Part shown: piece by piece, positions 1-64,000 of the stretch
How positions within the stretch are numbered: the stretch's first letter is position 1
Layout: the number at the start of each line of letters is the position of its first letter
From: Escherichia phage vB_EcoM_G17
Length of the DNA stretch: 64,000 bases
Reading direction: 5' to 3' (one strand)
Sequence record: MK327931.1
The notes under the pieces: generated by a model
What the model was told of the DNA's origin: nothing
What the model saw: the letters and a program-made list of their open reading frames with translations, nothing else
The model's database searches: none
Translations under genes and position numbers: made by a program

Positions 1-871
1 CTTTAAAGAGGAAGTCTGCCCAAGCTTCTTCTTGACGGATAGCAGACATAAACATTTCCAGTACTTCATCATAACACTCTTCTGCTATTTTTACCATATC
101 TGGATCTTCTTTTTTCAGAAGACGTAGAATCATTTGGGTTGCTGCTAGGTGTAGGTTTTCATCACGACAGATTAGACGGATAATCTTAGCATTACCTTCC
201 ATTAGATTGTTTTCAGCAAACGCCCAAGAACACGCAAAGCTTGCATAAAAACGAACACCTTCAAGAATGTTAATACTATTCAGACACAACCAAAGTTTTT
301 TCTTTAGTTCGTACAAACTAATTTCAACTGTTTCACCATTGATTGTATGTGTCCCAACGCCCAATGCACGGTATAAAGTTCCTAATACATCAAGTTCATC
401 GTAGTATTTGGAAACATCAGCCGCACAATCTGTGATTTCTGGAATGTCCAACATAGTATCAAATACTTCAGATGGATTAGGATAAATGTTACGAATAATG
501 TGAGTGTATGATTTGCTATGAATCGCACCTTCAAAGAATGCCCATGTCTCTATAAAGTTCTCTAGTTCAGGTAGAGATGCATATGGAAGTAACATTAGGT
601 TTGGACCACGACCTTGTACGGAATCAAGAAGAATTTGACGTTTCAAGTTAGAGGTAAAAATGTGCTTCTCGGAATCATTAAGGTTGGCAAAATCAATTTT
701 ATCTTTAGATACGTCAACTTCACCAGGAGTCCAGAAGAAACTTTTCTGTTGCTCTGTTAGTTTTTCAAGTGTAGAGTATTTGTTACTTTCAAAGCGTTGG
801 ATATCAACACTTTCATCAAAAAACATATTTTTTTCTAGGTGAGACTTCTCGTTAATTTTGAAAACTGACAT
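1..871 (-). CDS. nrdB: Ribonucleotide reductase class Ia beta subunit (NrdB); C-terminus cut by window edge
   Basis: Not in ORF track because it is open at the edge. Manual minus-strand translation from ATG at 869-871 gives MSVFKINEKSHLEKNMFFDESVDIQRFESNKYSTLEKLTEQQKSFFWTPGEVDVSKDKIDF...ETWAFFEGAIHSKSYTHIIRNIY..., closely resembling E. coli/T4 NrdB as recalled. Lies directly downstream of nrdA. Confidence 0.9.
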   Translation of the reverse strand, partial: MSVFKINEKSHLEKNMFFDESVDIQRFESNKYSTLEKLTEQQKSFFWTPGEVDVSKDKIDFANLNDSEKHIFTSNLKRQILLDSVQGRGPNLMLLPYASLPELENFIETWAFFEGAIHSKSYTHIIRNIYPNPSEVFDTMLDIPEITDCAADVSKYYDELDVLGTLYRALGVGTHTINGETVEISLYELKKKLWLCLNSINILEGVRFYASFACSWAFAENNLMEGNAKIIRLICRDENLHLAATQMILRLLKKEDPDMVKIAEECYDEVLEMFMSAIRQEEAWADFLFK

Positions 872-901
872 ATATATTCCTTTATATATTTTGAAATAAT
901 A

Positions 902-919
902 ATCCCGCCGAAGCGGGAT
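902..919 (-). terminator. Intergenic stem-loop between nrdA and nrdB (attenuator or partial terminator)
   Basis: Inverted repeat atcccgc-cgaa-gcgggat, 7-bp GC-rich stem with a 4-nt loop, followed on the minus strand by a U-rich stretch. Confidence 0.4.
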
Positions 920-925
920 CTTAAA

Positions 926-3244
926 TTAGATTTTACAACTATCACAATCACCTTCATCCAAATCAGGAAGTGATGGTAATACAAATTGTCCAGATTCTGG
1001 TTTGGCAGCTTCTTTCAGTACTTTTTCAACGTCTACTTCATCTGAACCATCATTTGTATTATGATAATAAAGATTTTTCAAACCAACTTTATATGCATAC
1101 ATAAGTTCAGTTAGAAGAGTTGACATTGGCAACTTACCATCAGGGAAGTGTATTGGGTTATAACTAGTATTAACACTGATACTTTGGTCAATGTATTTTT
1201 GTAGAACACCACAGATTTGTAGATAACCAATGTTATCTTTCTGATCCCATAGTAAATCATATTTGTTTTTCAACTTATTGATTTCTGGAACTACTTGTTT
1301 AAGAATACCATCCTTAGATAGTTTCTTCGTTACAAGAGAACGTGGCTTTTCAATACCGTTAGTACTGTTACTGATTTGTGCACTTGTTTCTGCTGGCATT
1401 AATGCCATTGTTGTTGCGTTACGAATACCATATTCTTTGATATCGGCACGTAAGGATTCCCAATCTTGTTTTAGTTCTTTAGTTACTAATTCATCAATGT
1501 CCGATTTATAAGTATCGATTGGAAGGATACCTTTGGCATATTTTAGATTATCAAATCCTTCACACTTACCTTTCTCTTTAGCAAGCTGTACAGAAGATTT
1601 AATTAGATAGTAAGACCATGCCTCGGCCCACTCGTTAACTGTTTCTAGTGCTGCTTCATTATAACGTAAACCACGTTTAGCAAGGAAGTATGCAAAGTTA
1701 ATAATACCAACACCTAGTGGACGATACATTTTTGTAGCACGGTCAGCATGAACTACTGGGTAGTCTTGATAGTCTAATAGAGAATCAAGAGCACGAACAG
1801 AAAGATCACATGCCGTTTCCATATCTTCTGGACGGTCAAAGTTACCCCAGTTGATTGCACTCAATGTACATAAACTAATCAAACCTTCCCCAGTATTAAT
1901 GTCATCAAATGGCACAGATGGTAGTGCGATTTCTTGACACAAGTTGGATTGTTCAATAGGTGCAATAGATTCAATAAATGTTGAATGAGTGTTTGCATGG
2001 TCAATATTTTGAATATAGATACGCCCAGTTTCAGCACGCTCAGTCATTAAAGTACTGAATACTTCAACAGCAGGTACGGATTTTTTACGGATGCTTTGGT
2101 CAGCTTCGTATTTTTTATATAACTTTTCAAATTCTTTTTGATCAGAGCAGAATGCTTCATATAGCCCAGGGACTTCATTAGGACTAAAGAATGTAATATT
2201 CTTTCCATCAACCAAACGTTGATACAAAGTTTTGTTTACTTGGAAACAATAGTCCAGTTGACGCACACGGTTAAACTCAGTACCTTTGTTATTTTTAAGG
2301 ACTACCAAGTTATCAAATTCCAAATGCCACAATGGGAAGTGAACAGTTGCTGCACCACCACGAACACCACCTTGTGAACAGCTTTTAACAGTCTTAGCAG
2401 TAGCTGCAATGAACGGAATCAGCCCAGTGTGTACTGCATCACCTGAACGAATCTCGGAGTCCAGAGCACGAATGCGGCCCATATTAATACCAAGACCAGC
2501 TTTACGTGAAATATAACGTAGAATAGCGTGGTTAGAGGAACCAATACTATCCAAGCTGTCACCAACGTTTAGTACTACACAAGAGCTAAACTGACGTGTA
2601 TTTGTACGTAGACCAGCCATAATAGGCGTAGGAAGACTAATGTCAAAGTTACTTACTGCATCATAAAACTTTTTAACATATGACATACGAACAGAACGAT
2701 CATACTCCATAAAGATGATTGCTGCAATAGTCATATATGCCATTTGTGGAGTTTCATAAATTTTCTTAGTAACGCGATTTTTGTAAAGGTATTTTCCTTC
2801 CCATTGACGCATTGCAACATAAGTAAATTTATCGTCACGTTTATGTTTGATATAACGTCCAAGCTCTTCTATTTCTTGAAGAGTATATTTCTCAAGAATT
2901 TCAGGATCATATATTTTGGTATCAACCATTTCTTGAAGATGAGCAGTATATTTAATTGGGTCATACTGCCCATATACTTGCTTACGAATACTATAGTTTA
3001 ATAGTCTTCCAGCAACATATTGGTAATTAGGTGTATCTTCTGAAATAAGTTCTGCTGCTGCTTTAATAAGAATATCATGAATAGTACTAGTTTCAATACC
3101 TTCATAAAACTGAAGCTGTGCTCGGATTTCAATTTCAGAAACTGAAATACCACTTAAACCTTCAGCAGCGAAAAATAAAATTTGATGGATCTTATCCAAT
3201 GATAACGGCTCTTTCATTCCATTACGCTTGGTTACGTTAATCAT
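926..3244 (-). CDS. nrdA: Ribonucleotide reductase class Ia alpha subunit (NrdA)
   Basis: 772-aa ORF, ATG confirmed at 3244. N-terminal ATP-cone-like region and overall NrdA-like sequence; followed by nrdB. Confidence 0.92.
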   Translation of the reverse strand: MINVTKRNGMKEPLSLDKIHQILFFAAEGLSGISVSEIEIRAQLQFYEGIETSTIHDILIKAAAELISEDTPNYQYVAGRLLNYSIRKQVYGQYDPIKYTAHLQEMVDTKIYDPEILEKYTLQEIEELGRYIKHKRDDKFTYVAMRQWEGKYLYKNRVTKKIYETPQMAYMTIAAIIFMEYDRSVRMSYVKKFYDAVSNFDISLPTPIMAGLRTNTRQFSSCVVLNVGDSLDSIGSSNHAILRYISRKAGLGINMGRIRALDSEIRSGDAVHTGLIPFIAATAKTVKSCSQGGVRGGAATVHFPLWHLEFDNLVVLKNNKGTEFNRVRQLDYCFQVNKTLYQRLVDGKNITFFSPNEVPGLYEAFCSDQKEFEKLYKKYEADQSIRKKSVPAVEVFSTLMTERAETGRIYIQNIDHANTHSTFIESIAPIEQSNLCQEIALPSVPFDDINTGEGLISLCTLSAINWGNFDRPEDMETACDLSVRALDSLLDYQDYPVVHADRATKMYRPLGVGIINFAYFLAKRGLRYNEAALETVNEWAEAWSYYLIKSSVQLAKEKGKCEGFDNLKYAKGILPIDTYKSDIDELVTKELKQDWESLRADIKEYGIRNATTMALMPAETSAQISNSTNGIEKPRSLVTKKLSKDGILKQVVPEINKLKNKYDLLWDQKDNIGYLQICGVLQKYIDQSISVNTSYNPIHFPDGKLPMSTLLTELMYAYKVGLKNLYYHNTNDGSDEVDVEKVLKEAAKPESGQFVLPSLPDLDEGDCDSCKI

Positions 3245-3288
3245 GTGTCATCCTTGTTTTTTGATGTAAATTTCTTTTTTTAGTGGAA

Positions 3289-3310
3289 GAAAAAGGCGGG
3301 ACGCCTTTTA
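3289..3310. terminator. Bidirectional rho-independent terminator-like hairpin
   Basis: aaaggcg-gga-cgccttt stem-loop flanked by an A-run and a T-run, between the 193-aa gene and nrdA. Confidence 0.5.
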
Positions 3311-3889
3311 AGGTTTGTCCCACCCACGATATACAAATTCTATATGATATCCTGAATTTAAATAATCCGAGTTAACTATGTTAAATTGCATATTTCCAGT
3401 TGTAGAATCATATGCAGGATCTTCAAATGAGATAGAAATAATTGCGTCAGTTCTATTTGTATTATTTGACTGTGCAATCATCGTGTTTGTACCAGCAGCT
3501 ACAATTTGAATAGTTCCTGATTCCAAAACCGTTTCGGTATCATCATATGCAATATAATCGATGAATACTCTACTTTCACTTTCAAGAATAACTTCTATAC
3601 TTTCTTGATTTTGTGGAAGATCAACTTTAAACGGTCTGTTAATTATTTTTGATACCGTTCTCCACGGTGAAAATTCTGTAATTATTTCTACGTTTTCTTT
3701 ACCTGAATTTGGATCAGTAGTCCAAGTTCTACCTGCAACTAAGCTGGCGGGGTCAGATGATGATGGAAGGCCAATAAAAACACGACCCACATCAGTACTG
3801 AATCCTATCTGACCTTTTTCTAATGCATCAGGTAAGTCTCTCTGTTTACCAGTTCTTACTTGTTGTAAAGCAATTTGTTGTTGTGCCAT
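3308..3889 (-). CDS. Hypothetical protein (193 aa)
   Basis: ORF with ATG at 3889 and SD AGGAGA upstream. No recognisable motifs. Confidence 0.6.
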   Translation of the reverse strand: MAQQQIALQQVRTGKQRDLPDALEKGQIGFSTDVGRVFIGLPSSSDPASLVAGRTWTTDPNSGKENVEIITEFSPWRTVSKIINRPFKVDLPQNQESIEVILESESRVFIDYIAYDDTETVLESGTIQIVAAGTNTMIAQSNNTNRTDAIISISFEDPAYDSTTGNMQFNIVNSDYLNSGYHIEFVYRGWDKP

Positions 3890-3917
3890 AAAAACTATCT
3901 CCTATAGTATTATAGGA

Positions 3918-4472
3918 TTATTTAGCTTTTTCTTTAACTTCCGCAATACGCTCATTAATTAGTTGAGATACAACTGAGCTATCTACAGAAGATAAAATTT
4001 GTTCTGGTACTAAAGATTTTAAATGTTTAACATAGTTGGAAACACTTTTAAATTCTTTAGTCTGTAATGCTTCTTTGATAATGTCCAAATCTTCTTTAGA
4101 TGAAACAACACGCTCAATAACGACTTCATCTTCTTCCAATTCAGGAGCAAGTTCTTCTGCAATAATTTCAACTTCTTCAGAAACTTTAACTTGTTCTTCA
4201 CTATCAACAACATACTCTTGGATAACTTCTGGTGGTACATTGCGTGATACTTCATCAACACTAATATCTTGTGCAATTTGTTCTTTAATTTCTTCAACAG
4301 GTTTAGCACCACGTTGTTTATAATCTTTGATATTTAGAATTAGCTTATTTGATAAATCAAGTTTATCAATCTCTTCTTCACTAAGTTTAATTACTTCTTC
4401 TAAATCATAACCTTTACTTACTAGTGCACGAATTGTATATAGATCTTGTTTCATTTTTTTATGCTGCTCCAT
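3918..4472 (-). CDS. Hypothetical acidic helical protein
   Basis: ORF-track start at 4490 is GTG; first ATG at 4472 has a GGAGA SD. E/K-rich sequence. Confidence 0.5.
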   Translation of the reverse strand: MEQHKKMKQDLYTIRALVSKGYDLEEVIKLSEEEIDKLDLSNKLILNIKDYKQRGAKPVEEIKEQIAQDISVDEVSRNVPPEVIQEYVVDSEEQVKVSEEVEIIAEELAPELEEDEVVIERVVSSKEDLDIIKEALQTKEFKSVSNYVKHLKSLVPEQILSSVDSSVVSQLINERIAEVKEKAK

Positions 4473-5178
4473 TTGATTCAATTTCTCCACGTAAAATATA
4501 GTATTGTTCTACACGTTCAATCCACATATTGACTGCATCTTTGAAGTCTTGACCTTCTATGACAAACTCTTGATATTGTAGATTGTTAGGATCTTTTCTT
4601 ACACAGATGAAAATCACACCACGTTCTATATTAGTACCAAACATTTGATTATGGGCTAATGCATATGCTGCAATTTGCATACGATAATTTTCGATTTGTC
4701 CCCACTTCTTAACTTTACGGGAATTTTTATAATCCATAATGGTTGGGATTCCATCATGAACACCTACTAAATCAGTTGTTCCGGCCCATAAACCTTCATA
4801 GTACAATGGGACTTCCTGTCCCCATACTTCATTAATTCTAGGCCATGCTTCTTGCTGAATTTTGTCAGCCATTCTACGTGCAAGAACTCGAATTGGCATA
4901 CCGCCTTCATGGTCTGGCTTTCCTTCCAATCTAAATTCCAAGTTCTCATGCATAAAAGTACCAACTGTACATGCTTCTAATGTAATCTCATTAGCCTTTT
5001 CTTCACCAACAAATTCTCTCCATTTCTTTAAACCTTCGTCATTCGAGGTCGCACTTAGAATTGTTGTTACTGACGGCAGATTACCTGTTGGAGTTGAATA
5101 AAGGCGACCTTCTGGGCCGCCTTCAATTCTATTGTAACCAACATATGTATATCTGCTAACAATTGGTGGTGTGTACAT
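4459..5178 (-). CDS. PD-(D/E)XK (RecB/Cas4-like) family nuclease
   Basis: 239 aa with AGGAGT SD. Motifs in order: ...GTFMHE..., ...TTDLVGVHDG..., ...MDYKNS... (D-x-K), ...QIAAYAL... (Q-h-x-x-Y), typical of RecB-family nucleases. Confidence 0.55.
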   Translation of the reverse strand: MYTPPIVSRYTYVGYNRIEGGPEGRLYSTPTGNLPSVTTILSATSNDEGLKKWREFVGEEKANEITLEACTVGTFMHENLEFRLEGKPDHEGGMPIRVLARRMADKIQQEAWPRINEVWGQEVPLYYEGLWAGTTDLVGVHDGIPTIMDYKNSRKVKKWGQIENYRMQIAAYALAHNQMFGTNIERGVIFICVRKDPNNLQYQEFVIEGQDFKDAVNMWIERVEQYYILRGEIESNGAA

Positions 5179-5217
5179 CCGTGTACTCCTAATTATAGCA
5201 TTATATTTTAATTTGTC

Positions 5218-5553
5218 TCAGTTTTTTTGTTTATTTGCTGTCACAGCAGCTTTTGTGGCCCAATCTTCAACTTGCTCTTCAGAATCTTGCTCGACTTCTT
5301 CTGAACCTTCTGCTGAATTTCCTGCAAAAGTTACAACATCAGAATTAGCATCCTGTACAAAAGGAAGGGAATTCAAAATGTCCATCATTACATTGTATGG
5401 AACATCGATGTTGGTTCTCTTTTTAATTTCAGAAATCAAAGATTGAACATTTACTTCTTCTCGACCCGTGGACACTAAAGACAACGCAATAGTAGTAATC
5501 ATATTGCGTATATCTTTACCAGGAGCCTCTTCAGTAAGATCACGAAATCTCAT
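5218..5553 (-). CDS. Hypothetical protein (111 aa)
   Basis: ORF with ATG and AAGGA SD; acidic C-terminal tail. Confidence 0.55.
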   Translation of the reverse strand: MRFRDLTEEAPGKDIRNMITTIALSLVSTGREEVNVQSLISEIKKRTNIDVPYNVMMDILNSLPFVQDANSDVVTFAGNSAEGSEEVEQDSEEQVEDWATKAAVTANKQKN

Positions 5554-5569
5554 GTAGAATTGTCCTTAA

Positions 5570-6202
5570 TTATTTTTTAACGTATCCTAGAACACGTTTA
5601 ACTTTCTTTTCATTCTCAGAAAGCCATGTTTTCATTTCTTCTTTTGAACTAAAGTATTTAGTACCCACAGTTCCGCGAATACTTTCCATTTTTACACCAA
5701 CTTTACTTGGTTTAACAGATTCTTTCATTTCACGTTCAGTTGGTACTGGCTCAGAGATAATGTCTTCTTCAAAGTCTGCGTCTGCATCCATATCAAAAGT
5801 TGGGGTATCTGCTGCAATATCAATATCAACATCTTCACTTCCAATATCAGAAACATCTGGACCGTCAGTGATATCACCAGTTAGTTTAAGTGTTTCAGTA
5901 CTGATTTTGTCTTTTACATCCATTAAGGTAGTAACTGCATGTTGTAGTAGATGGCGAACATTATCACTAAAATTTTGTGCAGCATCTAGACCTTGCTCGG
6001 CTTTAATACGGTCAAGTAATGGGCCTAGTACGTCAACACCCATGTTGTTAATAACCTCAGATTGACGTTGGAGTTTATCCACAATCTCACCTTTTACTGA
6101 AAGAACAATTTCTGCTTTTTCAATATTAGATTCATTTAGTTGAATAAACTTCATAGCTTCTGCACGAGAAGCTGCTTCCATTAGTTTTTTATATTTTGAC
6201 AT
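5570..6202 (-). CDS. Hypothetical acidic protein
   Basis: ORF-track start is GTG; ATG at 6202 (MSKYKK...) has an AAGGAAA SD. Contains a D/E-rich segment. Confidence 0.5.
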   Translation of the reverse strand: MSKYKKLMEAASRAEAMKFIQLNESNIEKAEIVLSVKGEIVDKLQRQSEVINNMGVDVLGPLLDRIKAEQGLDAAQNFSDNVRHLLQHAVTTLMDVKDKISTETLKLTGDITDGPDVSDIGSEDVDIDIAADTPTFDMDADADFEEDIISEPVPTEREMKESVKPSKVGVKMESIRGTVGTKYFSSKEEMKTWLSENEKKVKRVLGYVKK

Positions 6203-6234
6203 TTGTATTTCCTTATAAAATATCACTCATTTAT

Positions 6235-6906
6235 TTACTTTATATAACCTTCGCCTTTTAGAAAGTTTAATACACGCTCTTTTAATTTATACGCTTCAGC
6301 TTTCTTTTCTGCAATAATTATATCTAAATCTTTTGCTTCATCATACTTCGATTCATTAAGTACGCGTTGACGTTTCTGGGCTGCTTTCAATGCTTCACTA
6401 ATCACATTCGTGTATTGAAGACCCGAACTGATTATACCAAGTACTTTTGCATCTGTCAACATTCTTCCTTCATTAAGAAGATTAACTAATGTAAGTGCTG
6501 CTTCATACATCATAATATTATTCATGATAATTTGTGAACTATGATTACACTTAATGCTATAAACTTTAGTAGATTTAGTACCTTGTACTTTTTCTTCCAC
6601 TAAACTCCAATTAGTTTTTGGTTTAAGAGGTGCTTGTGATGGTCGTGGCGAAGGTACTGGTGAATTCCCTGATAAATGTTCATTATACGGAGAATTGTAT
6701 TGAACCATATGTGGATGTTGTGGTTCACCATAATCCATACCTGCTTCATTTAATGAAGTTAAAATAGAAGCCATAGCACCGATATCACCACCAGTTTTAT
6801 ATGGAACCCCCGATGCGTTATGTGTTTCACCAGCTTCAATGTCATTCAATCCACTTAACAAATCAGCCATCTGATTAACTGATTGTTGATCATATTCGTA
6901 ATTCAT
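6235..6906 (-). CDS. Hypothetical protein (223 aa)
   Basis: ORF with ATG start; start overlaps the stop of the upstream gene. Confidence 0.55.
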   Translation of the reverse strand: MNYEYDQQSVNQMADLLSGLNDIEAGETHNASGVPYKTGGDIGAMASILTSLNEAGMDYGEPQHPHMVQYNSPYNEHLSGNSPVPSPRPSQAPLKPKTNWSLVEEKVQGTKSTKVYSIKCNHSSQIIMNNIMMYEAALTLVNLLNEGRMLTDAKVLGIISSGLQYTNVISEALKAAQKRQRVLNESKYDEAKDLDIIIAEKKAEAYKLKERVLNFLKGEGYIK

Positions 6907-7121
6907 TTACTACTCCTAACTGTTTGGTAAGATTCAGTACCGTCATCATTTTCTATTTTATTTAGAACACCACGTGATACCATCTTATCAGCTAATTCCT
7001 GATAATATTCATTTACCTTTTCAACTGGAACAGTACCGCGTGCTTTTATCTTTTGTAATAGTTTATATTCTTCATTAGAAACCATTGTATTGTGACCATG
7101 CACATTTAGTACTGTTCTCAT
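6903..7121 (-). CDS. Hypothetical small protein (72 aa)
   Basis: ATG at 7121 shares one nucleotide with the upstream stop (TAATG); GAGGT SD. Confidence 0.5.
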   Translation of the reverse strand: MRTVLNVHGHNTMVSNEEYKLLQKIKARGTVPVEKVNEYYQELADKMVSRGVLNKIENDDGTESYQTVRSSK

Positions 7122-8065
7122 TAACGACCTCGCATACGATGACAGAAATCGATAATTTGGTCTACCATGTCATCATTATCAGATTGTGATGTGTTTGCCA
7201 TAACACTTTCATCACCATAGATATCATCTTCTTTTTCAATATCAGAAATTGCATGTATCATTTCGCCCATACCAGGTGCGTGATGTGACAATGGTGATGG
7301 TGTATCAGGATTACTATCAGGCTCTAAACTGGAATTAGCCATAAGTTCACTGTTAATTTCTTGTGGAGATTTTTCTTCACGAATTGGATTATTTTGATTA
7401 TCAATAGGATTAACATCACTCAAAGGAAAAACGTTCAACTCATTTGGCTTAGTCCCACTTTTAGTAATAACTAATGATTGCTCCGGTGTTTGTCCTGGGT
7501 CAACACCAACTACAGGTTCAACCGAATCTGTCCCGCTTTGTGTACCAGGAACACTAACTTTCATATTATTAGCATTTCTTTGCAACTCAGCTTGTTTCAT
7601 TTTAGCTTGAGTTTGTGGATTGACTTGTTGTTGACCCTGAGAAACATTCATTTTAGCAATTTGTTTTGCTTGCATTTGTGTGGCTTGATTTTGTAAATCT
7701 TCAAATACAATTGCTTTTAATTCTTGTGTGGTTAGTTTTGTTATATCTGAATATGTATAATTTTTATGATACTCTTCTGCTAATTGCTTTAGTGACATTG
7801 AATCAACAATACTATGAAGTTCAGTGCTTTCATTAATATGTTTGTTAACATTTTTAGTACTAAAATAATTATAACATTCACTCATCTGTGCTTTGTATTT
7901 TTGTAAAATTTGGAATATTTCACGATTGTCAGAATTATCAATCGCAGAATTTAAAGTGATAAAATCACCTGCATCCATATTATCAAGAATAACAGAAACA
8001 TCAACATTCAAATTATGTGCATCTGCGAACTTTTGAAGTTCAGTTGCTGTTTGGTTTATATCCAT
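7121..8065 (-). CDS. Hypothetical Q/N-rich protein
   Basis: ORF-track start at 8119 is GTG; ATG at 8065 (MDINQTATELQKF...) has a GGAGAAA SD 5 nt upstream. Confidence 0.5.
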   Translation of the reverse strand: MDINQTATELQKFADAHNLNVDVSVILDNMDAGDFITLNSAIDNSDNREIFQILQKYKAQMSECYNYFSTKNVNKHINESTELHSIVDSMSLKQLAEEYHKNYTYSDITKLTTQELKAIVFEDLQNQATQMQAKQIAKMNVSQGQQQVNPQTQAKMKQAELQRNANNMKVSVPGTQSGTDSVEPVVGVDPGQTPEQSLVITKSGTKPNELNVFPLSDVNPIDNQNNPIREEKSPQEINSELMANSSLEPDSNPDTPSPLSHHAPGMGEMIHAISDIEKEDDIYGDESVMANTSQSDNDDMVDQIIDFCHRMRGR

Positions 8066-8121
8066 AATTTCTCCATATAAAATAAAAAGACCTCTGTCTT
8101 GCTTTATGATATTTATCACAA

Positions 8122-8514
8122 TTAAGAAAAGGTCTGTTTGCTGATGCTAATGTTAATATCATCACCAGATGTGATAAATTTTGTTATTCGTTTTCCATTT
8201 AATTCGGTTGGTAGAACCAATGGTATACCATTCAAACGAAGTTCGACATCCATTGGTAATGCGAATTTGAATGTGCTTATGGTACATTTTCCCCAAGAAA
8301 TTGGCATGTTATAAAAAGATGAATTATTATCTTTATATAAATCGACTTCATTTTTAACAACGCTTACCATCATTGGATAGTCATATACCATAATAGCTTC
8401 CAACAACCTAGACAAGTTCATAGCACCAGTGAACTTAGAATCTATGATTGTTGGGGTTTTACCATCACCAATATCTACTACAGTGTGAATTGTGTAGAAT
8501 GTATATGGTTTCAT
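8122..8514 (-). CDS. Hypothetical protein (130 aa)
   Basis: ORF in the same-strand gene array; start not verified. Confidence 0.45.
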   Translation of the reverse strand: MKPYTFYTIHTVVDIGDGKTPTIIDSKFTGAMNLSRLLEAIMVYDYPMMVSVVKNEVDLYKDNNSSFYNMPISWGKCTISTFKFALPMDVELRLNGIPLVLPTELNGKRITKFITSGDDINISISKQTFS

Positions 8515-8675
8515 TCTTTGTCCTTATCTTTTTTCTCTACGACTTTGTATCCAAAGAAGTTAGTAGGAGGCAATCTACGATGTAATGGATAATGTAAACC
8601 AGTACTGACTGATGCAATAGCACCTGCTGAAGTAGCTCCAGAAGATGCATTTTCTTTGATATTCTTTTTCTTCAT
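8511..8675 (-). CDS. Hypothetical small protein (about 54 aa)
   Basis: Internal ATG at 8675 with an AAAGGAAA SD avoids overlap with the upstream gene. Confidence 0.3.
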   Translation of the reverse strand: MKKKNIKENASSGATSAGAIASVSTGLHYPLHRRLPPTNFFGYKVVEKKDKDKE

Positions 8676-8676
8676 A

Positions 8677-8949
8677 TTAATTTCCTTTATTACGTTTTTC
8701 ATCAAGTGCTATATTCTCTAACCCTTTTTGAAACTTTTTATAATCTCGGTTTTTTATACTTAGAAATAAGCGTTTTTTTAAATCTTCAGCATCAGTTTGG
8801 TTAAACTCATCTTCAATGCTCTCCAATAAATGAATCACAGAGTTTATTGCGTGGTCGGCACGATTACTAAAACTCTGTAATGTATCTTTCTCTGGCGTAT
8901 AGTCAACTATACTATCAAGTAGATTCTTTTTATTGGATTTACTAGACAT
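8677..8949 (-). CDS. Hypothetical protein (90 aa)
   Basis: ORF in a tightly packed same-strand array. Confidence 0.45.
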   Translation of the reverse strand: MSSKSNKKNLLDSIVDYTPEKDTLQSFSNRADHAINSVIHLLESIEDEFNQTDAEDLKKRLFLSIKNRDYKKFQKGLENIALDEKRNKGN

Positions 8950-8952
8950 TTA

Positions 8953-10473
8953 TCATTTCCTTTGATTTAACCATTGCTTCATTGCATGAACACGATCAGT
9001 ACCAGCATGTGTCTGTGGATTCTGTATTTCGTTTTGTGTCGTAGAGTTAGGAGCACTATCAGTATTTAGTGTTACTGTATTGTCAGGTTGCACAGATGGT
9101 GATTTAGCTGCACCAGAAAGCGAATGACGTAATGTTTGCATAGTGCTGGGTGGTAACGCCATGTTCCCTCCACCAATCTTAGAAACACCGCTGTGACGGA
9201 ATCCATTACCTTCGGTTTCCATTTGTTGTACTGTAGTTGCGTGGTCAAGAACTCTCAATGAATCAATATCATATGACATACGCAAACGGGAACCTACTGC
9301 ACTACTGTTACGTGTTTTTTGGAAATCAAACCATAGTTCGCCAGTTTCTTTTTTTGCTTCAATATAAATTACGTTATCAGCAGTATAAATTTTTGAAATA
9401 CCACCAGCAATCTGACTTTGACTTTTCTTATCTTCGTCCATACCACTACGGTTAAACTGAGATGCAGTGAAAACAGTCAAATCCATTTTGGATGCAAGAG
9501 CACGTAATTCTTCTGATACAAATTTATCTTTAGTAAATGTATTGGATTTATCATTTGGTCCAAGACGATTAGAAGTTAATAGATCCAAATAGTCCACGCA
9601 TACATAATCAAGTTTGATTTCCATCTTAATTTGTAATTCACGTAGATAACTTTCAATATCGTCTGTGGTTGTTACAGATTCAGGTAAGCGTTTAATACGC
9701 AACATACCACTGTTTTTACCTTCAACTTTAACAGCAAATCCAATCTTTTCAGCTTCATTTTTTACGTTACTGAGTTTTGATTCAGTCATCATACCATAGA
9801 TACGAACAGCAACCAACTCTTCAGCTAGTTCAAGTGAAATGTATGCACCATTCATTCCAGCTTTCGCAAAGTTAACTGCTAAATTTTGCAGTACTACTGA
9901 TTTACCACCACCTGATGCAGCAGCAAAGATCTCTAACTCTCTACGCCCAAATCCACCGAAAAGTTTGTAATCAAGAGTTTCCCAACCACTCTTAAATGAT
10001 CCTTGCATTGTACTGAGTGAGCGGATTGTATCTTCAGGGTTTTCAAAAATATCCAAACCTAACTCATTCTGTACCGTTACCAACATTGCTTCTCGGATTA
10101 GTTCTTCGATTCCACCATATTTTTTCTGATGGACAAGTTCCATTCCTTTTTCAACGGCTAAAGCTAATGCTTTATGGCGACAAAATTCACCACAGGTATC
10201 AAGTACTGATTGTTTATGTAATTCTTGAACTTCATATTGATCGTATTGATAACCACCTTTAACTTCAATATCTTTCAAAGTAGGTGATGAACTATATTTT
10301 GCAGCATAATCATGCACGTATTGAATACTTTCATGAAATGTTTTATCAAAATATTCTGGTTTAAGGATATTTTTACAACGTACATATAAATCAGGATTAC
10401 TGAAAATCTGAGATAATAAGTATTGTTGTGCATTAATCCCATATTGTTTCACATCCACTGTGCTTTGAATCAT
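8953..10473 (-). CDS. gp41: DnaB-family replicative DNA helicase (T4 gp41-like)
   Basis: 506 aa with Walker A AASGGGKS and RecA-like helicase core; ATG confirmed with GAGGGAA SD. Immediately downstream of the primase gene, as 61 then 41 in T4. Confidence 0.85.
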   Translation of the reverse strand: MIQSTVDVKQYGINAQQYLLSQIFSNPDLYVRCKNILKPEYFDKTFHESIQYVHDYAAKYSSSPTLKDIEVKGGYQYDQYEVQELHKQSVLDTCGEFCRHKALALAVEKGMELVHQKKYGGIEELIREAMLVTVQNELGLDIFENPEDTIRSLSTMQGSFKSGWETLDYKLFGGFGRRELEIFAAASGGGKSVVLQNLAVNFAKAGMNGAYISLELAEELVAVRIYGMMTESKLSNVKNEAEKIGFAVKVEGKNSGMLRIKRLPESVTTTDDIESYLRELQIKMEIKLDYVCVDYLDLLTSNRLGPNDKSNTFTKDKFVSEELRALASKMDLTVFTASQFNRSGMDEDKKSQSQIAGGISKIYTADNVIYIEAKKETGELWFDFQKTRNSSAVGSRLRMSYDIDSLRVLDHATTVQQMETEGNGFRHSGVSKIGGGNMALPPSTMQTLRHSLSGAAKSPSVQPDNTVTLNTDSAPNSTTQNEIQNPQTHAGTDRVHAMKQWLNQRK

Positions 10474-10495
10474 CTATGTTCCCTCATTATATGTA

Positions 10496-11551
10496 TTACA
10501 TCCATTTATCCGTTTGAGCTTTAATATAAAATGGCTCATCTACTATACTATCATGTATTAATTGTAAACAAAATAACCTACCAAATCGTGCACAAGCTTC
10601 TTCAAAGTCTTTGATATGACGTATTGTACTACCTTCTCTTACAGCACCAAAGTCTGGGAAGGAAACACTGAATCCATTTTCAAGTGCTTGGTCTATAGTT
10701 ATTAATCCATCTTTATCTCTATCTGGAACAATAACTATTTTTTTACCTTTTTGCTGTGCATCTTTTAATACATCAATCTGTACGTTTGATAATTTAAAGT
10801 TATTAGCAGATACACCACCCATTAATGCTGCGTCTAACGGACCCTCACATACTAAAATTGTTTTTATTCGTTCATCTTTTAATAAATCATAGTTATATAG
10901 TATATTAGTACTTACTTGATTTATGAACCTGTATGTACTTCCAGGATCTTTTAATTTATGTCGTGCAGTATAACCAATAATTTTACCATTCATGAAATAT
11001 GGAATAATAAATCTGTCATACATTTTATGTTCTTTATTAGGTGACCAATATAATTCTAAGTCTAACAGATATGGGTTTCTTTCATTGACATTATGCAAAA
11101 CACTTATAAATTCTTGTGGAATTTTATCTTCAGGTAAAGAAGCCCATTCCCAAAATGTTTTTGCATTTGATGGCAAATCACGTACTGTTACTCGGTCATA
11201 CAATTTTGATGCAACAGTTTCTTGTGCAGCAAAATCACCGCTGTCAACCATTTCTTTAATATAAAACTTAACTAATTCTATTTCTTTATCTTGTGCACCA
11301 AAAGAAATGAGCAAAGACTCCATATCTTTGCTCATATATTTTCCTGGTTGCCAACCAGTTTTTAAACTACAGTTAAAGCAGTTATATGAAACGGAACCAT
11401 CTGCATTGAACATATGATTACCACGGTGCTTTGTATCCGGCCTTGAATGTCCTCTGAACACACAAGCTGGACAGTTGTGTTGTGACCATGTACCAATCGC
11501 AGGTACTGGATCATTCATAATTTGTGCCATTATGTTTTGTACAGCGTTCAT
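10496..11551 (-). CDS. gp61: DNA primase (T4 gp61-like; zinc-binding plus TOPRIM)
   Basis: 351 aa. N-terminal Cys cluster (HNCPAC...YNCFNC) and TOPRIM-like VCEGPLDA; ATG with AAGGA SD. Confidence 0.8.
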   Translation of the reverse strand: MNAVQNIMAQIMNDPVPAIGTWSQHNCPACVFRGHSRPDTKHRGNHMFNADGSVSYNCFNCSLKTGWQPGKYMSKDMESLLISFGAQDKEIELVKFYIKEMVDSGDFAAQETVASKLYDRVTVRDLPSNAKTFWEWASLPEDKIPQEFISVLHNVNERNPYLLDLELYWSPNKEHKMYDRFIIPYFMNGKIIGYTARHKLKDPGSTYRFINQVSTNILYNYDLLKDERIKTILVCEGPLDAALMGGVSANNFKLSNVQIDVLKDAQQKGKKIVIVPDRDKDGLITIDQALENGFSVSFPDFGAVREGSTIRHIKDFEEACARFGRLFCLQLIHDSIVDEPFYIKAQTDKWM

Positions 11552-11606
11552 AAGTTAATCCTTGTCTTTTCTTACAAATGATTATAGCACACCTTCTAGT
11601 TTTGTC

Positions 11607-12584
11607 TCATCTACGTATCAAAATTTTAGGTACTGTTAGGAAAGGGTCATACACTTTTCGGACAGCAGCATAGTCATATGGTACTGGAACAATTTTGGGA
11701 TGAATAGCAACCACCAAACGTAACCACATATAATTTCCTTTAAAATTAAATGCTTGTATTCCGTCAAGTTCTTTTGGAAAACCTTCTGAATCAATTCCAT
11801 TTTCAATATAATCCTTTCCATCTAATTTAATAATAAACCATTTATAGTTTTCATTATCATTAGGTACGTTGTTACACAAGCACCCTTGTAGCTGTATTCT
11901 ACCAATAAATTTATCAAAATAGATTGCAATACTACTTAATCCATCTACTAATCCAAACTGCATTTGTGCTGGTAGTGGAGTTGATGCGAGAATATCATAT
12001 TCACCAATCATACCATTTCCAATTGGTTCATGATATAAACGCTTTATAGTTGTCCATGCTGGATTTTTATTAACTGATATTTCAGTACTGGGGACAAATA
12101 CAGGTGCTGCTTGGTCTGAAATTATTAGCTCTGCTGATGCCTCAAAGTTCATCCCTGTATATAGATATTGTGTTGGTTCTATAAGTGAACCATCCATTGT
12201 TACTTTAGTAATGCTCCATCTATATTTTGAACCAGGACTGGTATCTTGAATAACTCCTGCTGGAACAATACATCCATAATATACTTTCTTTTTATTTCCT
12301 AATGTTTGTCTTGCTTGTCCACTTTCTGATAACCAACTGGGTTCTTGTTTTTCTAATACAACATCAAATAGTTTAGTATTATTTCGTGCATCAAAAATCA
12401 TAAATGTAAGATATTCATTATCTTTCAATAAAGTATATTTTCCATCAGCGTTGTGAACAGTAAAAGATAAATTATTATTTGCCCCTCTATATATAGTTAG
12501 TTTTTCATTGCTATATGGCATATTAAAATTGCCCAATGATACTTCCTGATTATAAGGGTACATAAACACGCCGTGATGAGCCAT
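11607..12584 (-). CDS. Hypothetical protein
   Basis: Likely start MAHHGVFMYPY at 12584 with a GGAAGG SD; the longer ORF-track start would overlap the divergent plus-strand ORF. Confidence 0.5.
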   Translation of the reverse strand: MAHHGVFMYPYNQEVSLGNFNMPYSNEKLTIYRGANNNLSFTVHNADGKYTLLKDNEYLTFMIFDARNNTKLFDVVLEKQEPSWLSESGQARQTLGNKKKVYYGCIVPAGVIQDTSPGSKYRWSITKVTMDGSLIEPTQYLYTGMNFEASAELIISDQAAPVFVPSTEISVNKNPAWTTIKRLYHEPIGNGMIGEYDILASTPLPAQMQFGLVDGLSSIAIYFDKFIGRIQLQGCLCNNVPNDNENYKWFIIKLDGKDYIENGIDSEGFPKELDGIQAFNFKGNYMWLRLVVAIHPKIVPVPYDYAAVRKVYDPFLTVPKILIRR

Positions 12585-12609
12585 AGTTTTTCCTTCCATA
12601 AATAATAGG

Positions 12610-12617
12610 TATAAATT
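12610..12617 (+). promoter_or_regulatory. Late-promoter-like TATAAATT element, palindromic
   Basis: gtATAAATTTATac lies 25 nt upstream of the ATG at 12642 and reads similarly on both strands. Confidence 0.25.
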
Positions 12618-12641
12618 TATACTAATATTTATGGAACTAAT

Positions 12642-12995
12642 ATGAATCAATATAACACTATTCCACCATTCATTACTGTAATCCAGTATGATGGTAAAAC
12701 GTTTGTTGGTATCATCAAAATCAAAAGCAAACAGTATACAACTCTTTACTGTTTCGATGATATGGATGATTCAATGCAAGACGAATTGTTAGGTATAGCA
12801 CACGATTGGTGGTGGCAAAGTAATAGAACCATTCCAGTTTGTCTATTCTTTCAAGAAGAGATGGAGAAATTTGAACCGTACACACAGAGATTCGATACAC
12901 CGTCGGTGAATTTCGTATGTGGTCCAGTAGTTTCTTTAAGCAATTTGCCACAGAAACGCATCAAGCGTCGTAATGTGGCTCTTAAGAAGAAGTAA
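12642..12995 (+). CDS. Hypothetical protein (117 aa), plus-strand gene inside the minus-strand block
   Basis: ORF exactly fills the 330-bp gap between two minus-strand genes; Trp-rich (HDWWWQ); basic C-terminus. Confidence 0.4.
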   Translation: MNQYNTIPPFITVIQYDGKTFVGIIKIKSKQYTTLYCFDDMDDSMQDELLGIAHDWWWQSNRTIPVCLFFQEEMEKFEPYTQRFDTPSVNFVCGPVVSLSNLPQKRIKRRNVALKKK

Positions 12996-13620
12996 GATGT
13001 TCAACTAAAGCATTTAGTTGTACAACAATCATTAAGCTATATGCGTAAGCATGTGGCTTTTTGAAATATCGTAATTTATTTCCTGCTTGGTCAGTGCCTA
13101 TAGTACTATAATCCCATATGGTAGCTTTAACTTCGTCCCATGTGTTCATACTTTGGCACTGCCTTTTTCCTGGGCGAATCATTGCAATAAACATTGCTAG
13201 TTCGTCTATAGATTTAGGCTTCCATACATTTAATAAAGTTACATGTTTTTTAATTTGCGATAGATGTTCTACAATTTCGGGTTCTAACAATAGATCCCAA
13301 TTTGGTTCCTGATTCATTAGTTCTTTTAAATGCTCTCTATCACGAACATACATGTAAGCTGACTGTGAAAGAATATCAACTTTTTGATACCCTAACCTTT
13401 CAGCTTCTTTATATTGTATACTTGCCAATCCAGTGATTGGATCAATAGGTATATTATCAAAATGAACACCACTATTATGGGGGATTAAACCATCCTCCGT
13501 AATTTTTTCAGTACTTCGCACACATGGAAGTTTAGCGATTACGCTTTTACTATCCTTGAAGTCAATGTCAATATCAGTTCGGGCTTTTCTATAATGTTTA
13601 GAATCGGTCGAATCCTGCAT
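12982..13620 (-). CDS. Hypothetical protein (212 aa) with local DnaE-like motifs
   Basis: Contains ...VDILSQSAYM..., ...AMFIAMIRPGKR..., ...FKKPHAYAYSLMIV... in the order of fingers-region motifs of bacterial Pol III alpha as recalled; by-eye only. Confidence 0.5.
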   Translation of the reverse strand: MQDSTDSKHYRKARTDIDIDFKDSKSVIAKLPCVRSTEKITEDGLIPHNSGVHFDNIPIDPITGLASIQYKEAERLGYQKVDILSQSAYMYVRDREHLKELMNQEPNWDLLLEPEIVEHLSQIKKHVTLLNVWKPKSIDELAMFIAMIRPGKRQCQSMNTWDEVKATIWDYSTIGTDQAGNKLRYFKKPHAYAYSLMIVVQLNALVEHLTSS

Positions 13621-13927
13621 TTTTTATTTGCTCCTGTAACTGTTTAACTGTATTAGTCAAAGTTGATATTTGATTCTCTAATAATCTACAATTTTGTTTT
13701 GTCTTTGCCAATTCTTGACTTAAACTGAAAAAGCGTTCTTCGTGTCTTTCTACCAAAGAAATAATTTTTTCAATACGAGCAGGATCATGAACTTGAAATG
13801 TTTTACCATCTAAAGTTATTTCAGTAATAGATCCTTGTCTAAGTAGAGATATTTGTTTTGATTTTTGTTCTTTAGGTACAGGTACATACCCTTCTGGTAT
13901 TTTATTATATATACTTTTTCCATTCAT
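13598..13927 (-). CDS. Hypothetical protein (109 aa), C-terminal coiled-coil
   Basis: Heptad-like ...QELAKTKQNCRLLENQISTLTNTVKQLQEQIKN... Confidence 0.5.
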   Translation of the reverse strand: MNGKSIYNKIPEGYVPVPKEQKSKQISLLRQGSITEITLDGKTFQVHDPARIEKIISLVERHEERFFSLSQELAKTKQNCRLLENQISTLTNTVKQLQEQIKNAGFDRF

Positions 13928-14634
13928 AATCCTGCCTCACATAGCATAATCTTAATTTCATCACAATCCTTTTTGTATTTTATAGTTTTGATTTCAAAAT
14001 AACTTGGATCGATGTATTTAAGTATATATTCAATTTCTGAGTTTGATAGTTTTTTAAAAAACTTATTAGTACTTTTTTTAGGAGCAAGCCAGATAATCCA
14101 AGGTGAAATTTTACCACTCTCAATCCATGCAATTGCACGGGCAGAACTTACATTTTCAAAGAAAGTATTCCATTGTACATTCAAATTTTCAGCCCATTCA
14201 ACCAGTGAGATAACACTTCTTGCAATTGCTTCTTTTGGGTGCTCGGCACGAATTGTTTTTAATATCCATTCATCTTTTGCTTTATATGTACTCCATTCCG
14301 TGATTGGTTTGTTATTGATAATCAAGTACTTTACAAACTCGTCCACATTAATAATATCTCTATTATTCAAATAGTATTCGGCAAAACTATAAAAATCATT
14401 AAAGTACTTTGACTTTATAAAAGCAATAAAAGGCTCTACGCCTTTTTTAAATGGGAACTTATTCAATTCCATAAATTGCATATATATACGAAAAGCCTCC
14501 ATCATCTGGCGGCTTTGGCGGTCTTCGTATCGGTCACGTTTTATACATTTATGTGTGTTTACAGTTTCTTCACGTTTAAATTCACGATCACAAAATCTAC
14601 AGGTATATACTTTATTACTTGATTTCTTTGCCAT
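13924..14634 (-). CDS. Hypothetical protein with N-terminal zinc-finger-like motif
   Basis: YTCRFCDREFKREETVNTHKC at the N-terminus (C-x2-C-x12-H-x-C). Confidence 0.5.
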   Translation of the reverse strand: MAKKSSNKVYTCRFCDREFKREETVNTHKCIKRDRYEDRQSRQMMEAFRIYMQFMELNKFPFKKGVEPFIAFIKSKYFNDFYSFAEYYLNNRDIINVDEFVKYLIINNKPITEWSTYKAKDEWILKTIRAEHPKEAIARSVISLVEWAENLNVQWNTFFENVSSARAIAWIESGKISPWIIWLAPKKSTNKFFKKLSNSEIEYILKYIDPSYFEIKTIKYKKDCDEIKIMLCEAGL

Positions 14635-15460
14635 ATTTTTTACATTCTTCTTTAAACAATTTCATCATAGATTTCTTTTCATTATCTTGAAAACCATTAT
14701 TGTCAAGAAATGTCTCAAATGTTTTTTTATCATACTGCAATAGAACAATTTTGTACTCATCTTCATTCATTTGAGTAGATATAGTATCAGGTTGTGAGCT
14801 TTTAATTAACTCAAATAATTCGTTATTTGCCTTTTTGAAATTCTTAGAAAAGTTTAACCAGTTACGTGGCATTTCTTGTCCACCAATCATATCATGGACT
14901 GAACACATAAGCTGATATACTAATTCTGGATGTTCTTTCATATCCCAAAATCCATCATTAACCATATCATTTAGCATAATAAGTTGGTATTTGACAACTT
15001 CAGTATCTACTAATGAAACAATTTCTGAACCTGATACGCCAAATTCGACCATTGAGGATATTAATTTTTGTGCGTCATCTTTTGATTGGACTGCAAATTT
15101 AATACGCCAATCATAATCACTATGACAGTACTTAGTTACTGATGAAACATTTGTCCCTGAAGACTTTAATTCAGTAACTAGTTCAGTCAGTGCTTCTTTA
15201 CCACCAGATTTCCATTTTCCAAATACACTTTCAACTTTACTACTAGGGTAGGTTACTTGTAACGAATCATCTAAAGAGCTTACCCATCGCAAAACAGTAT
15301 ATGGAGTAAACTCTTTTCGTTCTTTTTCGGTCATGTCATTATAGTACTTATAATCAGCACGGTCAATGTGTTTTAGAAATTCAGCAATAGAAAAAGAATG
15401 CTGTGTTGGTTTTTCATCATCATCGACCGACTTATTTTTAATATCACTGAAATCAAACAC
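14615..15460 (-). CDS. Hypothetical protein (281 aa)
   Basis: ORF in the same-strand array; no recognisable motifs. Confidence 0.5.
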   Translation of the reverse strand: MFDFSDIKNKSVDDDEKPTQHSFSIAEFLKHIDRADYKYYNDMTEKERKEFTPYTVLRWVSSLDDSLQVTYPSSKVESVFGKWKSGGKEALTELVTELKSSGTNVSSVTKYCHSDYDWRIKFAVQSKDDAQKLISSMVEFGVSGSEIVSLVDTEVVKYQLIMLNDMVNDGFWDMKEHPELVYQLMCSVHDMIGGQEMPRNWLNFSKNFKKANNELFELIKSSQPDTISTQMNEDEYKIVLLQYDKKTFETFLDNNGFQDNEKKSMMKLFKEECKKYGKEIK

Positions 15461-15464
15461 TATT

Positions 15465-15962
15465 TTATACTCCTAGATACAAATCTTGAATTTTTTCGTT
15501 TTCATCTGCAAAGTACACACATGGTGGATTTTCACCACTATGTAGTGGGACGCATAGTAAATTCTTTTTAGGTAACATTGGTATCTGCCACTTTGTAGTT
15601 AATGCAAATACACGTAGTACTTTGACTGGTTCAAACTTAGGATACATTGAACGGATAGGATTGTAAACAAAAGCTTTTGGTTCTTTCATGTTAAGAATGT
15701 TTTCAATTGTACACATCTCAACCATACCAGTTTCTTCATCACCTAACATAATTTGCCATCCTAGAGGCACTTGAATAATCTTTTCACCAATTTGAAGATC
15801 AGCACTAATACTATTAAATGATACGGTGTTTAGAATATGTCTAAAATAAAAATCAGATTCACCATTTGGGCTTAGATCCAAAACACAATACATTTCTTCA
15901 GGGATATGTTCTGTTACTAAATCCATGTCAAAAGAATTATTTTCAGGTGTTAATACGTTCAT
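15465..15962 (-). CDS. Hypothetical protein (165 aa)
   Basis: ORF in the same-strand array. Confidence 0.5.
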   Translation of the reverse strand: MNVLTPENNSFDMDLVTEHIPEEMYCVLDLSPNGESDFYFRHILNTVSFNSISADLQIGEKIIQVPLGWQIMLGDEETGMVEMCTIENILNMKEPKAFVYNPIRSMYPKFEPVKVLRVFALTTKWQIPMLPKKNLLCVPLHSGENPPCVYFADENEKIQDLYLGV

Positions 15963-15971
15963 GTCATCTCC

Positions 15972-16400
15972 TTAGTACTGCGAATCTTCTTCGTCATCAT
16001 AATATTCTTCATCATCTTGGTCTTCTACCCCATAAAATTCAAGTCCATAAGTTTCACACATCTCTTGAATTTTATCTACATCAGTATCCAGATATGAATC
16101 AAAATTACCACTTAGACTTACTACATCAATAAAAGTTTTCGTGTCAGTACTTGCATAGATGATATCATATTTCAATGATTCTACTTTAGAATCAATTCGT
16201 GTCTGTAATTCATAGATATTAATCCAAGAATCACTATCAATATTACATCTCCATACGTTAGTATCATCCGTTTCTAGCTCAGGTATATAGTCAAGAGAAG
16301 ATACCATGTCATCCATAATACCATCATCGTTCAACAATACATCCATAACTTCTAAAGTTTCTTGGTCACAAATAAAAGCAATACTAGATCTCAATTCCAT
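15972..16400 (-). CDS. Hypothetical highly acidic protein (142 aa)
   Basis: D/E-rich C-terminus (EDQDDEEYYDDEEDSQY). Confidence 0.5.
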   Translation of the reverse strand: MELRSSIAFICDQETLEVMDVLLNDDGIMDDMVSSLDYIPELETDDTNVWRCNIDSDSWINIYELQTRIDSKVESLKYDIIYASTDTKTFIDVVSLSGNFDSYLDTDVDKIQEMCETYGLEFYGVEDQDDEEYYDDEEDSQY

Positions 16401-16447
16401 TTTATTTTACATCCTTGTTGTTGTCATATGACACATTATATCACAAA

Positions 16448-16466
16448 CAGCGGGTTTATCCCGCTG
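16448..16466 (-). terminator. Stem-loop at the 3' end of uvsW (terminator or attenuator)
   Basis: cagcggg-tttat-cccgctg, 7-bp stem, followed on the minus strand by UUUGUG. Confidence 0.4.
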
Positions 16467-17940
16467 TGTTTTCCCAATCTTTAACATCTATTATACTATG
16501 AGGATATTGTGCTTCCTTATAGTAAGCTAAACGTTCTCGTAAATGCTTAGCACTATACTTATTAGAACCACTAATATCATATATTTCTACGTGGTCTTTA
16601 TCTTCTGCTCGGCGTAATCCACGTCCAATTGACTGTATAGTTCTTACAAAACTTTTTCCTGGCTCAATCAATACTACATTATATAACCTTGAAATACTAA
16701 TACCAGTACTGGCAACGCCGTATGTCGCAATAAGTATTTTATTATCAGCCCAACGAATTTCACCATAAGATGATTCTCGATCTTTCTTTTTAGTTTCTCC
16801 ACGAACGAATTCTGATTTGGGAATGCCTAAAAATTCACATAGCAACTCACCTGCTTCAAGTCTATCTACTAAAACTAAAGTGTTTCCTGATTCAGATAAC
16901 GCAGATATCAATGACGCTACATATGCCATCCTATCTCTGTCAGTTACTAAGTATTTCAACTCTTCAGCATATGATGCAAACTTCATACTACTTTTTAGTT
17001 TGATGCAATTCACATTACATGTACTTAGTATTTGTTTATCTTGTAATTCCTTTGCAGTTATTTTAAATATAACATCACCAACATTACATTTGATTTTCGC
17101 GGCAACTACCGGATCTTTAGGAATTGTTCCAGTAAGACCCCAACGTAATGGTACGTTATTCATAACTTTAGAAAGTACTTGAACTAATGCGTCACCGCCT
17201 GCACCTTGACACTCATCAACGATAACACAAACTACTCCATCGATAAAATCATTCACGTCTTGTTCAGTTAATTCAATTTCACCTTTCTTGGTTTTCTTCC
17301 ATAGAGAGTTAAATGATTGCCAAGTCGTAATAGTATGTTGGTGACCAAAATCTTTTTGTGAACCATAGAACATGCCAGTATCCAACCCACACATAATGTA
17401 GTCATCATATGTTTGTTGTACTAAGTCAGTACTTGGTACTATTATAACAGAACGTCCATACTCTTGCACTTTCTTTGACAATGCAGCAGTAATGAGAGTT
17501 TTACCTGCACCAGTAGCTGCCAATAGCAGTCCGTGTGGATTAGCCAAACATGCATTAACCGCATTAACTTGATGTTCACGTAGTTTTATGGATTTACCTT
17601 CCATGTGGTGTCCTGCACCGAATACAACATCACTAAAAATATCTTCATCAATGGGGTCAAATTTAAATCCATAATCTACCCTATGATCTACTAATTCAAT
17701 GTCAATCTTAGCTTCATCAAGAATAGGCAATAACTTATCTAACATATGATAATAAGTTGTTCCGCCTAAATTCATAAACTGAACTTTACCATCCCAACGT
17801 CCAATACGTCCTGCTGGTGTGAACTTTGCATATGGTAACACATATTCAGTTGCACGAATCATCTTTTGTCTAATTGAGGGATCAAGTCCCTCAAATTTAC
17901 AATTCACCTCATCCAATAAGGTTAACTTACAAGTTTTCAT
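16456..17940 (-). CDS. uvsW: SF2 DExH-box helicase, UvsW-like
   Basis: 494 aa. Walker A LLAATGAGKT, motif II VIVDECQ, motif VI-like QSIGRGLRR; ATG confirmed. Confidence 0.7.
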   Translation of the reverse strand: MKTCKLTLLDEVNCKFEGLDPSIRQKMIRATEYVLPYAKFTPAGRIGRWDGKVQFMNLGGTTYYHMLDKLLPILDEAKIDIELVDHRVDYGFKFDPIDEDIFSDVVFGAGHHMEGKSIKLREHQVNAVNACLANPHGLLLAATGAGKTLITAALSKKVQEYGRSVIIVPSTDLVQQTYDDYIMCGLDTGMFYGSQKDFGHQHTITTWQSFNSLWKKTKKGEIELTEQDVNDFIDGVVCVIVDECQGAGGDALVQVLSKVMNNVPLRWGLTGTIPKDPVVAAKIKCNVGDVIFKITAKELQDKQILSTCNVNCIKLKSSMKFASYAEELKYLVTDRDRMAYVASLISALSESGNTLVLVDRLEAGELLCEFLGIPKSEFVRGETKKKDRESSYGEIRWADNKILIATYGVASTGISISRLYNVVLIEPGKSFVRTIQSIGRGLRRAEDKDHVEIYDISGSNKYSAKHLRERLAYYKEAQYPHSIIDVKDWENTAG

Positions 17941-17955
17941 CCATGATTACCTTTA

Positions 17956-18774
17956 TTAATTAGTTCGAGTATTATATTCGTACTCAAATGTATATACTAA
18001 ATCTTTATCACAGTTAGGGTTACTTGCATCTAAAATGTCACTATTAGTAATCATCCATTCAATGTAATTCAATGGAACTGTACTCATTGGCTCACCTTTG
18101 TGTTTACCAAATGGCATGAATTGATAACGCATTGGTGTGTTGCAGAAAGTTACAATTTGCTCACCAATATCACCATTAGGTTCGATATGTCCACGTTCGA
18201 TTGCAATTTCAACTAATTTGATTAGAACCTGATAACACATAAACACATCGTCTTTTGCTGCGTGTGCATTAACAGGTCGATGAACATCACGATAACATCC
18301 AAACTTATACCACAAATAACTTAGAGTTAAGTTTTTAAATTCAATATCTTCTGCGAACATTTTCTTAGCAAGACGAAGGGTACAAATCCATTTATTTTCA
18401 TCAAGTAAGTACTGTGAAATTGAGTTACGATATTTATATTCGTTATCTACCATCATTCTACGGTCAAATTGTACATTATGACCAACAAAATACTTACGGC
18501 ATCCCATAAGTGCATCAATGTTATCTAAATCATCTTTATACCCAACACAATTAGCTACATCCTCAGTACTGATAAAGTGCACAGCAGATGCCTCTGGTGG
18601 AATATCTTTCAAGGGTTTGTATCTCAATGTATAGTTATCAATAGTATCAATGTTTTCATGTGAAGTATGTGGATACGAGATACTAAATTCAATAATATCA
18701 TCTTCACTCTCAACCCCAGTAGTTTCAGTATCTAGAACTGCTACATTTGATAAAAACTCATTTAATTTTGTCAT
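17956..18774 (-). CDS. DnaQ-like 3'-5' exonuclease (DEDDh) with C-terminal DUF3820-like extension
   Basis: Exo I VLDTETTG, Exo II FVGHNVQFD, Exo III HAAKDD; C-terminal ...MPFGKHKGEPMSTVPLNYIEWM... resembles the DUF3820 motif. Functional analogue of T4 DexA. Confidence 0.7.
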   Translation of the reverse strand: MTKLNEFLSNVAVLDTETTGVESEDDIIEFSISYPHTSHENIDTIDNYTLRYKPLKDIPPEASAVHFISTEDVANCVGYKDDLDNIDALMGCRKYFVGHNVQFDRRMMVDNEYKYRNSISQYLLDENKWICTLRLAKKMFAEDIEFKNLTLSYLWYKFGCYRDVHRPVNAHAAKDDVFMCYQVLIKLVEIAIERGHIEPNGDIGEQIVTFCNTPMRYQFMPFGKHKGEPMSTVPLNYIEWMITNSDILDASNPNCDKDLVYTFEYEYNTRTN

Positions 18775-18785
18775 TTTATTCTCGC

Positions 18786-18812
18786 ATAGAAAAAGGACGC
18801 GATATGCGTCCT
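18786..18812 (-). terminator. Rho-independent terminator (minus strand)
   Basis: aggacgc-gatat-gcgtcct stem-loop followed on the minus strand by UUUUUCU. Confidence 0.55.
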
Positions 18813-18821
18813 TAATGATAA

Positions 18822-19283
18822 TTATTCTAAACGTGCATCCTCAATACCAGCGGCACGTAGTCTCACAATATTGTTTAACTGAAAAGCTTTCATCTCTAAG
18901 GATTTAACAATACTTGAATATGTATTTCTTATATAAGATACCTCGTTTATAAGTTCTGCTAACTCACAAACATCTTTATCACCTTCAACATACTTTTTAC
19001 AGTCAGATGAAGATAGTGCACGGCGGTATCCTTCGAGAAAGTATTTGAACTTCTCGGCTTGTACCTGACGCATTTCAATTTCTAACATTTCCAATACTGC
19101 TTCAAGTTCTTGAAGCTGGCTTAGACGCGTCTCATGCCAGCCAGGAATCTCTTGAGCAATTTTTTCAATGATGCCAATCTTCTTTACTTCACGACGAGCT
19201 TCTTCAACTTCGTTGTTAAAGAACTCAATCATTTCAATAATTTTAGATTTATCATCTTTGATAATCCAATGCCAAGGTTTCAT
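18822..19283 (-). CDS. Hypothetical helical protein, possible UvsY-like recombination mediator
   Basis: 153 aa, immediately downstream of uvsX; helical, contains DKDV; size similar to T4 UvsY (137 aa). Assignment is context plus weak resemblance. Confidence 0.3.
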   Translation of the reverse strand: MKPWHWIIKDDKSKIIEMIEFFNNEVEEARREVKKIGIIEKIAQEIPGWHETRLSQLQELEAVLEMLEIEMRQVQAEKFKYFLEGYRRALSSSDCKKYVEGDKDVCELAELINEVSYIRNTYSSIVKSLEMKAFQLNNIVRLRAAGIEDARLE

Positions 19284-20401
19284 TATTCCTCACTAATATC
19301 CACATCAGTACCAAAAGTTTCATCACCTTTTTCTTCTTCTTTAACTTCTTCAATCAAAGGATGATTTTTAAATTGATGCATTACCAAATCAAGACATGAA
19401 TCTTCATTACGCATCCACTCTTTGCGATATTTTAGAATCTGTTCGCCAGTTACAATATCAACATACAATAGACGGTTACCTGATTTAGTGATTAGACCGT
19501 ATTTTTCAAACATATCTAGTAGACCACTACGTGGGTCCATACCTTTATCCCAAGGAATTTTAATTTCTACATCTTCGAACGGCTTGTTGTAACGAGTCTT
19601 CATGACTTTACATTTAGCACGAATACCATTTACTTCGGAAGTTTTATTTCCGTCTTCATCTTCTTTAAGTTTTAATTTACCCATTGCGATAACCATAGAT
19701 GAAGCATAAATCAAGCCACTACCACCTGAAACTTTAGGATCTGGGTTAAACATGTCCTGAGATTCATAACTGTGGTTAACGCAAACCATACCAATGTTCA
19801 ATGAACCAATAGAGTTTACACAGTTTGTGATATATGCTTTAAGCTGTTTGGGTTTATGACCCATGTCACCTTTAAGGTTACCCGCTTTCATTTGATCATT
19901 GGCTACTTCAGTGTTTAGCATACCAATTGAATCAATAATAAACAATACTTTTTGACGTTCATCTTTAGGTGTATTTTCGTATTCTTTACGATATCCTTCA
20001 ATGAACTCATAGGTGAATTTTGCAACGTCACCAATCATACCCATATTGACTTTCAAAAGTTTTTCTTCAGAAGTGTCAACACCAAGTGCTTGAAGCCAAT
20101 CTGAATCCAATGCGTTCTCTGAGTCAATCATAACAACAAAGATGCCTTGTTTTTGAGCTTCACGTGCAATATTACCAGATACGATAAAAGATTTACCACT
20201 ACCTGATTCACCAGCAAACATCGTTACTTTGCCTAGTGGGATACCACGGTCAAAATAGCCACTGATGCGATAATTTAGTGCATAGTTACCAGTACTAACC
20301 CATGTATCTGGATCATGAAAACCAACACTAACACCAGTATTCTTTTTAACACTACCAGTACTGTTTTTAAGAATGTTCGCAAAACCACTTGTCATTTTCA
20401 T
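19283..20401 (-). CDS. uvsX: RecA-like recombinase UvsX
   Basis: 372 aa. Walker A FAGESGSGKS and RecA-core layout; ATG with AAGGAG SD; acidic C-terminus. Confidence 0.85.
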   Translation of the reverse strand: MKMTSGFANILKNSTGSVKKNTGVSVGFHDPDTWVSTGNYALNYRISGYFDRGIPLGKVTMFAGESGSGKSFIVSGNIAREAQKQGIFVVMIDSENALDSDWLQALGVDTSEEKLLKVNMGMIGDVAKFTYEFIEGYRKEYENTPKDERQKVLFIIDSIGMLNTEVANDQMKAGNLKGDMGHKPKQLKAYITNCVNSIGSLNIGMVCVNHSYESQDMFNPDPKVSGGSGLIYASSMVIAMGKLKLKEDEDGNKTSEVNGIRAKCKVMKTRYNKPFEDVEIKIPWDKGMDPRSGLLDMFEKYGLITKSGNRLLYVDIVTGEQILKYRKEWMRNEDSCLDLVMHQFKNHPLIEEVKEEEKGDETFGTDVDISEE

Positions 20402-20423
20402 AATTCGCTCCTTGAATTTTATG

Positions 20424-20452
20424 AAATAAAACGGGGCAAACTCCGTTGCCCC
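20424..20452 (-). terminator. Rho-independent terminator after gp32
   Basis: ggggcaa-actccg-ttgcccc stem followed on the minus strand by GUUUUAUUUC. Confidence 0.55.
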
Positions 20453-20470
20453 TTAACTTTTCAAAAACTA

Positions 20471-21523
20471 TTACTTACCTTGTTGTTTCAAACGAGCAAC
20501 TAGTGCAGATGCAGATAGTTGTTCTTTTGGTGCTTCAGGAGTGGTTGCTGCTGGGGTAGCGACTGGAGTTACTGGAGCAGCTTGTGGGGCTGGTGTAACT
20601 GGAGCAGTAGGTGCTACTGGTGCAGGTGCTGACTCTTGTTGTACTGGAGCAGGAGTTGGTTTTGATTCAGTAACAGTTCCAGAGTTAGGTTTTGGTACAC
20701 CTGCTGGACGATATGCAAATGCCCAACGTGCTGGATCATATGCTTCACCATTTACTGATGCTTCGAACATTTCTTCAATTGCTTTCAACTCTTCTGGAGT
20801 TGGTTGTTTTGGCATAAAATCATTTAGATTGTATAGGCCATATTTTTCAATTGCTGCTAGTTCTTCTTCGTTTAGTGGACGCTCAGACATGGAGAATTGA
20901 GACATGTCGTAGCTATTATAACCACCACCATTCTTAGTTTTAACAATACCAAAATCACGACCTTGAACGTAGTGAGTTGGAGACTCTTTGATGCCTGGGT
21001 TTAGCAGGATGGATTTAACTTTATCAAAGATATCTTTGTTAGCCAGAATACGACGAATTGGATTTTCTGGTGCAATGTCGTCTTTTACTGCAACGCTATC
21101 AGGAGCAATAAAACATTGCATTAGATAGGTTTTCTTCTTCCAGTAACGACCAGCCATTGCTTTTAGTTCTTCGTTCCCTGTTTCATTCGCACTTTGGAAC
21201 CATTGACGTACTTCTTTCAGAACCGGACAGGATTTAGGAACCCACATTTCGTTACAAGGTACTTGAACGGTAACTTTATCAGTGTGCATACCGACTACAC
21301 CATTGAAAGTTAGGTTAATCATGTCACGTTCACGCCAGAAGAATGGGTTAGACTCATCTGCATCTGGTAGAAAACGTAGGTTTAGTGGTTCGTTATAAGG
21401 TACGTTCCAGAAAGCTAAGAACGAATCAGCTTTACGCTCGCCAGTAAATGTACCATTCTTTTGAGCTTCTGCTTTTTCTTGTTCTGCTTTTAGGTGTGCA
21501 CGAATTTCAGCTAGAGATTTCAT
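20471..21523 (-). CDS. gp32: Single-stranded DNA-binding protein (T4 gp32-like) with Pro/Ala-rich C-terminal tail
   Basis: 350 aa. ...LNLRFLPDADESNPFFW..., ...YLMQCFIAPDSVAVKDDIAPENPIRRIL... parallel gp32 core motifs as recalled; ATG with AAGGAAG SD. Confidence 0.7.
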   Translation of the reverse strand: MKSLAEIRAHLKAEQEKAEAQKNGTFTGERKADSFLAFWNVPYNEPLNLRFLPDADESNPFFWRERDMINLTFNGVVGMHTDKVTVQVPCNEMWVPKSCPVLKEVRQWFQSANETGNEELKAMAGRYWKKKTYLMQCFIAPDSVAVKDDIAPENPIRRILANKDIFDKVKSILLNPGIKESPTHYVQGRDFGIVKTKNGGGYNSYDMSQFSMSERPLNEEELAAIEKYGLYNLNDFMPKQPTPEELKAIEEMFEASVNGEAYDPARWAFAYRPAGVPKPNSGTVTESKPTPAPVQQESAPAPVAPTAPVTPAPQAAPVTPVATPAATTPEAPKEQLSASALVARLKQQGK

Positions 21524-21650
21524 ATATATCTTCCTTGATTTTGGGTTTCTTTGTTATTTGTTAATTGGCTTCAATGTTTCAGAAACTTCATTGTTCCTTC
21601 AACGTTTTACATTATAGCACAGGTTTTTATACTGTCCCATATTTTTTTAA

Positions 21651-26908
<5,258 letters not shown>

Positions 26909-26953
26909 TCATTGATAATTATAGCACATCTTGAATCACTTTCCCAGATTTGA

Positions 26954-26968
26954 TAAATAATATCATAG
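26954..26968 (+). promoter_or_regulatory. Extended late-promoter-like element ATAAATAATATCATA
   Basis: Same 14-15-nt core as the elements upstream of the capsid and acidic core genes (reverse complement at 39637-39652 and 42402-42417). Confidence 0.45.
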
Positions 26969-27016
26969 AAATTCATTAAATATCTCAGTAAATTTAAATG
27001 CTAGTGATATTTTTTG

Positions 27017-27024
27017 ATAAATAA
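27017..27024 (+). promoter_or_regulatory. Late-promoter-like GATAAATA element
   Basis: Lies 46 nt upstream of the ATG at 27070; 7 of 8 match to TATAAATA. Confidence 0.35.
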
Positions 27025-27069
27025 CTTTAAGCAGGATATACCTGCACAAAATTTGACAAGGAGATTTTC

Positions 27070-27669
27070 ATGAGTCTTAATTCTTTTAACCGTAACTATG
27101 GTATGTCTAGCGTTGCTCGCGAATGGTGGGGTGGTAATAACGGTTTCGTTACCATCGTAATCGATCTACCAACTGATGTTGAACTAGGTACTACCAAAGT
27201 TACTTCTGACGGTTCTGATGTTCAAGCTGAAGCGTATCAAACTGCTCTAAGTAATGCTCAATATAACCTATTCATGGTTACCCAACTACTACAACAACGT
27301 GCAGTTCTAGTTACTACCTCTCTACTAGCTCTTGATTCAGAAGTTGTTATTCCTGCTGATTTCAAAAATGCTAATCCAAACGTAGTTGCATTCGGTACTA
27401 GTGGTGCTGATGTAGCAGGTGGTGCTAATTCTGTTGCATTGACTTTCATCTGTGAACGTCAAGACGTATTTAACAAGCAAGAAGTTCGTCCTGGTTCAGC
27501 ATGTCCTGCTCCAGTTGATCCAACTGTTGACCTAGCTAAGTCTATCGCTCAAGCTAAAGTTTTCCGTACCAAAACTTTCGTAAGTCAAGGTACTGATGGT
27601 GTTGGTGATGCAGGTGCATCTACTGCTGTAGCAATTAAAGTACGTGCTGCTCTTCCTGTTCAACTATAA
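27070..27669 (+). CDS. Abundantly expressed protein, paralog A (199 aa), unknown function
   Basis: AAGGAG SD 7 nt upstream; strong capsid-like codon bias (Leu CTA, Arg CGT, Gly GGT); paralogous to the next gene. Confidence 0.7.
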   Translation: MSLNSFNRNYGMSSVAREWWGGNNGFVTIVIDLPTDVELGTTKVTSDGSDVQAEAYQTALSNAQYNLFMVTQLLQQRAVLVTTSLLALDSEVVIPADFKNANPNVVAFGTSGADVAGGANSVALTFICERQDVFNKQEVRPGSACPAPVDPTVDLAKSIAQAKVFRTKTFVSQGTDGVGDAGASTAVAIKVRAALPVQL

Positions 27670-27683
27670 TAGGAGGATAGATT

Positions 27684-28373
27684 ATGTCATATACTAATAC
27701 TTCTTTTGAACGTATCAATGGTTATTCCTTTGAACGTATTCTAGGTTACTTTTGTGGCACTAACGCCCTAGCATCCATTGCTATCAGTAAGCTAGGAAAC
27801 GTAAACGTTCTAGTTACTGGTGCAGTTTCTTCTTATGCTGGTCTACAACGTTTTCTAAACACTGATATTCCAGAAGAAATTCTAGCATATCTAAATGATA
27901 AAGGTATCAAACGTATTGATGGAACTGCATTTGTTCTTGGCACACTAGAAGCTGATTACAATGCATCTTATGCAGCACAAACTAACGTTAAACGTATTGT
28001 CGATGTTGTTCAACAACGTGCGGTTATCATCGCTACCTCTAACATCGCAGGTAATGGTCTTGAAGTATTTCCAGTTACTGGTTTCACCAACGCACCTGAT
28101 GGTGTATTGAGTGCAGGTTCAGTTAGTATTGCTGATGCTTCCGTTGTAACCTTCCTAGTTGAACGTGCTGGTGTCTTTAACAAAGATCTTAAATCACCAC
28201 AAGGTGTACCAAGTACTGAATCCGAAGAAGGCCGTCTACTAATTGATGATCTAACTGGTGTTCCGCTACTTGCTAAAGATGGTGTTACTGAAGTTTATCT
28301 ACGTTCCCAGTCTGCTGATGCAGCAGGGGATTTCGGTGTTAAACTTTTCCAATACATCCCAGCATTGGTTTAA
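27684..28373 (+). CDS. Abundantly expressed protein, paralog B (229 aa), unknown function
   Basis: AGGAGG SD; shares VQQRAVIIATS / ERAGVFNK with paralog A (QQRAVLVTTS / ERQDVFNK); same codon bias; followed by a terminator. Confidence 0.7.
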   Translation: MSYTNTSFERINGYSFERILGYFCGTNALASIAISKLGNVNVLVTGAVSSYAGLQRFLNTDIPEEILAYLNDKGIKRIDGTAFVLGTLEADYNASYAAQTNVKRIVDVVQQRAVIIATSNIAGNGLEVFPVTGFTNAPDGVLSAGSVSIADASVVTFLVERAGVFNKDLKSPQGVPSTESEEGRLLIDDLTGVPLLAKDGVTEVYLRSQSADAAGDFGVKLFQYIPALV

Positions 28374-28384
28374 TATTTTACAAA

Positions 28385-28420
28385 AGAAAAGGAGAGCAAA
28401 TGCTCTCCTTTTTTTATTTT
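28385..28420. terminator. Bidirectional rho-independent terminator
   Basis: ggagagc-aaat-gctctcc stem flanked by an A-run and a T-run, between convergent genes. Confidence 0.7.
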
Positions 28421-29145
28421 TATCTATATGAACGAAATCCTTCAGGTAAACCAGGTAGCTTGTCTAATCCTTCGTTCGCACTCACTAGCTTTGTGTCGTA
28501 ATCATCACTGAAATCATCCGTAGCAAGTTTACGCCCCAAGTCTCTAACAAAGTTATCTATGATTTCTTCTTCATCATTACCTGGATGACCTTCGGCTTTC
28601 AACTTTTTCCAGAAATATTCGTTATAGTCAAAAACAAACTCAACTTCATTTGTTTCAGGATCAAGAACCACATCCAAATCAATCCAAGGCTCTTTTCGAA
28701 GTGTATATATCTCCTTTGAATATTCACTTTGAGTGATTTCTTCATAACGATATGCAAATTCTATAGCCTTAAGCCTTTTTTCATCACCGTCTGGCATTAA
28801 CTCAATGATTTCCATATCATATTCTTTTTCAGTAATAGAACCAGTACTTAGTTTTGCATCAAGAACTTTAACATTATACTGTTCACGAGTAATTTTAGAA
28901 TATTTTAGTTCAACATCAAGTACAGTAATTAGATATTCCAAATCTCCAATTACGCTATATTTCTTTTTAATATCCAATTGGGCCAGTTCAACTTCATATG
29001 GAGTTAGATATGTCAATTCAGCAACTTTCATATCAGCTTCATAATCATCATTGTAGTAGTATGCTTTAGCTATCTCTTTTGCCTTTCCAGAAAGTCCCCA
29101 GTGAGCAGGGACCATCCAAAATGGAATAAATTTCTTTTTAGCCAT
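28420..29145 (-). CDS. Hypothetical protein (about 241 aa)
   Basis: ORF; probable start MAKKKFIPFW; overlaps the 3' end of the gp31-like gene by a few nucleotides. Confidence 0.5.
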   Translation of the reverse strand: MAKKKFIPFWMVPAHWGLSGKAKEIAKAYYYNDDYEADMKVAELTYLTPYEVELAQLDIKKKYSVIGDLEYLITVLDVELKYSKITREQYNVKVLDAKLSTGSITEKEYDMEIIELMPDGDEKRLKAIEFAYRYEEITQSEYSKEIYTLRKEPWIDLDVVLDPETNEVEFVFDYNEYFWKKLKAEGHPGNDEEEIIDNFVRDLGRKLATDDFSDDYDTKLVSANEGLDKLPGLPEGFRSYR

Positions 29146-29437
29146 TTTTCTTACCAAAAATCTCTTCGATTTTCATTACATAATATGTATCTTCACCACC
29201 ACCAAGATCTTCAGTCAGAGGTGTGTTCAAAGATGAACGACCAAACACAACCATATCACCTTCTTTAATATTATGTTCTGCAAGTTGTCCGTTCGGAAGA
29301 ATTTTACCTGGACCAACGGAAATTACCATCCCAATACATGGTGGTTCAACATTACCTAGAATAATACCACCAGTACTTTTATTCTGTGCTTCAATTTGTC
29401 GAACAAGAACGTAATCATTAATCATTTTAATTTTCAT
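29138..29437 (-). CDS. GroES-like co-chaperonin (T4 gp31-like)
   Basis: Start placed at MKIKMINDYVLVRQ; ...STGGIILG...VISVGPGK...EGDMVVFG... matches the GroES/gp31 pattern. Confidence 0.5.
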   Translation of the reverse strand: MKIKMINDYVLVRQIEAQNKSTGGIILGNVEPPCIGMVISVGPGKILPNGQLAEHNIKEGDMVVFGRSSLNTPLTEDLGGGEDTYYVMKIEEIFGKKNG

Positions 29438-29438
29438 A

Positions 29439-29645
29439 TTAGTAACCTCCAGTATTTGCAAACCATTTTCCACGGAAATAAAGATTAGCACCCTTATCAC
29501 CTGGAGTGAACACTTCCAACTTCATAGTTTTTTCACCATTACATTTAGGACAATCATGAGGTTCATCACGATTTGCAATTTTAACAATTTTTTCCATGCT
29601 ATGTTTGCATTCTTCTTTTTCACAACGATATGTATATAATGGCAT
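29439..29645 (-). CDS. Small zinc-ribbon protein (FmdB-like)
   Basis: 68 aa: MPLYTYRCEKEEC...HDCPKCNG..., a CxxC...CxxC zinc ribbon. Confidence 0.45.
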   Translation of the reverse strand: MPLYTYRCEKEECKHSMEKIVKIANRDEPHDCPKCNGEKTMKLEVFTPGDKGANLYFRGKWFANTGGY

Positions 29646-29680
29646 TTTGTATTCCTTTACTTTTTAAATCAAACTAATTT

Positions 29681-29699
29681 GGGGAACATAGTGTTCCCC
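29681..29699 (-). terminator. Stem-loop (possible attenuator)
   Basis: ggggaac-atagt-gttcccc, 7-bp stem; weak U-tract. Confidence 0.3.
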
Positions 29700-29709
29700 G
29701 TTATTTATA

Positions 29710-30441
29710 TTAGCAGCCTGTTACGTAAAATTTGTATACTGCAATTCCAGTATCTAGTGTTACATTTAGCATACCAGTTTTAGTAATACCAAGTGATACT
29801 GATTCGGCATTAGATACGCGAGATAATGCTTGAAGTACGCGATCAATATTATAACCAAAACCAAGACCTAATTCACCTTCAGTTTTAGAAAAAGCTAGAG
29901 AACCAACGTGGTTACTTTTGTTTTTCTCACCAACGTGAAAGTATAGGGTGTCGCCTTCAGTATACGGAGTTACAAGAGAACTAAAAGATTTAAATACACC
30001 AGAAAAACTCTTTAGTTCCTGAACTTTTGCTGCACTAGGAATAACCTGTACGTCATATGGTTGTTCATGAAAACGTGGTTGAACTGGAATAAGTTTTTCA
30101 GCTTGTACCATAAATGTAGTGCTTGCATCTTCAGATTTAAATGCCAGACTTTTAACTGAACCATCTTTAACATTTGATGTGATTGTGGTTCCTTCGGTAC
30201 TGTATGTTTTTAGAGACATTAGACCCTGAAGAAGACCTAGATTACCTAAGCCAAAACGACCCTGAACTTCAGGAACATCTTCTTTAGTATATGCTCGCAT
30301 TACAAGAGTTCGGTCATCTGTGTACGCTTCTAGATATACACGTTGTCCTTCACCACGGTCTTCACTGCTTACTGCAATACAAGAGAAGTCAATACCACTG
30401 GTTGTGTTTACGAGGTCACGTAGTACGTTGCGTAGATCCAT
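29710..30441 (-). CDS. Hypothetical protein (243 aa); possible sliding clamp by size and context
   Basis: Acidic 243-aa protein near the DNA polymerase gene; no sequence match to gp45 was confirmed. Confidence 0.3.
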   Translation of the reverse strand: MDLRNVLRDLVNTTSGIDFSCIAVSSEDRGEGQRVYLEAYTDDRTLVMRAYTKEDVPEVQGRFGLGNLGLLQGLMSLKTYSTEGTTITSNVKDGSVKSLAFKSEDASTTFMVQAEKLIPVQPRFHEQPYDVQVIPSAAKVQELKSFSGVFKSFSSLVTPYTEGDTLYFHVGEKNKSNHVGSLAFSKTEGELGLGFGYNIDRVLQALSRVSNAESVSLGITKTGMLNVTLDTGIAVYKFYVTGC

Positions 30442-30542
30442 TATATAATTCTCCGTTTTATTTGTTAATCAAAAAATGTTTTTATGTAAGATTACTACAA
30501 GCACCATTATATCTCAAAAATGATGCTTGTCTCAATTTTTTA

Positions 30543-30839
30543 TCAGTATTTTGTATTCCAACGTTGAAGATAAGGCTTATCAATTGTAGAACTCATGCCA
30601 ATTTTATCGCGTAATTTTTTCAAGTCTTTTAATGTATGTACATCATCGACAAAAACAACTTTACGCTTTTTCACAAGAGTGTAAACATCAGCAATCTCTC
30701 CGTCAACTTCCACTGAACCAGTGCGAGTAAAACCCGCACCAATTAGAACTACTTCTTCATCATTATCATATGCTAGTACAGAATTAATGATACCATTACC
30801 TTCTAATACTTCACCAATACGCTTATATATATTACTCAT
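30543..30839 (-). CDS. Hypothetical protein (98 aa)
   Basis: ATG start overlaps the stop of the small upstream ORF (ATGAGTAA). Confidence 0.45.
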   Translation of the reverse strand: MSNIYKRIGEVLEGNGIINSVLAYDNDEEVVLIGAGFTRTGSVEVDGEIADVYTLVKKRKVVFVDDVHTLKDLKKLRDKIGMSSTIDKPYLQRWNTKY

Positions 30840-30981
30840 TATTTTTACCTTGTAATGAAGTCCATTCTACATATTTTTCCCATGCCTCATTTACACTTTC
30901 TTCAGTAAGATTCAACATCTCATTAGTGAAAGTATCGTTTACTTCATCATAGTTTAGTTCAATTTCATTTACAATAACCAT
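30832..30981 (-). CDS. Small hypothetical protein (49 aa), translationally coupled
   Basis: Manual translation MVIVNEIELNYDEVNDTFTNEMLNLTEESVNEAWEKYVEWTSLQGKNNE; AGGAGT SD overlapping the polymerase stop; below the ORF-track length cutoff. Confidence 0.35.
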   Translation of the reverse strand: MVIVNEIELNYDEVNDTFTNEMLNLTEESVNEAWEKYVEWTSLQGKNNE

Positions 30982-30992
30982 ATTATTACTCC

Positions 30993-33900
30993 TTACCAAG
31001 TGAAGAATCCATTGTTTACTGACGCAGTACTTTTTTCATGAATACCAATATCCATATCCAAAATACCAAAAATATTCTCTAATTTTTTAGTTAGAACAAT
31101 CTCTTCCATTTTTTCAGTATCAAATGGTAGTTCCAAGAACCATTCTGGTAGATACTCAACACAGTCAATTGGATATCCAACAGCTTTAATTCCCATAGGA
31201 TTATCTTTTAAGTTACAGACAATTACTTTTGTTCCATCTGTTACTTCTGGAACAGATTTATCATCATAAACTTCACGTAGACGGTTCCATTGGATACCAG
31301 CAAGAACGTGACCAACTTTACACTTACCAGTTAGCTGATATTCAGCCTCTAAATTAGTGTAGTTTTTTACAGTTTTTGGTGAACCTTTTTCATGTACAGG
31401 CATATCCTTAAATACGTCCTTAAACTCACGTACACGCTGTTTTAGCTGCTGTTCACTCTCACCTACCAGTAATGCGATTAGAGTCTCTTCTAGGAAGTTC
31501 TGGATGTATTTTGGCGTGTCTGAGCGTTTAATTTCAAGACCCATCGCTTTGATTTCACCTGGTTTACCATCAATATCTTTACGGAACCCATCTTCCCAGT
31601 ACTTCAGAATTGCATAACGTTTTTTCTTCAAGAATAGGCCACGTGAACCAACCATCTCAAGGTCTGCACCAACAATCTTACCTTTTTCAATACCAGTGTT
31701 GAACATCTCATGCATAAATGATGGGAAAGATTCACCAACTTCTTCACCAATTTTAATATACATATCAACAATCTCTTCTTTAGATAGATTATATGGAATA
31801 CCTTGTTCTTTCAGATAATGCGTTACACTAAAGTAAACTGAGTCAGTATCACCATAAATTACTGAACCACCTTGGTGATTATATACACCAGTAGTAATCT
31901 CATTGATACGACTTGCCATATGTTTGGTCATAGAACGTCCAGTTAATGTTACGGATTGACCTAAACGTTTGTCAAAGAAACGAGAACCTTTGTTCAATAG
32001 TGCACCATATAGACTGTTTAGAAGAATCTTACGAATCTGTTGGTTCTGTTTCCAGAAAGCACTACGTTGTTTGAAGTAATCTTTTTCTTCTTTAGGACAG
32101 AAAATACGACCATCTTTTAGTACTAAACCATTTTCTACAATCAACTTAGCAACTTCATCCCATTGTCCTTTACCAATTTCTTTACGAAGTAAGTATACAG
32201 GATCATTATCATGAATATTAGTTCTAAACATTGTACCAGGGGTATAGTTTGATAGTAGTGGTTCGACTTTTTCATAGCCATTAAACTCCCAACCATCAGT
32301 ATACATATGTTTATAGTCAATGACCATTTTTTGCTGTGCTTTACGTTCAGAATACCATTGAGTTAGAATGTCAGGAATTACACCAGACTTAGACTTATCA
32401 AAAAGTGTTCCGTTTGCACTAAGTACAATAGTACTATCTTCTGCAAAAATAATATCATATAGCTCTTTGCCCGTTGCTTTAAAAGAACTCCCATCTTCTA
32501 AATCAACAATCAATGTTTCTTCTGACTTTTCATGAACCATTGTAAATTCAACAGCAGCAAATAAACCATGCCATGCCGCAGTCCAATCTGGTTCAAATGA
32601 TTTAGATTTAGATTTGTTCTTCTGTTCTTGGATTTTAGCTGCAAGATACGCATCGGTGTAATCTTGACGTAATTGACCAAGAATACATTCAGTACTCATA
32701 CCCAAAGTACGTAGAACAGTAGGGTAAAGAGAGTTAAAGTCAGTACACCCAAGGTCACTTACAAGTCCTAGTACTGGATCTTGTACCCATGCACCTGCTG
32801 CTTTTGCACTAATTTTCTCATCTTCATCTTCACCATCTTCACCATAATATTCCATTTCTGGATCAAACTCAAGATCATCTTTAGGTGCTTTGTTAAAAAC
32901 AACTTCACCACGAGTATGTGCTAAGTTGATAATAGCAGTGTCGATTAGTGCTACTGAACCCATTGTTGTGCTGATAAGTACACATTCTTTGTGTGCAAGT
33001 CGATTGTGTAGGTTGATATAGTCACATTTAGCATCAATCTTTTTAAGAAGAATACTATCCTGTTTAGAATAACGCAAGAAAGTAATGTAATCCTCTCTGT
33101 AAAGTTTATCCAATGAACCTTCATATGATACTTTATTTTCTTTAGTTACTTTTTCAGCAATATAATCTAGTTTATAAGATTGTTCAACTTGACCAGCATG
33201 TTTCTTATACAAAGCCAAATAATCAAGATGGACGCGACCTACCAGATCATATGTTTGAACAGTTTTACCAAAGTTGTCTGCTTCACGTGAATTTGGTTTT
33301 TTATTCCATAAACACCAACGAGCAGTTGTTGCTTCATTGAAGATTTTTTTAGTTCGATTGATCATATATGGAATATCAAAGAATTCACTATTCCATCCTG
33401 AAATAACATCAGAATCATCAATTAAACTAAAGAATTCCATAAACATTTCCTTTTCGTCTGTATATAAAATTACAGTACTGTTAGGATCGTTTGTTTCTTC
33501 ATTTAGTTGGCGAACAATATCTTGTGCTTCATAAATTTCCATATCAGCAGGTGGTAAAGTAAGTACATAATCCTTTCCAGTCCACGATTGATATAGAGAA
33601 ATAGCGGTTACTCGGTTAAACGGGTCTGATGGTGGAGCATAACCAAATTTCTTATGGAAATCAGTCTCGATATCGAAGAACACGATGTTCAAATCGGGTG
33701 AACCTTTTCCCATATATTCTTTAGCTAATGTTTTAAATGTAATGTTACAATCACTTTCAAAAATACGTAGACCTTCACTTTTGTGTTGCTCTACACTTTT
33801 ATTCATTTGAGCTTGAGTTTGAAACTCAAAATGTTTAGCCATTGTACCATAAACAGTTTTATGTGTTCCTTGTGGGGATTCAACATAATATTCATATACT

Positions 33901-33998
33901 GGATCTAATTCGCGTAGAATACGTTTACCATTCTTACGTTCAACTACATGAAGAATATCACCAGTACGTTTACGTTCCATATAAGCATCGATATACAT
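30993..33998 (-). CDS. gp43: Family B DNA polymerase (T4 gp43-like)
   Basis: 1001 aa; B-family signature ...VIYGDTDSVYF...; N-terminal exonuclease-like region; ATG confirmed. Confidence 0.9.
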   Translation of the reverse strand: MYIDAYMERKRTGDILHVVERKNGKRILRELDPVYEYYVESPQGTHKTVYGTMAKHFEFQTQAQMNKSVEQHKSEGLRIFESDCNITFKTLAKEYMGKGSPDLNIVFFDIETDFHKKFGYAPPSDPFNRVTAISLYQSWTGKDYVLTLPPADMEIYEAQDIVRQLNEETNDPNSTVILYTDEKEMFMEFFSLIDDSDVISGWNSEFFDIPYMINRTKKIFNEATTARWCLWNKKPNSREADNFGKTVQTYDLVGRVHLDYLALYKKHAGQVEQSYKLDYIAEKVTKENKVSYEGSLDKLYREDYITFLRYSKQDSILLKKIDAKCDYINLHNRLAHKECVLISTTMGSVALIDTAIINLAHTRGEVVFNKAPKDDLEFDPEMEYYGEDGEDEDEKISAKAAGAWVQDPVLGLVSDLGCTDFNSLYPTVLRTLGMSTECILGQLRQDYTDAYLAAKIQEQKNKSKSKSFEPDWTAAWHGLFAAVEFTMVHEKSEETLIVDLEDGSSFKATGKELYDIIFAEDSTIVLSANGTLFDKSKSGVIPDILTQWYSERKAQQKMVIDYKHMYTDGWEFNGYEKVEPLLSNYTPGTMFRTNIHDNDPVYLLRKEIGKGQWDEVAKLIVENGLVLKDGRIFCPKEEKDYFKQRSAFWKQNQQIRKILLNSLYGALLNKGSRFFDKRLGQSVTLTGRSMTKHMASRINEITTGVYNHQGGSVIYGDTDSVYFSVTHYLKEQGIPYNLSKEEIVDMYIKIGEEVGESFPSFMHEMFNTGIEKGKIVGADLEMVGSRGLFLKKKRYAILKYWEDGFRKDIDGKPGEIKAMGLEIKRSDTPKYIQNFLEETLIALLVGESEQQLKQRVREFKDVFKDMPVHEKGSPKTVKNYTNLEAEYQLTGKCKVGHVLAGIQWNRLREVYDDKSVPEVTDGTKVIVCNLKDNPMGIKAVGYPIDCVEYLPEWFLELPFDTEKMEEIVLTKKLENIFGILDMDIGIHEKSTASVNNGFFTW

Positions 33999-34024
33999 CG
34001 TTTGTATTCCCTTACGTTTATTAA

Positions 34025-34055
34025 GTTAAAAAGAAAGCCTCCGTCATTGGAGGCT
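34025..34055 (-). terminator. Rho-independent terminator upstream of the polymerase gene
   Basis: agcctcc-gtcatt-ggaggct stem followed on the minus strand by UUCUUUUU. Confidence 0.55.
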
Positions 34056-34077
34056 ATTTAATATATTTTAGTACTAA

Positions 34078-34380
34078 TTAGTAATCATCTGCTTGTGGAA
34101 GATTATTAGTAACACTAAGAATAGTTTCGATATTATCGAGTTTATTTTGTTTGTCAAAGTAATCACCTTTGTACATACGTTGTGCAGCTTGTTTGATATC
34201 AGATGCATCGATACCAAGTTCATCAGAAACACTAGAAACAAAATCAGATAAGGATGCTTTGGTATCATCAATGAAAGTTAGTTGTACAACAATGTTGTTA
34301 AGTGCATCGCCGAGACGTTTACGTTGTTCATCGTTTAGATCACGAATTTCAACTTTAACTTCTTTTTTAGATTTAGCCAT
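34078..34380 (-). CDS. Hypothetical protein (about 100 aa)
   Basis: ORF-track start is TTG; ATG at 34380 (MAKSKKEVKV) has a GGAGAAA SD. Confidence 0.5.
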   Translation of the reverse strand: MAKSKKEVKVEIRDLNDEQRKRLGDALNNIVVQLTFIDDTKASLSDFVSSVSDELGIDASDIKQAAQRMYKGDYFDKQNKLDNIETILSVTNNLPQADDY

Positions 34381-34404
34381 TTTGTATTTCTCCATGTGTG
34401 TTTT

Positions 34405-34436
34405 CAAAAAAATGTCACCTCACCACAATCGGTGAG
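34405..34436 (-). terminator. Terminator-like hairpin after the tail-fibre assembly gene
   Basis: ctcacc-acaatc-ggtgag stem followed on the minus strand by a run of seven U. Confidence 0.45.
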
Positions 34437-34470
34437 ATGACTTAATTGTATCACGTCTTTACGTGTTGTC

Positions 34471-34986
34471 TCATTTTTTTTCCGGTTTAACTGGAAATGA
34501 AAATGTTTTCTTGATCATGTCTGCTGGTTTGATTGAATTCAATTGCGTTACATAATCTTTCAATTTTACAAACAATACAGCTTCTTCATCAGTTGCTAAC
34601 TCAAGATCCATAGCAGTTTTTAAGTGTCCAAGTTCTTGAATTGCAATGTATTTCAAATTAGATAATTCATTTTTTAGGCGTTCAATTTTTTCTTCTTTAG
34701 TTTCAATATAGTCATGAATAGTATTTCCATCGTAAACCATACCATAAAGTTTGTTAATATCACCATCATATTCAATTTCAGAAACACTAAAACCTAAAGG
34801 TACTAGATCATAAATGTTATATGATGCTGAAACAATTAAACCATTAGTATCATACATAAATTTTGCTTTATTAATGTCAAACAATTCACGAGATTCATAC
34901 CAATCCATACCTTCATCGGACATCATATACAAAGAATTAGGATTACCACCTTCTTTTTCATACATCTTAAAATTTGTTAGTTGCAT
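34471..34986 (-). CDS. Tail fibre assembly chaperone (Tfa-like)
   Basis: Start placed at MQLTNFKMYEKEGGN (ATG 34986, AAGGAA SD); ...DWYESREL...GFSVSEIEYDGD... pattern of Tfa proteins; directly downstream of the tail fibre gene. Confidence 0.55.
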   Translation of the reverse strand: MQLTNFKMYEKEGGNPNSLYMMSDEGMDWYESRELFDINKAKFMYDTNGLIVSASYNIYDLVPLGFSVSEIEYDGDINKLYGMVYDGNTIHDYIETKEEKIERLKNELSNLKYIAIQELGHLKTAMDLELATDEEAVLFVKLKDYVTQLNSIKPADMIKKTFSFPVKPEKK

Positions 34987-34996
34987 TACACATTCC

Positions 34997-36607
34997 TTAT
35001 TGTTGACGTACTGTTTCCCAGTTACCATTTATTTGCATTTGAACATAGCGATAACTAATTCGTTCTAAGTGAGTGCCTGAACTACCATTAACAGAAATCC
35101 ATACGCCATCCATAAATGCACCTTCTGGTGTATATGTCCATGAAGAATCAGGTATTTTACTTGTTTCAATACGTGCACTCAAACGAATACTTTGTACGTT
35201 ATTAGTACTAATTTGCAAAGTAACGTTGCCACTAGCATCAGCAGCAGTACCGTTAATTGAACGAACAATATTTTTACCACCAACAGTAGCTGAGTTGTTA
35301 GAAACAGTTAATGATGGAGCAGCTAACGTACCAGAAGAGTTTACAGTAACTTCTGCTCCACCGGAACGTAATCTCAATGTATTATTTGAAGAGTTATGAT
35401 ACACTGCCGCACGCTCACCACCGCTTGCGTTACGGAAATATAGAACTAATGATGTATCATTTGACTTAATTGACGCACTGTTTGCAATAGTCAATGAACC
35501 AGTCATTGTATCACCAGTTTTTAGTACATAACGAGTGTTTGCAACTTTTTCACTCAATGCGACGTTAGATTCAGCAATGTTATATAGATATGCAACGTTA
35601 AAGTGTTCCACATCAATGTTACTAATACCATGATAGTGTGGTTGGTTTCCACCAAGTGTGTTAGTGTTTCCACTAAATGAGTGAATGTGGTCTGGTGCTT
35701 CGTTAATGTTATTGATTACAGTTGGTATACCGTTATCATTACTTGAAGTTAACGCATTTAGACCACTACGGTCCATACCTTTTAGTGCTTGACTATGACC
35801 ATGACGACCAGCAGCCCCTGTGGTCCCACTAAAACTAAATGAGTGTGATGGTAATTGGGCAACACTTAATACTGTGCCGCTAATATTACCGCTACTACCA
35901 ATAACACTATCAGTTTTAGTTACACCTGATGTGGATATCCCTTTTAAGTACGCGTTTTGGTTAAGGTTTGGTACTTGTTTGGTAATTGTACCATTTTCCC
36001 CCTCCCATTGCCACCACATACCATCAGCAAAACACCAACCGTCAGACGTTTTCCACGGAGCACCTTGTGAACCGTTTCTCCCACTTTGTCCATTCGATTG
36101 TCCTGACATTTGTTCACGTATACTAGCAACAGATTGACCAGAAGTCAATGAATATTGTGTAATAGCACCAGGTTTAAGTGAAGTGTAAAGACCAGTTGGA
36201 CCAGAACCACCACTAGAAGCAGTAGGGAATACAATGTTTAAGTTTGTTCCACTAATACTTGCACTAGGAACAGTACTACTACTATAAGTTACACTTTCTA
36301 CTTTTAAATTTAGTTTTCTATTTACTTCATCAAGTGAAATTCTAATTGGTTCTAAAATGGTATCAGTATCGTATACTGCAATCCAACTAGTACCGTTATG
36401 ATACTTCAAAACTAACTCGTTTCTATCAAAGACCATTGCACCTTGTTCACCAGTTGGTAAAGTTTGTACTGGTATGATAACTGATGACGAGTTAAAACGA
36501 ATAGGTCTTGGGTTAGTTGGTGTACCACCAAGCACTATTAGTTCTAAAGATCCATTAGCACCAGTACTGGTCATTGTATCCAATGGGTTATTAAAACTTA
36601 TGCTCAT
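34997..36607 (-). CDS. Tail fibre protein with tail-collar-type domain
   Basis: 536 aa, Ser/Gly/Thr/Asn-rich; ...LSVAQLPSHSFSFSGTTGAAGRHGHSQ... resembles the tail-collar motif; followed by a Tfa-like gene. Confidence 0.7.
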   Translation of the reverse strand: MSISFNNPLDTMTSTGANGSLELIVLGGTPTNPRPIRFNSSSVIIPVQTLPTGEQGAMVFDRNELVLKYHNGTSWIAVYDTDTILEPIRISLDEVNRKLNLKVESVTYSSSTVPSASISGTNLNIVFPTASSGGSGPTGLYTSLKPGAITQYSLTSGQSVASIREQMSGQSNGQSGRNGSQGAPWKTSDGWCFADGMWWQWEGENGTITKQVPNLNQNAYLKGISTSGVTKTDSVIGSSGNISGTVLSVAQLPSHSFSFSGTTGAAGRHGHSQALKGMDRSGLNALTSSNDNGIPTVINNINEAPDHIHSFSGNTNTLGGNQPHYHGISNIDVEHFNVAYLYNIAESNVALSEKVANTRYVLKTGDTMTGSLTIANSASIKSNDTSLVLYFRNASGGERAAVYHNSSNNTLRLRSGGAEVTVNSSGTLAAPSLTVSNNSATVGGKNIVRSINGTAADASGNVTLQISTNNVQSIRLSARIETSKIPDSSWTYTPEGAFMDGVWISVNGSSGTHLERISYRYVQMQINGNWETVRQQ

Positions 36608-36638
36608 GTATAAATCCCTTTATGATTAATATATACTA

Positions 36639-36646
36639 TATTTATT
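36639..36646 (-). promoter_or_regulatory. Late-promoter-like AATAAATA element upstream of the tail fibre gene
   Basis: Plus-strand tatttatt, 32 nt upstream of the tail fibre ATG. Confidence 0.3.
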
Positions 36647-36647
36647 C

Positions 36648-36956
36648 CTATAGCAAGTCGTTATCCATATCATCCCATACGGAATCAATAATGTTGGCTG
36701 CTATCTTTTTAGACATTTTAAACCACTCGGTATTGGGTTGTCTAGTTGCATTCATCTGCTTAAGCCTTTTATGTATTTCTTTTTCAGCCAAACGTGCATC
36801 ATCAAAATGAACTTCATGATATACTTCAAAGTCACGAAATGGTGTAGCAGTCTGATACGTTCTTAGACGTTCTGTCATTTCTGATTTTGAAGTAAAACCA
36901 ATTTTAACATACTCAGGCCATGCAGAATTTATTATAACATAACATATCTGTGACAT
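36648..36956 (-). CDS. T5orf172 / GIY-YIG-like domain protein (stand-alone)
   Basis: Start placed at MSQICYVIINSAWPEYVKIGFT (GGAGA SD); CYVII...KIGFT...RL..Y pattern typical of the T5orf172 family. Confidence 0.5.
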   Translation of the reverse strand: MSQICYVIINSAWPEYVKIGFTSKSEMTERLRTYQTATPFRDFEVYHEVHFDDARLAEKEIHKRLKQMNATRQPNTEWFKMSKKIAANIIDSVWDDMDNDLL

Positions 36957-36995
36957 AGATTCAATCTCCATCATTAATATGGAGATATTTATCTA

Positions 36996-37355
36996 TCAAC
37001 TAATAGTGAATTTCAAACCAATATCTATTAAACGTTGAAAAGGATTATGGGGCTGAAATTCAGAAGGTTCTTGTGTAATGTTTAGTACTGGAGCGTCTGA
37101 GTGTAATTGTGACATACGTTCCCTATAATGATCTATGTATTCTTCATATAACATATCTTCAGTATGTGTGTTTAGTATATCTTCTATAAAAGAATCTAAA
37201 CTATAATCCAATCTATCATCATTATAATACAATGTTTCAGTGGCTTCATCATATCCAACTAACGTACCATAAGGAACATTTATTTCTATATTTGAGTACT
37301 GACTCTTTAAGTACTCTTCTTTGTTAAATTTGTATACAGTTAACATCCGTGTCAA
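36996..37355 (-). CDS. Hypothetical protein (119 aa)
   Basis: ORF between the two T5orf172-type genes. Confidence 0.45.
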   Translation of the reverse strand: MTRMLTVYKFNKEEYLKSQYSNIEINVPYGTLVGYDEATETLYYNDDRLDYSLDSFIEDILNTHTEDMLYEEYIDHYRERMSQLHSDAPVLNITQEPSEFQPHNPFQRLIDIGLKFTIS

Positions 37356-37369
37356 CTCCTTTAGATTGT

Positions 37370-38293
37370 TTACTTAAAAGTATTTACAATTTCTAAAACA
37401 CTTTCAAGATACTTAGCATCAAATGTTTCAGTAAATCCTGACGGTAACTCTTCAGTACTTACAACACCACTTTCAATGTATTTCTTTATGAACTTTTCCA
37501 ACAGTAATGGTTGATTGCCATCTTCAAAGTAGCGTTCTACAAGTACTTCATGCTCGAACTCAGAATTGCGACTTTGTTCGTTTACACGGCGTTTCATATC
37601 ACCAGTGATTCCATACTTGTACACCGTCTTGTCATTGTTAGTTAGTTTTTGAACATAGAAATATCCAGGTTTTGATGGTTGATAACCATACTCACCACAT
37701 GATGGACATCCTCTTCCTGCCATATGAGATTTGGGTATTTGTTTAAAGACACCATGTTCAGGACAAATAATATCCACATGTTCATCACTAGTCTTGTAAT
37801 CCACCAAGCTATAATCATACTTATGGTTATGGATAGGCGACACAAGTTCAATGAAACGTTCAGTACTTCTTCCACCTTTACCAGAACATATTCCACAACT
37901 AGTTTTTCCTTTTAATAATGTTGCGGCTGATACTTCCCAATCATGCACATCATTCGGATCATTATGACATGTAACGATGACTCGCCCATTACTGTCACTT
38001 TGTTTTTTGTAGATAGTTTTCTCAAATGACAATGTTGGATGGATGGTTTTAACTTTTTCAATAAACGTTTCGGTCGTGTATGCTGTGTTTTTTTGACAAA
38101 TGTTACATCCTTTTGCAGAAGGTCGGACTATTTGCATAGGAGTGATTTTGAAATAATGACAACCTTCTACACAATAAAGTTCAACCTGTTTATGAGCATT
38201 AATATATACCATTTTATCAAACAAATACACACCAGTACCATACTTTTCATTCACTGCATTAATAAATTTTTCTTCATTTGGATTCATTGTCAT
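37370..38293 (-). CDS. Homing-endonuclease-like protein: three Cys/His zinc-ribbon-like repeats plus C-terminal T5orf172 domain
   Basis: Three ~60-aa repeats (FIEKV...IHP...Y.Y...V.I.C..HG.F......H..G.GCP.C); C-terminal KTVYKYGITGDMKRRVNEQ T5orf172-like domain. Confidence 0.5.
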   Translation of the reverse strand: MTMNPNEEKFINAVNEKYGTGVYLFDKMVYINAHKQVELYCVEGCHYFKITPMQIVRPSAKGCNICQKNTAYTTETFIEKVKTIHPTLSFEKTIYKKQSDSNGRVIVTCHNDPNDVHDWEVSAATLLKGKTSCGICSGKGGRSTERFIELVSPIHNHKYDYSLVDYKTSDEHVDIICPEHGVFKQIPKSHMAGRGCPSCGEYGYQPSKPGYFYVQKLTNNDKTVYKYGITGDMKRRVNEQSRNSEFEHEVLVERYFEDGNQPLLLEKFIKKYIESGVVSTEELPSGFTETFDAKYLESVLEIVNTFK

Positions 38294-38351
38294 TTCTCTT
38301 CTTCATTTATAATGTACGCGTATTATTACACAAAAAATGTGACATGTCAAC

Positions 38352-38392
38352 ACAAAAAAGAAAAGGGACTCCGAAGAGTCCCTATTGTTTTT
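38352..38392. terminator. Bidirectional rho-independent terminator after the capsid gene
   Basis: gggactc-cgaa-gagtccc stem flanked by an A-run and a T-run. Confidence 0.65.
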
Positions 38393-38426
38393 AATTTCTT
38401 GATTAAATCTTTTAAATCGATTACAA

Positions 38427-39602
38427 TTACATGAAAGTAACGTTTTTGATAGCGATTTTGCTGTAGTAGTCAGCAGCGTTACCAAGAGAAGAAGTACTAT
38501 CAGTCAATTGTACATAACCATACCTGGTAAGGAAAGTTGTGACCAATTCCCCAGTGTTAGGGTCCATTACAGTACCGGAAGCCATTAGTGGGATGTATGG
38601 GCAATAGAACACACCAGCATCAGTTTCTGCATTACCTTTATAACCAATTAGAATATCTTCTGCATCACTTGCATAAGTATCAACAAAAATACGCATAGTG
38701 CTGTTTAGAGTACCTACAAACTTAACGTTAGTTGGGGCTTCGAAAGTACCTTCAGTGGTACGTGCAAAGCTAGAAGTAGTAGCAGATTGTAGAATGGTTA
38801 GTGCAGTTGGGGAAACAACAGCCCAGTTTGCAGCACCACGCTTAGTACGACGAGCAACTTCGTTTGCTTGACGGTTAATTAGAGTTGCTAGAGCAGCGTG
38901 CTCATCACCAACGAAGGTTGCAACACCAGTAACTTTAGATTGGTCATAAGTTACAGCAGCAGCACCAGGTAGTGCACGTAGACGGCTTAGTAGCTCTTGG
39001 TCGATTTCTACGGTAACTTCTTGAGCGATTGCAGCCATTAGTTCTGCTTCAACGTCAACACCATGTTGGGATTGTGCATCTTGTGCAGATTCAACAGTCC
39101 AACGTGCAGATAGACGACGAGATTTCGCTTCAACAGTTTCACGTAGAATACGGATGTTAACGCGACGACCCATAGTACCTTCTAGTTGGCTAGTAGGAGC
39201 AGCTTGTGGGTTGCTATTATCCGCATTTAGATCACCAGAGTAAGATTTAGCGATTTTGTATGGAGAAAGCATTTCTTCACCAGCGATTACACCAGGTGCG
39301 TTATCAGCATATTGTACACGTAGGGTGTGGATCTGACCAACTGGACCAGTCATAGGTTGAACACCGATGATTTCGTTAGCAATAACGGTTGGCATTACAC
39401 GACGCATAATTGGTAGAATCACTTTGTTTAGAGTAGCGATGTTACCAGCGGTAGTTGCACCAGAAGTTGCGGATTCAGTTAGCATAACTTTACGATGGTT
39501 ATCAAGAACAGTTTCCATTACAGACTTACGAGTACCCTGTAGACCTTCAACTAGTTTCTCTTTTACTGCTACCCATTTGGATTCATTTAGTAGTTGTGAC
39601 AT
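38427..39602 (-). CDS. gp23: Major capsid protein (T4 gp23-like)
   Basis: 391 aa. ...IANEIIGVQPMTGPVGQIHTLRVQY..., ...VEAKSRRLSARWTVESAQD..., ...IGYKGNAETDAGVFYCPYIPL... collinear with T4 gp23 as recalled; AAGGAG SD; strong codon bias. Confidence 0.88.
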   Translation of the reverse strand: MSQLLNESKWVAVKEKLVEGLQGTRKSVMETVLDNHRKVMLTESATSGATTAGNIATLNKVILPIMRRVMPTVIANEIIGVQPMTGPVGQIHTLRVQYADNAPGVIAGEEMLSPYKIAKSYSGDLNADNSNPQAAPTSQLEGTMGRRVNIRILRETVEAKSRRLSARWTVESAQDAQSQHGVDVEAELMAAIAQEVTVEIDQELLSRLRALPGAAAVTYDQSKVTGVATFVGDEHAALATLINRQANEVARRTKRGAANWAVVSPTALTILQSATTSSFARTTEGTFEAPTNVKFVGTLNSTMRIFVDTYASDAEDILIGYKGNAETDAGVFYCPYIPLMASGTVMDPNTGELVTTFLTRYGYVQLTDSTSSLGNAADYYSKIAIKNVTFM

Positions 39603-39636
39603 TATATATCTCCTTAAAGATGTTATATTCGTTTTT

Positions 39637-39667
39637 CAGTATGATATTATTTATAGAACTGAAAAAT
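39637..39667 (-). promoter_or_regulatory. Late promoter (TATAAATA) with extended conserved element, upstream of the capsid gene
   Basis: Minus-sense ...cagttcTATAAATAATATCATACTgaaaaa...; TATAAATA at 39647-39654, about 45 nt upstream of the ATG. Confidence 0.6.
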
Positions 39668-39693
39668 TTGATTATTAAAATGCTTTAAAATGT

Positions 39694-40809
39694 TTATTTT
39701 TTATTGATACCTGAAAGAACATCTAGTTCTTTTAGGAATGCCATATCGTCAGCGGTCATTTCTTCGCTTTCAACAATAGCCTGACGGTTGCCAGTGATTA
39801 CTTTACCTTCTGCAAGAGTTTTCTTAGCGGAAGACTGAACTGCTTGACGAGTGGTAGCAGATTCATTTACTTTAGTACCGTTAAGTACTGACTTATGGTA
39901 CTTGCTGAAATCTTCTTTAAGCTTTTCAGTAGGTGAAGTAGCTAGAAGGGATTCCATAATTTGTTTTTGCTGTGCAGTTAGTGGTTTTACTAGTTCAGAC
40001 ATAATCGCATTACGTGCTTGTGCATCTTCCATAATACGTAGTTTGGTTTTAGCAGCTTTAACGGCATTAGCAGTTTCATGTAGTTCTTGCTTAACTTGAG
40101 CAATTTCATCTTCTTTAGATTTAATTGATTCAGTTAGGGAACGTAGCAATGAGTTTTCATTAAATTGTTTGACATTAAACTCTTGAGCAAATGCTTCAAA
40201 GATTTTACGACCAAACATATTTTGTTTTGCTTCCACTAGATCTTGTTTCAACGCATATAGATTCTTCTGAGTGGTTTCTGCAATATATTTAGCAGCACTT
40301 TCAGATGTACGTTTGATGAAGTTATTACGAGCTTCAGCAATTTGACGTGAACCTTCAGCAAGTAGTTTAACGCGAGTTTCTACTAGTTGGCGTTTTTCAG
40401 TGTGGAATTCTTTTAGCTCTTCTGCTAGGATACCGTTAGAAAAATTAACGAATTTACCCATGCATTCATGAAGATGCTTACGTTCTTTACGCATTTGTTT
40501 AACTTCTTCAGCCAAAACAGAGTTTGAAAACGCAGAGAAATTGCTTAGTGTTTTACGTAGAGTTACACGATCTTCAACGAGACGTTTTTTCTCTTCATAT
40601 ACAGCACCCATTTCTTCAGCAATGACTTGAGTAACCATCGTGTTCAAACCTTCGGTTAGTTCAGCCAAATCTTGCTGATAACGGCCTTTCATTTCTTCAC
40701 GCATCTCTGCGGCTAGTGTATTCTTTTCTTCATTCCATGCTTCCTGAATTAGCTGTTTTGCCTCATCAGAAAGAGATGATTCTTTTAGAAGCTTTTCTAA
40801 TTTAGACAT
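39694..40809 (-). CDS. gp22: Prohead core scaffolding protein (T4 gp22-like)
   Basis: 371-aa coiled-coil-rich E/K/A/Q protein between the protease and capsid genes; AAAGGAGA SD. Confidence 0.6.
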   Translation of the reverse strand: MSKLEKLLKESSLSDEAKQLIQEAWNEEKNTLAAEMREEMKGRYQQDLAELTEGLNTMVTQVIAEEMGAVYEEKKRLVEDRVTLRKTLSNFSAFSNSVLAEEVKQMRKERKHLHECMGKFVNFSNGILAEELKEFHTEKRQLVETRVKLLAEGSRQIAEARNNFIKRTSESAAKYIAETTQKNLYALKQDLVEAKQNMFGRKIFEAFAQEFNVKQFNENSLLRSLTESIKSKEDEIAQVKQELHETANAVKAAKTKLRIMEDAQARNAIMSELVKPLTAQQKQIMESLLATSPTEKLKEDFSKYHKSVLNGTKVNESATTRQAVQSSAKKTLAEGKVITGNRQAIVESEEMTADDMAFLKELDVLSGINKK

Positions 40810-40856
40810 TCGTTCTCTCCTTTAAGTACTGAAATATCTGTACTTCAACATACAGA

Positions 40857-40864
40857 TATTTATA
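40857..40864 (-). promoter_or_regulatory. Late-promoter-like TATAAATA upstream of the scaffold gene
   Basis: Plus-strand tatttata, about 50 nt upstream of the scaffold ATG. Confidence 0.45.
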
Positions 40865-40875
40865 TTTTTAAAATG

Positions 40876-41499
40876 TTAACCTTTTAATTTCTTGAAAAAA
40901 TCGTATATTTCAGAATCTAAATTATTTACTTTTTTAGATTCAGTGATTTTTTTAGAACTATTACAAGGTGATCCGTACTTACTCATCAGAGATTCAAATA
41001 CCGCTGTTGGGTATGCTTCTGGAGCACTAGGTTGAGCAACAATATCAATAGTGATAATTTCAAAATCAGAAACTATTCCATTATAATCAACGTTACCGGA
41101 ACCGCGAGAACTTACACCAAGTTTTACACCAGCCTCTAGCATTTTACGGATATTCTGACCATGTGCAGTATCAAGTAGTTTGATTTCTGCCATACCATTA
41201 GCACCTTCCATCCAAACCTTAGTAATCATTGCTGCTACACGGTCTAGGTTAATAGTTAGTGTTTCTGGATGGTCACATTCAACAAGAATGCTTTCACCTT
41301 TAGCTAAACGCTGGTTCATGTTATTTACTGCCCTTGTAATTTCAGATAAAGGGTAAATTCTCTCGTTCAAATTTCGTTGGTCGGCTTGAATAGCAATACC
41401 ACGAAGATAGCAGTCACGCCCACCAAATCCATTATCACGATGTTCCAAAACAACTTTAGAATCATTGAATGAAGACCATTCACGAATCATACTACTCAT
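40876..41499 (-). CDS. gp21: Prohead core protease (T4 gp21-like)
   Basis: 207 aa; position between core proteins and scaffold; ...ECDHPE..., ...GVSSRGSG...; AAAGGAG SD. Confidence 0.6.
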   Translation of the reverse strand: MSSMIREWSSFNDSKVVLEHRDNGFGGRDCYLRGIAIQADQRNLNERIYPLSEITRAVNNMNQRLAKGESILVECDHPETLTINLDRVAAMITKVWMEGANGMAEIKLLDTAHGQNIRKMLEAGVKLGVSSRGSGNVDYNGIVSDFEIITIDIVAQPSAPEAYPTAVFESLMSKYGSPCNSSKKITESKKVNNLDSEIYDFFKKLKG

Positions 41500-41519
41500 A
41501 ATGATCTCCTTTCAGATAT

Positions 41520-42368
41520 TTATTTTAGTTTAGGTTGTGCTTTGCTTAGTGGTGATTTAGAATTAGATGCAGTAGTTTTTGGTGCTTTAACATCTTTCAT
41601 TTCACCGCGAGCATTTTTACCAAGATCTAGGCTATCTTTTGGTAGAACAGATTTATCATCTAGGTCTAGTAGTGGGGCTTGGTCAGTTTTCTTAGCGAAT
41701 TTAACTGGCTCTGCTCCTGCTACTGGAGATTTAGCTTCTGGTGCTACTGGAGATTTGGAATGAGTGCCAGCTTTTTCTTTCTTATCAACTGGAGCAACTT
41801 TTTCTAGTTTGAAGGATTCACCGAATTTTTCATCGCCGAATTCAACATCAGCAAATTCGTCGTCACCGTCAACACCAACTTCTTCTTCGCTATCTTCTAC
41901 TTCTTCTTCAGAATCTAGATCAACTTCACCGTCACCGATTTCATCAAACATTTGTTGTAGGCCACGGAAAGCATCTTGGATTGATTCCCATTGGTCTTCG
42001 GAAGGAACATCAGCATCAGCTTTCACTTCAACGTCAACATCGTCTTCACCGTCACCATCTGCATCAGCAGAGAATTCAACTTCTTCTTCTGCACTTTCAT
42101 CTTCTTCACCAAGGGTGTATTCGATTTCAGCATTTAGACCTTCGTCTGGTTGTACATCAAAATCTTCGTCAAGCTTTTCTTCATCTTTGACTTTAACTTC
42201 GACTTCACAATCTTCATCGTCGTCTTCATCTTCCATGCTTTCTTCTAGTTGTTTGTTAATTTCTTGAGCTTGCTCAACGAAATACTTACGCATTTTTTTA
42301 TCAGCAATATCTTGTTCGCCATTTGCAAACGCCGCAATTGCTTCTTGTAGTAGTTTTAAATTCGCCAT
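41520..42368 (-). CDS. Highly acidic prohead core / internal protein (gp67/gp68-position)
   Basis: Start placed at MANLKLL (GGAGGA SD); long D/E-rich segments; between portal and protease as the T4 core proteins. Confidence 0.5.
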   Translation of the reverse strand: MANLKLLQEAIAAFANGEQDIADKKMRKYFVEQAQEINKQLEESMEDEDDDEDCEVEVKVKDEEKLDEDFDVQPDEGLNAEIEYTLGEEDESAEEEVEFSADADGDGEDDVDVEVKADADVPSEDQWESIQDAFRGLQQMFDEIGDGEVDLDSEEEVEDSEEEVGVDGDDEFADVEFGDEKFGESFKLEKVAPVDKKEKAGTHSKSPVAPEAKSPVAGAEPVKFAKKTDQAPLLDLDDKSVLPKDSLDLGKNARGEMKDVKAPKTTASNSKSPLSKAQPKLK

Positions 42369-42401
42369 TATATCCTCCATAGATATATTACATTCGTATA
42401 A

Positions 42402-42431
42402 AGTATGATATTATTTAGTACTGAATAAAAT
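42402..42431 (-). promoter_or_regulatory. Late-promoter-like element (CTAAATAATATCATACT) upstream of the acidic core gene
   Basis: Shares the core agtatgatattattta plus actgaa(a/t)aaaat with the capsid-gene upstream element at 39637-39667. Confidence 0.45.
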
Positions 42432-42469
42432 CGCCTTTTTTAAAAGCTTTAAAAAGTGCGATTTTCGGT

Positions 42470-42697
42470 TTACATTAACCCAGAACCGTCACCTGTTGGT
42501 GCAGCGGCATAAACAACTGCAACCACATTTTTGCGGCGTTGTTCTTCATGTGCTTTAAATTCACGGTACTTTCTTAAGTTGTTTAATACTTGTAATGTTA
42601 GTTTCGGTTTTCTGGAATCAGTAATTTTATATACGTTCTGATCATCTTCAGGGTCGTACATTGAATCACTGCTAGATTCAAAGATGTCCTTTAACAT
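42470..42697 (-). CDS. Small hypothetical protein (75 aa), possible prohead core component
   Basis: ATG with AAGGAG SD; directly downstream of the portal gene. Confidence 0.4.
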   Translation of the reverse strand: MLKDIFESSSDSMYDPEDDQNVYKITDSRKPKLTLQVLNNLRKYREFKAHEEQRRKNVVAVVYAAAPTGDGSGLM

Positions 42698-42711
42698 TTG
42701 ATCTCCTTGAA

Positions 42712-42748
42712 ATATGCATTATAAATGAGGGTAAAAATAAACCCTCAT
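42712..42748 (-). terminator. Stem-loop after the portal gene (attenuator or terminator)
   Basis: atgagggt-aaaaataa-accctcat stem followed on the minus strand by UUUAUAAU. Confidence 0.35.
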
Positions 42749-42770
42749 TCTTATACATTGTTATTTATGT

Positions 42771-44510
42771 TTAAAAAGAATTGCCTAAATTATTAGGGTC
42801 GAAACCACCACTTCCACTCTGTTGCTCTTGGTATTCGGCATCAGCACTTTCCAAATTACCTTCTCCATCAATACCAAGATCCATTCCAGGATCATTTGGA
42901 GCATCAATACCAACAGACTGCAATCCTGCGGAATCTTCTTCACCACCAGAAGGTTGGGAACCATCTTGTGGATTCTCTTGTAACCACATTTGTTCATTCT
43001 TAACAATATCAGCTTTAGAAAAGCCCATTTTTTCAAGAATTGTTTGTTTTGCCATATAAGGCAAGTCATTAAGAGGAAGATATGTATTAATTAGTTTAGC
43101 ATCTAGTTCAGCTTTACGATAAGAAGCTAAGTTAATAGGTGGATTCATAATAACTTCAAAAGATGAAGTACTAATGTTATATCCATTTTTAACCATAAAT
43201 CTTTTGAATTCAGCATCAAAATGTTTTGCAACTAAACGTTGATAACGCATACATTGATTATTGAATCGCAATTCACTTGCCATAGCTTGTGTAGCACCAT
43301 CACCAAATAATGAAACACCACCATCATCTGGACCTTGTGGTAGATATGAAGCTGGTATTTGAAGACCACGAATCAATTTATTATTGAAATAACGTAAGTC
43401 ATCAATTTGTCCTAAGTTATCACCGCCTGGTAATGTTTGAACATCTGAACCACGACCTTCAGAAGTTTGTGGGAAAAAGTAGTCTTCTAAAATGCTTAAT
43501 GGATTATACGCTGCATCCATTAGTGAAGTACTTCCACCTTTGTTTGAAGGTATTCTACGCTGGTGGATTTCATTTTTAAATCTTTCAACATAAGCCATCG
43601 CTTGGTGTGCTTGCATATCACCAACATCAATTTTAAATACACGACGCTCAGGTGCACGTTGTACACGATAAATTATGATACTATCTTCCAGAAGTTCTTT
43701 TTGCTTATAGACTTTAAATACGTCCTCAAGTATACTAGTACCAAAAGGCCATACCCCATCTTGTCCTGTATTTAGTGTTAGATGAATTACGTGTTCTGCA
43801 CCAACAGGAATAACGTCTAATTGACCGTTAGTACTGAATGGGTCAGCCGTATTTCCTTGACTTGTAAAACCAGATGCACCACCAGCAGCTACTGAACCAC
43901 CACCACCCATTGTTGTTGGAATAGCTCCTGGATAAGCGGTTTTATCAAATCCTACTTGAAGGTTACTAAAAACTTTATCTTTCAAATTTAATGATACGTC
44001 ACGTATATAATAAATTACTGGTGTTTTACCAGTGGCTTCGTTAACAAATACTTGCTCAACATTTTTGGGACTTACCCAATACCAATCGAATGTTTCTGGA
44101 TCTCGAATGAAAAATTGATCACCATATTTCAGAAGACCACGCACAATTTCATACATTCGTGTTTTAAAATCATTTTGTTCAGTCCATGCATCTAAACGAT
44201 CTTCAATAGTCGTTACTTCAGTATCACCAATATCATCTTTATATTTGATTTTATATGGTAAACCAAAATCTTCAGTACTTTGAGTACAAAAGTCAGCAAT
44301 TATATTCAATGCAGTTCTAATTTCAGGATCTTGGTCCATTTGCTCATACTGACTATAACGCTCAGTACGATTTGCCAATCCATTATATACAACAGGAAGA
44401 TAGGAAGCGAAATTTGTTTTCGTTCCTGTTGATTTATTGCTATTACTGGACTGATTTGGGATGGTCGATAGTTTAGACCTTCCCACTGTCATATGTCGTT
44501 TCCAACTCAT
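42771..44510 (-). CDS. gp20: Portal vertex protein (T4 gp20-like)
   Basis: 579 aa; position upstream of core, protease, scaffold and capsid genes; acidic C-terminus; AAGGA SD. Confidence 0.65.
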   Translation of the reverse strand: MSWKRHMTVGRSKLSTIPNQSSNSNKSTGTKTNFASYLPVVYNGLANRTERYSQYEQMDQDPEIRTALNIIADFCTQSTEDFGLPYKIKYKDDIGDTEVTTIEDRLDAWTEQNDFKTRMYEIVRGLLKYGDQFFIRDPETFDWYWVSPKNVEQVFVNEATGKTPVIYYIRDVSLNLKDKVFSNLQVGFDKTAYPGAIPTTMGGGGSVAAGGASGFTSQGNTADPFSTNGQLDVIPVGAEHVIHLTLNTGQDGVWPFGTSILEDVFKVYKQKELLEDSIIIYRVQRAPERRVFKIDVGDMQAHQAMAYVERFKNEIHQRRIPSNKGGSTSLMDAAYNPLSILEDYFFPQTSEGRGSDVQTLPGGDNLGQIDDLRYFNNKLIRGLQIPASYLPQGPDDGGVSLFGDGATQAMASELRFNNQCMRYQRLVAKHFDAEFKRFMVKNGYNISTSSFEVIMNPPINLASYRKAELDAKLINTYLPLNDLPYMAKQTILEKMGFSKADIVKNEQMWLQENPQDGSQPSGGEEDSAGLQSVGIDAPNDPGMDLGIDGEGNLESADAEYQEQQSGSGGFDPNNLGNSF

Positions 44511-44521
44511 TATTTTCGTCC

Positions 44522-46726
44522 TTAACTGTTTCTCTCACCTTGAGTGTTTTCAGAGATAGTTCTTAGATAGTTATTTGTCTGTTGCACAGCAGATAGAGAT
44601 TGCTCATTAACATCAGCAAGTTTTTTAAGTAACTCTTTCATGTCTTCTGATATTGTGGCATTATTATTAGCATTTGCCATACTACTACCACTATTTATCA
44701 TCGCTTTCATGGACTCATAATCGTCCGGTTCAGCTTGAATTGGTAGATCATTTGGTCCCCATGCTGATTTGTCAAATGTTTTTGGAGTTATCGTTACATA
44801 TGGTGCAACATGTTCAGATTTTTCAATTCTCGCAGTAGCTCTTGGCTTATTTTCAAGACCACTACTAATAAGTTTTTCAGCAACTGATTCATCAAGGGGT
44901 TTTGGTTGTTTAAAGTTTCTACTTGAATTCCATTTTAAAAAACCATCAAATGAACTAGAAATATAATCACCAAATGAATTCATTTTTTCTTCAAAATAAT
45001 TATTAACTTTTTCTGCACCATCGGTAACAGAATTGTTTTCTACTTTTACTTTGTCGTCTGAACCACCAAACCAACCTTTAACAGAATCCCAAAGTTTACC
45101 AGGAAGATCCATTAGGTTATTCATAAAGCTATCAAATGCTTCTGAAACTTTATTATATCCACTACCAAAAATTTCAGTACCTAACCCTTCTAACCACTGC
45201 TCAAACTCACCACCAATCCTATCCAAATACGCAACTGCATCTTTCGCAATAGGAACCAAACCAAAACCATCAAGTGCTAACTCTCCGATAAATTCCCATG
45301 CACCATCAGTACGGTCTGCAATATCAGTAAGGTAATCCGCAATAGAATTTTGTGTATCTGCATACATTTTATTAAATGGTTCAGTAAATTCTTTACTAAT
45401 CCATCTATTGAATCTATCCGTGAATTGTGTTAGTTTATCTGCTGGTTGACTCTTAGGATCATTAATCGCAGCTTCCATATCAAGTAGCTGTTGGTTGAAG
45501 GTTGCTGCTGTAGTGTTTCCTAATTGTATCTGATTTAATAAATCTTGCTTTATTAGTTCTTTGTTCTTTTTAACAAATTCCAATTGTTGACGGCGAATTT
45601 CTTGTGAATCAGTAACACCACTACGTACCAAGTTCTCACCTAAATCAGCAAATTGGTTCAGTACTGGAGTCAATAAATCATCTGGTACTCCACCAATAGT
45701 TAAACGATGTGAAATTAAACGTAGAAAATCTGCACCAGCATCACCCATACTGGCAGCCGCTTCGTTAAATGCTTTTGATGTTGCAACTGCTGCTTTACTA
45801 GATAATCCAGAATAGTTTTGTAATGCGATTTGCATTGAACGTGTGTCTAATGATTTATCTAAGTTTTGTGTTTTATTTAATAGTGCATCAACTGACTCAC
45901 CCATGCTTTTACTGAACTTAGTCATGCTCATGATAAACTGTTCAGTACTTTTTGCTTGATCCATACTACGTAACATTTCTCTTCCACCAAATTGCTTTTG
46001 GAATTTAATATTACGTGCAGTTAAATCAGTTAATGTTTTTTGTGAAACACCATATAAACCTAATTGATTTTGTGCTTGTTGCACAGTACCCAATAATTTA
46101 CCAAATGTAGAAACACCATCACCATATGCACCATCTAATTGTGCAACAACGGCACTATGAGTTTGTAATGCTTCACCAAATGCATCAATACTCATCATTG
46201 ATGCACCAGCACCTTTTAATATGGAGCCGTAACCTTCAGATAGAGCGACACCAGCACTGTTTATTCTATTATAAACTTCAAGCTGTGCATTTAACACATT
46301 ATAAACTGCTAAACCAGCGTCAGCAACCAATTTGAAGGCAGATGCTGCTGCACCAACTGGACCTGGGATCATTGCTAATGAACCAGCAAATGAAGATGCA
46401 CTCATTCCTAGTGAGTTTACAACATTGCTAACGTTTGCAGACGTACTCATCATAGTTTTGCCGACATTCGATACTTCAGATGATAATGATTTAAATATTT
46501 TTCCAAATTCTTTACCATCATCAGCTTTGTTATTTGTTCGAGAGCCACGGTTTCCAGTACTTGATGAATTACTTCCATTACGTTTTCCACTTTTAGAACC
46601 GGATTTCTTTCTATCATTTTTTATATTTTCAGCCAATAACTCACGTATAGCACTCAAACTATCGTTGTTATCTTTAGTTTGATTAACCAACTGCTGGAGT
46701 AGGTAATCACTTGTATTTCCAGCCAT
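44522..46726 (-). CDS. Large low-complexity helical virion protein (tape-measure-like or internal/ejection protein)
   Basis: 734 aa, Ala/Gly/Ser/Gln-rich with basic S/N/G-rich N-terminus; AAAGGGAA SD; directly precedes the portal gene. Confidence 0.35.
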   Translation of the reverse strand: MAGNTSDYLLQQLVNQTKDNNDSLSAIRELLAENIKNDRKKSGSKSGKRNGSNSSSTGNRGSRTNNKADDGKEFGKIFKSLSSEVSNVGKTMMSTSANVSNVVNSLGMSASSFAGSLAMIPGPVGAAASAFKLVADAGLAVYNVLNAQLEVYNRINSAGVALSEGYGSILKGAGASMMSIDAFGEALQTHSAVVAQLDGAYGDGVSTFGKLLGTVQQAQNQLGLYGVSQKTLTDLTARNIKFQKQFGGREMLRSMDQAKSTEQFIMSMTKFSKSMGESVDALLNKTQNLDKSLDTRSMQIALQNYSGLSSKAAVATSKAFNEAAASMGDAGADFLRLISHRLTIGGVPDDLLTPVLNQFADLGENLVRSGVTDSQEIRRQQLEFVKKNKELIKQDLLNQIQLGNTTAATFNQQLLDMEAAINDPKSQPADKLTQFTDRFNRWISKEFTEPFNKMYADTQNSIADYLTDIADRTDGAWEFIGELALDGFGLVPIAKDAVAYLDRIGGEFEQWLEGLGTEIFGSGYNKVSEAFDSFMNNLMDLPGKLWDSVKGWFGGSDDKVKVENNSVTDGAEKVNNYFEEKMNSFGDYISSSFDGFLKWNSSRNFKQPKPLDESVAEKLISSGLENKPRATARIEKSEHVAPYVTITPKTFDKSAWGPNDLPIQAEPDDYESMKAMINSGSSMANANNNATISEDMKELLKKLADVNEQSLSAVQQTNNYLRTISENTQGERNS

Positions 46727-46814
46727 AACATTCCCTTTTAATAGATGTATTATAGAAATATTTATGAAACTATAGAGAATATAAAAATTAGTTTAATTTA
46801 ATCTTTTTTGGTCT

Positions 46815-46822
46815 TATAAATA
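46815..46822 (+). promoter_or_regulatory. Late promoter TATAAATA
   Basis: Exact TATAAATA 35 nt upstream of the ATG at 46857. Confidence 0.5.
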
Positions 46823-46856
46823 CTAAAACACATTTATTACATGGAGATTTAATAAA

Positions 46857-47693
46857 ATGGCTATGAATCCACTTGCTAAGTACACTAAAATTGAAGAGAT
46901 CAGTACTAAGTTAGTTACAAACGGCGTTATTCCTTATAAAGAAGGAGTTCTAGGTCCAAAAGGTGTCAAATGTGGAGTTTGTGCACGTAGTGCACGTGAT
47001 GAAATGACACTTAATACCCCCGATATGTTACTAAACGGAGATGCAGTATCCCGTGTTATTGAAAACTGTGTTCCTAATGTAATTGACGCTGATGAGTTGT
47101 ATGTAAATGACGTTGAAATGCTTCTTATTGCTATTAAAGTTGCTTCCAAAGAAGAAACATATGATATTAACGTTGTATGTCCTGAATGTGAAAAAGAAGG
47201 TCGATTTGAGCGTAATCTATCATATCTTCTTGAAACTGCACAAGCATTTGAAGAAATCCCATCAATTGATTTAGATAATGGACTCCGTTTAGAATTTAGA
47301 CCACTGACATGGAAAGAATATTCATCGTTTGCTGAACGCATGTTCAGTGAGCAGCAGAAGACTAAGTTTCTTGAAACTGCTGATATTGATAAAGATGAAA
47401 AAGTAAAAATATTTTCTGAAGTATTTGAAAACATGGCTCAACTTAACTTCGACATGATCGGTGGAGTTATTGCAAAAATTATAACACCAGATGGTGATGA
47501 AGTAGTTGAAAAAGAATTTATTAATGAATGGCTTGGACAACAATCGAAGGGAGTACTTAAACTAATTCGTGAAAAAATGGATGAAGTACTTGAAATTGGA
47601 GTATCACATAGTATGGAAGTAGAATGTGATGGATGTAATCATCAATGGGAAATTGATGGACTAAAATATGATCCTAGTCATTTTTTCGAGTAA
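46857..47693 (+). CDS. Hypothetical protein with two CxxC pairs
   Basis: 278 aa; CGVC...CPECEKEG and CDGCNH; TGGAGA SD; preceded by a late-promoter element. Confidence 0.5.
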   Translation: MAMNPLAKYTKIEEISTKLVTNGVIPYKEGVLGPKGVKCGVCARSARDEMTLNTPDMLLNGDAVSRVIENCVPNVIDADELYVNDVEMLLIAIKVASKEETYDINVVCPECEKEGRFERNLSYLLETAQAFEEIPSIDLDNGLRLEFRPLTWKEYSSFAERMFSEQQKTKFLETADIDKDEKVKIFSEVFENMAQLNFDMIGGVIAKIITPDGDEVVEKEFINEWLGQQSKGVLKLIREKMDEVLEIGVSHSMEVECDGCNHQWEIDGLKYDPSHFFE

Positions 47694-47902
47694 TGCTTCT
47701 CCAGTCATCTCCTGAAGAAATACAAGAAGTACTGAAGGAGATAGAACTGAATAAGTCAGAAATCAAAAATGCACTAATGGAATGTTCTGTATATATGGAT
47801 AACATTGACTATGGAACACTCCTTAATATGCCATTAATAGATAGAGACTTATTAGTTAAGTCTTTTAATAAAAAAATTAAAAAACAAAACGAGAAGCACT
47901 AA
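47693..47902 (+). CDS. Hypothetical small protein (69 aa)
   Basis: Start overlaps the upstream stop (TAATG); followed by a strong terminator. Confidence 0.45.
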   Translation: MLLQSSPEEIQEVLKEIELNKSEIKNALMECSVYMDNIDYGTLLNMPLIDRDLLVKSFNKKIKKQNEKH

Positions 47903-47911
47903 TTTTCATAT

Positions 47912-47938
47912 AGCCAGCACATTGTTGCTGGTTTTTTT
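47912..47938 (+). terminator. Rho-independent terminator
   Basis: ccagca-cattgt-tgctgg stem followed by a run of seven T. Confidence 0.7.
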
Positions 47939-47939
47939 G

Positions 47940-48737
47940 GTTTTAAACTACAGAATTATTTGAATTGAATTATGAAAGGATTAATTTTAATATTATTGGA
48001 TTCATCTAACTCATTTCATTCGTTAGCTGAAGAATATTCGTTACTACGTAACTCATATTCATTTAATTAAATTAATTATAAAGAACTTTAAAAGATTTAA
48101 TACTTGACGGGATTTGTTGAGGACATTTTCATCCCCCCGCAGGGGAATGAAGACAATAAAAAAGAGACAATGAAGTCTCTATTTCTTGACGCTGATGGTT
48201 TCAGCATTTATTGTATTGCGAATTTCTTAAAAATATATTAAGAACGAAAGCGGGTTGCTCTGTTTCTCTCTATCGCAGTCATGTGCAACGGTCGTCAGTC
48301 TTAATCATCCTGACACTCACCTGAAAGTCTATACAATCAAACTTCAGGCTGTTTATTAAAATCACTTAATAAACTCCCTTAGCAAATCTGGTAAGGTGCG
48401 ATCCTTATATGTCTATCGAGGAACTCTCTGTATGCTTATCGGAGTTCTTTATTGAGCCGCATTGCCGTGAGGGGTTCAAACTATGCCCACATCTAACGGG
48501 TTTCTTTTGCTCATCGCACTGTTGAACTGCTCATCTGCCATCTACATTTTCGATAGGATCAGGTTCTAATTTATATGCATTTCTGCATTCAACAGGATTG
48601 TCATTACTACAACAAACATTATAGCACAAACTTTAAAGTTGTCTCACTATTTTTATAAAAATATTCATTAAGTACTTAAAATATTGCAAATAACTAATCT
48701 ATAAATATTTTGATAACAAATAGTTTGGTGAGGAATT
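47940..48737. other. ORF-free, hairpin-rich intergenic region of about 0.8 kb
   Basis: No ORF of 60 aa or more on any frame; local GC about 40-50% at 48120-48540 against about 30% in flanks; several perfect short inverted repeats. No tRNA cloverleaf could be drawn. Confidence 0.5.
48700..48707 (+). promoter_or_regulatory. Late promoter TATAAATA upstream of the Endo VII-like gene
   Basis: Exact TATAAATA 31 nt upstream of the ATG at 48738; GAGGAA SD. Confidence 0.5.
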
Positions 48738-49229
48738 ATGAAAAAAAGATTAAAAGATAGTAAGGATGCTGCAAACTATCGAAACGAATTACTAAAGAAA
48801 CAAAATGGAATAGATCCTATAATTAAAGAACCAATAACTAAACCAGTACTGGATCACTACCACTATGGTAACCAACATTGTAGACAAGTTCTTCAAAATG
48901 AAGTCAATGCTTGGGAAGGAAAGGTACAAAACAGCTTCAATCGATATATGAAGCACTTAACTGATAAACCATTATATGAGGTACTCAGAAATCTTGCTGA
49001 TTACTTAGAGCGTAATAACAGCATTCCTGACGATGAACAAGTTATACATCACACTGCACTAACTGTGGATGTTAATAAGTTTAAAAGGCTTCCAGCAACA
49101 CAGCAAAACGCGATTCTGGAAGGGTTAGGAGTTGTCCCTGGTAGTAACACTACTGCTCGTGTAAAGCAAGCCAGAAAGCTGATTAAGGACGGTAAATTAA
49201 ATATGGTTGATATAAAAAAAGGGAGCTAA
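48738..49229 (+). CDS. gp49: Endonuclease VII-like Holliday-junction resolvase (T4 gp49-like), zinc ligands apparently replaced
   Basis: 163 aa. QNGIDPII / VLDHYHY / NEVNAWEGKVQNSFNR parallel T4 Endo VII QNGKCLIC / HLDHDHE / NLCNAAEGQMKHKFNR as recalled; the four Zn-ligand Cys positions read D, I, Q, V here. Confidence 0.55.
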   Translation: MKKRLKDSKDAANYRNELLKKQNGIDPIIKEPITKPVLDHYHYGNQHCRQVLQNEVNAWEGKVQNSFNRYMKHLTDKPLYEVLRNLADYLERNNSIPDDEQVIHHTALTVDVNKFKRLPATQQNAILEGLGVVPGSNTTARVKQARKLIKDGKLNMVDIKKGS

Positions 49230-49245
49230 GGCTCCCTTTATCTTT
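49211..49245. terminator. Bidirectional terminator between convergent gp49-like and gp46 genes
   Basis: aaagggagc-taag-gctcccttt stem flanked by an A-run and T-rich sequence; the gp49-like stop codon lies in the loop. Confidence 0.6.
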
Positions 49246-49247
49246 AA

Positions 49248-51395
49248 TTAGAAAACATCGTCAAGGGTTGCATATTCAACAGTACTGAAACCGTCCTCTT
49301 TAACAACTTTGAGGATTTTTTCAGTCTTAGATAGTAACTCTTCTCTGTGGGAAATAGCATAAACGTTCTTACCACGTACAGCAGCCATATCTTGGAAGAT
49401 AGACCACACACGTAGAACACCACTTGAGTCAAGACCTTGGTCAATCATCTCATCAATGATAAGAATATTAATACTTTGGTATAATGACTCATATGTATCA
49501 CGGAAAGCACAAGATAATGCGATGTTTACCCTTGTACGCTCACCTCTACTAAGCTGTTTATAGTCAAAGTACTGTCCACTCTTCTCAATTTCAACACTCA
49601 AATCATTCAAAAACACAACATTATGCTCAGAACCGCACATATCGATATAGTACTGAAGTCGTGTATTCAAATATGATATATTTTGCTCAATAATACGTTT
49701 ACGGACATAAGAATCCTTGTTTAAAAGTAATTTAACCAAGAAATCTTGGTGATTTGACATTTTATCAAGATTATTATAGTCGCTATAATCAATTGGTACT
49801 AAAGAATCAGTCTTCAGGGTATTAATTTGGCTAATAAATGTGTTAGTAGTCTTCAATTCACGATCTAATTGCTGTGATAATGAATTTACAGTCATTTCTA
49901 ACTCTTTAACTTCATATTTGTTTAATGTATCTGGAACTTCCATTAGTTCATATGAGTTAAGTTCATCATATGATGACATAAGTTCATTTGCATAGATGTT
50001 TATTTGTTCTTCTTCACTCTTTCTGACCAATTCTTGAAGCTTATGTTCATGCATTTGTGCTTCTGAAAGTGTATTATAATATGTCACAGGCTTAGGTGGC
50101 ATATCAAAAATCTCAATACTATCAATTTCTTGAAGTAATGTTTCAATTTCAGAAGAAGAACTATCAATTTTAGCTTGAAGATCATTAATAGTACTTTGGA
50201 TTTTGTCTTTAATTGAAGAAGTATGTTCGTTATGTTCCAATTCAGACATACAAAGTGGACATTTGCTGTTTTCAACTGTTGATAATTTGTCAATTTCAGC
50301 ATTAATTGAACATTCATATCCTTTTAAAGCTATTTTTAGTGAGTTTAGTTTTTGTTCTTTGAAACGTTTTTGGTTATTATTCTCTTTTAGAATACCCTCT
50401 AACTGTTTCCATATCTCCAACTCATTATGATTTTCCAATTCTGCACTAATATCAATAGTTTTTAGCTTATCAATGCTTAGATTTAATGCTCTTTTAGATC
50501 TTTCAAGTTCACGGTCATATGCATCAAATTTTAAAGCCAACTCTTGTACACGGCGTTCGATTTCACCACGCTTTGCGTTATGAATAAGAGCTTTCTCTTT
50601 TATGTCCGCAGCTTCATAGAGGTCATTAAAGTCTAAAGTTTTATATATATTCAACTCTTCATTTAACTTATATACTCTATTATTTTTATCAATTTCAAAC
50701 TGGTTTGCCTGTTCTTGTAGTGCCTCAATACTTTTTTGAATACGTTCATTACTTGCAGCTACAGTTTCATTTTTGAACTTTTCTTGTTCGGCTAAACGTT
50801 TAGTATCCTTATACATCTCCTTTAGCATTTCAGCTTTTTCCGTCAACTGTGTTATTCCAAGAAGTTCTTCTATCATATCACGTTGTTTTTGTGTGGATAA
50901 AGCTAAGAAAGGTTCAACGTTAGCATTCAGTACTACAATATGTTCAAATAATAATTGAGATATACCAAGAATTTCATTCAAATCTTCTTGTGTGTCTTTC
51001 TTTTCTCCCCTTGATTCATCTTCAATTTTATTATCTTTCCCTAAAGTAACAAAATTGAAATACGTGGGACTTCTCCCACGTTCAACCAGATATTGTACAC
51101 CATCTTTTTCAAACTCTACAACTACTTCACAATTTTTTCCATTAGTTTTATTGACTAGGTTAGGAATTTTAATATCGTTACCAATACTTTTACCAAATAA
51201 TCCAAAAACTAATCCTTGAATAATAGCACTTTTCCCTACACCATTTCGACGTCCGGTACTGTCACCACCTTCAATAACTGCATCATTATTTTGACCCAGT
51301 ACTAATGAAATGTCGGAACCATTCAAGTCAATTGATTGTGGTGCATTACCAAATGAAAAGAAGTTCCTCATAGATATACGTGTAATGTTTAGCAT
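49248..51395 (-). CDS. gp46: Recombination endonuclease subunit gp46 (Rad50/SbcC-like ATPase)
   Basis: 715 aa. N-terminal Walker A (GVGKS), long coiled-coil, zinc-hook-like CPLCMSE, C-terminal signature/Walker B (...ILIIDEMIDQGLD...). Confidence 0.85.
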   Translation of the reverse strand: MLNITRISMRNFFSFGNAPQSIDLNGSDISLVLGQNNDAVIEGGDSTGRRNGVGKSAIIQGLVFGLFGKSIGNDIKIPNLVNKTNGKNCEVVVEFEKDGVQYLVERGRSPTYFNFVTLGKDNKIEDESRGEKKDTQEDLNEILGISQLLFEHIVVLNANVEPFLALSTQKQRDMIEELLGITQLTEKAEMLKEMYKDTKRLAEQEKFKNETVAASNERIQKSIEALQEQANQFEIDKNNRVYKLNEELNIYKTLDFNDLYEAADIKEKALIHNAKRGEIERRVQELALKFDAYDRELERSKRALNLSIDKLKTIDISAELENHNELEIWKQLEGILKENNNQKRFKEQKLNSLKIALKGYECSINAEIDKLSTVENSKCPLCMSELEHNEHTSSIKDKIQSTINDLQAKIDSSSSEIETLLQEIDSIEIFDMPPKPVTYYNTLSEAQMHEHKLQELVRKSEEEQINIYANELMSSYDELNSYELMEVPDTLNKYEVKELEMTVNSLSQQLDRELKTTNTFISQINTLKTDSLVPIDYSDYNNLDKMSNHQDFLVKLLLNKDSYVRKRIIEQNISYLNTRLQYYIDMCGSEHNVVFLNDLSVEIEKSGQYFDYKQLSRGERTRVNIALSCAFRDTYESLYQSINILIIDEMIDQGLDSSGVLRVWSIFQDMAAVRGKNVYAISHREELLSKTEKILKVVKEDGFSTVEYATLDDVF

Positions 51396-51403
51396 ATAGT
51401 CCC

Positions 51404-52435
51404 TTATAACGATCTGTAAATTTGGATTAGAAGATTTTTATCAAACATTGGTGAATCAATTTCCATAATTTGCTGCAAAACTATCTCATCAACTGATTCA
51501 GTACTTTCAAAACTAACACCATCTTCGATTAATTCTGAAATACTTTGCTTGCTTGTCACAACATTAAACTCTCTAATGTTATAAAGTTTAGTAAATGTAT
51601 CACGAATAAAACTAATCTCATCAGTTGTTATTGATATATCAACTTGAACTTTTGATATTGTGTTATCTTGTAGATAATAGCTTGGATCAGTCAACAATTC
51701 AGAAAGTGTGAATGTTCTATATTTTGGTGCATTATCCCATGACTTGAAAATAGGTTCTTTGCCATGTTCAAGAATCATCACACCTCTTGCATCATCCCAT
51801 GTATCGGAAAAATTATGTGGAAAACAATTACCAGTATAAACTACACGAGTTCCTTTTGAAGTTGTTTTTGACTGTCGTTTATGAAAATGTCCACTAAAAA
51901 CATACTCACATCCACCAAAAGAACCTTCTGTTTCTTTTCCATGATCAGGCATTTCTACCATCTTGTTAAGCAAGTAACCTGGTAACTCTAAGTGACCAAA
52001 AACATACTTACTTTTTAGTTGAGGTAACAACTTATATTCATCTTCAATCATAAATGGAATGAAAGTACAATCATCAAAGGTTGTAATTTCATTAATGAAT
52101 TCTATATTTTCATAAACTTGAGCCATATTGATACTTGTTATATCACGTTTGTTTTTATGATACATATCATGGTTGCCGACTAAAAAATATACTTTTTCAA
52201 AATTATCATTTAATAATTGAAGAATTTGTAAACCATAGTTTAGTGTTTGAATATTGATATTACTTCTATTATGAAAATAATCTCCCATAAAAACACAAAC
52301 TTTGATATTATTTTTTTTAGCTACATCAATCATGAATTTAATGAAGTTTAAACAATCTTCATTGTGTTGCTTGCTGTTATTCTTTAAACCTAAGTGAATA
52401 TCAGTGAATGTAATTGCTTTATCAAACAGAGCCAT
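51404..52435 (-). CDS. gp47: Recombination endonuclease subunit gp47 (Mre11/SbcD-like nuclease)
   Basis: ORF-track start is TTG; ATG at 52435 (MALFDKAITFTDIHLG) has an AAGGA SD. Phosphoesterase motifs DIHLG, GDYFH, GNHD, GHFH. Confidence 0.85.
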   Translation of the reverse strand: MALFDKAITFTDIHLGLKNNSKQHNEDCLNFIKFMIDVAKKNNIKVCVFMGDYFHNRSNINIQTLNYGLQILQLLNDNFEKVYFLVGNHDMYHKNKRDITSINMAQVYENIEFINEITTFDDCTFIPFMIEDEYKLLPQLKSKYVFGHLELPGYLLNKMVEMPDHGKETEGSFGGCEYVFSGHFHKRQSKTTSKGTRVVYTGNCFPHNFSDTWDDARGVMILEHGKEPIFKSWDNAPKYRTFTLSELLTDPSYYLQDNTISKVQVDISITTDEISFIRDTFTKLYNIREFNVVTSKQSISELIEDGVSFESTESVDEIVLQQIMEIDSPMFDKNLLIQIYRSL

Positions 52436-53261
52436 CTTCATTTTTCCTTTCAATCATGTTCAATTCAATTTCAATTTGACGTGTATGTGATGGCGTAAAG
52501 CCATGCATTTCAAGTAAATCATCACGTATATTTCGAACATTTTTCTCACTATTCAATATAGAACGAAAACTATTGTTTACGAATGATGTATAGTAAGAGA
52601 AAGGATTTAGCTGAACTGCTGGTTTATCTTTTTTATAAAGAATGCTCTCTTTAAAGAGAAGTGCGTTTTTAACTAATTGTATTCTTGCATCACCCATCAT
52701 TTCATCTAAGTATGTATAGTTTCTGTAATTAGATTTATGAGAGATTTCCTCAGCAAGTTTAATGAACATCTTCCCTAGTTCATTTGTAATTTTACCATGA
52801 ACAGTACTGAATTCACCAGTTTCAAGATCTCCTTTCCAATGAGAACGACATACTTCATAGAGAATTCCTTCATTATCTACAATGTAATGCTTGAATGGTT
52901 CAAAGTTAACTCTAGTGTCGGGTGGAATATGTTCATCAGTGATAACACGAATAACAACTTCATCGATTGGAACATCAGTGATAACTAAATTATTTTCATC
53001 TGCATATTCTTTAGCTTTTTTAGCACTCATACTTTCCTTTTCACGAATACTATCAAGCATTTCATTGTTTAGTCGTTTGATTCGTGCTGCTTTGGCTTTT
53101 TCAAGTAACTCAGTAGTAATTTCTGACTCATGAAAAACAATATAATCATACATACTATATGATTTGTCTAATAACCAGCAGTATGAAATCTTACTTTTTT
53201 GTATTTCACGAAGTAAATCAGCATTATTGAGATACTTTTTACGCTTTGGCCTATTTGTCAT
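52422..53261 (-). CDS. gp55: Late-transcription sigma factor (T4 gp55-like)
   Basis: N-terminus ...KKYLNNADLLREIQKSK... parallels T4 gp55 ...PKYNYVNNKELLQAIIDWK... as recalled; synteny 55-47-46 as in T4. 279 aa, longer than T4 gp55. Confidence 0.6.
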   Translation of the reverse strand: MTNRPKRKKYLNNADLLREIQKSKISYCWLLDKSYSMYDYIVFHESEITTELLEKAKAARIKRLNNEMLDSIREKESMSAKKAKEYADENNLVITDVPIDEVVIRVITDEHIPPDTRVNFEPFKHYIVDNEGILYEVCRSHWKGDLETGEFSTVHGKITNELGKMFIKLAEEISHKSNYRNYTYLDEMMGDARIQLVKNALLFKESILYKKDKPAVQLNPFSYYTSFVNNSFRSILNSEKNVRNIRDDLLEMHGFTPSHTRQIEIELNMIERKNEDGSV

Positions 53262-53349
53262 TGTATTTTACTCTCCATGTTTAAATCCAATAGGTACAAT
53301 CCTTGTACCATCAATGTTATTATAGCACCAAAAAGCATTTTGTCCCACG

Positions 53350-53357
53350 TATAAATA
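53350..53357 (+). promoter_or_regulatory. Late promoter TATAAATA for the baseplate operon
   Basis: Exact TATAAATA 36 nt upstream of the ATG at 53393; GGAGA SD. Confidence 0.55.
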
Positions 53358-53392
53358 CATCAAATGTTCCCTTATTATGGAGAATCAAAAAG

Positions 53393-54124
53393 ATGATTGA
53401 TCGTAGAATTCGATTACGACCTAAAGCCGCAGGTGCTAACTATGTATATGGTGATTTCGGGGATAGCTCCGAACCAACACTACTTTCGTTTCTGCGTCCA
53501 ACTAATGGGTTGGTTTGGACTGTAACACCAACAATTACTGAACAAAGGTCAATTCAGTATGAAACACAGTCTCCTATACATACCAACAGTAACTATAACA
53601 ACTATAAGAACACTACTAATACAGTTTTCACTATTCAGGGTGAATTTTATGCAAATACAGCAGCAGAAGCTATGTATGCGTTGGCATGTGTTCATTTTAT
53701 ACGTTCTGTTTCATTGATGGATTTTGGTAGACAAGCTGCTTCGGCTAATAACCCCGAACTCGCAATTGCGGGTGCACCACCACCAATCTTACTTCTAAGT
53801 GGATATGGTCGTTATACATATAATGATATTCCTGTTATTTTAAAATCTTATAATTTTACTTACCCAAATGATGTTTCTTATATTCAAGTTCCATTGAATA
53901 GTAGCGATAGTACTTTTAATTTATCCGACATGGATAGTAGAAAATTCTTCGAACAACTTAGAAGTACTGGATATATGAACCCACAAGATGAAGTTTGGGT
54001 TCCACAAAAAATCTCAGTTATGTTACAACTTGAAGAACAACCAACATCGGATTATATGACTAAAACGTTCAACCTCAATGCATTCAAACGTGGTGAACTA
54101 TTACGTAAAGGAGGATTCATTTAA
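53393..54124 (+). CDS. Putative baseplate/tail structural protein (243 aa)
   Basis: ORF-track start at 53303 would include the promoter; ATG at 53393 has a proper SD. First gene of the baseplate operon. Confidence 0.45.
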   Translation: MIDRRIRLRPKAAGANYVYGDFGDSSEPTLLSFLRPTNGLVWTVTPTITEQRSIQYETQSPIHTNSNYNNYKNTTNTVFTIQGEFYANTAAEAMYALACVHFIRSVSLMDFGRQAASANNPELAIAGAPPPILLLSGYGRYTYNDIPVILKSYNFTYPNDVSYIQVPLNSSDSTFNLSDMDSRKFFEQLRSTGYMNPQDEVWVPQKISVMLQLEEQPTSDYMTKTFNLNAFKRGELLRKGGFI

Positions 54125-54438
54125 TGTCCAACTATAGTCAATACTCACCTTACGCTAAGGTGAAACAAACATGGTATCTTGGGTATAATTTACCACGTGA
54201 TATTGTTCCGGCTGATACTGATGATTTTTATGAGATCCCATTGAAATATGAATATCAACCTTGGCGTTTAGCATACGAAATGTATGGTAATGAACGCTTA
54301 TATTATATTTTCGCATTGTTAAATCCAGACATACTAGGAGAAGATCCTATATATAATTTTAAAAGTGGAGTAACAATTAGAATACCAGCAAATCAAAGAG
54401 TACAGAATTATCTTAATGGTACTCGAAACATAGGCTAA
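54124..54438 (+). CDS. LysM-like small baseplate protein (gp53/gpX-like?)
   Basis: 104 aa; ...YEIPLKYEYQPWRLAYEMYGNERLYYIFALLNPDILGEDPIYNFKSGVTIRIP... resembles the LysM pattern; AGGAGG SD; TAATG coupling. Confidence 0.4.
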   Translation: MSNYSQYSPYAKVKQTWYLGYNLPRDIVPADTDDFYEIPLKYEYQPWRLAYEMYGNERLYYIFALLNPDILGEDPIYNFKSGVTIRIPANQRVQNYLNGTRNIG

Positions 54439-54449
54439 TGGAGTAACGT

Positions 54450-56699
54450 ATGGCAGATTTACGAAGTACAGTTGATAATTTTCAAAATGATATTACAAGT
54501 ATTACTGGTAAGGCTAAAACCACCACATCTAATGCACTTGATAGTTTGAAAGCTACAGCAAATACATTACAAAATGATGTAAAAACTATTACAAAAAATA
54601 ATTACAAAGCAAATGTAAGTAATGTAGTATCATTACCAAAACAAAGTGCTAGTGTTGATCAAGTTTATGAAGATCTCGATTTAAGTCAGTTTGTAATACC
54701 GTATGACAATAAATTATTGAAATATGATAACCCAACTTGGCACTTTTGTTTATTTGCCTTAGATAAAGATGATTTTAAAAACTTTTGGCTTTACCCAGAT
54801 GCAGAAGTGCAACGACATGTGATATCAGAAAGTGGTGTTACTGGCAAATATAATATCACTAGTGTACAAATGACACAAGCTGGACCTTCAACACCAGGAA
54901 TGACAACAAACTATTGTTTTAATACAGCAGTACTTAATATGTCTGAAAATAATAGTATGAGTCTATATGATGAATTAATTTCGTTAAGTAACAAACTTAG
55001 ATATCATAAATTTATGGACTTGCCATTGATCTTGGAATTAAAGTTTATTGGCTTTAATAAAAATGGAATACCTGAAATTATCCCAGAAACAACAAGACGC
55101 TGGTCAGTTAAAATTAATAGTGTTACTGCAAGTGCTTCACAAAGTGGTAGTACTATGATGTATACTATGAACTTAGTTCATAATAGAGCAGCTTTAGTTG
55201 ATAACATTGAATGGACCTTAAAAGAACCATTCAATTGTACTGCTGAAAACTTTGGTGACTTCTGCTTTGATTTAGAAGATAAATTAAATCAGATGGCTGA
55301 CCAACAATATGGTTATCTTAGATATAAATTTGGTGAATTATCCGAAGGTAAATTTTTCGAATTTAAAGTAGCACCTGATTTGCAAGATTTGTTTATAAAC
55401 TATGATTCTAAACAAATGGCAGAGGCCGGAACAACTAAAAGTGGTGCACAAGGTTCTAAAAACTTTTCATGGAACCCAAGTACTCCTATATCTCGAATTA
55501 TTGATGACGTTATTGATACATGTACTGTACAAGCCGATGATAGTACTAGTGTGCGTCAATTTGTAAACATTATACCAGTTAAACAATACGTTGGTTTTGA
55601 TAATTATCGTAATACTTCTGTGTATAAAGTAATTTTTTATATTGTTAGATTTAAAATAGGTGATATTGTTCATGAATCGGATTTACAACCTGAAAATTTC
55701 ACATTTGAGTACTTTTTTGAGAACGCAGAAAAATACGTAGATCCTAATGATCAAAAACCAAAAATAAACATGAAAACTTATAATTATCAATTTAGTGGGC
55801 TTAATAGTGAGATACTTGATTTGGATTTGAAATTTGATCAGCAATTTTTCGTAGCCACTACACGTAACCCTGGTCCGATACAAGATGTAGCGAACCATGC
55901 AGGTACACATACATCCCAAGAACTCAATATTCAAGGTGTACAATACAATAGTATACCAGACGCATGGGCAAAAACAAGTGATTTACGTGTAACTCGTGAT
56001 TTAGGAGGGATGTTAACACAAGCCCAACAACAATTGTTAACTGAAGTTGAAACTTTAGCAAAAAATCAAATGCAGGTTGGTAACGCAGAAGAACAAGACC
56101 GTTATAATAACTATCAAGTCAATGTTTTACCTCAATATATTGAAGATTATGTAACCACTTATGAAGAAAACGATGGTGGCACTGATGGTGTTGGTCACCG
56201 TTATGGTGAAGTGTTCACAATGCCAACCGAAGCAACTAACAATGAAACAACTTTATCCGCTTCGTTAAACGATAACAGCAGCACATATGAAATGGATAGA
56301 CGTAAAATACGTGACAACTATTACAATAGACCTTTTTTGTGTAAACTCGATATGCGTGTAGTAGGCGACCCGTACTGGTTAGGGTGGAGTGATTACTCTT
56401 ACTTACAATATCTAGAACAAGTAATTAATGGTGAAGATATGGAAATTAACCCAGATGATTATCATGTAGCAAATTATATAACATCTGAAGCGTATCTATT
56501 ACTAAAATTACAACCAGTAATATCAATAAATGATAACACTGGTGTTTTGGATATTAATACACCAACCACATTTAACCAAACAATTTATCGTGTTAATAAA
56601 ATTGTTCATGATTTTGGTGCAGGTGGTTCTTTTACACAACAAATTCAAGCTGCAATTGTAATTCGTGCACTCAAACGTCACGATAGTATAGTTGATTAA
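54450..56699 (+). CDS. Large baseplate structural protein (749 aa; possibly hub-associated)
   Basis: ORF with TGGAG SD, directly upstream of the gp5-like spike gene; no motif recognised. Confidence 0.4.
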   Translation: MADLRSTVDNFQNDITSITGKAKTTTSNALDSLKATANTLQNDVKTITKNNYKANVSNVVSLPKQSASVDQVYEDLDLSQFVIPYDNKLLKYDNPTWHFCLFALDKDDFKNFWLYPDAEVQRHVISESGVTGKYNITSVQMTQAGPSTPGMTTNYCFNTAVLNMSENNSMSLYDELISLSNKLRYHKFMDLPLILELKFIGFNKNGIPEIIPETTRRWSVKINSVTASASQSGSTMMYTMNLVHNRAALVDNIEWTLKEPFNCTAENFGDFCFDLEDKLNQMADQQYGYLRYKFGELSEGKFFEFKVAPDLQDLFINYDSKQMAEAGTTKSGAQGSKNFSWNPSTPISRIIDDVIDTCTVQADDSTSVRQFVNIIPVKQYVGFDNYRNTSVYKVIFYIVRFKIGDIVHESDLQPENFTFEYFFENAEKYVDPNDQKPKINMKTYNYQFSGLNSEILDLDLKFDQQFFVATTRNPGPIQDVANHAGTHTSQELNIQGVQYNSIPDAWAKTSDLRVTRDLGGMLTQAQQQLLTEVETLAKNQMQVGNAEEQDRYNNYQVNVLPQYIEDYVTTYEENDGGTDGVGHRYGEVFTMPTEATNNETTLSASLNDNSSTYEMDRRKIRDNYYNRPFLCKLDMRVVGDPYWLGWSDYSYLQYLEQVINGEDMEINPDDYHVANYITSEAYLLLKLQPVISINDNTGVLDINTPTTFNQTIYRVNKIVHDFGAGGSFTQQIQAAIVIRALKRHDSIVD

Positions 56700-56712
56700 G
56701 GAATAAAATATT

Positions 56713-59376
56713 ATGGCAGATACAAGTAAAAAGTATGCACAACAGCAGTTGGGTCGTTTTGACCCATCTTATCCGCAGTTAGCAACTGTTATGGATAACA
56801 GAGATCCAACTAAATCAGGAAAACTGAAAGTTTGGATACAAGGTTCTCAAAGTGATAAAAACTCAAAAGAATCATGGATAGAAGCATCTTACATGTCTCC
56901 TTTTGCTGGTAAAACACCAGGTATTCCAAGTGCTGATGCATATGGTCAATATCCAAAAGGATACGGTTTTTGGGCAGTACCACCAGACGTAGGGTGTACA
57001 GTTGTTGTAATTTTTGCACAAGCCCGTACATTCCAAGCATATTGGATTGGTTGTGTATATGACCAGCGTATGAATACTATGGTTCCGGGTATGGCAACTG
57101 AAGTAAGTAATTATGGTGGAACTGATATGCCACTTCCTGTTACTGACTATGATCGTAACACTATCACTACCGATATGCAAGACAAATATGCTAACGTTCC
57201 AATCATCGCAGGTCTTAAAAAGCAAAACCTTTTATATGACGAAGAAGCTGGGTTGGCGAATCGTAGTAGTACTCGACAAACCACAAGTACTGTATATGGA
57301 ATGTCATCACCACGTGGAAATAGTTTCATTATTGATGATGGATATACTGAAGAGGAATTAACTGCACCCACATGGGATCAAGACCCAGATGGATATCAAG
57401 ATACGCAATTTAATAACCCAGTAAACGATACCCGTGTTGGTTCTCGTAAAAATGAAGGTGTTGTAATAAAAACACGTAGTGGTGCACAACTTCTTTTATC
57501 AGAAGCAACTGGTGATGTTCTTTTAATTAACCGTGACGGTACTGCACGTATTAAATTCACTGGTGAAGGTGATATTGACATGCATTGTGACAAGAATATC
57601 AATATTCGTGCAGGACAAGATATTAATATTACGGCTGGACGTTCATACAACATTGAAACCGGACAAGATTTCAATGCACGCGTTGGTGCAAATACTAAAT
57701 TAGATCTAATTGGTGCTCTTGATGCAAAAGTTGGTGGACAAGTGGTGGTTAATTCAGGTGCTGACCTTCGTTTAGTTACGGCTGCATCATTACGTATGCA
57801 AAGTGGTAGCAGTACTGATATTACGGCTGGTTCAAATGCTTCTATTTCTGCCGCAACATCTGCAAACCTAATTGGATCATCATCAGCAATTATTAGTGGT
57901 GGTGGTCAAACATTAACAGTTAATAGTGGTGGTAATAGCGGTACTGCTGAATTTACTGCACCAAACTTTAGAACACCATCTGCTGGTCTTAATGAACACA
58001 TTCATGATATCGCTGCATGGGTTAACGCTGAAAATCATGGTAGTTATGTTGAACCACCAAGACAAGGTGGTGGAAGTGGTTCTAGTGAATCACCAGTACA
58101 ACCACAACCAGCAAATGATGTATCACCAGAATTACCCGTAGCACAAGACACTGAAGCTGTTCAGTTTGTTAACTATACATCAGAAACTGAACAAGTTCAA
58201 TCACAAGATTTGATGACATCTGATCCTGGGATGACTGGATATAGTATTACATATGAAGGTTTACATATGTTAATGCCATGTAGCGGTACTATTCGACAAT
58301 ATGGTTACTGGGGGAAAGGTGTTCCAACACAAAGTGGAGGAAAGGCAGACCGTTCAGGTTGGGAAATACAATGTAAAGGTGATGTAGTTGCACCAGATGG
58401 TGGTGTGGTAGTAATTACTAATGGTGCTCTTTTAATACAACATAAGTCTGGATATAAATCTATTTTTTATAATATTCAATCTGATTTATTAAACAAAGAT
58501 GTTGTTCAAAAAGGTCAAGTTGTTGGAAAAGCAAATGGTGTCATACAGTTTGAAATTCGTGTTACATCAGCAAATGTTCTTGGATTCAGTGGTTCTGTTG
58601 ACCCAGGATTATTTTATGCTTCACAAACAGGAACAGGGTCTGATGCGGCGAATAAAACATTAATTGGTGGTCAAGCAACTAATCAATCTGCTCCAAAAGC
58701 AGTTGTACAACCTTCAGTTGATAGTGATGAATTGGTAGTTACAACAAAAATCAAAACGATAGGTACTGGATATTCTCAACGTGGTTCTCGTCATGTGCCT
58801 CGTAGGAGAAGAACACAGAGAAGTGGAGCTTCAACAACTCCGGTGGAGCAACCTACCTATAATATTGGAAATGTTGATAAAACTGCAATCGATTGGAAAG
58901 TTGTTCCAGGTGATGCACAATTTATTTCTGAATTAAAAGAATATGAAGGTACATTACAATACCAACAAGCAAAAGGATATTATCGTAATGGTAAATTCTG
59001 GCGTTATTTGGATAGTCGTGGGTATCCAACTATTGGTTATGGTCACTTGATTATTAGTGGTGAAAACTTTTCAGATGGAATAACTGAACAGCAAGCCAAC
59101 GATATGTTAGTTCGTGATAGTAGTAAAGCTATATATGATGCTAAATCAATTTATGCTTCATATAACATGAAAACACCTTATTTGGCTCAACAAGTACTAT
59201 GCCAAATGGTATTCCAGATGGGTAAAGGTGGGGTACTTAAATTTAAAACTATGTTGTCTGAATTAGCTAAAGGTAATTATAAACAAGCTGCTGCTCAAAT
59301 ACGTAATTCAGCTTGGTATCGCCAAACTACTCGCCGTGCTGAGTTAATGGCTCGTCGTTTAGAGGCATGTCAATAA
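56713..59376 (+). CDS. gp5: Baseplate central spike / tail-associated lysozyme (gp5-like): beta-helix repeats plus C-terminal T4-type lysozyme domain
   Basis: 887 aa. Mid-region repeats (INIRAGQDINITAGRSYNIETGQDFNARVGANTKL...); C-terminal 160 aa match T4 lysozyme (GYPTIGYGHL, MVFQMGKGGVLKFK, NSAWYRQTTRRAE) with Glu/Asp/Thr at catalytic positions; AAGGAA SD. Confidence 0.8.
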   Translation: MADTSKKYAQQQLGRFDPSYPQLATVMDNRDPTKSGKLKVWIQGSQSDKNSKESWIEASYMSPFAGKTPGIPSADAYGQYPKGYGFWAVPPDVGCTVVVIFAQARTFQAYWIGCVYDQRMNTMVPGMATEVSNYGGTDMPLPVTDYDRNTITTDMQDKYANVPIIAGLKKQNLLYDEEAGLANRSSTRQTTSTVYGMSSPRGNSFIIDDGYTEEELTAPTWDQDPDGYQDTQFNNPVNDTRVGSRKNEGVVIKTRSGAQLLLSEATGDVLLINRDGTARIKFTGEGDIDMHCDKNINIRAGQDINITAGRSYNIETGQDFNARVGANTKLDLIGALDAKVGGQVVVNSGADLRLVTAASLRMQSGSSTDITAGSNASISAATSANLIGSSSAIISGGGQTLTVNSGGNSGTAEFTAPNFRTPSAGLNEHIHDIAAWVNAENHGSYVEPPRQGGGSGSSESPVQPQPANDVSPELPVAQDTEAVQFVNYTSETEQVQSQDLMTSDPGMTGYSITYEGLHMLMPCSGTIRQYGYWGKGVPTQSGGKADRSGWEIQCKGDVVAPDGGVVVITNGALLIQHKSGYKSIFYNIQSDLLNKDVVQKGQVVGKANGVIQFEIRVTSANVLGFSGSVDPGLFYASQTGTGSDAANKTLIGGQATNQSAPKAVVQPSVDSDELVVTTKIKTIGTGYSQRGSRHVPRRRRTQRSGASTTPVEQPTYNIGNVDKTAIDWKVVPGDAQFISELKEYEGTLQYQQAKGYYRNGKFWRYLDSRGYPTIGYGHLIISGENFSDGITEQQANDMLVRDSSKAIYDAKSIYASYNMKTPYLAQQVLCQMVFQMGKGGVLKFKTMLSELAKGNYKQAAAQIRNSAWYRQTTRRAELMARRLEACQ

Positions 59377-59388
59377 ATATTTTAGTAC

Positions 59389-59396
59389 TATAAATA
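59389..59396 (+). promoter_or_regulatory. Late promoter TATAAATA upstream of the free lysozyme gene
   Basis: Exact TATAAATA 17 nt upstream of the ATG at 59413. Confidence 0.45.
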
Positions 59397-59412
59397 AAAC
59401 GAGGATATCTTT

Positions 59413-59901
59413 ATGAGTAAATGGGAAATTAAAAATACAGATGAGCAATTTTTTAAGGAAATTAAAGAATTTGAAGGAACTATTGCTTATCAGAAAAAAC
59501 TTGGTTATTTTAAAAATGATAAGTTTTGGGTATATAAAGACAGCTTAGGTCTTGATACAATTGGCTATGGTCACCTAGTTTTACCTGGTGAAAATTTCAA
59601 GAATGGTTTAACAGAAGCACAAGCTGACCAACTTCTTCTTAAAGATGCTCAAACTGCGTACAATGATGCAAAATCAATTTATGAACAATTTGGTATGACC
59701 GCACCTATACAGGTTCAACGTGTATTATGGTTGATGGTATTCCAGATGGGCAAAACCAAAGTTTTAAAATTTAAAAAAGCAATGACCGCATTAGGTAAGG
59801 CTGATTATAAAACTGCTGGTAAGGAATTGCGTGATAGTACATGGTATAAACAAACCACTTCAAGAGCGGAAAAGATGGCACGTATTGTTGAATCCGTATA
59901 A
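59413..59901 (+). CDS. e: T4-type lysozyme (endolysin, GH24; gene e-like)
   Basis: 162 aa; EFEGTIAYQKKLGY...DSLGLDTIGYGHL...LMVFQMGKTKVLKFK...DSTWYKQTTSRAEKMA closely parallels T4 lysozyme; paralog of the spike C-terminal domain. Confidence 0.9.
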   Translation: MSKWEIKNTDEQFFKEIKEFEGTIAYQKKLGYFKNDKFWVYKDSLGLDTIGYGHLVLPGENFKNGLTEAQADQLLLKDAQTAYNDAKSIYEQFGMTAPIQVQRVLWLMVFQMGKTKVLKFKKAMTALGKADYKTAGKELRDSTWYKQTTSRAEKMARIVESV

Positions 59902-59916
59902 TAAAGGAAATAGTCA

Positions 59917-60312
59917 ATGGCAGTTGTTTTTAAAGGTTTTTCTACCCCAGTAGTGGGTAGAACTGAAACATTGTATGATAGTGAATTGGTTCGCCAAGAT
60001 TTAATGAATCATTTCAATACAAAAAAAGGCGAAAGAGCATTTGATGCTGACTATGGTTTTATTGCATGGGATTTGCTGTTTGAATTGGAAGGTTATAATA
60101 CTATCAACCTTTTGGAAGCAGATGCCCGTAGAATAATTAGCTTAGATCCACGCTTAAATCTTAAGAAATTGCAAATTTCAAGAATAGAATATGGATACCA
60201 AATGAATATTGTATTACAGTACGTAGTATTGGATACATTAGAAGAACTTACTATTGTATTCGATGCAAGAAGTAATAACAGAATGGCAACATATTCAGTA
60301 TCGTCTTTATAA
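59917..60312 (+). CDS. gp25: Baseplate wedge protein gp25-like
   Basis: 131 aa; ...KGERAFDADYGFIAWDLLFE... parallels T4 gp25 ...KGSRPFDPEFGCDLSDQLFE... as recalled; AAAGGAAA SD. Confidence 0.7.
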   Translation: MAVVFKGFSTPVVGRTETLYDSELVRQDLMNHFNTKKGERAFDADYGFIAWDLLFELEGYNTINLLEADARRIISLDPRLNLKKLQISRIEYGYQMNIVLQYVVLDTLEELTIVFDARSNNRMATYSVSSL

Positions 60313-60316
60313 TTAC

Positions 60317-60346
60317 AAAAGCACTCTTCGGAGTGCTTTTCTTTTT
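60317..60346 (+). terminator. Rho-independent terminator after the gp25-like gene
   Basis: aaagcactc-ttcg-gagtgcttt stem followed by ttctttttg. Confidence 0.65.
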
Positions 60347-60413
60347 GAATAAATATTTCTATATATAATTCCCAGTACTGAACTAGTACTTTACTGATTT
60401 AAAGGAATAAATT

Positions 60414-63400
60414 ATGTCACAACAAAAAAGGCAATCAAATTTATACGCTGGTGAGGATTGGACTCAAGTATATGAAAGTTTTTATAAAATCAATCTTACA
60501 GCTTATGACTTCGATACTATCCGTCAGAGTATGATTGATTATCTACGTGCAACTTACCCAGACTCATTCAACGACTGGATCGAAAACGACCAGTTTATTT
60601 TTATTTTAGATACGATTTCTATGCTAGGGCAGAACTTGGCATTTCGTATGGATTTGAACACACGTGAAAACTTTTTAGATACTGCAACTCGTCGTGCATC
60701 AGTACTAAAACTAGCTAAAATGATTTCTTACTCACCACGCCGCTCATATCCAGGTCGTGCAGTTGCTAAATTAACCGAAATTAAAACAAACCAAGATGTT
60801 CGTAATAGTTTTAATGAATCATTAAAAGATAAAATCATTCGTTGGAATGACCCGATGGATGCTAACTGGTATGAAAACTTCATTCTAGTAATGAACAGTT
60901 CATTTGTCAGTACTAACCAATTTGGTAATCCAGTCAAGCGTATTGATGTTAATGGTGTCTCTCGTCAACTATATCGAATGAACACCATCCCAATGACAGC
61001 ACCCAGTATTCCATTTATTGCAACTGTCAATGGTGAATCTATGACATTTGAAGTAGTGAATCCTGATATTACGTCTGTTGGTGTTGAAGAACGACATCCA
61101 GAACCACAAGAGCAAAAATATATTGTTTATCAAAATGATGGTAATGGATTTAGTTCACCAAATACTGGTTTTTTTGTATATTTCGTACAAGGTACATTGA
61201 CATATCAAGATTATCAATATGCTATCCGTGAAGAGAACCGTATACAAGATATTAACGTTGATAATATCAACGAAACTGATGTATGGGTTCAAGAAATAAA
61301 TGAAGATGGTATTGTTCGTACCAAATGGACAAAAGTTCCATCAATGGAAAGTATTGCATATAACACTGTTAATCGTCAATTAAAAACAATTTTTGCTGTT
61401 ACTACTCGTGATAAAGATCAAATAACAATTAAGTATCCAGACTCAAGAAGTGGTGTTGTTCCCCGTGGGACGTTCCGCGTATGGTATCGTGTTAGTAATG
61501 GTAAAACATATAACATTAAAACTTCTGAAATTCAAAACAAAAGCGTAAAATATACATATCGTACAAAAACACAGTCAAGTTATGAATCTAGTACATTGGA
61601 TATACGTTTTTCATTACAATATGAGTCCGACCGTGCACAAAGTGCAGAGACTATTGAGCAGATTAAAGCACGTGCACCACAAATGTACTATACACAAAAC
61701 CGTTTTGTCAATGGTGAAGATTATAATATTGCACCACTTAGTTTAGGCAATACTGTACTTAAATCTAAAGCTATTAATAGAATTTATAGTGGACAATCAA
61801 GATTTATTGATATTAATGATCCTACTGGTAAGTATCAAAATACCGATGTTTTTAGTGATGATGGTGCATTATATCAAGAAAACACACAATTTAATAGATC
61901 ATTATTGCTACCAACTACAAAAACAAATGCTAGTATTGTTATTGACAATATTCAACCATTGATTGGTGAAAATGCGGTAATACAACGTTACCAAGCGTTT
62001 CCATCAAATACAATTGGTATTGAAATACAACAAGCATGGACTCCGGTATACAATTCAAATTATACAACTAACACATATGGTAGAATTTTGGGTTCATCTG
62101 GTACAGTTTATGGTTCATATCAGGTTGGTACTCTAATTAAATTTTCTAATTCTGGAACTACTATATGGGCTAGTGTAGTTAGTGTATTGGATAATGGATT
62201 TTATGTACTGAGTACATCGGTTCCAAGTGGAATGCAAGCCATAGAGTACATTTTACCATATAGAACTAGATTTAACTCGGTTGAAGTTCAAGCAATTTCT
62301 GCTATGCTAGATAAAAAAACTGATTTTGTTATTGTACATGACAAAGAAACGACATCATGGGTTCCTATTGAAGTAAGTACCAATGATGATACTATTGTAT
62401 ATAATGGTAATGAAGTTTTAATTATAATTAATGTAAAATATACAGCAGAAACTTGGGAATTTGATGCTAACGGTATTGAATATATTTTTGTGGGTGGAGA
62501 AAAAGTAAGATTTTACTTTGTATCATCTAAAAAAATTACTGATATTAGTACTGGTACAGTTCAAAGTGATAAGATTGAAATTTTATCATCTAACACTACT
62601 AGTAGTAGTAATTCAGGATTGACAAGTAATATAGATTTTCAAATTTATGACACAATTCAACAAGAGAATGGCTATCTAGATGGTTCTCGTGTTATTGTTA
62701 CATCTAGGAAAGTAGATAGTAATGGTATACCATTGGAACCAAACCAATTTAAAGAAATTGTTCCTACTTGGACTGGAACCGATGCATTAAAATATGGTGG
62801 TATTTTGGTATTTCAGGAAAATAGTGATTTCACTATATCAGTACTGTCGTTACCAAATGATACCTTCACACTTCTTGATTCATCGTGGTCTTATACAATG
62901 GAACAAGCCTTGGCAGAGCCGAATGCATATAAAAGAACTGAATTTGTTAGAAATAACGCAATTCGTTCAACCACATTGAGTGGATTATATAGTAAAGGTT
63001 CTGGATTTTTAGTTGGTTTTAACTATGATGGTAAATATTATTTTATTGAACAAACAGTTGGTAACAACAATGATCGTTTAGGACAGCTAATTAGTAATTT
63101 AACTTATTCCGATGATACTGGCACTGTTAGTCCTGAATTGGCTTTTTATCGTGCAATTAATAACATGGGAACTAATGCTGACGAGAATCAGAAGCTAGAT
63201 TATTATGGATACAAAGATGTTACTTCACAGTACACTGTTAAAACTAATGCACGTACTAGTATAGACTTCCATTGGAAACACTATGCACCTGACGACAATC
63301 GCATTGATCCTAGTAGAACAAACTTAATTGATATGTATGTATTAACCAATTCATATAAAACTGAAGTTGACGTTTGGTTGAAAAATAATGCTGTTGGTAG

Positions 63401-63875
63401 TATTCCTAAACCACCTACATCGGTTGAATTGAAAGATATGTTCAAAGATGTTGAACAAAAAATAGTCATTAGTGATAGTATTATTTGGCATAGTGCTGAG
63501 TACTTACCTTTATTTGGCAACAGTGCTGCTGAAGATTACAAAGCTGATTTTAAAGTAGTGAAATTACCAAACAGCACAATGAGTGACGATGAAATTCGTC
63601 AAAATGTTATAGCATTAACTAATGAATACTTCAATGTTGACAACTGGGATTTCGGTGAAAGTTTCTATTATACTGATTTGTGTACTTACATACACTCACA
63701 GTTAGGTAGACATATTAGTACCATTGTTATAGTTGCACAAAATCCAAATTCAAAATTTGGCTCTCTATTTGAAATCCCTTCACGTTCAGACCAAATATTT
63801 TTGAGTACTGCATCTGTTGAAAATGTTCAAATTGTTAACTCACTAGCTAAAAGTAATATTAATATCGGTTCTTAA
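60414..63875 (+). CDS. gp6: Baseplate wedge protein gp6-like (baseplate J family), unusually large
   Basis: 1153 aa; N-terminal region follows the baseplate-J/gp6 pattern by eye; follows the gp25-like gene; AAAGGAA SD. Confidence 0.55.
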   Translation: MSQQKRQSNLYAGEDWTQVYESFYKINLTAYDFDTIRQSMIDYLRATYPDSFNDWIENDQFIFILDTISMLGQNLAFRMDLNTRENFLDTATRRASVLKLAKMISYSPRRSYPGRAVAKLTEIKTNQDVRNSFNESLKDKIIRWNDPMDANWYENFILVMNSSFVSTNQFGNPVKRIDVNGVSRQLYRMNTIPMTAPSIPFIATVNGESMTFEVVNPDITSVGVEERHPEPQEQKYIVYQNDGNGFSSPNTGFFVYFVQGTLTYQDYQYAIREENRIQDINVDNINETDVWVQEINEDGIVRTKWTKVPSMESIAYNTVNRQLKTIFAVTTRDKDQITIKYPDSRSGVVPRGTFRVWYRVSNGKTYNIKTSEIQNKSVKYTYRTKTQSSYESSTLDIRFSLQYESDRAQSAETIEQIKARAPQMYYTQNRFVNGEDYNIAPLSLGNTVLKSKAINRIYSGQSRFIDINDPTGKYQNTDVFSDDGALYQENTQFNRSLLLPTTKTNASIVIDNIQPLIGENAVIQRYQAFPSNTIGIEIQQAWTPVYNSNYTTNTYGRILGSSGTVYGSYQVGTLIKFSNSGTTIWASVVSVLDNGFYVLSTSVPSGMQAIEYILPYRTRFNSVEVQAISAMLDKKTDFVIVHDKETTSWVPIEVSTNDDTIVYNGNEVLIIINVKYTAETWEFDANGIEYIFVGGEKVRFYFVSSKKITDISTGTVQSDKIEILSSNTTSSSNSGLTSNIDFQIYDTIQQENGYLDGSRVIVTSRKVDSNGIPLEPNQFKEIVPTWTGTDALKYGGILVFQENSDFTISVLSLPNDTFTLLDSSWSYTMEQALAEPNAYKRTEFVRNNAIRSTTLSGLYSKGSGFLVGFNYDGKYYFIEQTVGNNNDRLGQLISNLTYSDDTGTVSPELAFYRAINNMGTNADENQKLDYYGYKDVTSQYTVKTNARTSIDFHWKHYAPDDNRIDPSRTNLIDMYVLTNSYKTEVDVWLKNNAVGSIPKPPTSVELKDMFKDVEQKIVISDSIIWHSAEYLPLFGNSAAEDYKADFKVVKLPNSTMSDDEIRQNVIALTNEYFNVDNWDFGESFYYTDLCTYIHSQLGRHISTIVIVAQNPNSKFGSLFEIPSRSDQIFLSTASVENVQIVNSLAKSNINIGS

Positions 63876-63881
63876 TATAAC

Positions 63882-63907
63882 GGGCGTTCTTCGGAACGCC
63901 TTTTTTA
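63882..63907 (+). terminator. Rho-independent terminator after the gp6-like gene
   Basis: ggcgttc-ttcg-gaacgcc stem followed by a run of six T. Confidence 0.7.
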
Positions 63908-63954
63908 TATCATAAATAAATCAAATGAATGAACGAATTATATGGAGTCCAAAA

Positions 63955-64000
63955 ATGACTAATAATTTTAAGTTTCAACCTACACAGATGGCTGAAGCAG
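63955..64000 (+). CDS. 5' end of a further gene (cut by window edge), probably a baseplate component
   Basis: ATG at 63955 with TGGAG SD; reads MTNNFKFQPTQMAEA... to the window end. Confidence 0.3.
   Translation, partial: MTNNFKFQPTQMAEA

Follow-up and report, generated by a model that had tools for sequence, protein, structure and literature searches.

A predicted MGME1-type exonuclease in the replication and nucleotide-metabolism module of Escherichia phage vB_EcoM_G17

Escherichia phage vB_EcoM_G17, an Asteriusvirus jumbo phage of the 121Q/PBECO4/Sharanji type, encodes a 239-residue protein with the marks of a PD-(D/E)XK nuclease, and the locus raises the question of which kind of nuclease this is and what it does for the phage. 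We considered this question within a window of 64,000 nucleotides from sequence record MK327931.1, and all coordinates refer to that stretch of DNA. The gene occupies 4459..5178 on the minus strand and comprises an ATG start, 239 codons and a stop that together specify a single MGME1-like PD-(D/E)XK domain. An AGGAG ribosome-binding site (5186..5190, minus strand) lies 7 nt 5' of the ATG, and the product matches the PHROG 298 'exonuclease' profile over its full length (residues 2-232, E 2.2e-64), which bears out the original prediction that this open reading frame encodes a nuclease of 239 residues. Sharanji WNN14593.1 and the 'exonuclease' of 121Q/PBECO4 are the identical protein, which GenBank names either "exonuclease" or "PD-(D/E)XK nuclease superfamily protein"; the annotation of the gene at this level is already known. 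A TATAAT at 5192-5197 was considered as the promoter of the gene and rejected, because it abuts the ribosome-binding site and is therefore badly placed for that function. Promoter-like and terminator-like sites between 3000 and 7200 occur at chance frequency only, the plus-strand reading frames within the gene (42 and 79 aa) are without support, and no Rfam families or tRNAs were found across the window.

The protein had been credited with the full PD-(D/E)XK set including the QxxxY motif, and all of these residues lie where they were placed and are retained on alignment with 40 homologues that are 44-85% identical to it. The motifs H77-E-N-L-E81, E122, G-T-T-D136, D149-Y-K151 and Q168-I-A-A-Y172 are present in the protein, and H77, E122, D136, D149, K151, Q168 and Y172 are invariant in the alignment; the loss of key catalytic residues on proper alignment, named beforehand as the outcome that would speak against a nuclease, was thus seen at none of these positions. 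Each has a counterpart in human MGME1, with H77 aligned to H180, motif I (E122, 4813..4815) to E223, motif II (D136, the predicted metal ligand, 4771..4773) to D238, the (D/E)XK of motif III (D149-Y150-K151, 4726..4734) to D251-W252-K253, and the QxxxY of motif IV (Q168-I-A-A-Y172, 4663..4677, followed by an invariant H176) to Q271 and Y275. A further signature, P35-S-V-T-T-I-L41 (5056..5076; like the motifs, on the minus strand), compares with the IPSVTRVL of human MGME1 by alignment and HMMER, and its residues S36 to L41 do not vary among the homologues. In a wider set of 80 IMG/VR homologues, a strict regular expression for the D...(D/E)-x-K core found the pattern in 74, and QxxxY is present in 79.

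The family to which the protein belongs is large and its homology is far above chance level. At E <= 1e-3, a word-indexed search returned 2590 homologues and an exhaustive search 8549 cluster representatives, and homologues are found in 981 phage records; nearly all are 210-250 aa long and match as one single stretch. PHROG 298 members come from jumbo Rak2/PA5oct-like phages, Ackermannviridae, T4-like cyanophages (T4-GC 325), PhiW-14, Cr30 and others, and the exonuclease is inseparable from this family, whose lineages differ in gene neighbourhood alone. Based on its sequence, the protein is assigned to the RecB-like (PDDEXK_1) clade of PD-(D/E)XK nucleases, and its Pfam match to PDDEXK_1 (PF12705), confined to residues 99-201, is marginal, with 24.2 bits where the gathering threshold is 22 (E 3.7e-5). 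The phage exonucleases were grouped with Ddk1/MGME1 already in 2013 (PMC3597694). Our literature search turned up no experiments on phage members of the family, and the papers on phAPEC6 and PA5oct contain nothing specific to the exonuclease gene.

Within the RecB-like clade, profile comparisons and the structural model point to MGME1, rather than RecB or Cas4, as the specific relative. Against PDB sequences, the family profile selects MGME1 nucleases only (E 2.7e-16), and in the reciprocal search the best PHROG of MGME1 is phrog_298 (E 2.3e-23), the next family reaching 1.9e-4. An AlphaFold2 model of the exonuclease (pLDDT 94.5, pTM 0.89) was compared with Foldseek, and the best nine PDB matches are all MGME1 (E 5e-11 to 2e-9), with the next at 1e-5. 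JGI likewise labels homologues 'genome maintenance exonuclease 1'. The earlier assignment to the RecB/Cas4 type therefore stands as far as the RecB-like clade and the intact QxxxY motif are concerned, but not in the choice of closest relative. In its molecular identity, the protein is very probably an MGME1-type PD-(D/E)XK exonuclease, with an activity that is predicted from this likeness.

The likeness extends to the architecture of the active site. Human MGME1 (Ddk1/C20orf72), for which structures 5zyu, 5zyt, 5zyv, 5zyw and 8xa9 are available, is a monomeric, end-dependent, ssDNA-preferring and bidirectional metal-dependent DNase (PMC3597694, PMC6237815, bioRxiv 10.1101/2024.01.15.575787). 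Its arch residues include W152, L148/L149 and Q145 together with F266, and the stacking residues are F147 and F173; W152 contacts a DNA sugar (residue roles from PMC6237815 and bioRxiv 10.1101/2024.01.15.575787), and W152 and L149 line a cavity that admits ssDNA only (bioRxiv 10.1101/2024.01.15.575787). In the phage model, DSSP places two helices (residues 48-57 and 59-84; 4927..5037, minus strand) at the position of MGME1 alpha2/alpha3, and these carry the invariant L50 (equivalent to L149) and W53 (equivalent to W152) in addition to H77 and E81. The two proteins have in common the H/E/D/DxK/QxxxY residues, the PSVTxxL signature, a single domain and the lack of an Fe-S cluster, and a two-helix arch with the Trp and Leu of MGME1 is predicted for the phage protein. 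They also differ in several respects. Overall identity is 22%, the predicted phage arch is shorter by about 7 residues, and MGME1 F147, F173 and F266 are not conserved in the phage family, where F173 aligns to the variable C70 and the other two fall in gaps; the phage enzyme may therefore depart from MGME1 in substrate length, in polarity and in the size of its products. An N-terminal beta segment of the phage family (residues 1-34, with invariant Y12, R25 and Y27) is unmatched in MGME1, and the phage reading frame begins at this segment, without a mitochondrial presequence. Ddk1-like orthologues proper are confined to Opisthokonta (PMC3597694), and since the exonuclease is phage-encoded and has no presequence, it is a phage homologue of MGME1 and not an orthologue.

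The gene had been described as embedded in an accessory region, a description that its surroundings contradict. It is co-directional with nrdB/nrdA and with genes for a DnaB-type helicase, a primase, a UvsW-like helicase, a DnaQ-like exonuclease, UvsX and SSB. Directly downstream lies an acidic 184-aa reading frame (3918..4472, minus strand; PHROG 15452, no Pfam match), which has its ATG within the exonuclease gene and overlaps the final 14 nt of it, making translational coupling possible, and beyond it on the same strand is nrdA, annotated as the large subunit of class Ia ribonucleotide reductase (926..3244, minus strand). Of 80 environmental loci from IMG/VR, 54 have nrdA downstream and in the same orientation (50 of the 65 in which the downstream sequence runs to 3.5 kb or more), and the order exonuclease, nrdA, nrdB on a single strand is likewise seen in 54, or in 18 of the 23 clusters formed at 70% identity. 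This order recurs in the Pseudomonas jumbo phage Deifobo, whose protein is 43% identical. The two reading frames between the exonuclease gene and nrdA are unrelated in G17 and Deifobo, and were rejected as conserved partners. Other lineages place the homologue differently: it directly adjoins uvsY, with a UvsW-type helicase alongside, in Ackermannviridae and Delftia phage PhiW-14; in Xanthomonas phage X1 it has primase plus RNase H on one side and SSB on the other; it neighbours td/phoH/gp33 in cyanophages; and it adjoins td and/or phoH in Caulobacter phage Cr30. The exonuclease is accordingly a conserved core gene of a replication and nucleotide-metabolism module that a large group of big myoviruses shares, neither accessory nor defence-related.

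The upstream reading frame (5218-5553) was examined as a diverged UvsY, an idea suggested by its N-terminus, MRFRDLTEE, which we take to resemble that of T4 UvsY, and also by the adjacency of uvsY and the exonuclease gene in Ackermannviridae and PhiW-14. The candidate was rejected: the product gives no BLASTP alignment to the UvsY-like protein of SKML-39, and its sole PHROG match is to 15050, 'virion structural protein', and not to phrog_231, the family that proteins truly of the UvsY type match.

By homology to human MGME1, we infer that the protein acts as a small, single-domain, Mg2+/Mn2+-dependent DNA exonuclease. H77, D136 and D149 would hold a single metal together with the main-chain carbonyl of Y150, with K151 positioned to orient the attacking water and with E122, Q168 and Y172 buttressing the active site. 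The two-helix arch, with W53 and L50, would span this site such that only a free ssDNA end could thread through. An arch of this kind implies that the enzyme should require ends, prefer single strands or flaps, stall at junctions between single-stranded and duplex DNA, and release short oligonucleotides. Expressed together with the replication and nucleotide-metabolism genes, it would trim the single-stranded flaps and tails that arise from replication and from UvsX-dependent, recombination-primed replication, as an ancillary nuclease beside the phage RNase HI, FEN-type RNase H and gp46/47-like nuclease. The distribution of the family is compatible with flap processing: 452 cyanophage-named records carry a homologue, against just 41 Synechococcus-phage records with a detectable T4-type rnh, a partly complementary pattern. 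We regard an MGME1-type ssDNA exonuclease that trims replication and recombination intermediates as the best overall explanation of the locus, at a probability of roughly 0.55; the physiological part of this reading, the trimming itself, we hold at slightly under an even chance. Besides the shorter arch and the unconserved stacking residues, two observations count against the proposed role. Homologues of RNase HI, FEN-type RNase H and gp46/47 are all encoded by the same phage, and therefore flap removal and end resection already have candidate enzymes. In addition, the most conserved neighbour of the gene in its clade is ribonucleotide reductase and not a recombination gene, which a salvage function fits at least as well.

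Such a function is the main rival to trimming, and the breakdown of host or competitor DNA that was first suggested for the protein figures among the rival readings only. In it, an MGME1-type ssDNA exonuclease would serve mainly to degrade host, other linear or displaced DNA that endonucleases and helicases have opened, and the products would feed the nucleotide pool for the very large amount of phage DNA synthesis, an activity like that of T4 DexA, or of POLG, Twinkle and MGME1 in the breakdown of linear mitochondrial DNA. The linkage to nrdA and nrdB across the IMG/VR loci and clusters is what this explanation would lead one to expect, as are the retention of the order in Deifobo despite unrelated intervening genes and the presence of td and/or phoH next to the homologue in cyanophages and Cr30; the linkage may, however, come from common timing of expression or from synteny by descent and not from a common pathway, and it is recombination genes that adjoin the homologue in Ackermannviridae and PhiW-14. 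MGME1 is described as a participant in linear mitochondrial DNA degradation (PMC5928156), and the Sharanji authors speculate on host DNA recycling. The biochemistry is less accommodating, as an arch-gated ssDNA exonuclease would be unable by itself to attack duplex host DNA, and the products of MGME1 are oligonucleotides, not mononucleotides (bioRxiv 10.1101/2024.01.15.575787). Taken together, we consider recycling a serious though unlikely account of the main role.

Trimming by an MGME1-type exonuclease can also be extended into a more speculative proposal, which we consider doubtful and less probable again. Here the phage would process its lagging strand in a 'mitochondrial-style' manner, with primers taken out by RNase HI and flaps then displaced by the polymerase and trimmed by the arch-gated exonuclease; the family would supply the main enzyme of this kind, for 5'-end maturation as well as flaps, in the many T4-like cyanophages without a detectable T4-type RNase H (FEN), and would be the source of opisthokont MGME1, in the way that POLRMT, POLG and Twinkle were recruited to mitochondria.

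The remaining explanations depart from an MGME1-type enzyme and are much harder to sustain. The protein might instead be the nuclease half of a two-component recombinase, resecting duplex ends processively in the manner of lambda Exo or RecE. RecE and lambda Exo are oligomers, and RecE works on duplex ends with RecT; neither the annotation nor the searches show an annealase (Red-beta, RecT or Erf type) next to the exonuclease gene, whose flanking reading frames are without a Pfam match and are 'virion structural' or unknown in PHROGs; the phage relies on UvsX, SSB and gp46/47-type genes for recombination. The sequence profiles select MGME1 and not RecE or lambda Exo, with no significant match to the E. 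coli RecE nuclease domain (3h4r) or a putative exonuclease of Eubacterium rectale (3l0a), and the closed arch with W53, as predicted by the model, would favour ssDNA threading over a duplex-binding toroid. This makes a resecting role very improbable. The helicase-nucleases offer no closer parallel, since the nuclease domains of RecB, AddA and AdnA and that of Dna2 are fused to SF1 helicases or work in multi-subunit machines, in contrast to the stand-alone 239-aa exonuclease.

A "solo Cas4" has been proposed for exactly WNN14593.1 in the 2025 Sharanji paper (PMC11895373), which would make the protein a viral Cas4 that disturbs host CRISPR adaptation and provokes self-targeting. A Campylobacter phage sets a precedent with a Cas4-like PDDEXK_1 protein that affects spacer uptake (PMC5704561), and weak similarity to Cas4 models is detectable (PADLOC models at E 8e-7 to 1e-2, and TIGR00372 at 27.1 bits, against a curated cutoff of 65). 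The Pfam Cas4 family (PF01930) is, however, not among the matches at E <= 1, and MGME1 is a far better match by both sequence and structure. All Cas4 family members carry a four-Cys Fe-S module (PMC5704561), and a check for such a motif, suggested with the original prediction, confirmed that it is absent: the only cysteines are C70 and C192, of which the former is Cys in just 7 of the 40 aligned homologues and the latter in 31, and 3 of the 40 have no cysteine at all. The surroundings, moreover, are those of replication and nucleotide metabolism, and no cas genes are annotated across the window in the annotation of the SHEFM2K and Sharanji records. The type I-E system of E. coli is not known to include a Cas4. 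In the lack of both the four-Cys module and a CRISPR/cas context, the exonuclease differs from SSO0001, Pcal_0546 and type I-C Cas4, and with model scores below threshold we reject a Cas4 or solo Cas4 identity (COG1468/PF01930/TIGR00372), which we rate as even less credible than a resecting exonuclease. Least probable of all is a sequence-specific, type II restriction-like endonuclease directed against host or competitor DNA, as several records that label homologues 'restriction endonuclease type II-like' or 'endonuclease' would have it. Restriction enzymes do share the PD-(D/E)XK core, but the former label is a generic superfamily term, QxxxY with an arch is typical of RecB/RecE/MGME1 exonucleases, and the annotation shows no methyltransferase for about 10 kb around the gene.

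Our findings amount to a correction and sharpening of an existing annotation, an ordinary outcome that adds little that is new, and they leave the published "solo Cas4" label for WNN14593.1 unsupported. The possibility of a phage origin for MGME1 was itself raised in 2013 and is not new. What the locus does bring forward is a family of thousands that is the closest prokaryotic-virus relative of the human disease gene MGME1. The study of a phage member could show what T4-type replication gains from an arch-gated ssDNA exonuclease, and also at stake is whether MGME1 may be counted as a further phage-derived part of the mitochondrial replisome.

The exonuclease gene occupies positions 4459-5178 on the minus strand exactly as the original prediction placed it, with an ATG start, 239 codons and a stop, and a ribosome-binding site (AGGAG) can be read 7 nt 5' of the ATG. 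The PD-(D/E)XK motif set claimed for the product was found (H77-E-N-L-E81, E122, G-T-T-D136, D149-Y-K151 and Q168-I-A-A-Y172), and proper alignment shows that the catalytic residues are all kept: H77, E81, E122, D136, D149, K151, Q168, Y172 and H176 are invariant across 40 homologues of 44-85% identity, as are W53 and an S36-V-T-T-I-L41 motif. Residues 1-34 form an N-terminal beta segment that carries invariant Y12, R25 and Y27 and is peculiar to the phage family. No Fe-S Cys motif had been seen in the protein, and we likewise find no Fe-S module, since the protein has two cysteines, C70 and C192, just 7 of the 40 homologues have Cys at the position of the former, and three of the 40 lack Cys altogether. 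The gene is already known and annotated, as copies of the 239-aa protein with 100% identity occur in 21 records, labeled "exonuclease", "putative exonuclease", "PD-(D/E)XK nuclease superfamily protein" or "hypothetical protein". Over its first 12 kb, the window matches Escherichia phages vB_Eco_slurp01 and Sharanji at 100% identity and PBECO4, SHEFM2K, JP4 and other phages at 98.5-99.9%; these relatives are jumbo myoviruses, about 350 kb in size, which the Sharanji record assigns to the genus Asteriusvirus. A downstream 184-aa acidic ORF of unknown function (3918-4472, PHROG 15452) starts with an ATG inside the final 14 nt of the exonuclease gene (4459-4472), which suggests that the two genes may be translationally coupled. 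Across all 64 kb of the window, the sigma-70 consensus is matched perfectly at one site only (6431-6459, minus strand; TTGACA, 17 nt, TATAAT, TG extension). This site falls within a coding ORF (6235-6906), some 1.25 kb upstream of the gene for the exonuclease, and is not significant on its own because 16 of 100 shuffles also give at least one perfect match.

Sequence and structure comparisons agree that the protein resembles MGME1, the human mitochondrial genome maintenance exonuclease 1 (Ddk1), so that the proposed RecB/Cas4-type assignment is correct at the level of the superfamily but imprecise at that of the family. The Pfam PDDEXK_1 match is marginal (24.2 bits; cutoff 22), and PHROGs firmly assigns the protein to the "exonuclease" family phrog_298 (E 2.2e-64 over residues 2-232). 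A single-protein search of solved-structure sequences recovered the whole nuclease domain of human MGME1 (E 0.0045), and a profile of the 40 sequences found MGME1 as the sole nuclease among PDB sequences (E 2.7e-16, 62.8 bits), its one other match at E ≤ 1 being a polysaccharide lyase (E 0.007). The relationship also holds in reverse: of all PHROGs, phrog_298 gives the best match to the MGME1 nuclease domain (E 2.3e-23), and the runner-up family reaches 1.9e-4. When the very confident AlphaFold2 model (pLDDT 94.5, pTM 0.89) was submitted to Foldseek, the top nine matches were MGME1 chains (E 5e-11 to 2e-9, TM 0.64-0.81), followed by 3l0a (1e-5), RecE (7e-5), Cas4 SSO0001 (3e-4) and AddA (5e-3), a list that largely matches the one published for MGME1 itself (PMC6237815). 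In the single-protein sequence alignment, with MGME1 numbering anchored on His180, Trp152 and Phe173 (PMC6237815), residues H77, E122, D136, D149, K151, Q168, Y172, W53 and L50 correspond to MGME1 H180, E223, D238, D251, K253, Q271, Y275, W152 and L149, respectively. The family is large. An exhaustive search of cluster representatives (50% identity) gave 8549 hits at E ≤ 1e-3, of which 3597 reached E ≤ 1e-10, and almost all of these proteins consist of a single domain and are 210-250 aa long. Many homologues carry the JGI label "genome maintenance exonuclease 1", and confident structural matches to viral proteins are numerous in BFVD.

A mechanism can be derived from the structures and biochemistry of MGME1 (PMC6237815, PMC3597694, bioRxiv 10.1101/2024.01.15.575787). 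Catalysis by MGME1 relies on metal ligands provided by a His, two Asp and one backbone carbonyl, with a Lys orienting the nucleophilic water, while ssDNA threads beneath a rigid helical arch. At its narrowest, the arch cavity (W152, Q145, L148, L149 and F266) admits single strands only, and thus MGME1 needs a free end, can digest ssDNA in both directions, halts where single-stranded DNA meets duplex and yields short oligonucleotides. The phage protein retains the complete catalytic set, and W53 and L50 are invariant among its homologues; in its model, helices 48-57 and 59-84 occupy the position of the arch. Compared with MGME1, however, the first of these helices has lost about 7 residues, no conserved counterparts exist for the stacking residues F147, F173 and F266, and the phage family has the N-terminal beta segment of its own. 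From this comparison we infer, by homology, a metal-dependent, end-dependent ssDNA exonuclease, whose polarity and product size may differ from those of MGME1.

The gene had been placed in an accessory block; the SHEFM2K annotation instead shows one long run of minus-strand genes. Just before window position 1 lie a Dda-like helicase, RNase HI (E. coli-type, PF00075, E 1.2e-36; L001 1270-1698, about 4.3 kb before position 1), DHFR and an NTP pyrophosphohydrolase. The end of nrdB reaches into the window, followed by nrdA (926-3244), two small ORFs, the exonuclease gene, eight small ORFs, many of them labeled "virion structural protein", and genes for a DnaB-type helicase (8953-10473), primase (10496-11551), UvsW-like SF2 helicase (16456-17940), stand-alone DnaQ-like exonuclease (17956-18774), UvsX (19283-20401), SSB (20471-21523), terminase, a T4-rnh/FEN-type RNase H or 5'-3' exonuclease (25865-26902; PF02739, E 2.8e-16) and a family-B DNA polymerase (complete 1001-aa ORF, 30993-33998), all on the minus strand, with endonuclease VII and gp46/47-like SbcCD at 48.7-52.5 kb. 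The set of DNA-end-processing nucleases is unusually full (RNase HI, FEN, MGME1-like, DnaQ-like, endonuclease VII and gp46/47). Seven minus-strand ORFs labeled "virion structural protein" by PHROG transfer in SHEFM2K (3308-3889, 5218-5553, 5570-6202, 6903-7121, 7121-8065, 8122-8514 and 8677-8949), several very acidic, are interleaved with the nrdA, exonuclease and helicase genes. Structural proteins dotted through a replication module are odd, and a Pfam search of three of the seven gave no match. A 212-aa minus-strand ORF labeled "DNA polymerase" in SHEFM2K (12982-13620, PHROG 11778) also has no Pfam hit; it is separate from the complete 1001-aa polymerase ORF and from the DnaQ-like exonuclease. 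Adjoining the major head protein gene (38427-39602), a 307-aa minus-strand "endonuclease" ORF (37370-38293) marginally matches DUF4379, a zinc finger of the treble-clef type (24.7 bits; cutoff 24.5), and scores 16.9 bits for T5orf172, under the cutoff of 20; it looks like a homing-endonuclease-type insertion by the capsid gene.

Linkage to ribonucleotide reductase recurs in relatives. We searched 80 environmental viral loci with homologues at 43-81% identity (64 clusters at 90% identity, 23 at 70%) with a 26-family panel of replication, recombination and nucleotide-metabolism proteins. A same-strand nrdA is found downstream of the exonuclease gene in 54 of the 80 loci (50 of the 65 whose downstream sequence runs to 3.5 kb or more; 18/23 clusters at 70% identity) at a median gap of 2.1 kb (range 0.5-4.6 kb), and nrdB comes next in 35. 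The Pseudomonas jumbo phage Deifobo (protein 43% identical) has the same exonuclease-nrdA-nrdB order, and its intervening ORFs are unrelated to those of the window. In five phages of distant lineages, uvsY directly abuts the exonuclease gene and a DNA helicase follows (Agtrevirus SKML-39); uvsY abuts it and a UvsW helicase is encoded immediately upstream of uvsY, on the other strand (Delftia phage PhiW-14); or the order is td, phoH, exonuclease, gp33 (Cyanophage Syn19), exonuclease, phoH, ligase (Caulobacter phage Cr30) or primase, RNase H, exonuclease, SSB (Xanthomonas phage X1). These neighbors vary yet are always DNA-metabolism genes, and the gene thus belongs to the conserved make-up of DNA-metabolism modules of the T4 type.

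Two roles fit this context. In the first, which we rank slightly higher, the enzyme would trim ssDNA flaps or tails in replication and in UvsX/UvsY-dependent recombination-primed replication. This is favored by the position next to uvsY in two lineages that are unrelated, by the primase/RNase H/SSB neighborhood in X1 and by the part that MGME1 itself plays as the ancillary 5' nuclease in a replisome of phage-like type. The homologue and T4-type rnh also have a partly complementary distribution, as phage database counts uncorrected for phylogeny or search sensitivity: 452 cyanophage-named records hold the homologue (369 Synechococcus, 61 Cyanophage, 22 Prochlorococcus) and only 41 Synechococcus-phage records T4-type rnh at E ≤ 1e-3, whereas Escherichia-named records number 62 in the MGME1-like search and 636 in the rnh search; the ten most frequent organism names in a search with the present phage's FEN homologue included no cyanophage group. 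Against trimming, the phage also has RNase HI, FEN and gp46/47. In the second role, the exonuclease would recycle DNA into the nucleotide pool, consistent with the very conserved ribonucleotide reductase linkage, the td/phoH linkage in cyanophages and the part that MGME1 takes in degrading linear mitochondrial DNA (PMC5928156). However, an exonuclease restricted to ssDNA is unable to open a duplex and its products are oligonucleotides, and the gene linkage could also mirror shared expression timing. The 2025 Sharanji paper (PMC11895373) termed the product of this very gene (WNN14593.1 in the Sharanji record) "a solo Cas4 (vCas4)" and a possible inducer of CRISPR autoimmunity. PADLOC Cas4 models match it only far under threshold (E 8e-7 and weaker), and Cas4 identity is rejected because the four-Cys Fe-S module found in all Cas4 family members (PMC5704561) is absent, TIGR00372 scores 27.1 bits against a cutoff of 65, and MGME1 is much closer.

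The link to MGME1 is not new, as Szczesny et al. (2013, PMC3597694) grouped phage exonucleases, mostly from Caudovirales of cyanobacteria and proteobacteria, with Ddk1/MGME1 and suggested a phage origin, as with POLRMT, POLG and Twinkle. The gene is an ordinary, annotated member of a known phage family of predicted exonucleases. In summary, our analysis confirms the MGME1 relationship at the residue level and by structure, rejects the "solo Cas4" label and quantifies the synteny of this family with ribonucleotide reductase.

Follow-up and report, generated by a model that had tools for sequence, protein, structure and literature searches.

Why would a jumbo phage that encodes its own family B DNA polymerase also carry a small protein resembling the bacterial replicase DnaE? 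The question arises in a 64,000-nt stretch of Escherichia phage vB_EcoM_G17 (MK327931.1; hereafter the window), in which the initial annotation noticed three motifs reminiscent of the DnaE fingers region, compressed into a 212-aa protein, and allowed that the resemblance might be coincidental. The gene lies exactly at the position given there, 12982..13620; the strand, which was not given, is the minus strand. It begins with an ATG that is preceded by GGAG 10 nt upstream, and its opening 23 nt are shared with the 3´ end of the gene that precedes it (13598..13927). The protein is identical to gp488 of phage PBECO4 (YP_009150802.1) and 99.5% identical to gp16 of phage 121Q (YP_009101610.1), both of which are named 'DNA polymerase' in RefSeq. 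It also matches phrog_11778 'DNA polymerase' (2e-108), and some GenBank records label it 'DNA polymerase III alpha subunit'. Over 3 kb surrounding the gene, identity amounts to 100% with Escherichia phages slurp01, IA-38, CRJP21, and Sharanji and to 99.8–99.9% with PBECO4 and phAPEC6. These are Rak2-like jumbo phages of ~350 kb; PBECO4 and 121Q are classed as Asteriusvirus, to which the window belongs as well.

The 212-aa protein is supported as a homolog of DnaE/Pol III α by its fold, by collinear motifs, by a partner protein, and by natural fused homologs that pass the Pfam DNA_pol3_alpha threshold, which confirms the original observation. For the 212-aa protein itself the sequence statistics are weak. 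The Pfam DNA_pol3_finger family (PF17657) covers residues 129–162 with an E-value of 0.045 and 13.5 bits against a cut-off of 22, and no Pfam match to DNA_pol3_alpha (PF07733) was obtained with this protein alone. Profile comparison, which had been proposed as a check, succeeds above the PF07733 threshold for the partner and the fusions but stays below threshold for the 212-aa protein. DNA_pol3_finger is matched independently by 17 of 39 family members, in no case at threshold, and no other Pfam family recurs. A single-sequence phmmer search of the PDB with the 212-aa protein returned only a chance match to dynein. The profile of the 39 homologs matched two PDB sequences only, both of them M. 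tuberculosis DnaE1 (E-values of 0.18 and 0.43), in four collinear stretches. When the family profile was aligned to the single E. coli DnaE sequence with hhalign, only the block from KxD to RPG was recovered (E-value 0.024, probability 2%). The predicted structure settles the homology. The AlphaFold2 model has a mean pLDDT of 92.9 and contains the palm-plus-fingers fold of C-family polymerases. In a Foldseek search of the PDB, the other check that had been suggested, the best 11 matches are all Pol III α and nothing beyond them falls below an E-value of 1.9.

The residues of the active site can be followed along the gene in an alignment of 39 diverse homologs with identities down to 40%; the family comprises 565 representative clusters. 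Twelve positions are invariant in this alignment: D16, D18, D20, H48, G51, K80, D82, R149, P150, K152, H190, and Y194. All of the codons given below are on the minus strand. The DxDxD strand, D16-I-D18-I-D20 (13561..13575), corresponds to D401-F-D403-V-D405 of E. coli DnaE and provides the first two catalytic carboxylates; it aligns to 'MPDIDIDF' of M. tuberculosis and 'DFDVDF' of E. coli. The third carboxylate is provided by K80-V-D82 (13375..13383), which falls on E. coli K553-F-D555 when the family is aligned to the DnaE proteins of E. coli and M. tuberculosis with hhalign and hmmsearch. In E. coli Pol III α the catalytic carboxylates are well established (D401, D403, and D555), and the three palm carboxylates of C-family polymerases are present here as D16, D18, and D82. 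Between the two strands, H48-N-S-G51 (13468..13479) corresponds to the E. coli 'KHAGGV' motif (H511). In the fingers, R149-P150-G-K152 (13165..13176) matches E. coli R639-P640-G641 within the DNA_pol3_finger match, and K187-K-P-H190-A-Y-A-Y194 (13039..13062) matches N757-K758-S-H760-S-A-A-Y764. K188, H190, and Y194 map to E. coli K758, H760, and Y764, and K187 and K188 are each at least 90% conserved in the 39 homologs. An RPG motif followed by (N/K)K(S/x)HxxxY is thus found after the palm, in the order seen in DnaE. The three motifs quoted initially are located at residues 80–90, 145–151, and 186–196 and are collinear with DnaE. Naming them a fingers region was correct with respect to the fingers motifs but too narrow, as the palm strands with D16, D18, and D82 are also there. 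Because the metal-binding strands of the palm accompany the reduced fingers, the 212-aa protein is more than a fingers fragment.

The compression noted at the outset is real: 359 residues separate D401 from H760 in E. coli, and 174 separate their counterparts in the 212-aa protein. Most of the loss falls on the thumb segment, which has 32 residues where E. coli DnaE has 110, and on the insert between the RPG and KSH motifs, which has 41 residues instead of 121. The palm strands and the reduced fingers account for all 212 residues. No PHP domain, thumb, clamp-binding region, or OB domain was found in the protein, and Pfam detected none of these domains in its partner either. The GS (G-R-G-S) nucleotide-binding motif is also absent from the 212-aa protein, whose DxD strand begins at residue 16.

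This motif is supplied in trans by the partner, a 172-aa homolog of 121Q gp56 that carries '...GLGRGSS...'. The partner gene was not found within the 64,000-nt window; in PBECO4 it occupies positions 239918-240433, ~17.4 kb past the left edge of the window, and in 121Q it lies near topoisomerase and clamp-loader genes. The partner matches DNA_pol3_alpha with 37.9 bits against a cut-off of 23.9, through profile positions 16–95 only and its own residues 92–171 of 172. Its C-terminus, which reads '...GLGRGSSVASYCLFLIGLHMVDSLKYELDVNEFLKW' up to the stop codon, corresponds to E. coli G361-RGSGAGS...FERFLNP, directly before D401. In terms of DnaE homology, the 172-aa partner stops precisely where the 212-aa protein starts. 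When the two halves were fused in silico, the PF07733 match (44.8 bits) crossed the junction to position 112 and passed through the DxDxD strand. The initial annotation was right to see a DnaE homolog, but what it regarded as a DnaE-derived fragment is not a stray piece: it belongs, as one of two subunits, to a conserved enzyme encoded by two genes.

The two halves also occur together. They were found in 95 and 93 phage records, with near-identical genus counts, and they never adjoin: the spacing is 30.3 kb in PBECO4/121Q and 30 kb in the Vibrio phage, widens to 44 kb in PA5oct, and narrows to 14 kb in Xoo-sp13. Both halves are present in the non-jumbo Alishewanella phage Slickus01 (141 kb), at L012:29796-30308 and L012:18346-18957, both on the minus strand and both annotated 'hypothetical protein'. 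The N-half of Slickus01 (WGH49842.1) has the same break point as that of Asteriusvirus and ends with '...GVGRGSSCASLVF...FAELSKEM'. Adjacent halves were considered for Slickus01 and rejected: the ORFs upstream of the C-half lack a GS motif, and 11 kb lie between the two halves.

The minimal Pol III core also exists in unsplit form. Four of these, of 336–376 aa (P0185, P0271, P0270, and P0258), are encoded on short phage-like metagenomic contigs; P0185 (L007:1066-2193) and P0271 (L008:519-1649) are single-chain minimal cores of 375–376 aa. Natural fusions score 59.6 and 35.4 bits, above the PF07733 threshold. In the fused homologs the GS motif stands in cis, and the junction between the halves is a loop of 5–9 residues. 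Such single-chain forms lend themselves to direct expression and would be convenient material for biochemistry.

The gene is part of a conserved module. A DnaB-like helicase (8953..10473) and a DnaG-like primase (10496..11551) are annotated on the minus strand. The module reads, in order, UvsW-type helicase, small genes, Pol III C-half, convergent small ORF, ~300-aa protein, primase, and DnaB helicase; this order, including the linkage to helicase and primase, is conserved in Pseudomonas phage Paride and Vibrio phage 2.275.O. A family B DNA polymerase of 1001 aa, which the initial annotation had attributed to this phage, was indeed found at 30993..33998 on the minus strand (Pfam DNA_pol_B_exo1, 3.8e-23; DNA_pol_B, 1.3e-21) and is presumed to be the main replicase. 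A stand-alone DnaQ/ε-like 3´-5´ exonuclease of 272 aa is encoded at 17956..18774 on the minus strand (RNase_T PF00929, 6.7e-15; phrog_192 'DNA polymerase exonuclease subunit'), and it might serve as a proofreader for the mini Pol III. The PHP domain docks ε in E. coli; since the phage proteins have no PHP domain, such a pairing would need another interface. The C-terminal tail of the exonuclease has weak matches to ExoX-like_C and QSregVF_b.

Several neighboring features deserve mention in their own right. A 117-aa ORF on the plus strand (12642..12995, phrog_11637) converges on the C-half gene, whose 3´ end it overlaps by 14 nt; a small ORF on the opposite strand occupies the same position in Paride (L009:7581-7979) and in Vibrio phage 2.275.O (L010:7604-7981). 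Two genes upstream of the C-half, the product of 13924..14634 (minus strand, phrog_11058) has an N-terminal CxxC...H...C motif resembling a zinc finger. The Slickus01 gene at the same relative position (L006:2886-3506) encodes a protein whose N-terminus is weakly similar to it (25 aa, pairwise E-value 0.004), and the product of 13924..14634 may accompany the Pol III C-half as a conserved protein. A Pfam and PHROG scan for functional clues in the neighboring genes returned only PHROGs without an assigned function and coiled-coil noise. Farther away, the interval that separates the tail-fibre genes from the gene for the major head protein exceeds its PBECO4 counterpart by ~960 bp. This interval contains a 307-aa ORF on the minus strand (37370..38293) whose product has a treble-clef zinc finger (DUF4379, 24.7 bits) and weakly matches T5orf172, which suggests a mobile insertion of the homing-endonuclease type.

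Taken together, the 212-aa protein very probably constitutes the C-terminal subunit of a minimal C-family polymerase made of two pieces, whose halves would assemble non-covalently to form one active site and which would play an accessory role. Because the break falls within the Pol β-like nucleotidyltransferase core, separating the GS helix from the DxD strand, the N-half and the C-half are expected to associate through fold complementation. Once joined, they would form a single active site in which two-metal catalysis adds dNTPs to a primer. As the phage encodes a complete family B replicase, the mini Pol III most likely serves as an accessory enzyme, and primer extension with hand-off, gap filling, and repair are speculative candidates for its role. 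What counts against this proposal is that the thumb and the C-terminal clamp- and DNA-binding domains, with which canonical Pol III α grips the primer-template, are absent; the sub-threshold sequence statistics of the 212-aa protein taken alone count against it as well. A further-reaching idea, which we regard as tentative and rather doubtful, is that the pair is an active C-family polymerase that works without thumb or clamp-binding domain at a dedicated step of jumbo-phage replication, such as the extension of primers laid down by the primase with subsequent hand-off to the family B polymerase, or gap filling and repair, and that it may stand near the ancestral Pol III core rather than being a reduced copy. 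If this were true, the pair or the 375-aa single chain would be by far the smallest known C-family DNA polymerase. If active, the 384-residue pair or the 375-residue chain would define the minimal catalytic core of the bacterial replicase family and offer a tractable model for the structure and mechanism of C-family enzymes.

The extreme reduction of the protein, with the loss of thumb, PHP, clamp-binding, and OB domains, could instead be read as the mark of a catalytically dead DnaE relic retained for a non-enzymatic purpose, as a replisome scaffold or a virion component. The sub-threshold Pfam score, the annotation of several adjoining genes as 'virion structural protein' in 121Q, and the availability of a complete family B polymerase would agree with such a relic. 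However, a relic would be expected to lose precisely its catalytic residues, and their conservation speaks against it: neither the three catalytic aspartates nor the fingers motifs vary in the 39 homologs down to 40% identity, in a family of 565 clusters. The partner has also kept its GRGS motif, and both genes are retained together in very divergent phages. We therefore consider a relic improbable. It is also quite unlikely, in our estimate, that the halves form an active Pol β-fold nucleotidyltransferase that is not template-directed, such as a terminal transferase, a primer-tailing enzyme, a nucleotide-modifying enzyme, or an enzyme producing signalling nucleotides.

Two other readings, chance resemblance of the motifs and joining of the halves by protein trans-splicing, are together given a negligible probability. 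The E-values of single sequences are weak, which would agree with chance, but the fold searches and the fused homologs exclude coincidence. Trans-splicing comes to mind as DnaE is the classic naturally split-intein protein. Neither end of the break, however, carries an intein-sized sequence: the DNA_pol3_alpha match of gp56 runs to its final residues (92–171 of 172), only 15 poorly conserved residues precede the DxD strand in the 212-aa protein, and the corresponding junction in fused homologs is merely the 5–9-residue loop. As neither end has room for intein fragments, a split intein was rejected, and any assembly of the two subunits of the minimal polymerase would have to be non-covalent.

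A two-piece minimal Pol III has been known since 2021. The account of the split enzyme in Iyer, Anantharaman, Krishnan, Burroughs, and Aravind (2021; Viruses 13:63, PMC7824862) describes a split minimal Pol III α in group 2.2 jumbo phages, in which the N-terminal unit binds NTP and the C-terminal unit binds Mg2+ and the template; the two units are encoded by distant genes and lack other Pol III domains. As roles, that account suggests primer extension with hand-off, the filling of gaps, or repair, and it describes the split form only. The system reported here shares the phage group, Rak2/121Q-like phages whose family B polymerase is of the T4 type, and in both cases two stand-alone proteins are produced from distant genes; no difference from the published account of the split enzyme was found. 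Judged by that description and by the phage group, the 212-aa protein fits the C-terminal unit of Iyer et al. (2021) in all respects tested. The puzzle raised in 2021 is why a second, bacterial-type polymerase core is kept beside a complete family B replisome. The N-half alone had been noticed in earlier genome papers, as a 'truncated' Pol III α (CBB_328; Atu_ph07 gp316), and the PA5oct omics paper makes no mention of a DNA polymerase. In a search of the literature on split or minimal Pol III, only the comparative-genomics paper of 2021 was found, and no experimental study of activity or of the heterodimer. The residue map, the conserved break point, the single-chain forms, and the presence of both halves outside jumbo phages are additions to the published picture.

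Compared with bacterial DnaE and PolC (~1160 aa), the phage enzyme is strongly reduced, with 212 aa in the C-half and 384 aa in the pair. It lacks the PHP, thumb, clamp-binding/(HhH)2, and OB domains, and its catalytic core is broken into two polypeptides. The cyanobacterial split DnaE is likewise divided between two distant loci; in that case intein halves flank the break and the product is spliced to one chain, whereas the phage halves carry no intein sequence. In Bacillus subtilis, DnaE extends RNA primers and then hands off to PolC. The phage shows a similar arrangement in that a second, DnaE-type polymerase stands beside the main replicase, and the mini Pol III gene is linked to primase and helicase; the presumed main replicase of the phage belongs to family B, in contrast to PolC in B. 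subtilis. By analogy, we hypothesize that the mini Pol III may extend primers in a manner similar to B. subtilis DnaE.

Follow-up and report, generated by a model that had tools for sequence, protein, structure and literature searches.

The acidic C-terminal tails carried by the single-stranded DNA-binding proteins (SSBs) of Escherichia coli (SSB), phage T7 (gp2.5) and phage T4 (gp32) act as interaction hubs and as DNA mimics that autoregulate binding. E. coli SSB is a homotetramer and gp32-type proteins are cooperative monomers; for the linker of E. coli SSB a condensate-driving role has also been proposed. In the adenovirus DBP and HSV-1 ICP8 proteins, a 17-residue C-terminal arm and a C-terminal helix, respectively, hook onto the neighboring monomer and give rise to cooperative filaments. 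T4 gp32 contains in addition a zinc-binding subdomain with the ligands His64, Cys77, Cys87 and Cys90. The C-terminal domain of T4 gp32 is acidic and a helix within its C-terminal region (residues 248-270) docks on the Dda helicase, to which the peptide 271-301 bound more weakly than the peptide 248-270 (He et al., PMC11551737). In the gp32-Dda crystal the core helix KKIWDKINAMI touches the N-terminal helix of the neighbor (PMC11551737).

This article describes the C-terminal tail of a gp32-type SSB encoded in a 64,000-nucleotide stretch of Escherichia phage vB_EcoM_G17 (MK327931.1), referred to here as the window. In the jumbo-phage genome and proteome papers and the one comparative review consulted, only "T4 gp32 orthologues" are mentioned and a description of the gp32-type tail was not found. 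The reading favored here, with some reservation, is that the tail is a tethered protein-docking helix, a counterpart of the T4 A-domain or of the bacterial SSB linker-plus-tip with its charge inverted.

The SSB gene and its family

The gene product is identified as a gp32-type SSB with a predicted OB-fold core, in agreement with the first-pass annotation of this DNA, which had called it gp32-like. Pfam PF08804 (gp32) matches residues 49-248 with a score of 30.4 bits, above the cut-off of 26.8, and phrog_1192 ("single strand DNA binding protein") matches residues 1-348 at 1.9e-101. A Foldseek search with the AlphaFold2 (AF2) model, a single-chain prediction run with a 99-sequence alignment, retrieved the RB69 gp32 core 2a1k (E 1.1e-9, with a target TM-score of 0.70), T4 1gpc (9.2e-9) and 8gme (2e-8), the next match having E = 0.11. 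The SSBs of PBECO4 and 121Q are 100% identical to this protein, and an identical SSB was detected by mass spectrometry in virions of phAPEC6 (gp204, 38.89 kDa), so the protein is made. At E<=1e-3 the homologue clade comprises at least 1028 clusters (50% identity), with RaK2, PBECO4/121Q, GAP32, CBB, PA5oct, Atu_ph07 and XacN1 among its members. The UvsX and UvsY genes lie directly downstream and form a conserved module with the SSB gene; the order structural protein - gp32 - UvsX - UvsY is kept even in a relative with ~47% identity, and the gene of T4 gp32 also stands in a replication/recombination context.

The positions of the features discussed below are collected in Table 1.

Table 1. Features of the SSB gene and its surroundings, with positions in the window.
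Feature	Position	Strand	Basis
gp32-type single-stranded DNA-binding protein gene	20471..21523	-	350 codons plus stop; profile, structure and identity matches
N-terminal helix, residues 4-22 (SLAEIRAHLKAEQEKAEAQ)	21458..21514	-	AF2 helix, pLDDT 64-69
Folded OB-fold core, residues 30-276	20696..21436	-	pLDDT above 90 (AF2) and Foldseek
Core helix, residues 163-173 (KDIFDKVKSIL)	21005..21037	-	AF2 helix; phmmer alignment to 1gpc
Disordered Pro/Ala/Thr/Val-rich linker, residues 277-333	20525..20695	-	Composition, entropy, pLDDT, identity drop
Tandem repeat within the linker, imperfect, 27-nt unit, 2.4 copies	20559..20622	.	TRF
Conserved C-terminal tip, residues 334-350 (EQLSASALVARLKQQGK)	20474..20524	-	AF2 helix and conservation
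Tip helix, residues 338-348	20480-20512	-	AF2
TAA stop codon	20471..20473	-	Common to all relatives examined
Terminator-like hairpin GGGGCAAC-GGAG-TTTGCCCC, then GTTTTATTT	20424..20452	-	Between SSB stop and uvsX ribosome-binding site

Core, N-terminal helix and zinc site

Sequence identity of the core to T4/RB69 gp32 is only ~15-16%. The N-terminal helix occupies the place of the B (cooperativity) domain of T4 gp32 and follows the family consensus S-L-A-E-I-R-A-K-L-K-A, in which R8 and A9 are nearly invariant. However, T4 gp32 carries at this end the basic KRKST "LAST" motif, whereas the window SSB starts with MKSLAEIR and has no KRKST-like motif, the net charge of the first 25 residues being +1 here and +4 in T4 gp32. 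In a phmmer comparison with 1gpc the core helix KDIFDKVKSIL aligns with the neighbor-contacting KKIWDKINAMI of T4 gp32, and on the strength of this alignment it may be taken as a candidate docking site. At the level of sequence, the His-Cys3 zinc site of T4 gp32 is only partly kept: the position of Cys90 in T4 is Leu102 in the window SSB (SCPVC versus SCPVL). Across the clade the only invariant Cys residues are C90 and C99, and His80 is variable, RaK2 being devoid of it.

Extent and composition of the tail

The whole tail spans 74 residues (20474-20695), the low-complexity sequence starting at about residue 277 (window position 20695), and the protein ends in ...PTPAPVQQESAPAPVAPTAPVTPAPQAAPVTPVATPAATTPEAPKEQLSASALVARLKQQGK followed by the stop. 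The first-pass annotation had placed a low-complexity tail at 20471-20620; the tail is real, but that span holds only the stop and the last 49 codons. Its description of a flexible-looking linker closed by a short basic helix is confirmed, and the linker is predicted to be disordered, a check that it had asked for. Residues 278-337 are modeled by AF2 as coil with low confidence (pLDDT 43-60) and no secondary structure, ahead of the tip helix. The linker is composed of P (28%), A (21%), T (16%) and V (11%), and its 25-residue Shannon entropy reaches a minimum of 2.08 bits at residues 300-325, where all residues are P, A, T, V or Q. No lower value occurs among the 19,595 stretches of 25 residues in the ORFs of the 64-kb window that are 80 aa or longer; the mean is 3.49 and the sd 0.22. 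The tail has a pI of 9.44 and a net charge of +2, the core a pI of 5.48.

The linker is also hypervariable. Compared with EC.P1, A4 and Turkey5 it is 33-47% identical with 9-17 gap columns, against 94-95% identity in the core. Among 119 homologues its length ranges from 16 to 100 aa (median 59), and the pooled composition is A 21%, P 15%, T 15%, V 12% and Q 10%; the linker of XacN1 is K/E/P/A-rich and that of some other relatives is acidic. The 27-nt tandem repeat serves as a substrate for in-frame indels: in SP27 exactly 27 nt are absent between CTGCTCCAGT direct repeats, and in E9.1 18 nt are absent. A PDB sequence search with the tail yielded as sole match an Ala/Pro-rich stretch of chain 7q5s_A, which was not significant (E = 0.78). 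Taken together, the comparisons indicate that the Pro/Ala/Thr stretch is a hypervariable spacer and not a conserved feature of the SSB tail.

Conservation of the C-terminal tip

The picture is reversed at the extreme C-terminus, where the last 20 residues are 95-100% identical to those of EC.P1, A4 and Turkey5; across Asteriusvirus the tip is 95-100% identical. The first-pass annotation had proposed comparing the C-termini of related phages; in this comparison the tip is conserved and the Pro/Ala/Thr-rich part is not. The tip sequence LSASALVARLKQQGK (as a peptide, EAPKEQLSASALVARLKQQGK) has a net charge of +3 in its last 15 residues and no acidic residue, and the helix 338-348 contains three basic and zero acidic residues. 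The pLDDT of this helix is moderate, 56-69 in the window SSB and 78 in a RaK2-type model, and its hydrophobic moment is 0.34. Codon changes in the tip among Asteriusvirus relatives are mostly silent (2-4 synonymous, 0-1 non-synonymous). A motif S-x-x-[D/A]-L-[L/V]-A-[R/K]-L-[K/R] can be written for the tip and is kept from RaK2 to PA5oct, Atu_ph07, RsoM2USA and XacN1; it is matched by 116 of 119 close homologues and by 72 of 83 representatives at 50% identity. Family-wide, L341 and L345 are hydrophobic in 100% of the sequences and position 342 in 99%, A343 is Ala in 83%, and the basic positions are K/R in only ~70%; over the last 15 residues the net charge varies across the clade from -1 to +3 (median +2). 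The conserved element of the tail is the last ~15 residues, with purifying selection visible on the last 20.

In eleven homologues the tip motif occurs a second time, within the linker, for instance in RaK2 (AASDLLNRLKT), and in the AF2 model of a RaK2-type protein both copies are helical (315-320 and 349-359). In the linker of other relatives, PA5oct among them, there is a DDxPF motif like that of the E. coli SSB tip; a search of the window SSB tail for [DE]x[DE]-hydrophobic-P-[FWY] found none. With such second copies and embedded motifs, the tail behaves like a support for short putative docking motifs.

Comparison with T4-type gp32 and other SSBs

T4/RB69 gp32 and the window SSB have in common a homologous OB-fold core preceded by an N-terminal helix, and a C-terminal region that lies outside the fold, is disordered and closes with a short amphipathic L-L-x-x-L end. 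The main difference is one of charge. The T4 tail is Ser/Asp-rich and strongly acidic (net -11 in the last 50 aa, -6 in the last 15, pI 4.05 for residues 255-301) whereas that of the window SSB is rich in Pro, Ala and Thr and neutral, its tip being basic, so that the charge partition between core and tail is inverted (pI 5.48/9.44 in the window SSB versus 7.56/4.05 in T4 gp32). According to the first-pass annotation T4 gp32 has an acidic C-terminal interaction domain "instead" of such a tail. The contrast in acidity is confirmed, but "instead" overstated it, since T4-type proteins also end in D-L-L-x-x-L: 10 diverse T4-type gp32s have an acidic end of this kind (net -2 to -7 in the last 15 residues), and in a by-eye alignment of only these 10 sequences the ends DLDDLLNDL (T4), DLDDLLAGL (RB69) and DALLADL (KVP40-type) have the hydrophobic spacing of A-L-V-A-R-L here and D-L-L-A-K-L in relatives. 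The same spacing on both sides indicates that the general layout, namely a core, a disordered tether and a short terminal helix, is common to T4-type gp32 and the window SSB, and that charge is what differs. In addition, T4-type proteins terminate with the last hydrophobic position or a few residues after it, whereas this clade continues for 4-8 more residues, mostly basic or polar. The Dda-binding helix 248-270 of T4 gp32 is located upstream of the extreme end DLDDLLNDL, which is the part comparable to the window tip. From the charge inversion, a different mode of partner recruitment by the SSB tail may reasonably be inferred.

The architecture also resembles that of E. coli-type SSB, with an OB core, a Pro-rich variable linker and a short conserved end motif (SSB-Ct, DDDIPF). 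In both, a variable low-complexity linker is followed by a tip conserved beyond the linker, and some relatives of the window SSB have the DDxPF-like motif embedded in their linker. Homology between the cores, however, is undetectable, and the tips of E. coli SSB and T7 gp2.5 are acidic, have an aromatic end and fold back on the DNA-binding site, whereas the window tip is a basic helix without DDxPF. Adenovirus DBP and ICP8 are likewise viral SSBs with a flexible C-terminal extension whose short end element may dock on a neighbor, but their folds are unrelated, and neighbor docking is structurally demonstrated there and a weakly supported hypothesis for the window SSB. As for the linker, those of the lipoyl domains of 2-oxoacid dehydrogenase E2 are Ala/Pro-rich, extended, semi-rigid and protease-sensitive tethers, and the A-P-V-T runs of these linkers and of a fatty-acid-synthase chain have the same kind of composition as the window linker. 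They show no homology to it and join two folded domains, not a domain to a 15-residue helix.

Proposed role of the tail

In the tethered docking helix reading, residues 277-333 would be an intrinsically disordered, probably extended spacer whose sequence and length drift freely, selection apparently acting on its role as a flexible tether only. Residues ~334-350 would form a short amphipathic helix that is the selected, functional element, with L341, V342 and L345 together with A343 on its hydrophobic face and R344, K346 and K350 as basic flanks. Judged by the analogous A-domain of T4 gp32, linker and tip of E. coli SSB and tail of T7 gp2.5, the tip is most likely a tethered docking peptide, which would bind a groove on a phage replication or recombination protein while the core coats ssDNA. 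Candidate partners are UvsX and UvsY, the polymerase, helicase and primase, and another SSB molecule; docking would concentrate the partner on SSB-coated DNA. Because the tail is neutral to basic and not acidic, it cannot act as an electrostatic mimic of ssDNA, and the acidic-tail autoinhibition of T4 gp32, E. coli SSB and T7 gp2.5 is for the same reason probably absent or replaced in the window SSB.

A large clade of gp32 homologues keeps the layout of core, leash and tip, but its leash is neutral and its conserved tip is a basic helix. Given the charge of these two elements, partner recognition and autoregulation in the clade cannot be electrostatic in the classical way. The emphasis of the first-pass annotation is also corrected, as the eye-catching Pro/Ala/Thr stretch is disposable and the inconspicuous last 15 residues are selected. 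The tip offers a small and clean target, a peptide of 15 residues of which three are hydrophobic and conserved, for studying how the proteins of replication and recombination are arranged on ssDNA in Rak2-like jumbo phages, several of which are candidates for phage therapy.

Alternative explanations

The tail could in principle have no function and be either read-through sequence annotated by mistake or a repeat that expanded neutrally, as its low complexity, its repeats and its frequent indels would allow, but this is extremely improbable. All relatives share the stop codon and the invariant tip, indels among them are all in-frame, and relatives bearing the tip motif reach cores that are only ~24-42% identical to the query (tblastn). 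The linker has a GC3 of 0.11, the tip one of 0.12 and the core one of 0.28, with A/T-ending codons throughout; the local rise in GC stems from codon positions 1 and 2. The two other frames of the tail contain 4 stops each, and the terminator-like hairpin and its T-run lie 19 nt downstream of the SSB stop. These observations rule out read-through or mis-annotation, which the first-pass annotation had called unsupported in view of the open frame and consistent codon usage. Were the linker itself the functional element, whether entropic spacer, bristle or condensate driver at replication sites, with the terminal helix of minor importance, one could point to a long disordered segment that no member lacks (median 59 aa), that is kept in spite of a high rate of indels and that forms the most extreme low-complexity segment of the 64-kb window. 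Only its presence is conserved, however: its sequence, length (16-100 aa) and chemistry (PAT-rich, KEPA-rich in XacN1, acidic) all vary, while the tip is conserved residue by residue, so that selection falls on the tip, the linker looks like a leash, and a primary function of the linker is improbable. It is still harder to credit that the tip binds nucleic acid, for added affinity or DNA bridging, or a membrane in place of a protein. C-terminal membrane-targeting helices are found in MinD and FtsA, the hydrophobic moment of a MinD-type targeting sequence (0.27) is comparable to that of the tip helix, the latter is amphipathic, and the last 15 residues have a net charge of +3. Yet the best conserved positions are L341, V342, L345 and A343 and not the basic ones, some clade tips lack net positive charge, the aromatic or bulky residues typical of membrane anchors are missing, and T4-type proteins keep the hydrophobic pattern in an acidic context, which favors a hydrophobic protein-protein contact.

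A further, unlikely explanation is that the C-tip is not an enzyme recruiter but repeats, at the end of a long tether, the N-terminal cooperativity (B-domain) helix of gp32, and that it would dock on a neighboring SSB core or compete with the neighbor's N-helix and thereby build or tune cooperative filaments in the manner of adenovirus DBP and ICP8. The family consensus of the C-tip, S-A-A-D-L-L-A-R-L-K-A, is similar to that of the N-helix, and by BLOSUM62 the C-tip falls (median) in the top 0.4% of same-protein 11-mers when compared with its own N-helix. Among 10 diverse T4-type and Ackermannviridae gp32s, a C-tip matrix of 11 columns places its best match within the first 25 residues of 6 proteins and one of 8 columns does so in 7, against a mean of 2.7-3.1 for column-permuted matrices (P = 0.05 and 0.022, respectively). 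The N-terminus of Vibrio phage VAP7 gp32, MSSLLARLKANKGQ, is nearly that of clade C-tips such as SAMDLLAKLNANKGQ, and the T4 core helix that contacts the neighbor is conserved. On the other hand, the likeness is largely compositional (Ala/Leu/Lys helices), the permuted matrices are already biased to the N-terminus and the excess is marginal. When the N- and C-matrices were scanned in the window, the reciprocal matches ranked 7th and 4th of 20,701 positions, behind a major head protein, a virion structural protein, ribonucleotide reductase and DNA polymerase; as unrelated proteins outscore them, such matches arise by chance and are not used as evidence. The two motifs diverge where they are most conserved: at position 6 the N-helix has an almost invariant Arg (124/128) and the C-tip Leu/Val, and at position 2 the N-helix has Leu and the C-tip Ala/Thr/Pro. 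Own pairs of N-helix and C-tip score not significantly better than cross pairs (10.81 vs 10.54, P = 0.23), lineage-specific co-variation being absent in this permutation. An underpowered MI-APC search for covariation between tip and core (171 sequences, Neff ~88) gave a top value of 0.24, below the core-core 99.9th percentile of 0.266, with scattered matches that define no docking site, and neither supports nor excludes self-docking.

In its fullest form, which we hold to be rather unlikely, this explanation would have the acidic regulatory tail of classical SSBs replaced, in the jumbo-phage clade, by a long neutral leash ending in a copy-like N-terminal cooperativity helix, so that two arms, a short N-terminal and a long C-terminal one, would hook neighboring cores. 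If so, linker length would set long-range bridging or self-limiting cooperativity, the duplicate helices of RaK2 and the DDxPF motifs of PA5oct type would add valency and recruit host proteins, and the mode of self-organization would be one undescribed for prokaryotic SSBs.

On the opposite strand, an ORF of 119 aa (20541..20900, +) with the start MVAAGVATGVTGAACGAG was rejected as an artefact: it mirrors the GCN/CCN/ACN-rich codons of the linker and overlaps the conserved SSB frame.

Identity and Surroundings of the SSB Gene

The window derives from a PBECO4/121Q-type jumbo coliphage (Asteriusvirus), and the 1.4 kb around the tail of its SSB, the protein that binds single-stranded DNA, are 100% identical in PBECO4 and 99.7-100% identical in 121Q, phAPEC6 and many others. 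GenBank already lists the gene as SSB. The protein scores 30.4 bits with the Pfam gp32 profile, whose cut-off is 26.8, and it matches phrog_1192, "single strand DNA binding protein", at 1.9e-101. In an AlphaFold2 model based on 99 homologues the core (residues 30-277) shows pLDDT >90, and significant PDB neighbors are confined to the RB69/T4 gp32 cores plus the gp32-Dda complex, at E 1e-9 to 1e-6; the first match beyond gp32 structures has E 0.11.

The order 430-aa virion structural protein, gp32-type SSB, (small ORF), RecA/UvsX, ..., 153-aa UvsY-sized protein is common to window positions 17956-23002 and a ~47% identical relative (locus L022, contig JACCDX010421536.1), in which a terminase large subunit gene lies a few genes upstream. 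Both promoter-like sites fall within the 192-nt region 5' of the SSB gene.

Features of the SSB locus in the window
Feature	Position	Strand	Remark
SSB gene	20471..21523	-	ORF, 350 aa
UvsX-like recombinase	19283..20401	-	directly downstream of SSB, same strand
UvsY-like mediator	18822..19283	-	downstream of SSB, same strand
Exonuclease		-	downstream of SSB, in same-strand group with UvsX-like and UvsY-like genes
Virion structural protein gene			upstream of SSB
Terminator-like hairpin	20424-20452	-	GGGGCAAC-GGAG-TTTGCCCC, then GTTTTATTT; between SSB stop and uvsX ribosome-binding site
Promoter-like site	21714..21687	-	GGGACA, 16-nt spacer, TG-TATAAT; upstream of SSB gene
Promoter-like site, near-identical twin	21638..21611	-	GGGACA, 16-nt spacer, TG-TATAAT; upstream of SSB gene

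The identical phAPEC6 protein (gp204, 38.89 kDa) was detected with 4 peptides in purified virions by ESI-MS/MS, as was its RecA/UvsX-like neighbor gp203 (PMC7247149), which accounts for the "structural protein" annotations of the SSB gene; SSB may be packaged, or it may simply co-purify with the virions. The PA5oct orthologue also carries the annotation "structural protein, ESI-MS/MS".

Anatomy and Coding Status of the Tail

The first-pass annotation described a Pro/Ala/Thr-rich low-complexity tail, a flexible-looking linker ending in a short basic helix, at 20471-20620. The sequence it quoted is correct; the coordinates cover the last 49 codons and the stop codon but miss the start of low complexity at about residue 277 (window 20695). 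The description is borne out by the composition of the linker (Pro 28%, Ala 21%, Thr 16% and Val 11% in residues 277-333) and by its 25-residue entropy minimum of 2.08 bits, the lowest of 19,595 windows from all ORFs 80 aa or longer in the 64-kb window (mean 3.49, sd 0.22). The model gives no secondary structure to residues 278-337, where pLDDT is 43-60, and then a helix at 338-348; the last 15 residues include 3 basic and 0 acidic ones.

The tail is genuine coding sequence, and read-through of a stop, already discounted in that annotation, is excluded. GC3 in the tail is 0.11-0.12, with A/T-ending codons as in the core, which places the source of the local GC peak at the first and second codon positions; the remaining frames are interrupted by stops, a hairpin and T-run lie 3' of the SSB stop, and this stop is common to all relatives compared. 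A GTG-initiated antisense ORF of 119 aa (20541-20900, plus strand), rich in Gly/Ala/Val/Thr, mirrors the linker codons; it is almost certainly not a gene but a side effect of the sense strand being GCN/CCN/ACN-rich.

A Variable Linker and a Constant Tip

Comparisons included 120 close homologues, 150 representatives at 50% identity (drawn from the 1028 clusters of a profile search at E<=1e-3) and the SSB genes of 21 named phages. Among Asteriusvirus SSBs the core is 94-100% identical, linker identity falls to 33-47%, with gaps in 9-17 columns, and identity over the final 20 residues is again 95-100%; codon differences in the tip are synonymous in 2-4 cases versus 0-1 non-synonymous. In-frame linker indels separate near-identical phages: in SP27 exactly 27 nt are missing between CTGCTCCAGT direct repeats, a length equal to the period of an imperfect tandem repeat at 20559-20622, and E9.1 lacks 18 nt. 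Family-wide, the linker measures 16-100 aa (median 59) and its chemistry varies: that of the window protein is PAT-rich, that of XacN1 K/E/P/A-rich, and other members have acidic linkers. The C-terminal end follows a consensus, S-[A/T]-x-[D/A]-L-[L/V]-A-[R/K]-L-[K/R]-A, found in RaK2, PA5oct, Atu_ph07, RsoM2USA and XacN1; hydrophobic residues make up 100% at both Leu positions and 99% at the position in between, and Ala is at 83%. Since the linker is variable and the tip constant, the tip is the conserved, selected element; judged by these alignments, in which the pattern is unambiguous, the conspicuous Pro/Ala/Thr run that had first drawn attention is the leash of the tip.

Additional motifs occur within the linker. 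A second copy of the tip motif was found in 11 of 119 homologues including RaK2, and in a RaK2-type protein both copies were modeled by AlphaFold2 as helices (315-320 and 349-359). A motif resembling the E. coli SSB tip, [D/E]-x-[D/E]-hydrophobic-P-[F/W], is present in 14 of the 83 distant representatives with a tail (~17%; P0109, P0110, P0120, P0123, P0133, P0135, P0138, P0148, P0164, P0184, P0188, P0189, P0205, P0262), in forms such as DDDIPF, DDIPF and EDDVPF, at a fairly constant 30-49 residues from the C-terminus (68 in one case). The PA5oct linker (locus L018:601-1587) also has one (DDLPWED); a search of the window protein for D-D-x-P-F/W gave none. With these second copies and SSB-tip-like motifs the tail behaves like a platform for short docking motifs, and the D-D-x-P-F/W element may mimic the host SSB tip and recruit host proteins.

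Comparison With T4-Type gp32

The T4 gp32 sequence was confirmed (residues 1-275 via tblastn, whole protein from the T4 locus) and 10 diverse gp32s from Straboviridae, Kyanoviridae, Ackermannviridae, Eucampyvirinae and Menderavirus were sampled. The last 15 residues are acidic in all ten (net -2 to -7; T4 last 50 residues, net -11), whereas tip charge in the jumbo-phage clade runs from -1 to +3, with +2 as the median. Charge partition over the whole protein is inverted, core/tail pI being 5.48/9.44 in the window protein and 7.56/4.05 in T4. Several T4-type proteins nevertheless share an amphipathic end with equal hydrophobic spacing, most clearly the sampled Straboviridae (T4 DLDDLLNDL, RB69 DLDDLLAGL, RB43 DLDKLLDL and KVP40-type DALLADL; ALVARL in the window protein and DLLAKL in relatives). 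The contrast with the acidic T4 C-terminus drawn in the first pass therefore holds for charge and fails for architecture. The SSB is a gp32-family member with the familiar layout of core, disordered linker and terminal motif; distinctive are the neutral linker and the charge-inverted tip, kept across a very large jumbo-phage clade.

The T4 zinc site (His64, Cys77, Cys87, Cys90) is partly kept in SSB residues 80-102 (window ~21215-21286, minus strand). C90 and C99 are the sole invariant Cys in the clade, Leu102 occupies the T4 Cys90 position (SCPVL vs SCPVC), and His80 is not conserved, RaK2 being without it; the subdomain that binds zinc in T4 may be degenerate here, or other ligands may serve.

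Possible Roles of the Tail

The tail is somewhat more probably than otherwise a disordered tether presenting a short amphipathic docking helix for another protein. The OB core would coat ssDNA while the tethered tip helix docks onto its partner, giving the tail a role equivalent to that of the T4 A-domain and of the linker and tip in bacterial SSB. T4 gp32 has been shown to dock Dda helicase through a helix of its C-terminal region, residues 248-270 (PMC11551737). Candidate partners would be UvsX and UvsY from the conserved adjacent module and, further, replisome proteins. As the tail is not acidic it would not mimic ssDNA electrostatically, and classical acidic-tail autoinhibition is probably absent.

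Adenovirus DBP and ICP8 have C-terminal arms with a role in hook-on self-association, and it is conceivable, if rather unlikely, that the tip acts likewise as a copy of the N-terminal cooperativity helix (residues 4-22). The two consensus sequences are alike (S-L-A-E-I-R-A-K-L-K-A in the N-helix, S-A-A-D-L-L-A-R-L-K-A in the tip), although key positions differ, a nearly invariant Arg of the former corresponding to Leu/Val in the latter. The gp32 N-terminus of Vibrio phage VAP7 (Ackermannviridae; MSSLLARLKANKGQNTKALKERLAQQGQ, locus L017:468-1541) has two tandem L-x-x-R-L-K/A helix motifs; this N-terminus (MSSLLARLKANKGQ) comes very close to the tip of some clade members, its first copy being nearly identical to C-terminal tips of some jumbo-phage SSBs (SAMDLLAKLNANKGQ). 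A tip scoring matrix found its best match within the N-terminal 25 residues in 6-7 of 10 T4-type proteins, but column-permuted controls favored the N-terminus too (mean 2.7-3.1 of 10), leaving P = 0.05 and 0.022. Lineage-specific co-variation between N-helix and tip was not found (P = 0.23), and tip-core coupling gave no signal. The N-terminal region of T4 gp32 is a helix contacting helix 141-152 of the neighboring gp32 (PMC11551737), and the latter is recognizable in the window protein (KKIWDKINAMI in T4 vs KDIFDKVKSIL). The conservation pattern is fitted less well by the remaining readings: a linker functional in itself, as spacer or condensate, is improbable, binding of DNA or membrane by the tip slightly more so, and a non-functional tail very improbable.

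The searchable literature yielded no account of the tail or of the basic tip that is conserved in it. The finding alone opens no long-standing question; the basic tip should be mildly surprising to SSB specialists and gives a well-defined 15-residue experimental handle. As a separate observation, the C-terminus of the UvsX-like recombinase (window 19283-19350, minus strand) is strongly acidic (…EEVKEEEKGDETFGTDVDISEE), its charge being complementary to that of the basic SSB tip, whose gene lies immediately upstream.

Follow-up and report, generated by a model that had tools for sequence, protein, structure and literature searches.

Seg enzymes spread by cleavage and co-conversion of flanking markers. 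Homing endonuclease genes (HEGs) of a different class, which combine a T5orf172 domain with tandem CapR/DUF723/DUF4397 zinc fingers and are subject to domain shuffling, have already been described, and 31% of their gene neighbourhoods contain capsid genes (Barth et al. 2023, PMC10448857). Relatives of these enzymes include Odn (Gp88) of ICP1, reported to be an origin-directed nuclease, in which the T5orf172 domain retains the catalytic Arg and Glu (PMC8263062).

Here we analyse a locus of an Asteriusvirus jumbo phage, contained in a 64-kb stretch of DNA (hereafter, the window) that is 100% identical to the genomes of Sharanji and slurp01 across the 5.3 kb searched. The interval 36648-38293 is occupied by three minus-strand ORFs (gA, gB and gC) located between a tail-fibre gene (34997-36607; phrog_13229, 1e-273) and a gp23-like capsid gene (38427-39602; Gp23 family, Pfam 1.3e-89). 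The sequence-only reading had recognized three genes interrupting the structural module at this position, and all three indeed appear to be non-structural. In the annotation of fENko-Kae01, neighbouring genes are marked as detected by LC-MS/MS and the homologues of gA, gB and gC are not. No further T5orf172 or zinc-ribbon paralogues are encoded elsewhere in the 64-kb window, a search of positions 34000-40000 against Rfam yielded no RNA families, and the locus is not discussed in the genome papers on Sharanji and fEgEco12. As detailed below, the interval is best explained, with fairly good confidence, as a ~1-kb cassette of the T5orf172-class free-standing homing endonuclease type, gC, inserted in a recurrently used slot next to two resident genes, gB and gA.

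The gC gene (37370-38293, minus strand) encodes a putative free-standing T5orf172-type homing endonuclease of 307 aa. The protein contains three zinc-ribbon repeats of ~60-70 aa each, following the pattern F...C-x(2-8)-H...C-x2-C, all encoded on the minus strand: repeat 1 (38087-38278; aa 6-69) with C41, C45/H46, C63 and C66; repeat 2 (37874-38086; aa 70-140) with C109/H110, H117, C133 and C136; and repeat 3 (37685-37873; aa 141-203) with C177, H180, C196 and C199. Consistently, the AlphaFold model of gC displays three repeated helix/beta-hairpin units. In Pfam searches, DUF4379 matched gC with 24.7 bits (cut-off 24.5) and DUF723 remained below the threshold; homologues of gC bear precomputed PF05265 and PF14311 matches. 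The repeats are followed by a C-terminal T5orf172-like nuclease domain of the GIY-YIG fold (37373-37684, minus strand; aa 204-307) with the motifs GYFY(213) and YKYG(228)IT as well as R236 and E289. Across an alignment of 38 homologues, no variation is seen at Y213, K226, G228 or E289, and conservation of R236 reaches at least 90%; the position four residues past the conserved Arg is occupied by Gln rather than His or Tyr. The protein matches phrog_681 'endonuclease' with 7.6e-63. The Pfam T5orf172 profile (PF10544) aligns over its positions 1 to ~49 only, scoring 16.9 bits against a threshold of 20 (14.8-18.5 bits for the different alleles), and the profile-profile similarity between gA and the gC C-terminus is weak (probability 9%, from shallow alignments). 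Sequence searches against solved structures with gC and gA returned no match, and a search of NCBIfam gave nothing useful. The dN/dS values of gC (0.14-0.31) indicate purifying selection, which is expected for an active HEG and equally for a domesticated gene.

The gene architecture proposed in the sequence-only reading for the 307-aa protein, that of a free-standing homing endonuclease with three Cys/His repeats and a C-terminal T5orf172 domain, is supported by this analysis. Compared with T5orf172-type HEGs sensu Barth et al. 2023, gC has a terminal nuclease domain with the catalytic Arg, Glu and GIY-type Tyr all in place, along with repeated zinc fingers of the CapR/DUF723/DUF4379(4397) type. 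It is also free-standing, intergenic, adjacent to an essential gene and patchily distributed among close relatives, in which empty sites are intact.

Alignment of filled and empty genomes delineated the mobile unit. Its left edge is the intrinsic terminator of the capsid gene (38352-38383, minus strand), detected in a terminator scan and consisting of a stem-loop (38364-38383) and a T-run (38352-38363); this terminator, already identified as a boundary in the sequence-only reading, is kept in genomes with both types of site. Immediately downstream lies the gC cassette (37347-38351, minus strand), ~1005 nt in length, comprising a promoter, gC and a 23-nt right junction; in relatives with an empty site, such as PBECO4, its position is taken by a ~43-nt spacer. 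The predicted sigma-70-type promoter (38322-38350, minus strand; TTGACA-17-AATAAT with a TG extension) agrees with the consensus at 11 of 12 positions in addition to the TG and is the top match in a 6-kb scan. The alleles of A4 and vB_Ec-M-J carry TTGACA-17-TATAAT at the same position, so that a promoter is kept across alleles. The right junction (37347-37369, minus strand; ACAATCTAAAGGAGTTGACACGG) contains the ribosome-binding site of gB and is common to the cassettes of 121Q, SHEFM2K and the window, but differs from the sequence at empty sites. A search for direct or inverted repeats flanking the slot returned nothing of note. Terminal repeats and target-site duplications are absent, as expected for an HEG and not for a transposon. 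Pfam and PHROG matches likewise included no transposase or integrase domains, and a transposon or IS-type insertion was rejected.

The slot is variable among relatives. Intact sites devoid of gC, with both gB and gA retained, are present in PBECO4, fEgEco12, the SD phages (which infect Salmonella), CMSTMSU, CBB, Yen9-04, and phages of Erwinia and Xanthomonas. According to a census based on tblastn coordinates, the empty slots measure 74-178 nt (PBECO4, SD-1, SD-6, SD-15, fEgEco12, CMSTMSU, CBB, Yen9-04, Erwinia phages and XbC2), and the filled ones come in sizes of 1037, 1083, ~1165, ~1265, 1353, 1770 and 1966 nt. The occupants differ as well. SHEFM2K, which forms a clean filled/empty pair with PBECO4 (4 mismatches over gA and gB, and none in the capsid gene past the junction region), carries a distinct T5orf172 gene (PF10544, 26 bits). 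In UE-S1, the slot contains an unrelated phrog_3339 'homing endonuclease', the product of which has a match to the MTES_1575 restriction-endonuclease-like family below the Pfam threshold (23.3 versus 38.2 bits), whereas GAP32_251 is a decayed 77-aa C-terminal remnant of the gC family residing in the slot. Three differing slot states are found among the close relatives fEgEco12, Ecwhy_1 and vB_Ec-M-J, and every slot state is seen in both subclades of the capsid gene. The strong homologues of gC, from 38 phage records, are located solely in this slot, in three genus-level groups. The same pattern would be expected if gC had been inherited vertically over a long time and deleted now and then.

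Comparison of gC alleles points to shuffling. Repeats 1 and 2 of the window allele are more similar to those of the Munch allele (62% and 69% identity, respectively) than to those of the 121Q allele (42% and 44%), whereas repeat 3 shows 84% identity to the 121Q allele and 51% to the Munch allele. The window allele is accordingly a chimera, with Munch-like repeats 1-2 and a 121Q-like repeat 3 and nuclease domain. The slot is also surrounded by a mosaic tract (36200-38800), in which 7-22 mismatches per 200 nt separate the window from 121Q, PBECO4 and SHEFM2K; outside of the tract, the same three comparisons give 0-1 mismatches per 200 nt, rarely up to 3-8. The divergence within the tract is mostly synonymous, and the genomes are otherwise >99.5% identical. 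The tail-fibre and capsid proteins share 100% identity with their 121Q and PBECO4 counterparts despite the differences in the tract, and the synonymous differences in the capsid gene are concentrated in its last third. The gA gene reaches a dS of 0.66 relative to PBECO4, although the two genomes are >99.5% identical elsewhere. This spike of divergence centred on the slot resembles co-conversion and is indirect evidence for homing.

The other two genes behave differently from gC. The gA ORF (36648-36974, minus strand) encodes a stand-alone T5orf172 domain and most likely starts at M7 (position 36956), yielding a 102-aa protein; the gB ORF (36996-37355, minus strand) likely starts at the ATG at 37346, yielding 116 aa (36996-37346), with both starts judged from relatives. 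The match of gA to PF10544 (49.5 bits, cut-off 20; E = 6.7e-13) substantiates the stand-alone T5orf172 protein of the sequence-only reading, and Y12, K24-I-G26, R36, Y40 and E83 are invariant in the gA alignment. Purifying selection on the gene is strong (dN/dS 0.01-0.05). Across genera in which gB retains only 27-30% identity, gA retains 65-76% and thereby equals the scaffold and protease proteins in conservation. The gB protein is acidic (pI 4.4) and restricted to RaK2-like jumbo phages. Structure prediction, run on database homologues, suggests an SH3-like beta-barrel followed by a helix; fold searches returned weak SH3-like matches without a functional lead, and no zinc-finger or other DNA-binding signature was found in gB. 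With or without gC, gA and gB are syntenic across at least five genera (Asteriusvirus, the Munch/Kae01 group, Mimasvirus, Eneladusvirus, and Erwinia and Xanthomonas phages). The sole exception among the genera examined is the RaK2 group, where gB is retained and gA is replaced by an unrelated 244-aa gene, and no empty site lacking gA and gB was found in the related genera examined. We conclude that gB and gA are not cargo but long-standing residents that selection has maintained in RaK2-like jumbo phages, and that they probably represent non-structural accessory proteins.

These observations narrow the extent of the mobile unit. The sequence-only reading had treated all three genes as a single insertion, bracketed by the capsid-gene terminator and the tail-fibre promoter region. 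An insertion directly after the terminator is supported, but the unit consists of gC and its promoter (~37347-38351) rather than of a three-gene island: the synteny comparison with relatives that the reading had called for uncovered intact empty sites for gC and none for gA or gB, which keep their position in every related genus examined, apart from the absence of gA from the RaK2 group. For gA and gB, this is the outcome that the reading itself had named as refuting an insertion. With gA and gB being residents and empty sites existing for gC alone, the right bracket of the mobile unit is the start of gB. The region assigned to the tail-fibre promoter is an AT-rich 40-nt spacer with a T4-late-like ATAAATAT; the promoter is unconfirmed because this motif shows no enrichment across the window (11 occurrences observed versus 11.5 expected). 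It is true that gA, gB and gC follow one another in the same orientation, that none is annotated as a virion protein in fENko-Kae01, that two of the three encode T5orf172-type domains and that recombination has left a mosaic throughout 36200-38800. Nevertheless, a common mobile island of gA, gB and gC is largely refuted and extremely improbable, given that gA and gB stay in place across genera regardless of gC, that gA is 65-76% identical across genera with a dN/dS of 0.01-0.05, and that the indel junctions enclose gC alone.

Of the three genes, it is therefore only gC with its promoter that fits the behaviour of a selfish mobile cassette of the already described kind, and we infer its nuclease activity, target site and present-day homing. 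Under this scenario, gC would be transcribed from its own sigma-70-type, that is, host-type, promoter, and the three treble-clef zinc-ribbon repeats would recognize a particular DNA sequence in a relative that infects the same cell and has an empty or differently occupied slot. The C-terminal domain of the GIY-YIG fold would then cut near the recognized sequence, and recombinational repair off the gC-carrying genome would copy the cassette together with flanking markers, namely, the capsid gene's 3' end and, across the slot, gB and gA plus the 5' end of the tail-fibre gene. Alleles of gB and gA would be shuffled passively, because both lie inside the conversion tract beside the slot.

Could gC instead be an old, vertically inherited and immobile resident, with the empty sites resulting from independent deletions and the mosaicism from nothing more than the usual homologous recombination during co-infection by jumbo phages? 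Confinement of the strong homologues to one slot in three genus-level groups, the right junction shared by different alleles and the in situ decay in GAP32 would all be accommodated. However, the presence of an unrelated endonuclease family in UE-S1 and of a distinct T5orf172 gene in SHEFM2K at the very same slot, the recurrence of slot states in both capsid-gene subclades, the sharp centring of divergence on the slot rather than genome-wide, and the intact catalytic-type residues of gC under purifying selection make this explanation unlikely. Precedents also exist for co-option of HEG-type proteins, either as exclusion nucleases directed against phages or satellites, as in the case of Odn, a T5orf172 chimera acting against PLE satellites, or as regulators near the capsid gene, as in the case of CapR, an HEG-derived zinc-finger repressor of capsid genes. 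Purifying selection on gC is compatible with such a role, and the swapped DNA-binding repeats suggest retargeting. Yet gC is dispensable, being missing from many close relatives; it retains nuclease motifs and hence is no pure regulator; a satellite-like target was not identified; and the insertion pattern with co-conversion-like flanks is what homing predicts. We thus regard co-option as quite improbable.

For the residents, gB and gA could derive from an older homing endonuclease, split or degenerate and since fixed in the lineage, with gB as its binding module and gA as its nuclease module. In favour of this, the genes are neighbours with the same orientation, gA comprises a nuclease domain without a DNA-binding part, and RaK2 retains gB while replacing gA. 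This possibility is nonetheless very remote: gB is acidic, SH3-like, clade-restricted and without a DNA-binding signature, bare T5orf172 proteins of ~90-120 aa frequently occur elsewhere with no gB beside them, and the strong purifying selection on both genes speaks against decay. Also unlikely and speculative is the idea that gA is an HEG nuclease that has been domesticated for a core role of its own, for instance, as a nuclease guided or restrained by gB and acting late in infection. In addition, the gA-gB pair or the sequence around it could be the reason why unrelated endonuclease genes repeatedly land downstream of the capsid gene.

The homing cassette interpretation of gC adds no new principle. 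The locus offers a clean natural case of homing-endonuclease-type turnover in jumbo coliphages under development for therapy: a ~1-kb nuclease cassette distinguishes genomes that are otherwise nearly the same, and a single slot has hosted three or more endonuclease genes, unrelated or only distantly related, in addition to one decayed remnant. The picture of nucleases at boundaries of genetic exchange, drawn from ICP1 and T5-like phages, now extends to RaK2-like phages, and Sharanji or SHEFM2K paired with PBECO4 provide ready filled/empty pairs for testing homing by T5orf172 HEGs.

The closest described counterparts of gC are the HEGs of the Gp165/Gp174 type of ICP1 (Barth, Dunham & Seed 2023, PMC10448857), with which it shares the C-terminal domain of the T5orf172/GIY-YIG superfamily, the N-terminal tandem CapR/DUF723/DUF4379-type zinc fingers arranged as 'beads on a string', the free-standing position beside a gene that is essential (here, for the capsid), alleles with shuffled repeats and domains, and placement where tracts of genetic exchange end. 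It differs in its host, a RaK2-like jumbo coliphage outside the lineages listed as enriched in PMC10448857, in its divergent nuclease domain, which scores below the Pfam T5orf172 threshold, and in the ties of its lineage to one slot across three genus-level groups. Odn has the same type of nuclease domain, with conserved Arg and Glu and a helix 1 without His or Tyr, and CapR of PLE the same type of zinc finger. However, Odn binds DNA through a RepA_N domain and is directed at the replication origin of a satellite, and CapR has lost the nuclease domain, whereas gC retains both the zinc-finger repeats and the nuclease domain and behaves as a dispensable, polymorphic cassette. For gA, the nearest analogues are minimal stand-alone T5orf172/MUG113 proteins, such as the small proteins of T5-like phages that gA matches, which similarly consist of a T5orf172 domain only (~100 aa) and have many representatives of 91-120 aa; what sets gA apart is the fixed syntenic position beside gB in at least five jumbo-phage genera. 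Finally, T4 segD is, like the putative HEG gC, a free-standing gene of the GIY-YIG superfamily directly downstream of the capsid gene (gene 23); of the features of Seg-type enzymes, gC shares only this position. Seg proteins have a canonical N-terminal GIY-YIG domain and a C-terminal DNA-binding region, the reverse of the order in gC, which further differs in its zinc-ribbon repeats and in the K-Y-G variant of the second motif; no sequence similarity was detected. Moreover, segD and gene 23 lie on opposite strands, whereas gC and its neighbouring capsid gene have the same orientation.

The 34400-39700 region of the window is 100% identical to Escherichia phages Sharanji and slurp01 of the genus Asteriusvirus, jumbo phages of ~350 kb, and 96-98% identical to 121Q, PBECO4 and others. 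All genes around the locus lie on the minus strand, in the order DNA polymerase, small ORF, tail-fibre assembly protein, tail fibre (34997-36607), gA (36648-36974), gB (36996-37355, longest ORF), gC (37370-38293), gp23-like capsid protein (38427-39602), scaffold and prohead protease. The longest tail-fibre assembly ORF (34471-35028) shares 32 nt with the end of the tail-fibre gene, probably an ORF-calling artefact because the Sharanji annotation has a downstream start (516-nt gene). Just upstream of the protease gene, 41520-42380 (minus) encodes a 286-aa, extremely acidic, low-complexity (Asp/Glu-rich) protein with homologues annotated as structural in CBB and Yen9-04. The sequence-only reading had described gA, gB and gC as one mobile insertion of the homing endonuclease gene (HEG) type. 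The three ORFs at 36648-38293 were confirmed, and the capsid-gene terminator proposed as a bracket is real (38364-38383 plus T-run). The observation is weaker at two points: the tail-fibre promoter region proposed as the other bracket found no confirmation, and the T5orf172 score of gC lies below threshold. The proposal is partly supported: an HEG-type mobile cassette exists, and it comprises gC only. Comparison with relatives revealed intact empty sites for gC, whereas gA and gB are conserved in place with or without it, the outcome that the sequence-only reading had itself named as refuting an insertion.

The slot, that is, the variable interval between the capsid-gene terminator and the gB start, was measured in about 50 genomes by combining tblastn coordinates of the capsid protein with those of gB. 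It is empty (74-178 nt) in PBECO4, SD-1, SD-6, SD-15, fEgEco12, CMSTMSU, CBB, Yen9-04, Erwinia phages, XbC2, Kaldavass and Hallingskeid; PBECO4 and fEgEco12 lack gC and keep gB and gA. The window allele (1083 nt) is shared with Sharanji, slurp01, IA-38, ECO103 4-12-1, EC22.5-2, Ecwhy_1 and WPEC5, and a four-repeat 121Q allele (~1265 nt) is found in twelve genomes. Other slots measure ~1165 nt (SHEFM2K, TH47, JNE01), 1770 nt (UE-S1, ph0011), 1966 nt (7t3, SE_PL), 1079 nt (Munch, Kae01), 1339 nt (RaK2), 1037 nt and 1353 nt. Empty and variously filled slots occur in both capsid-gene subclades, and the close trio fEgEco12, Ecwhy_1 and vB_Ec-M-J displays three different slot states.

The filled slots differ in the kind of gene they contain. 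The occupant in SHEFM2K is a gene of 332 aa whose T5orf172 domain is canonical (26 bits), RaK2-type phages such as Klebsiella phage RaK2 retain gB and a 408-aa gC-type gene, and Salmonella phage 7t3 (locus L015, 1571-3320) has a CapR-plus-T5orf172-like gene of 363 aa, together with an additional 207-aa ORF that matches nothing in Pfam or PHROG. The slot of Escherichia phage UE-S1 (locus L014, 1618-3276) contains an unrelated 552-aa phrog_3339 'homing endonuclease' with DUF7487, whose match to the restriction-endonuclease-like MTES_1575 (23.3 bits) falls under Pfam's threshold of 38.2; nucleases of more than one family thus use the post-capsid site as a landing pad. In Cronobacter phage GAP32, all that remains in the slot is a 77-aa ORF, GAP32_251 (locus L012, 3675-3908), which matches the final stretch of the gC nuclease domain (phrog_681 positions 486-538, E 9e-11) and has lost the YKYGIT...R core. 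It is a decayed C-terminal remnant of a gC-type nuclease domain and shows the homing-endonuclease life cycle at its stage of decay. A metagenome contig (ERZ15610127 NODE_88; locus L019, 3501-6900) carries a gC with 81% identity at this slot beside a different 571-aa tail fibre (Gp53-like_C domain) with no adjacent tail-fibre assembly gene; thus, the receptor-binding module beside the slot is also exchanged.

In alignments of filled and empty sites, homology persists past the stop codon of the capsid gene and the T-run of its terminator, breaks off, and picks up again at the gB ATG; ~43 nt in PBECO4 correspond to the ~1005-nt cassette of the window (37347-38351). At the start of the cassette is TTGACA-17-AATAAT with a TG in front, the top sigma-70-type match of a 6-kb scan (TTGACA-17-TATAAT at the same place in the A4 and vB_Ec-M-J alleles), and at its end is a 23-nt junction common to the window, 121Q and SHEFM2K alleles. 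SHEFM2K and PBECO4 form a clean filled/empty pair, with four mismatches over gA and gB and none in the capsid gene past the junction region. Neither terminal repeats nor target-site duplications were found at the cassette.

The 307-aa gC contains the three repeats previously noted (60-70 aa each, F...C-x(2-8)-H...C-x2-C). DUF4379 scores marginally over the Pfam threshold, and the T5orf172 domain placed at the C-terminus is sub-threshold in Pfam, as is DUF723; phrog_681 'endonuclease' is matched at 7.6e-63. The AlphaFold model, based on 38 homologues (mean pLDDT 89.6), consists of three helix/beta-hairpin units and then, at residues 210-305, a beta-beta-alpha-beta-alpha-alpha domain; a Foldseek search with the full model gave no informative result. 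In the 38-homologue alignment, there is no variation at Y213 (in GYFY), at K226 and G228 (in YKYGIT) or at E289, R236 is nearly invariant, and the nine repeat cysteines (C41, C63, C66, C109, C133, C136, C177, C196, C199) are as conserved. Four residues past the Arg, neither gC nor ICP1 Odn has a His or Tyr. We infer nuclease activity, a target site and homing for gC, and natural filled/empty pairs permit a direct test.

By contrast with gC, gA and gB are residents. They occupy the same position, independently of gC, in Asteriusvirus, the Munch/Kae01 group, Mimasvirus (CBB, GAP32), Eneladusvirus (Yen9-04) and Erwinia, Serratia and Xanthomonas phages; RaK2-type phages have an unrelated 244-aa ORF where gA would be (ORF097; locus L009, 4423-5157), without Pfam or PHROG match. 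Cross-genus identity is 65-76% for gA, 27-30% for gB, ~50% for the tail fibre, ~68% for the scaffold and ~90% for the capsid protein, and dN/dS is 0.01-0.05 for gA, 0.03-0.10 for gB and 0.14-0.31 for gC. The stand-alone T5orf172 gene of the earlier description is gA (PF10544, 49.5 bits versus a cut-off of 20), with counterparts of the conserved gC residues and the Tyr that gC lacks (Y12, K24-I-G26, R36, Y40, E83); sequence databases contain many such bare T5orf172 proteins of ~90-120 aa. For gB, phrog_15724 was the only match, with none in Pfam. Judged from relatives, the true starts are probably M7 for gA (102 aa) and the ATG at 37346 for gB (116 aa). A palindrome, ATCTCCATCATTAATATGGAGAT (36964-36986), extends over the stop codon of gB and the earliest ATGs of the gA ORF and could occlude the upstream in-frame ATGs, favouring the M7 start as in relatives. 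In fENko-Kae01, the note 'identified with LC-MS/MS' accompanies neighbouring genes and is absent from the gA, gB and gC homologues.

Cassette-bearing genomes have no terminator between gC and gB/gA (37347-38351 and 36648-37346 in the window); therefore, early transcription from the sigma-70-type promoter of the cassette may include the resident genes, in which case the timing of gB and gA would differ from that in empty-site phages. A T4-late-promoter-like motif (ATAAATAT or TATAAATA, minus strand) lies at 36638-36645, 36985-36992, 39648, 40856-40863 and 41516-41523, 15-45 nt upstream of the tail-fibre, gA, capsid, scaffold and protease gene starts. The motif is not enriched across the window (11 found versus 11.5 expected); its positions are suggestive, and gA may thus have its own late promoter.

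Mosaicism is evident within and around the slot. Repeats 1-2 of the window gC are 62-69% identical to those of Munch, a distant Salmonella phage, and 42-48% to the 121Q type, whereas for repeat 3 and the nuclease domain identity is 79-100% to the 121Q and vB_Ec-M-J types and 51-77% to Munch; the window allele is a chimera. When the window is compared with 121Q, PBECO4 and SHEFM2K, 200-nt segments mostly contain 0-1 mismatches (in rare cases up to 3-8), and the number rises to 7-22 in 36200-37346 and 38400-38800. The capsid-gene differences, including AGT/TCA serine codon swaps, leave the protein unchanged, and 22-26 of 27-29 lie within the final third of the gene; gA versus PBECO4 has dS 0.66 and dN 0.008. 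Such a pattern would be expected for co-conversion tracts around a homing site.

The genome papers of Sharanji and fEgEco12 do not discuss the slot locus. T5orf172 is assigned to the GIY-YIG superfamily, and a T5orf172 protein, Odn, has been reported to be an origin-directed nuclease (PMC8263062); CapR is a repressor derived from an HEG (PMC8096241). In T4, the GIY-YIG HEG segD lies directly downstream of gene 23; assignment of gC as a Seg-type protein was rejected because the domain order is reversed. A gC-like architecture, with tandem CapR/DUF723/DUF4397-type zinc fingers plus a T5orf172 domain, has been described by Barth, Dunham & Seed 2023 (PMC10448857), as have repeat shuffling in T5orf172 HEGs and the presence of capsid genes in 31% of their neighbourhoods. 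The mosaic pattern agrees with the 'boundaries of genetic exchange' of that study, and the gC cassette fits this already described kind, the T5orf172 HEGs, as a new member.
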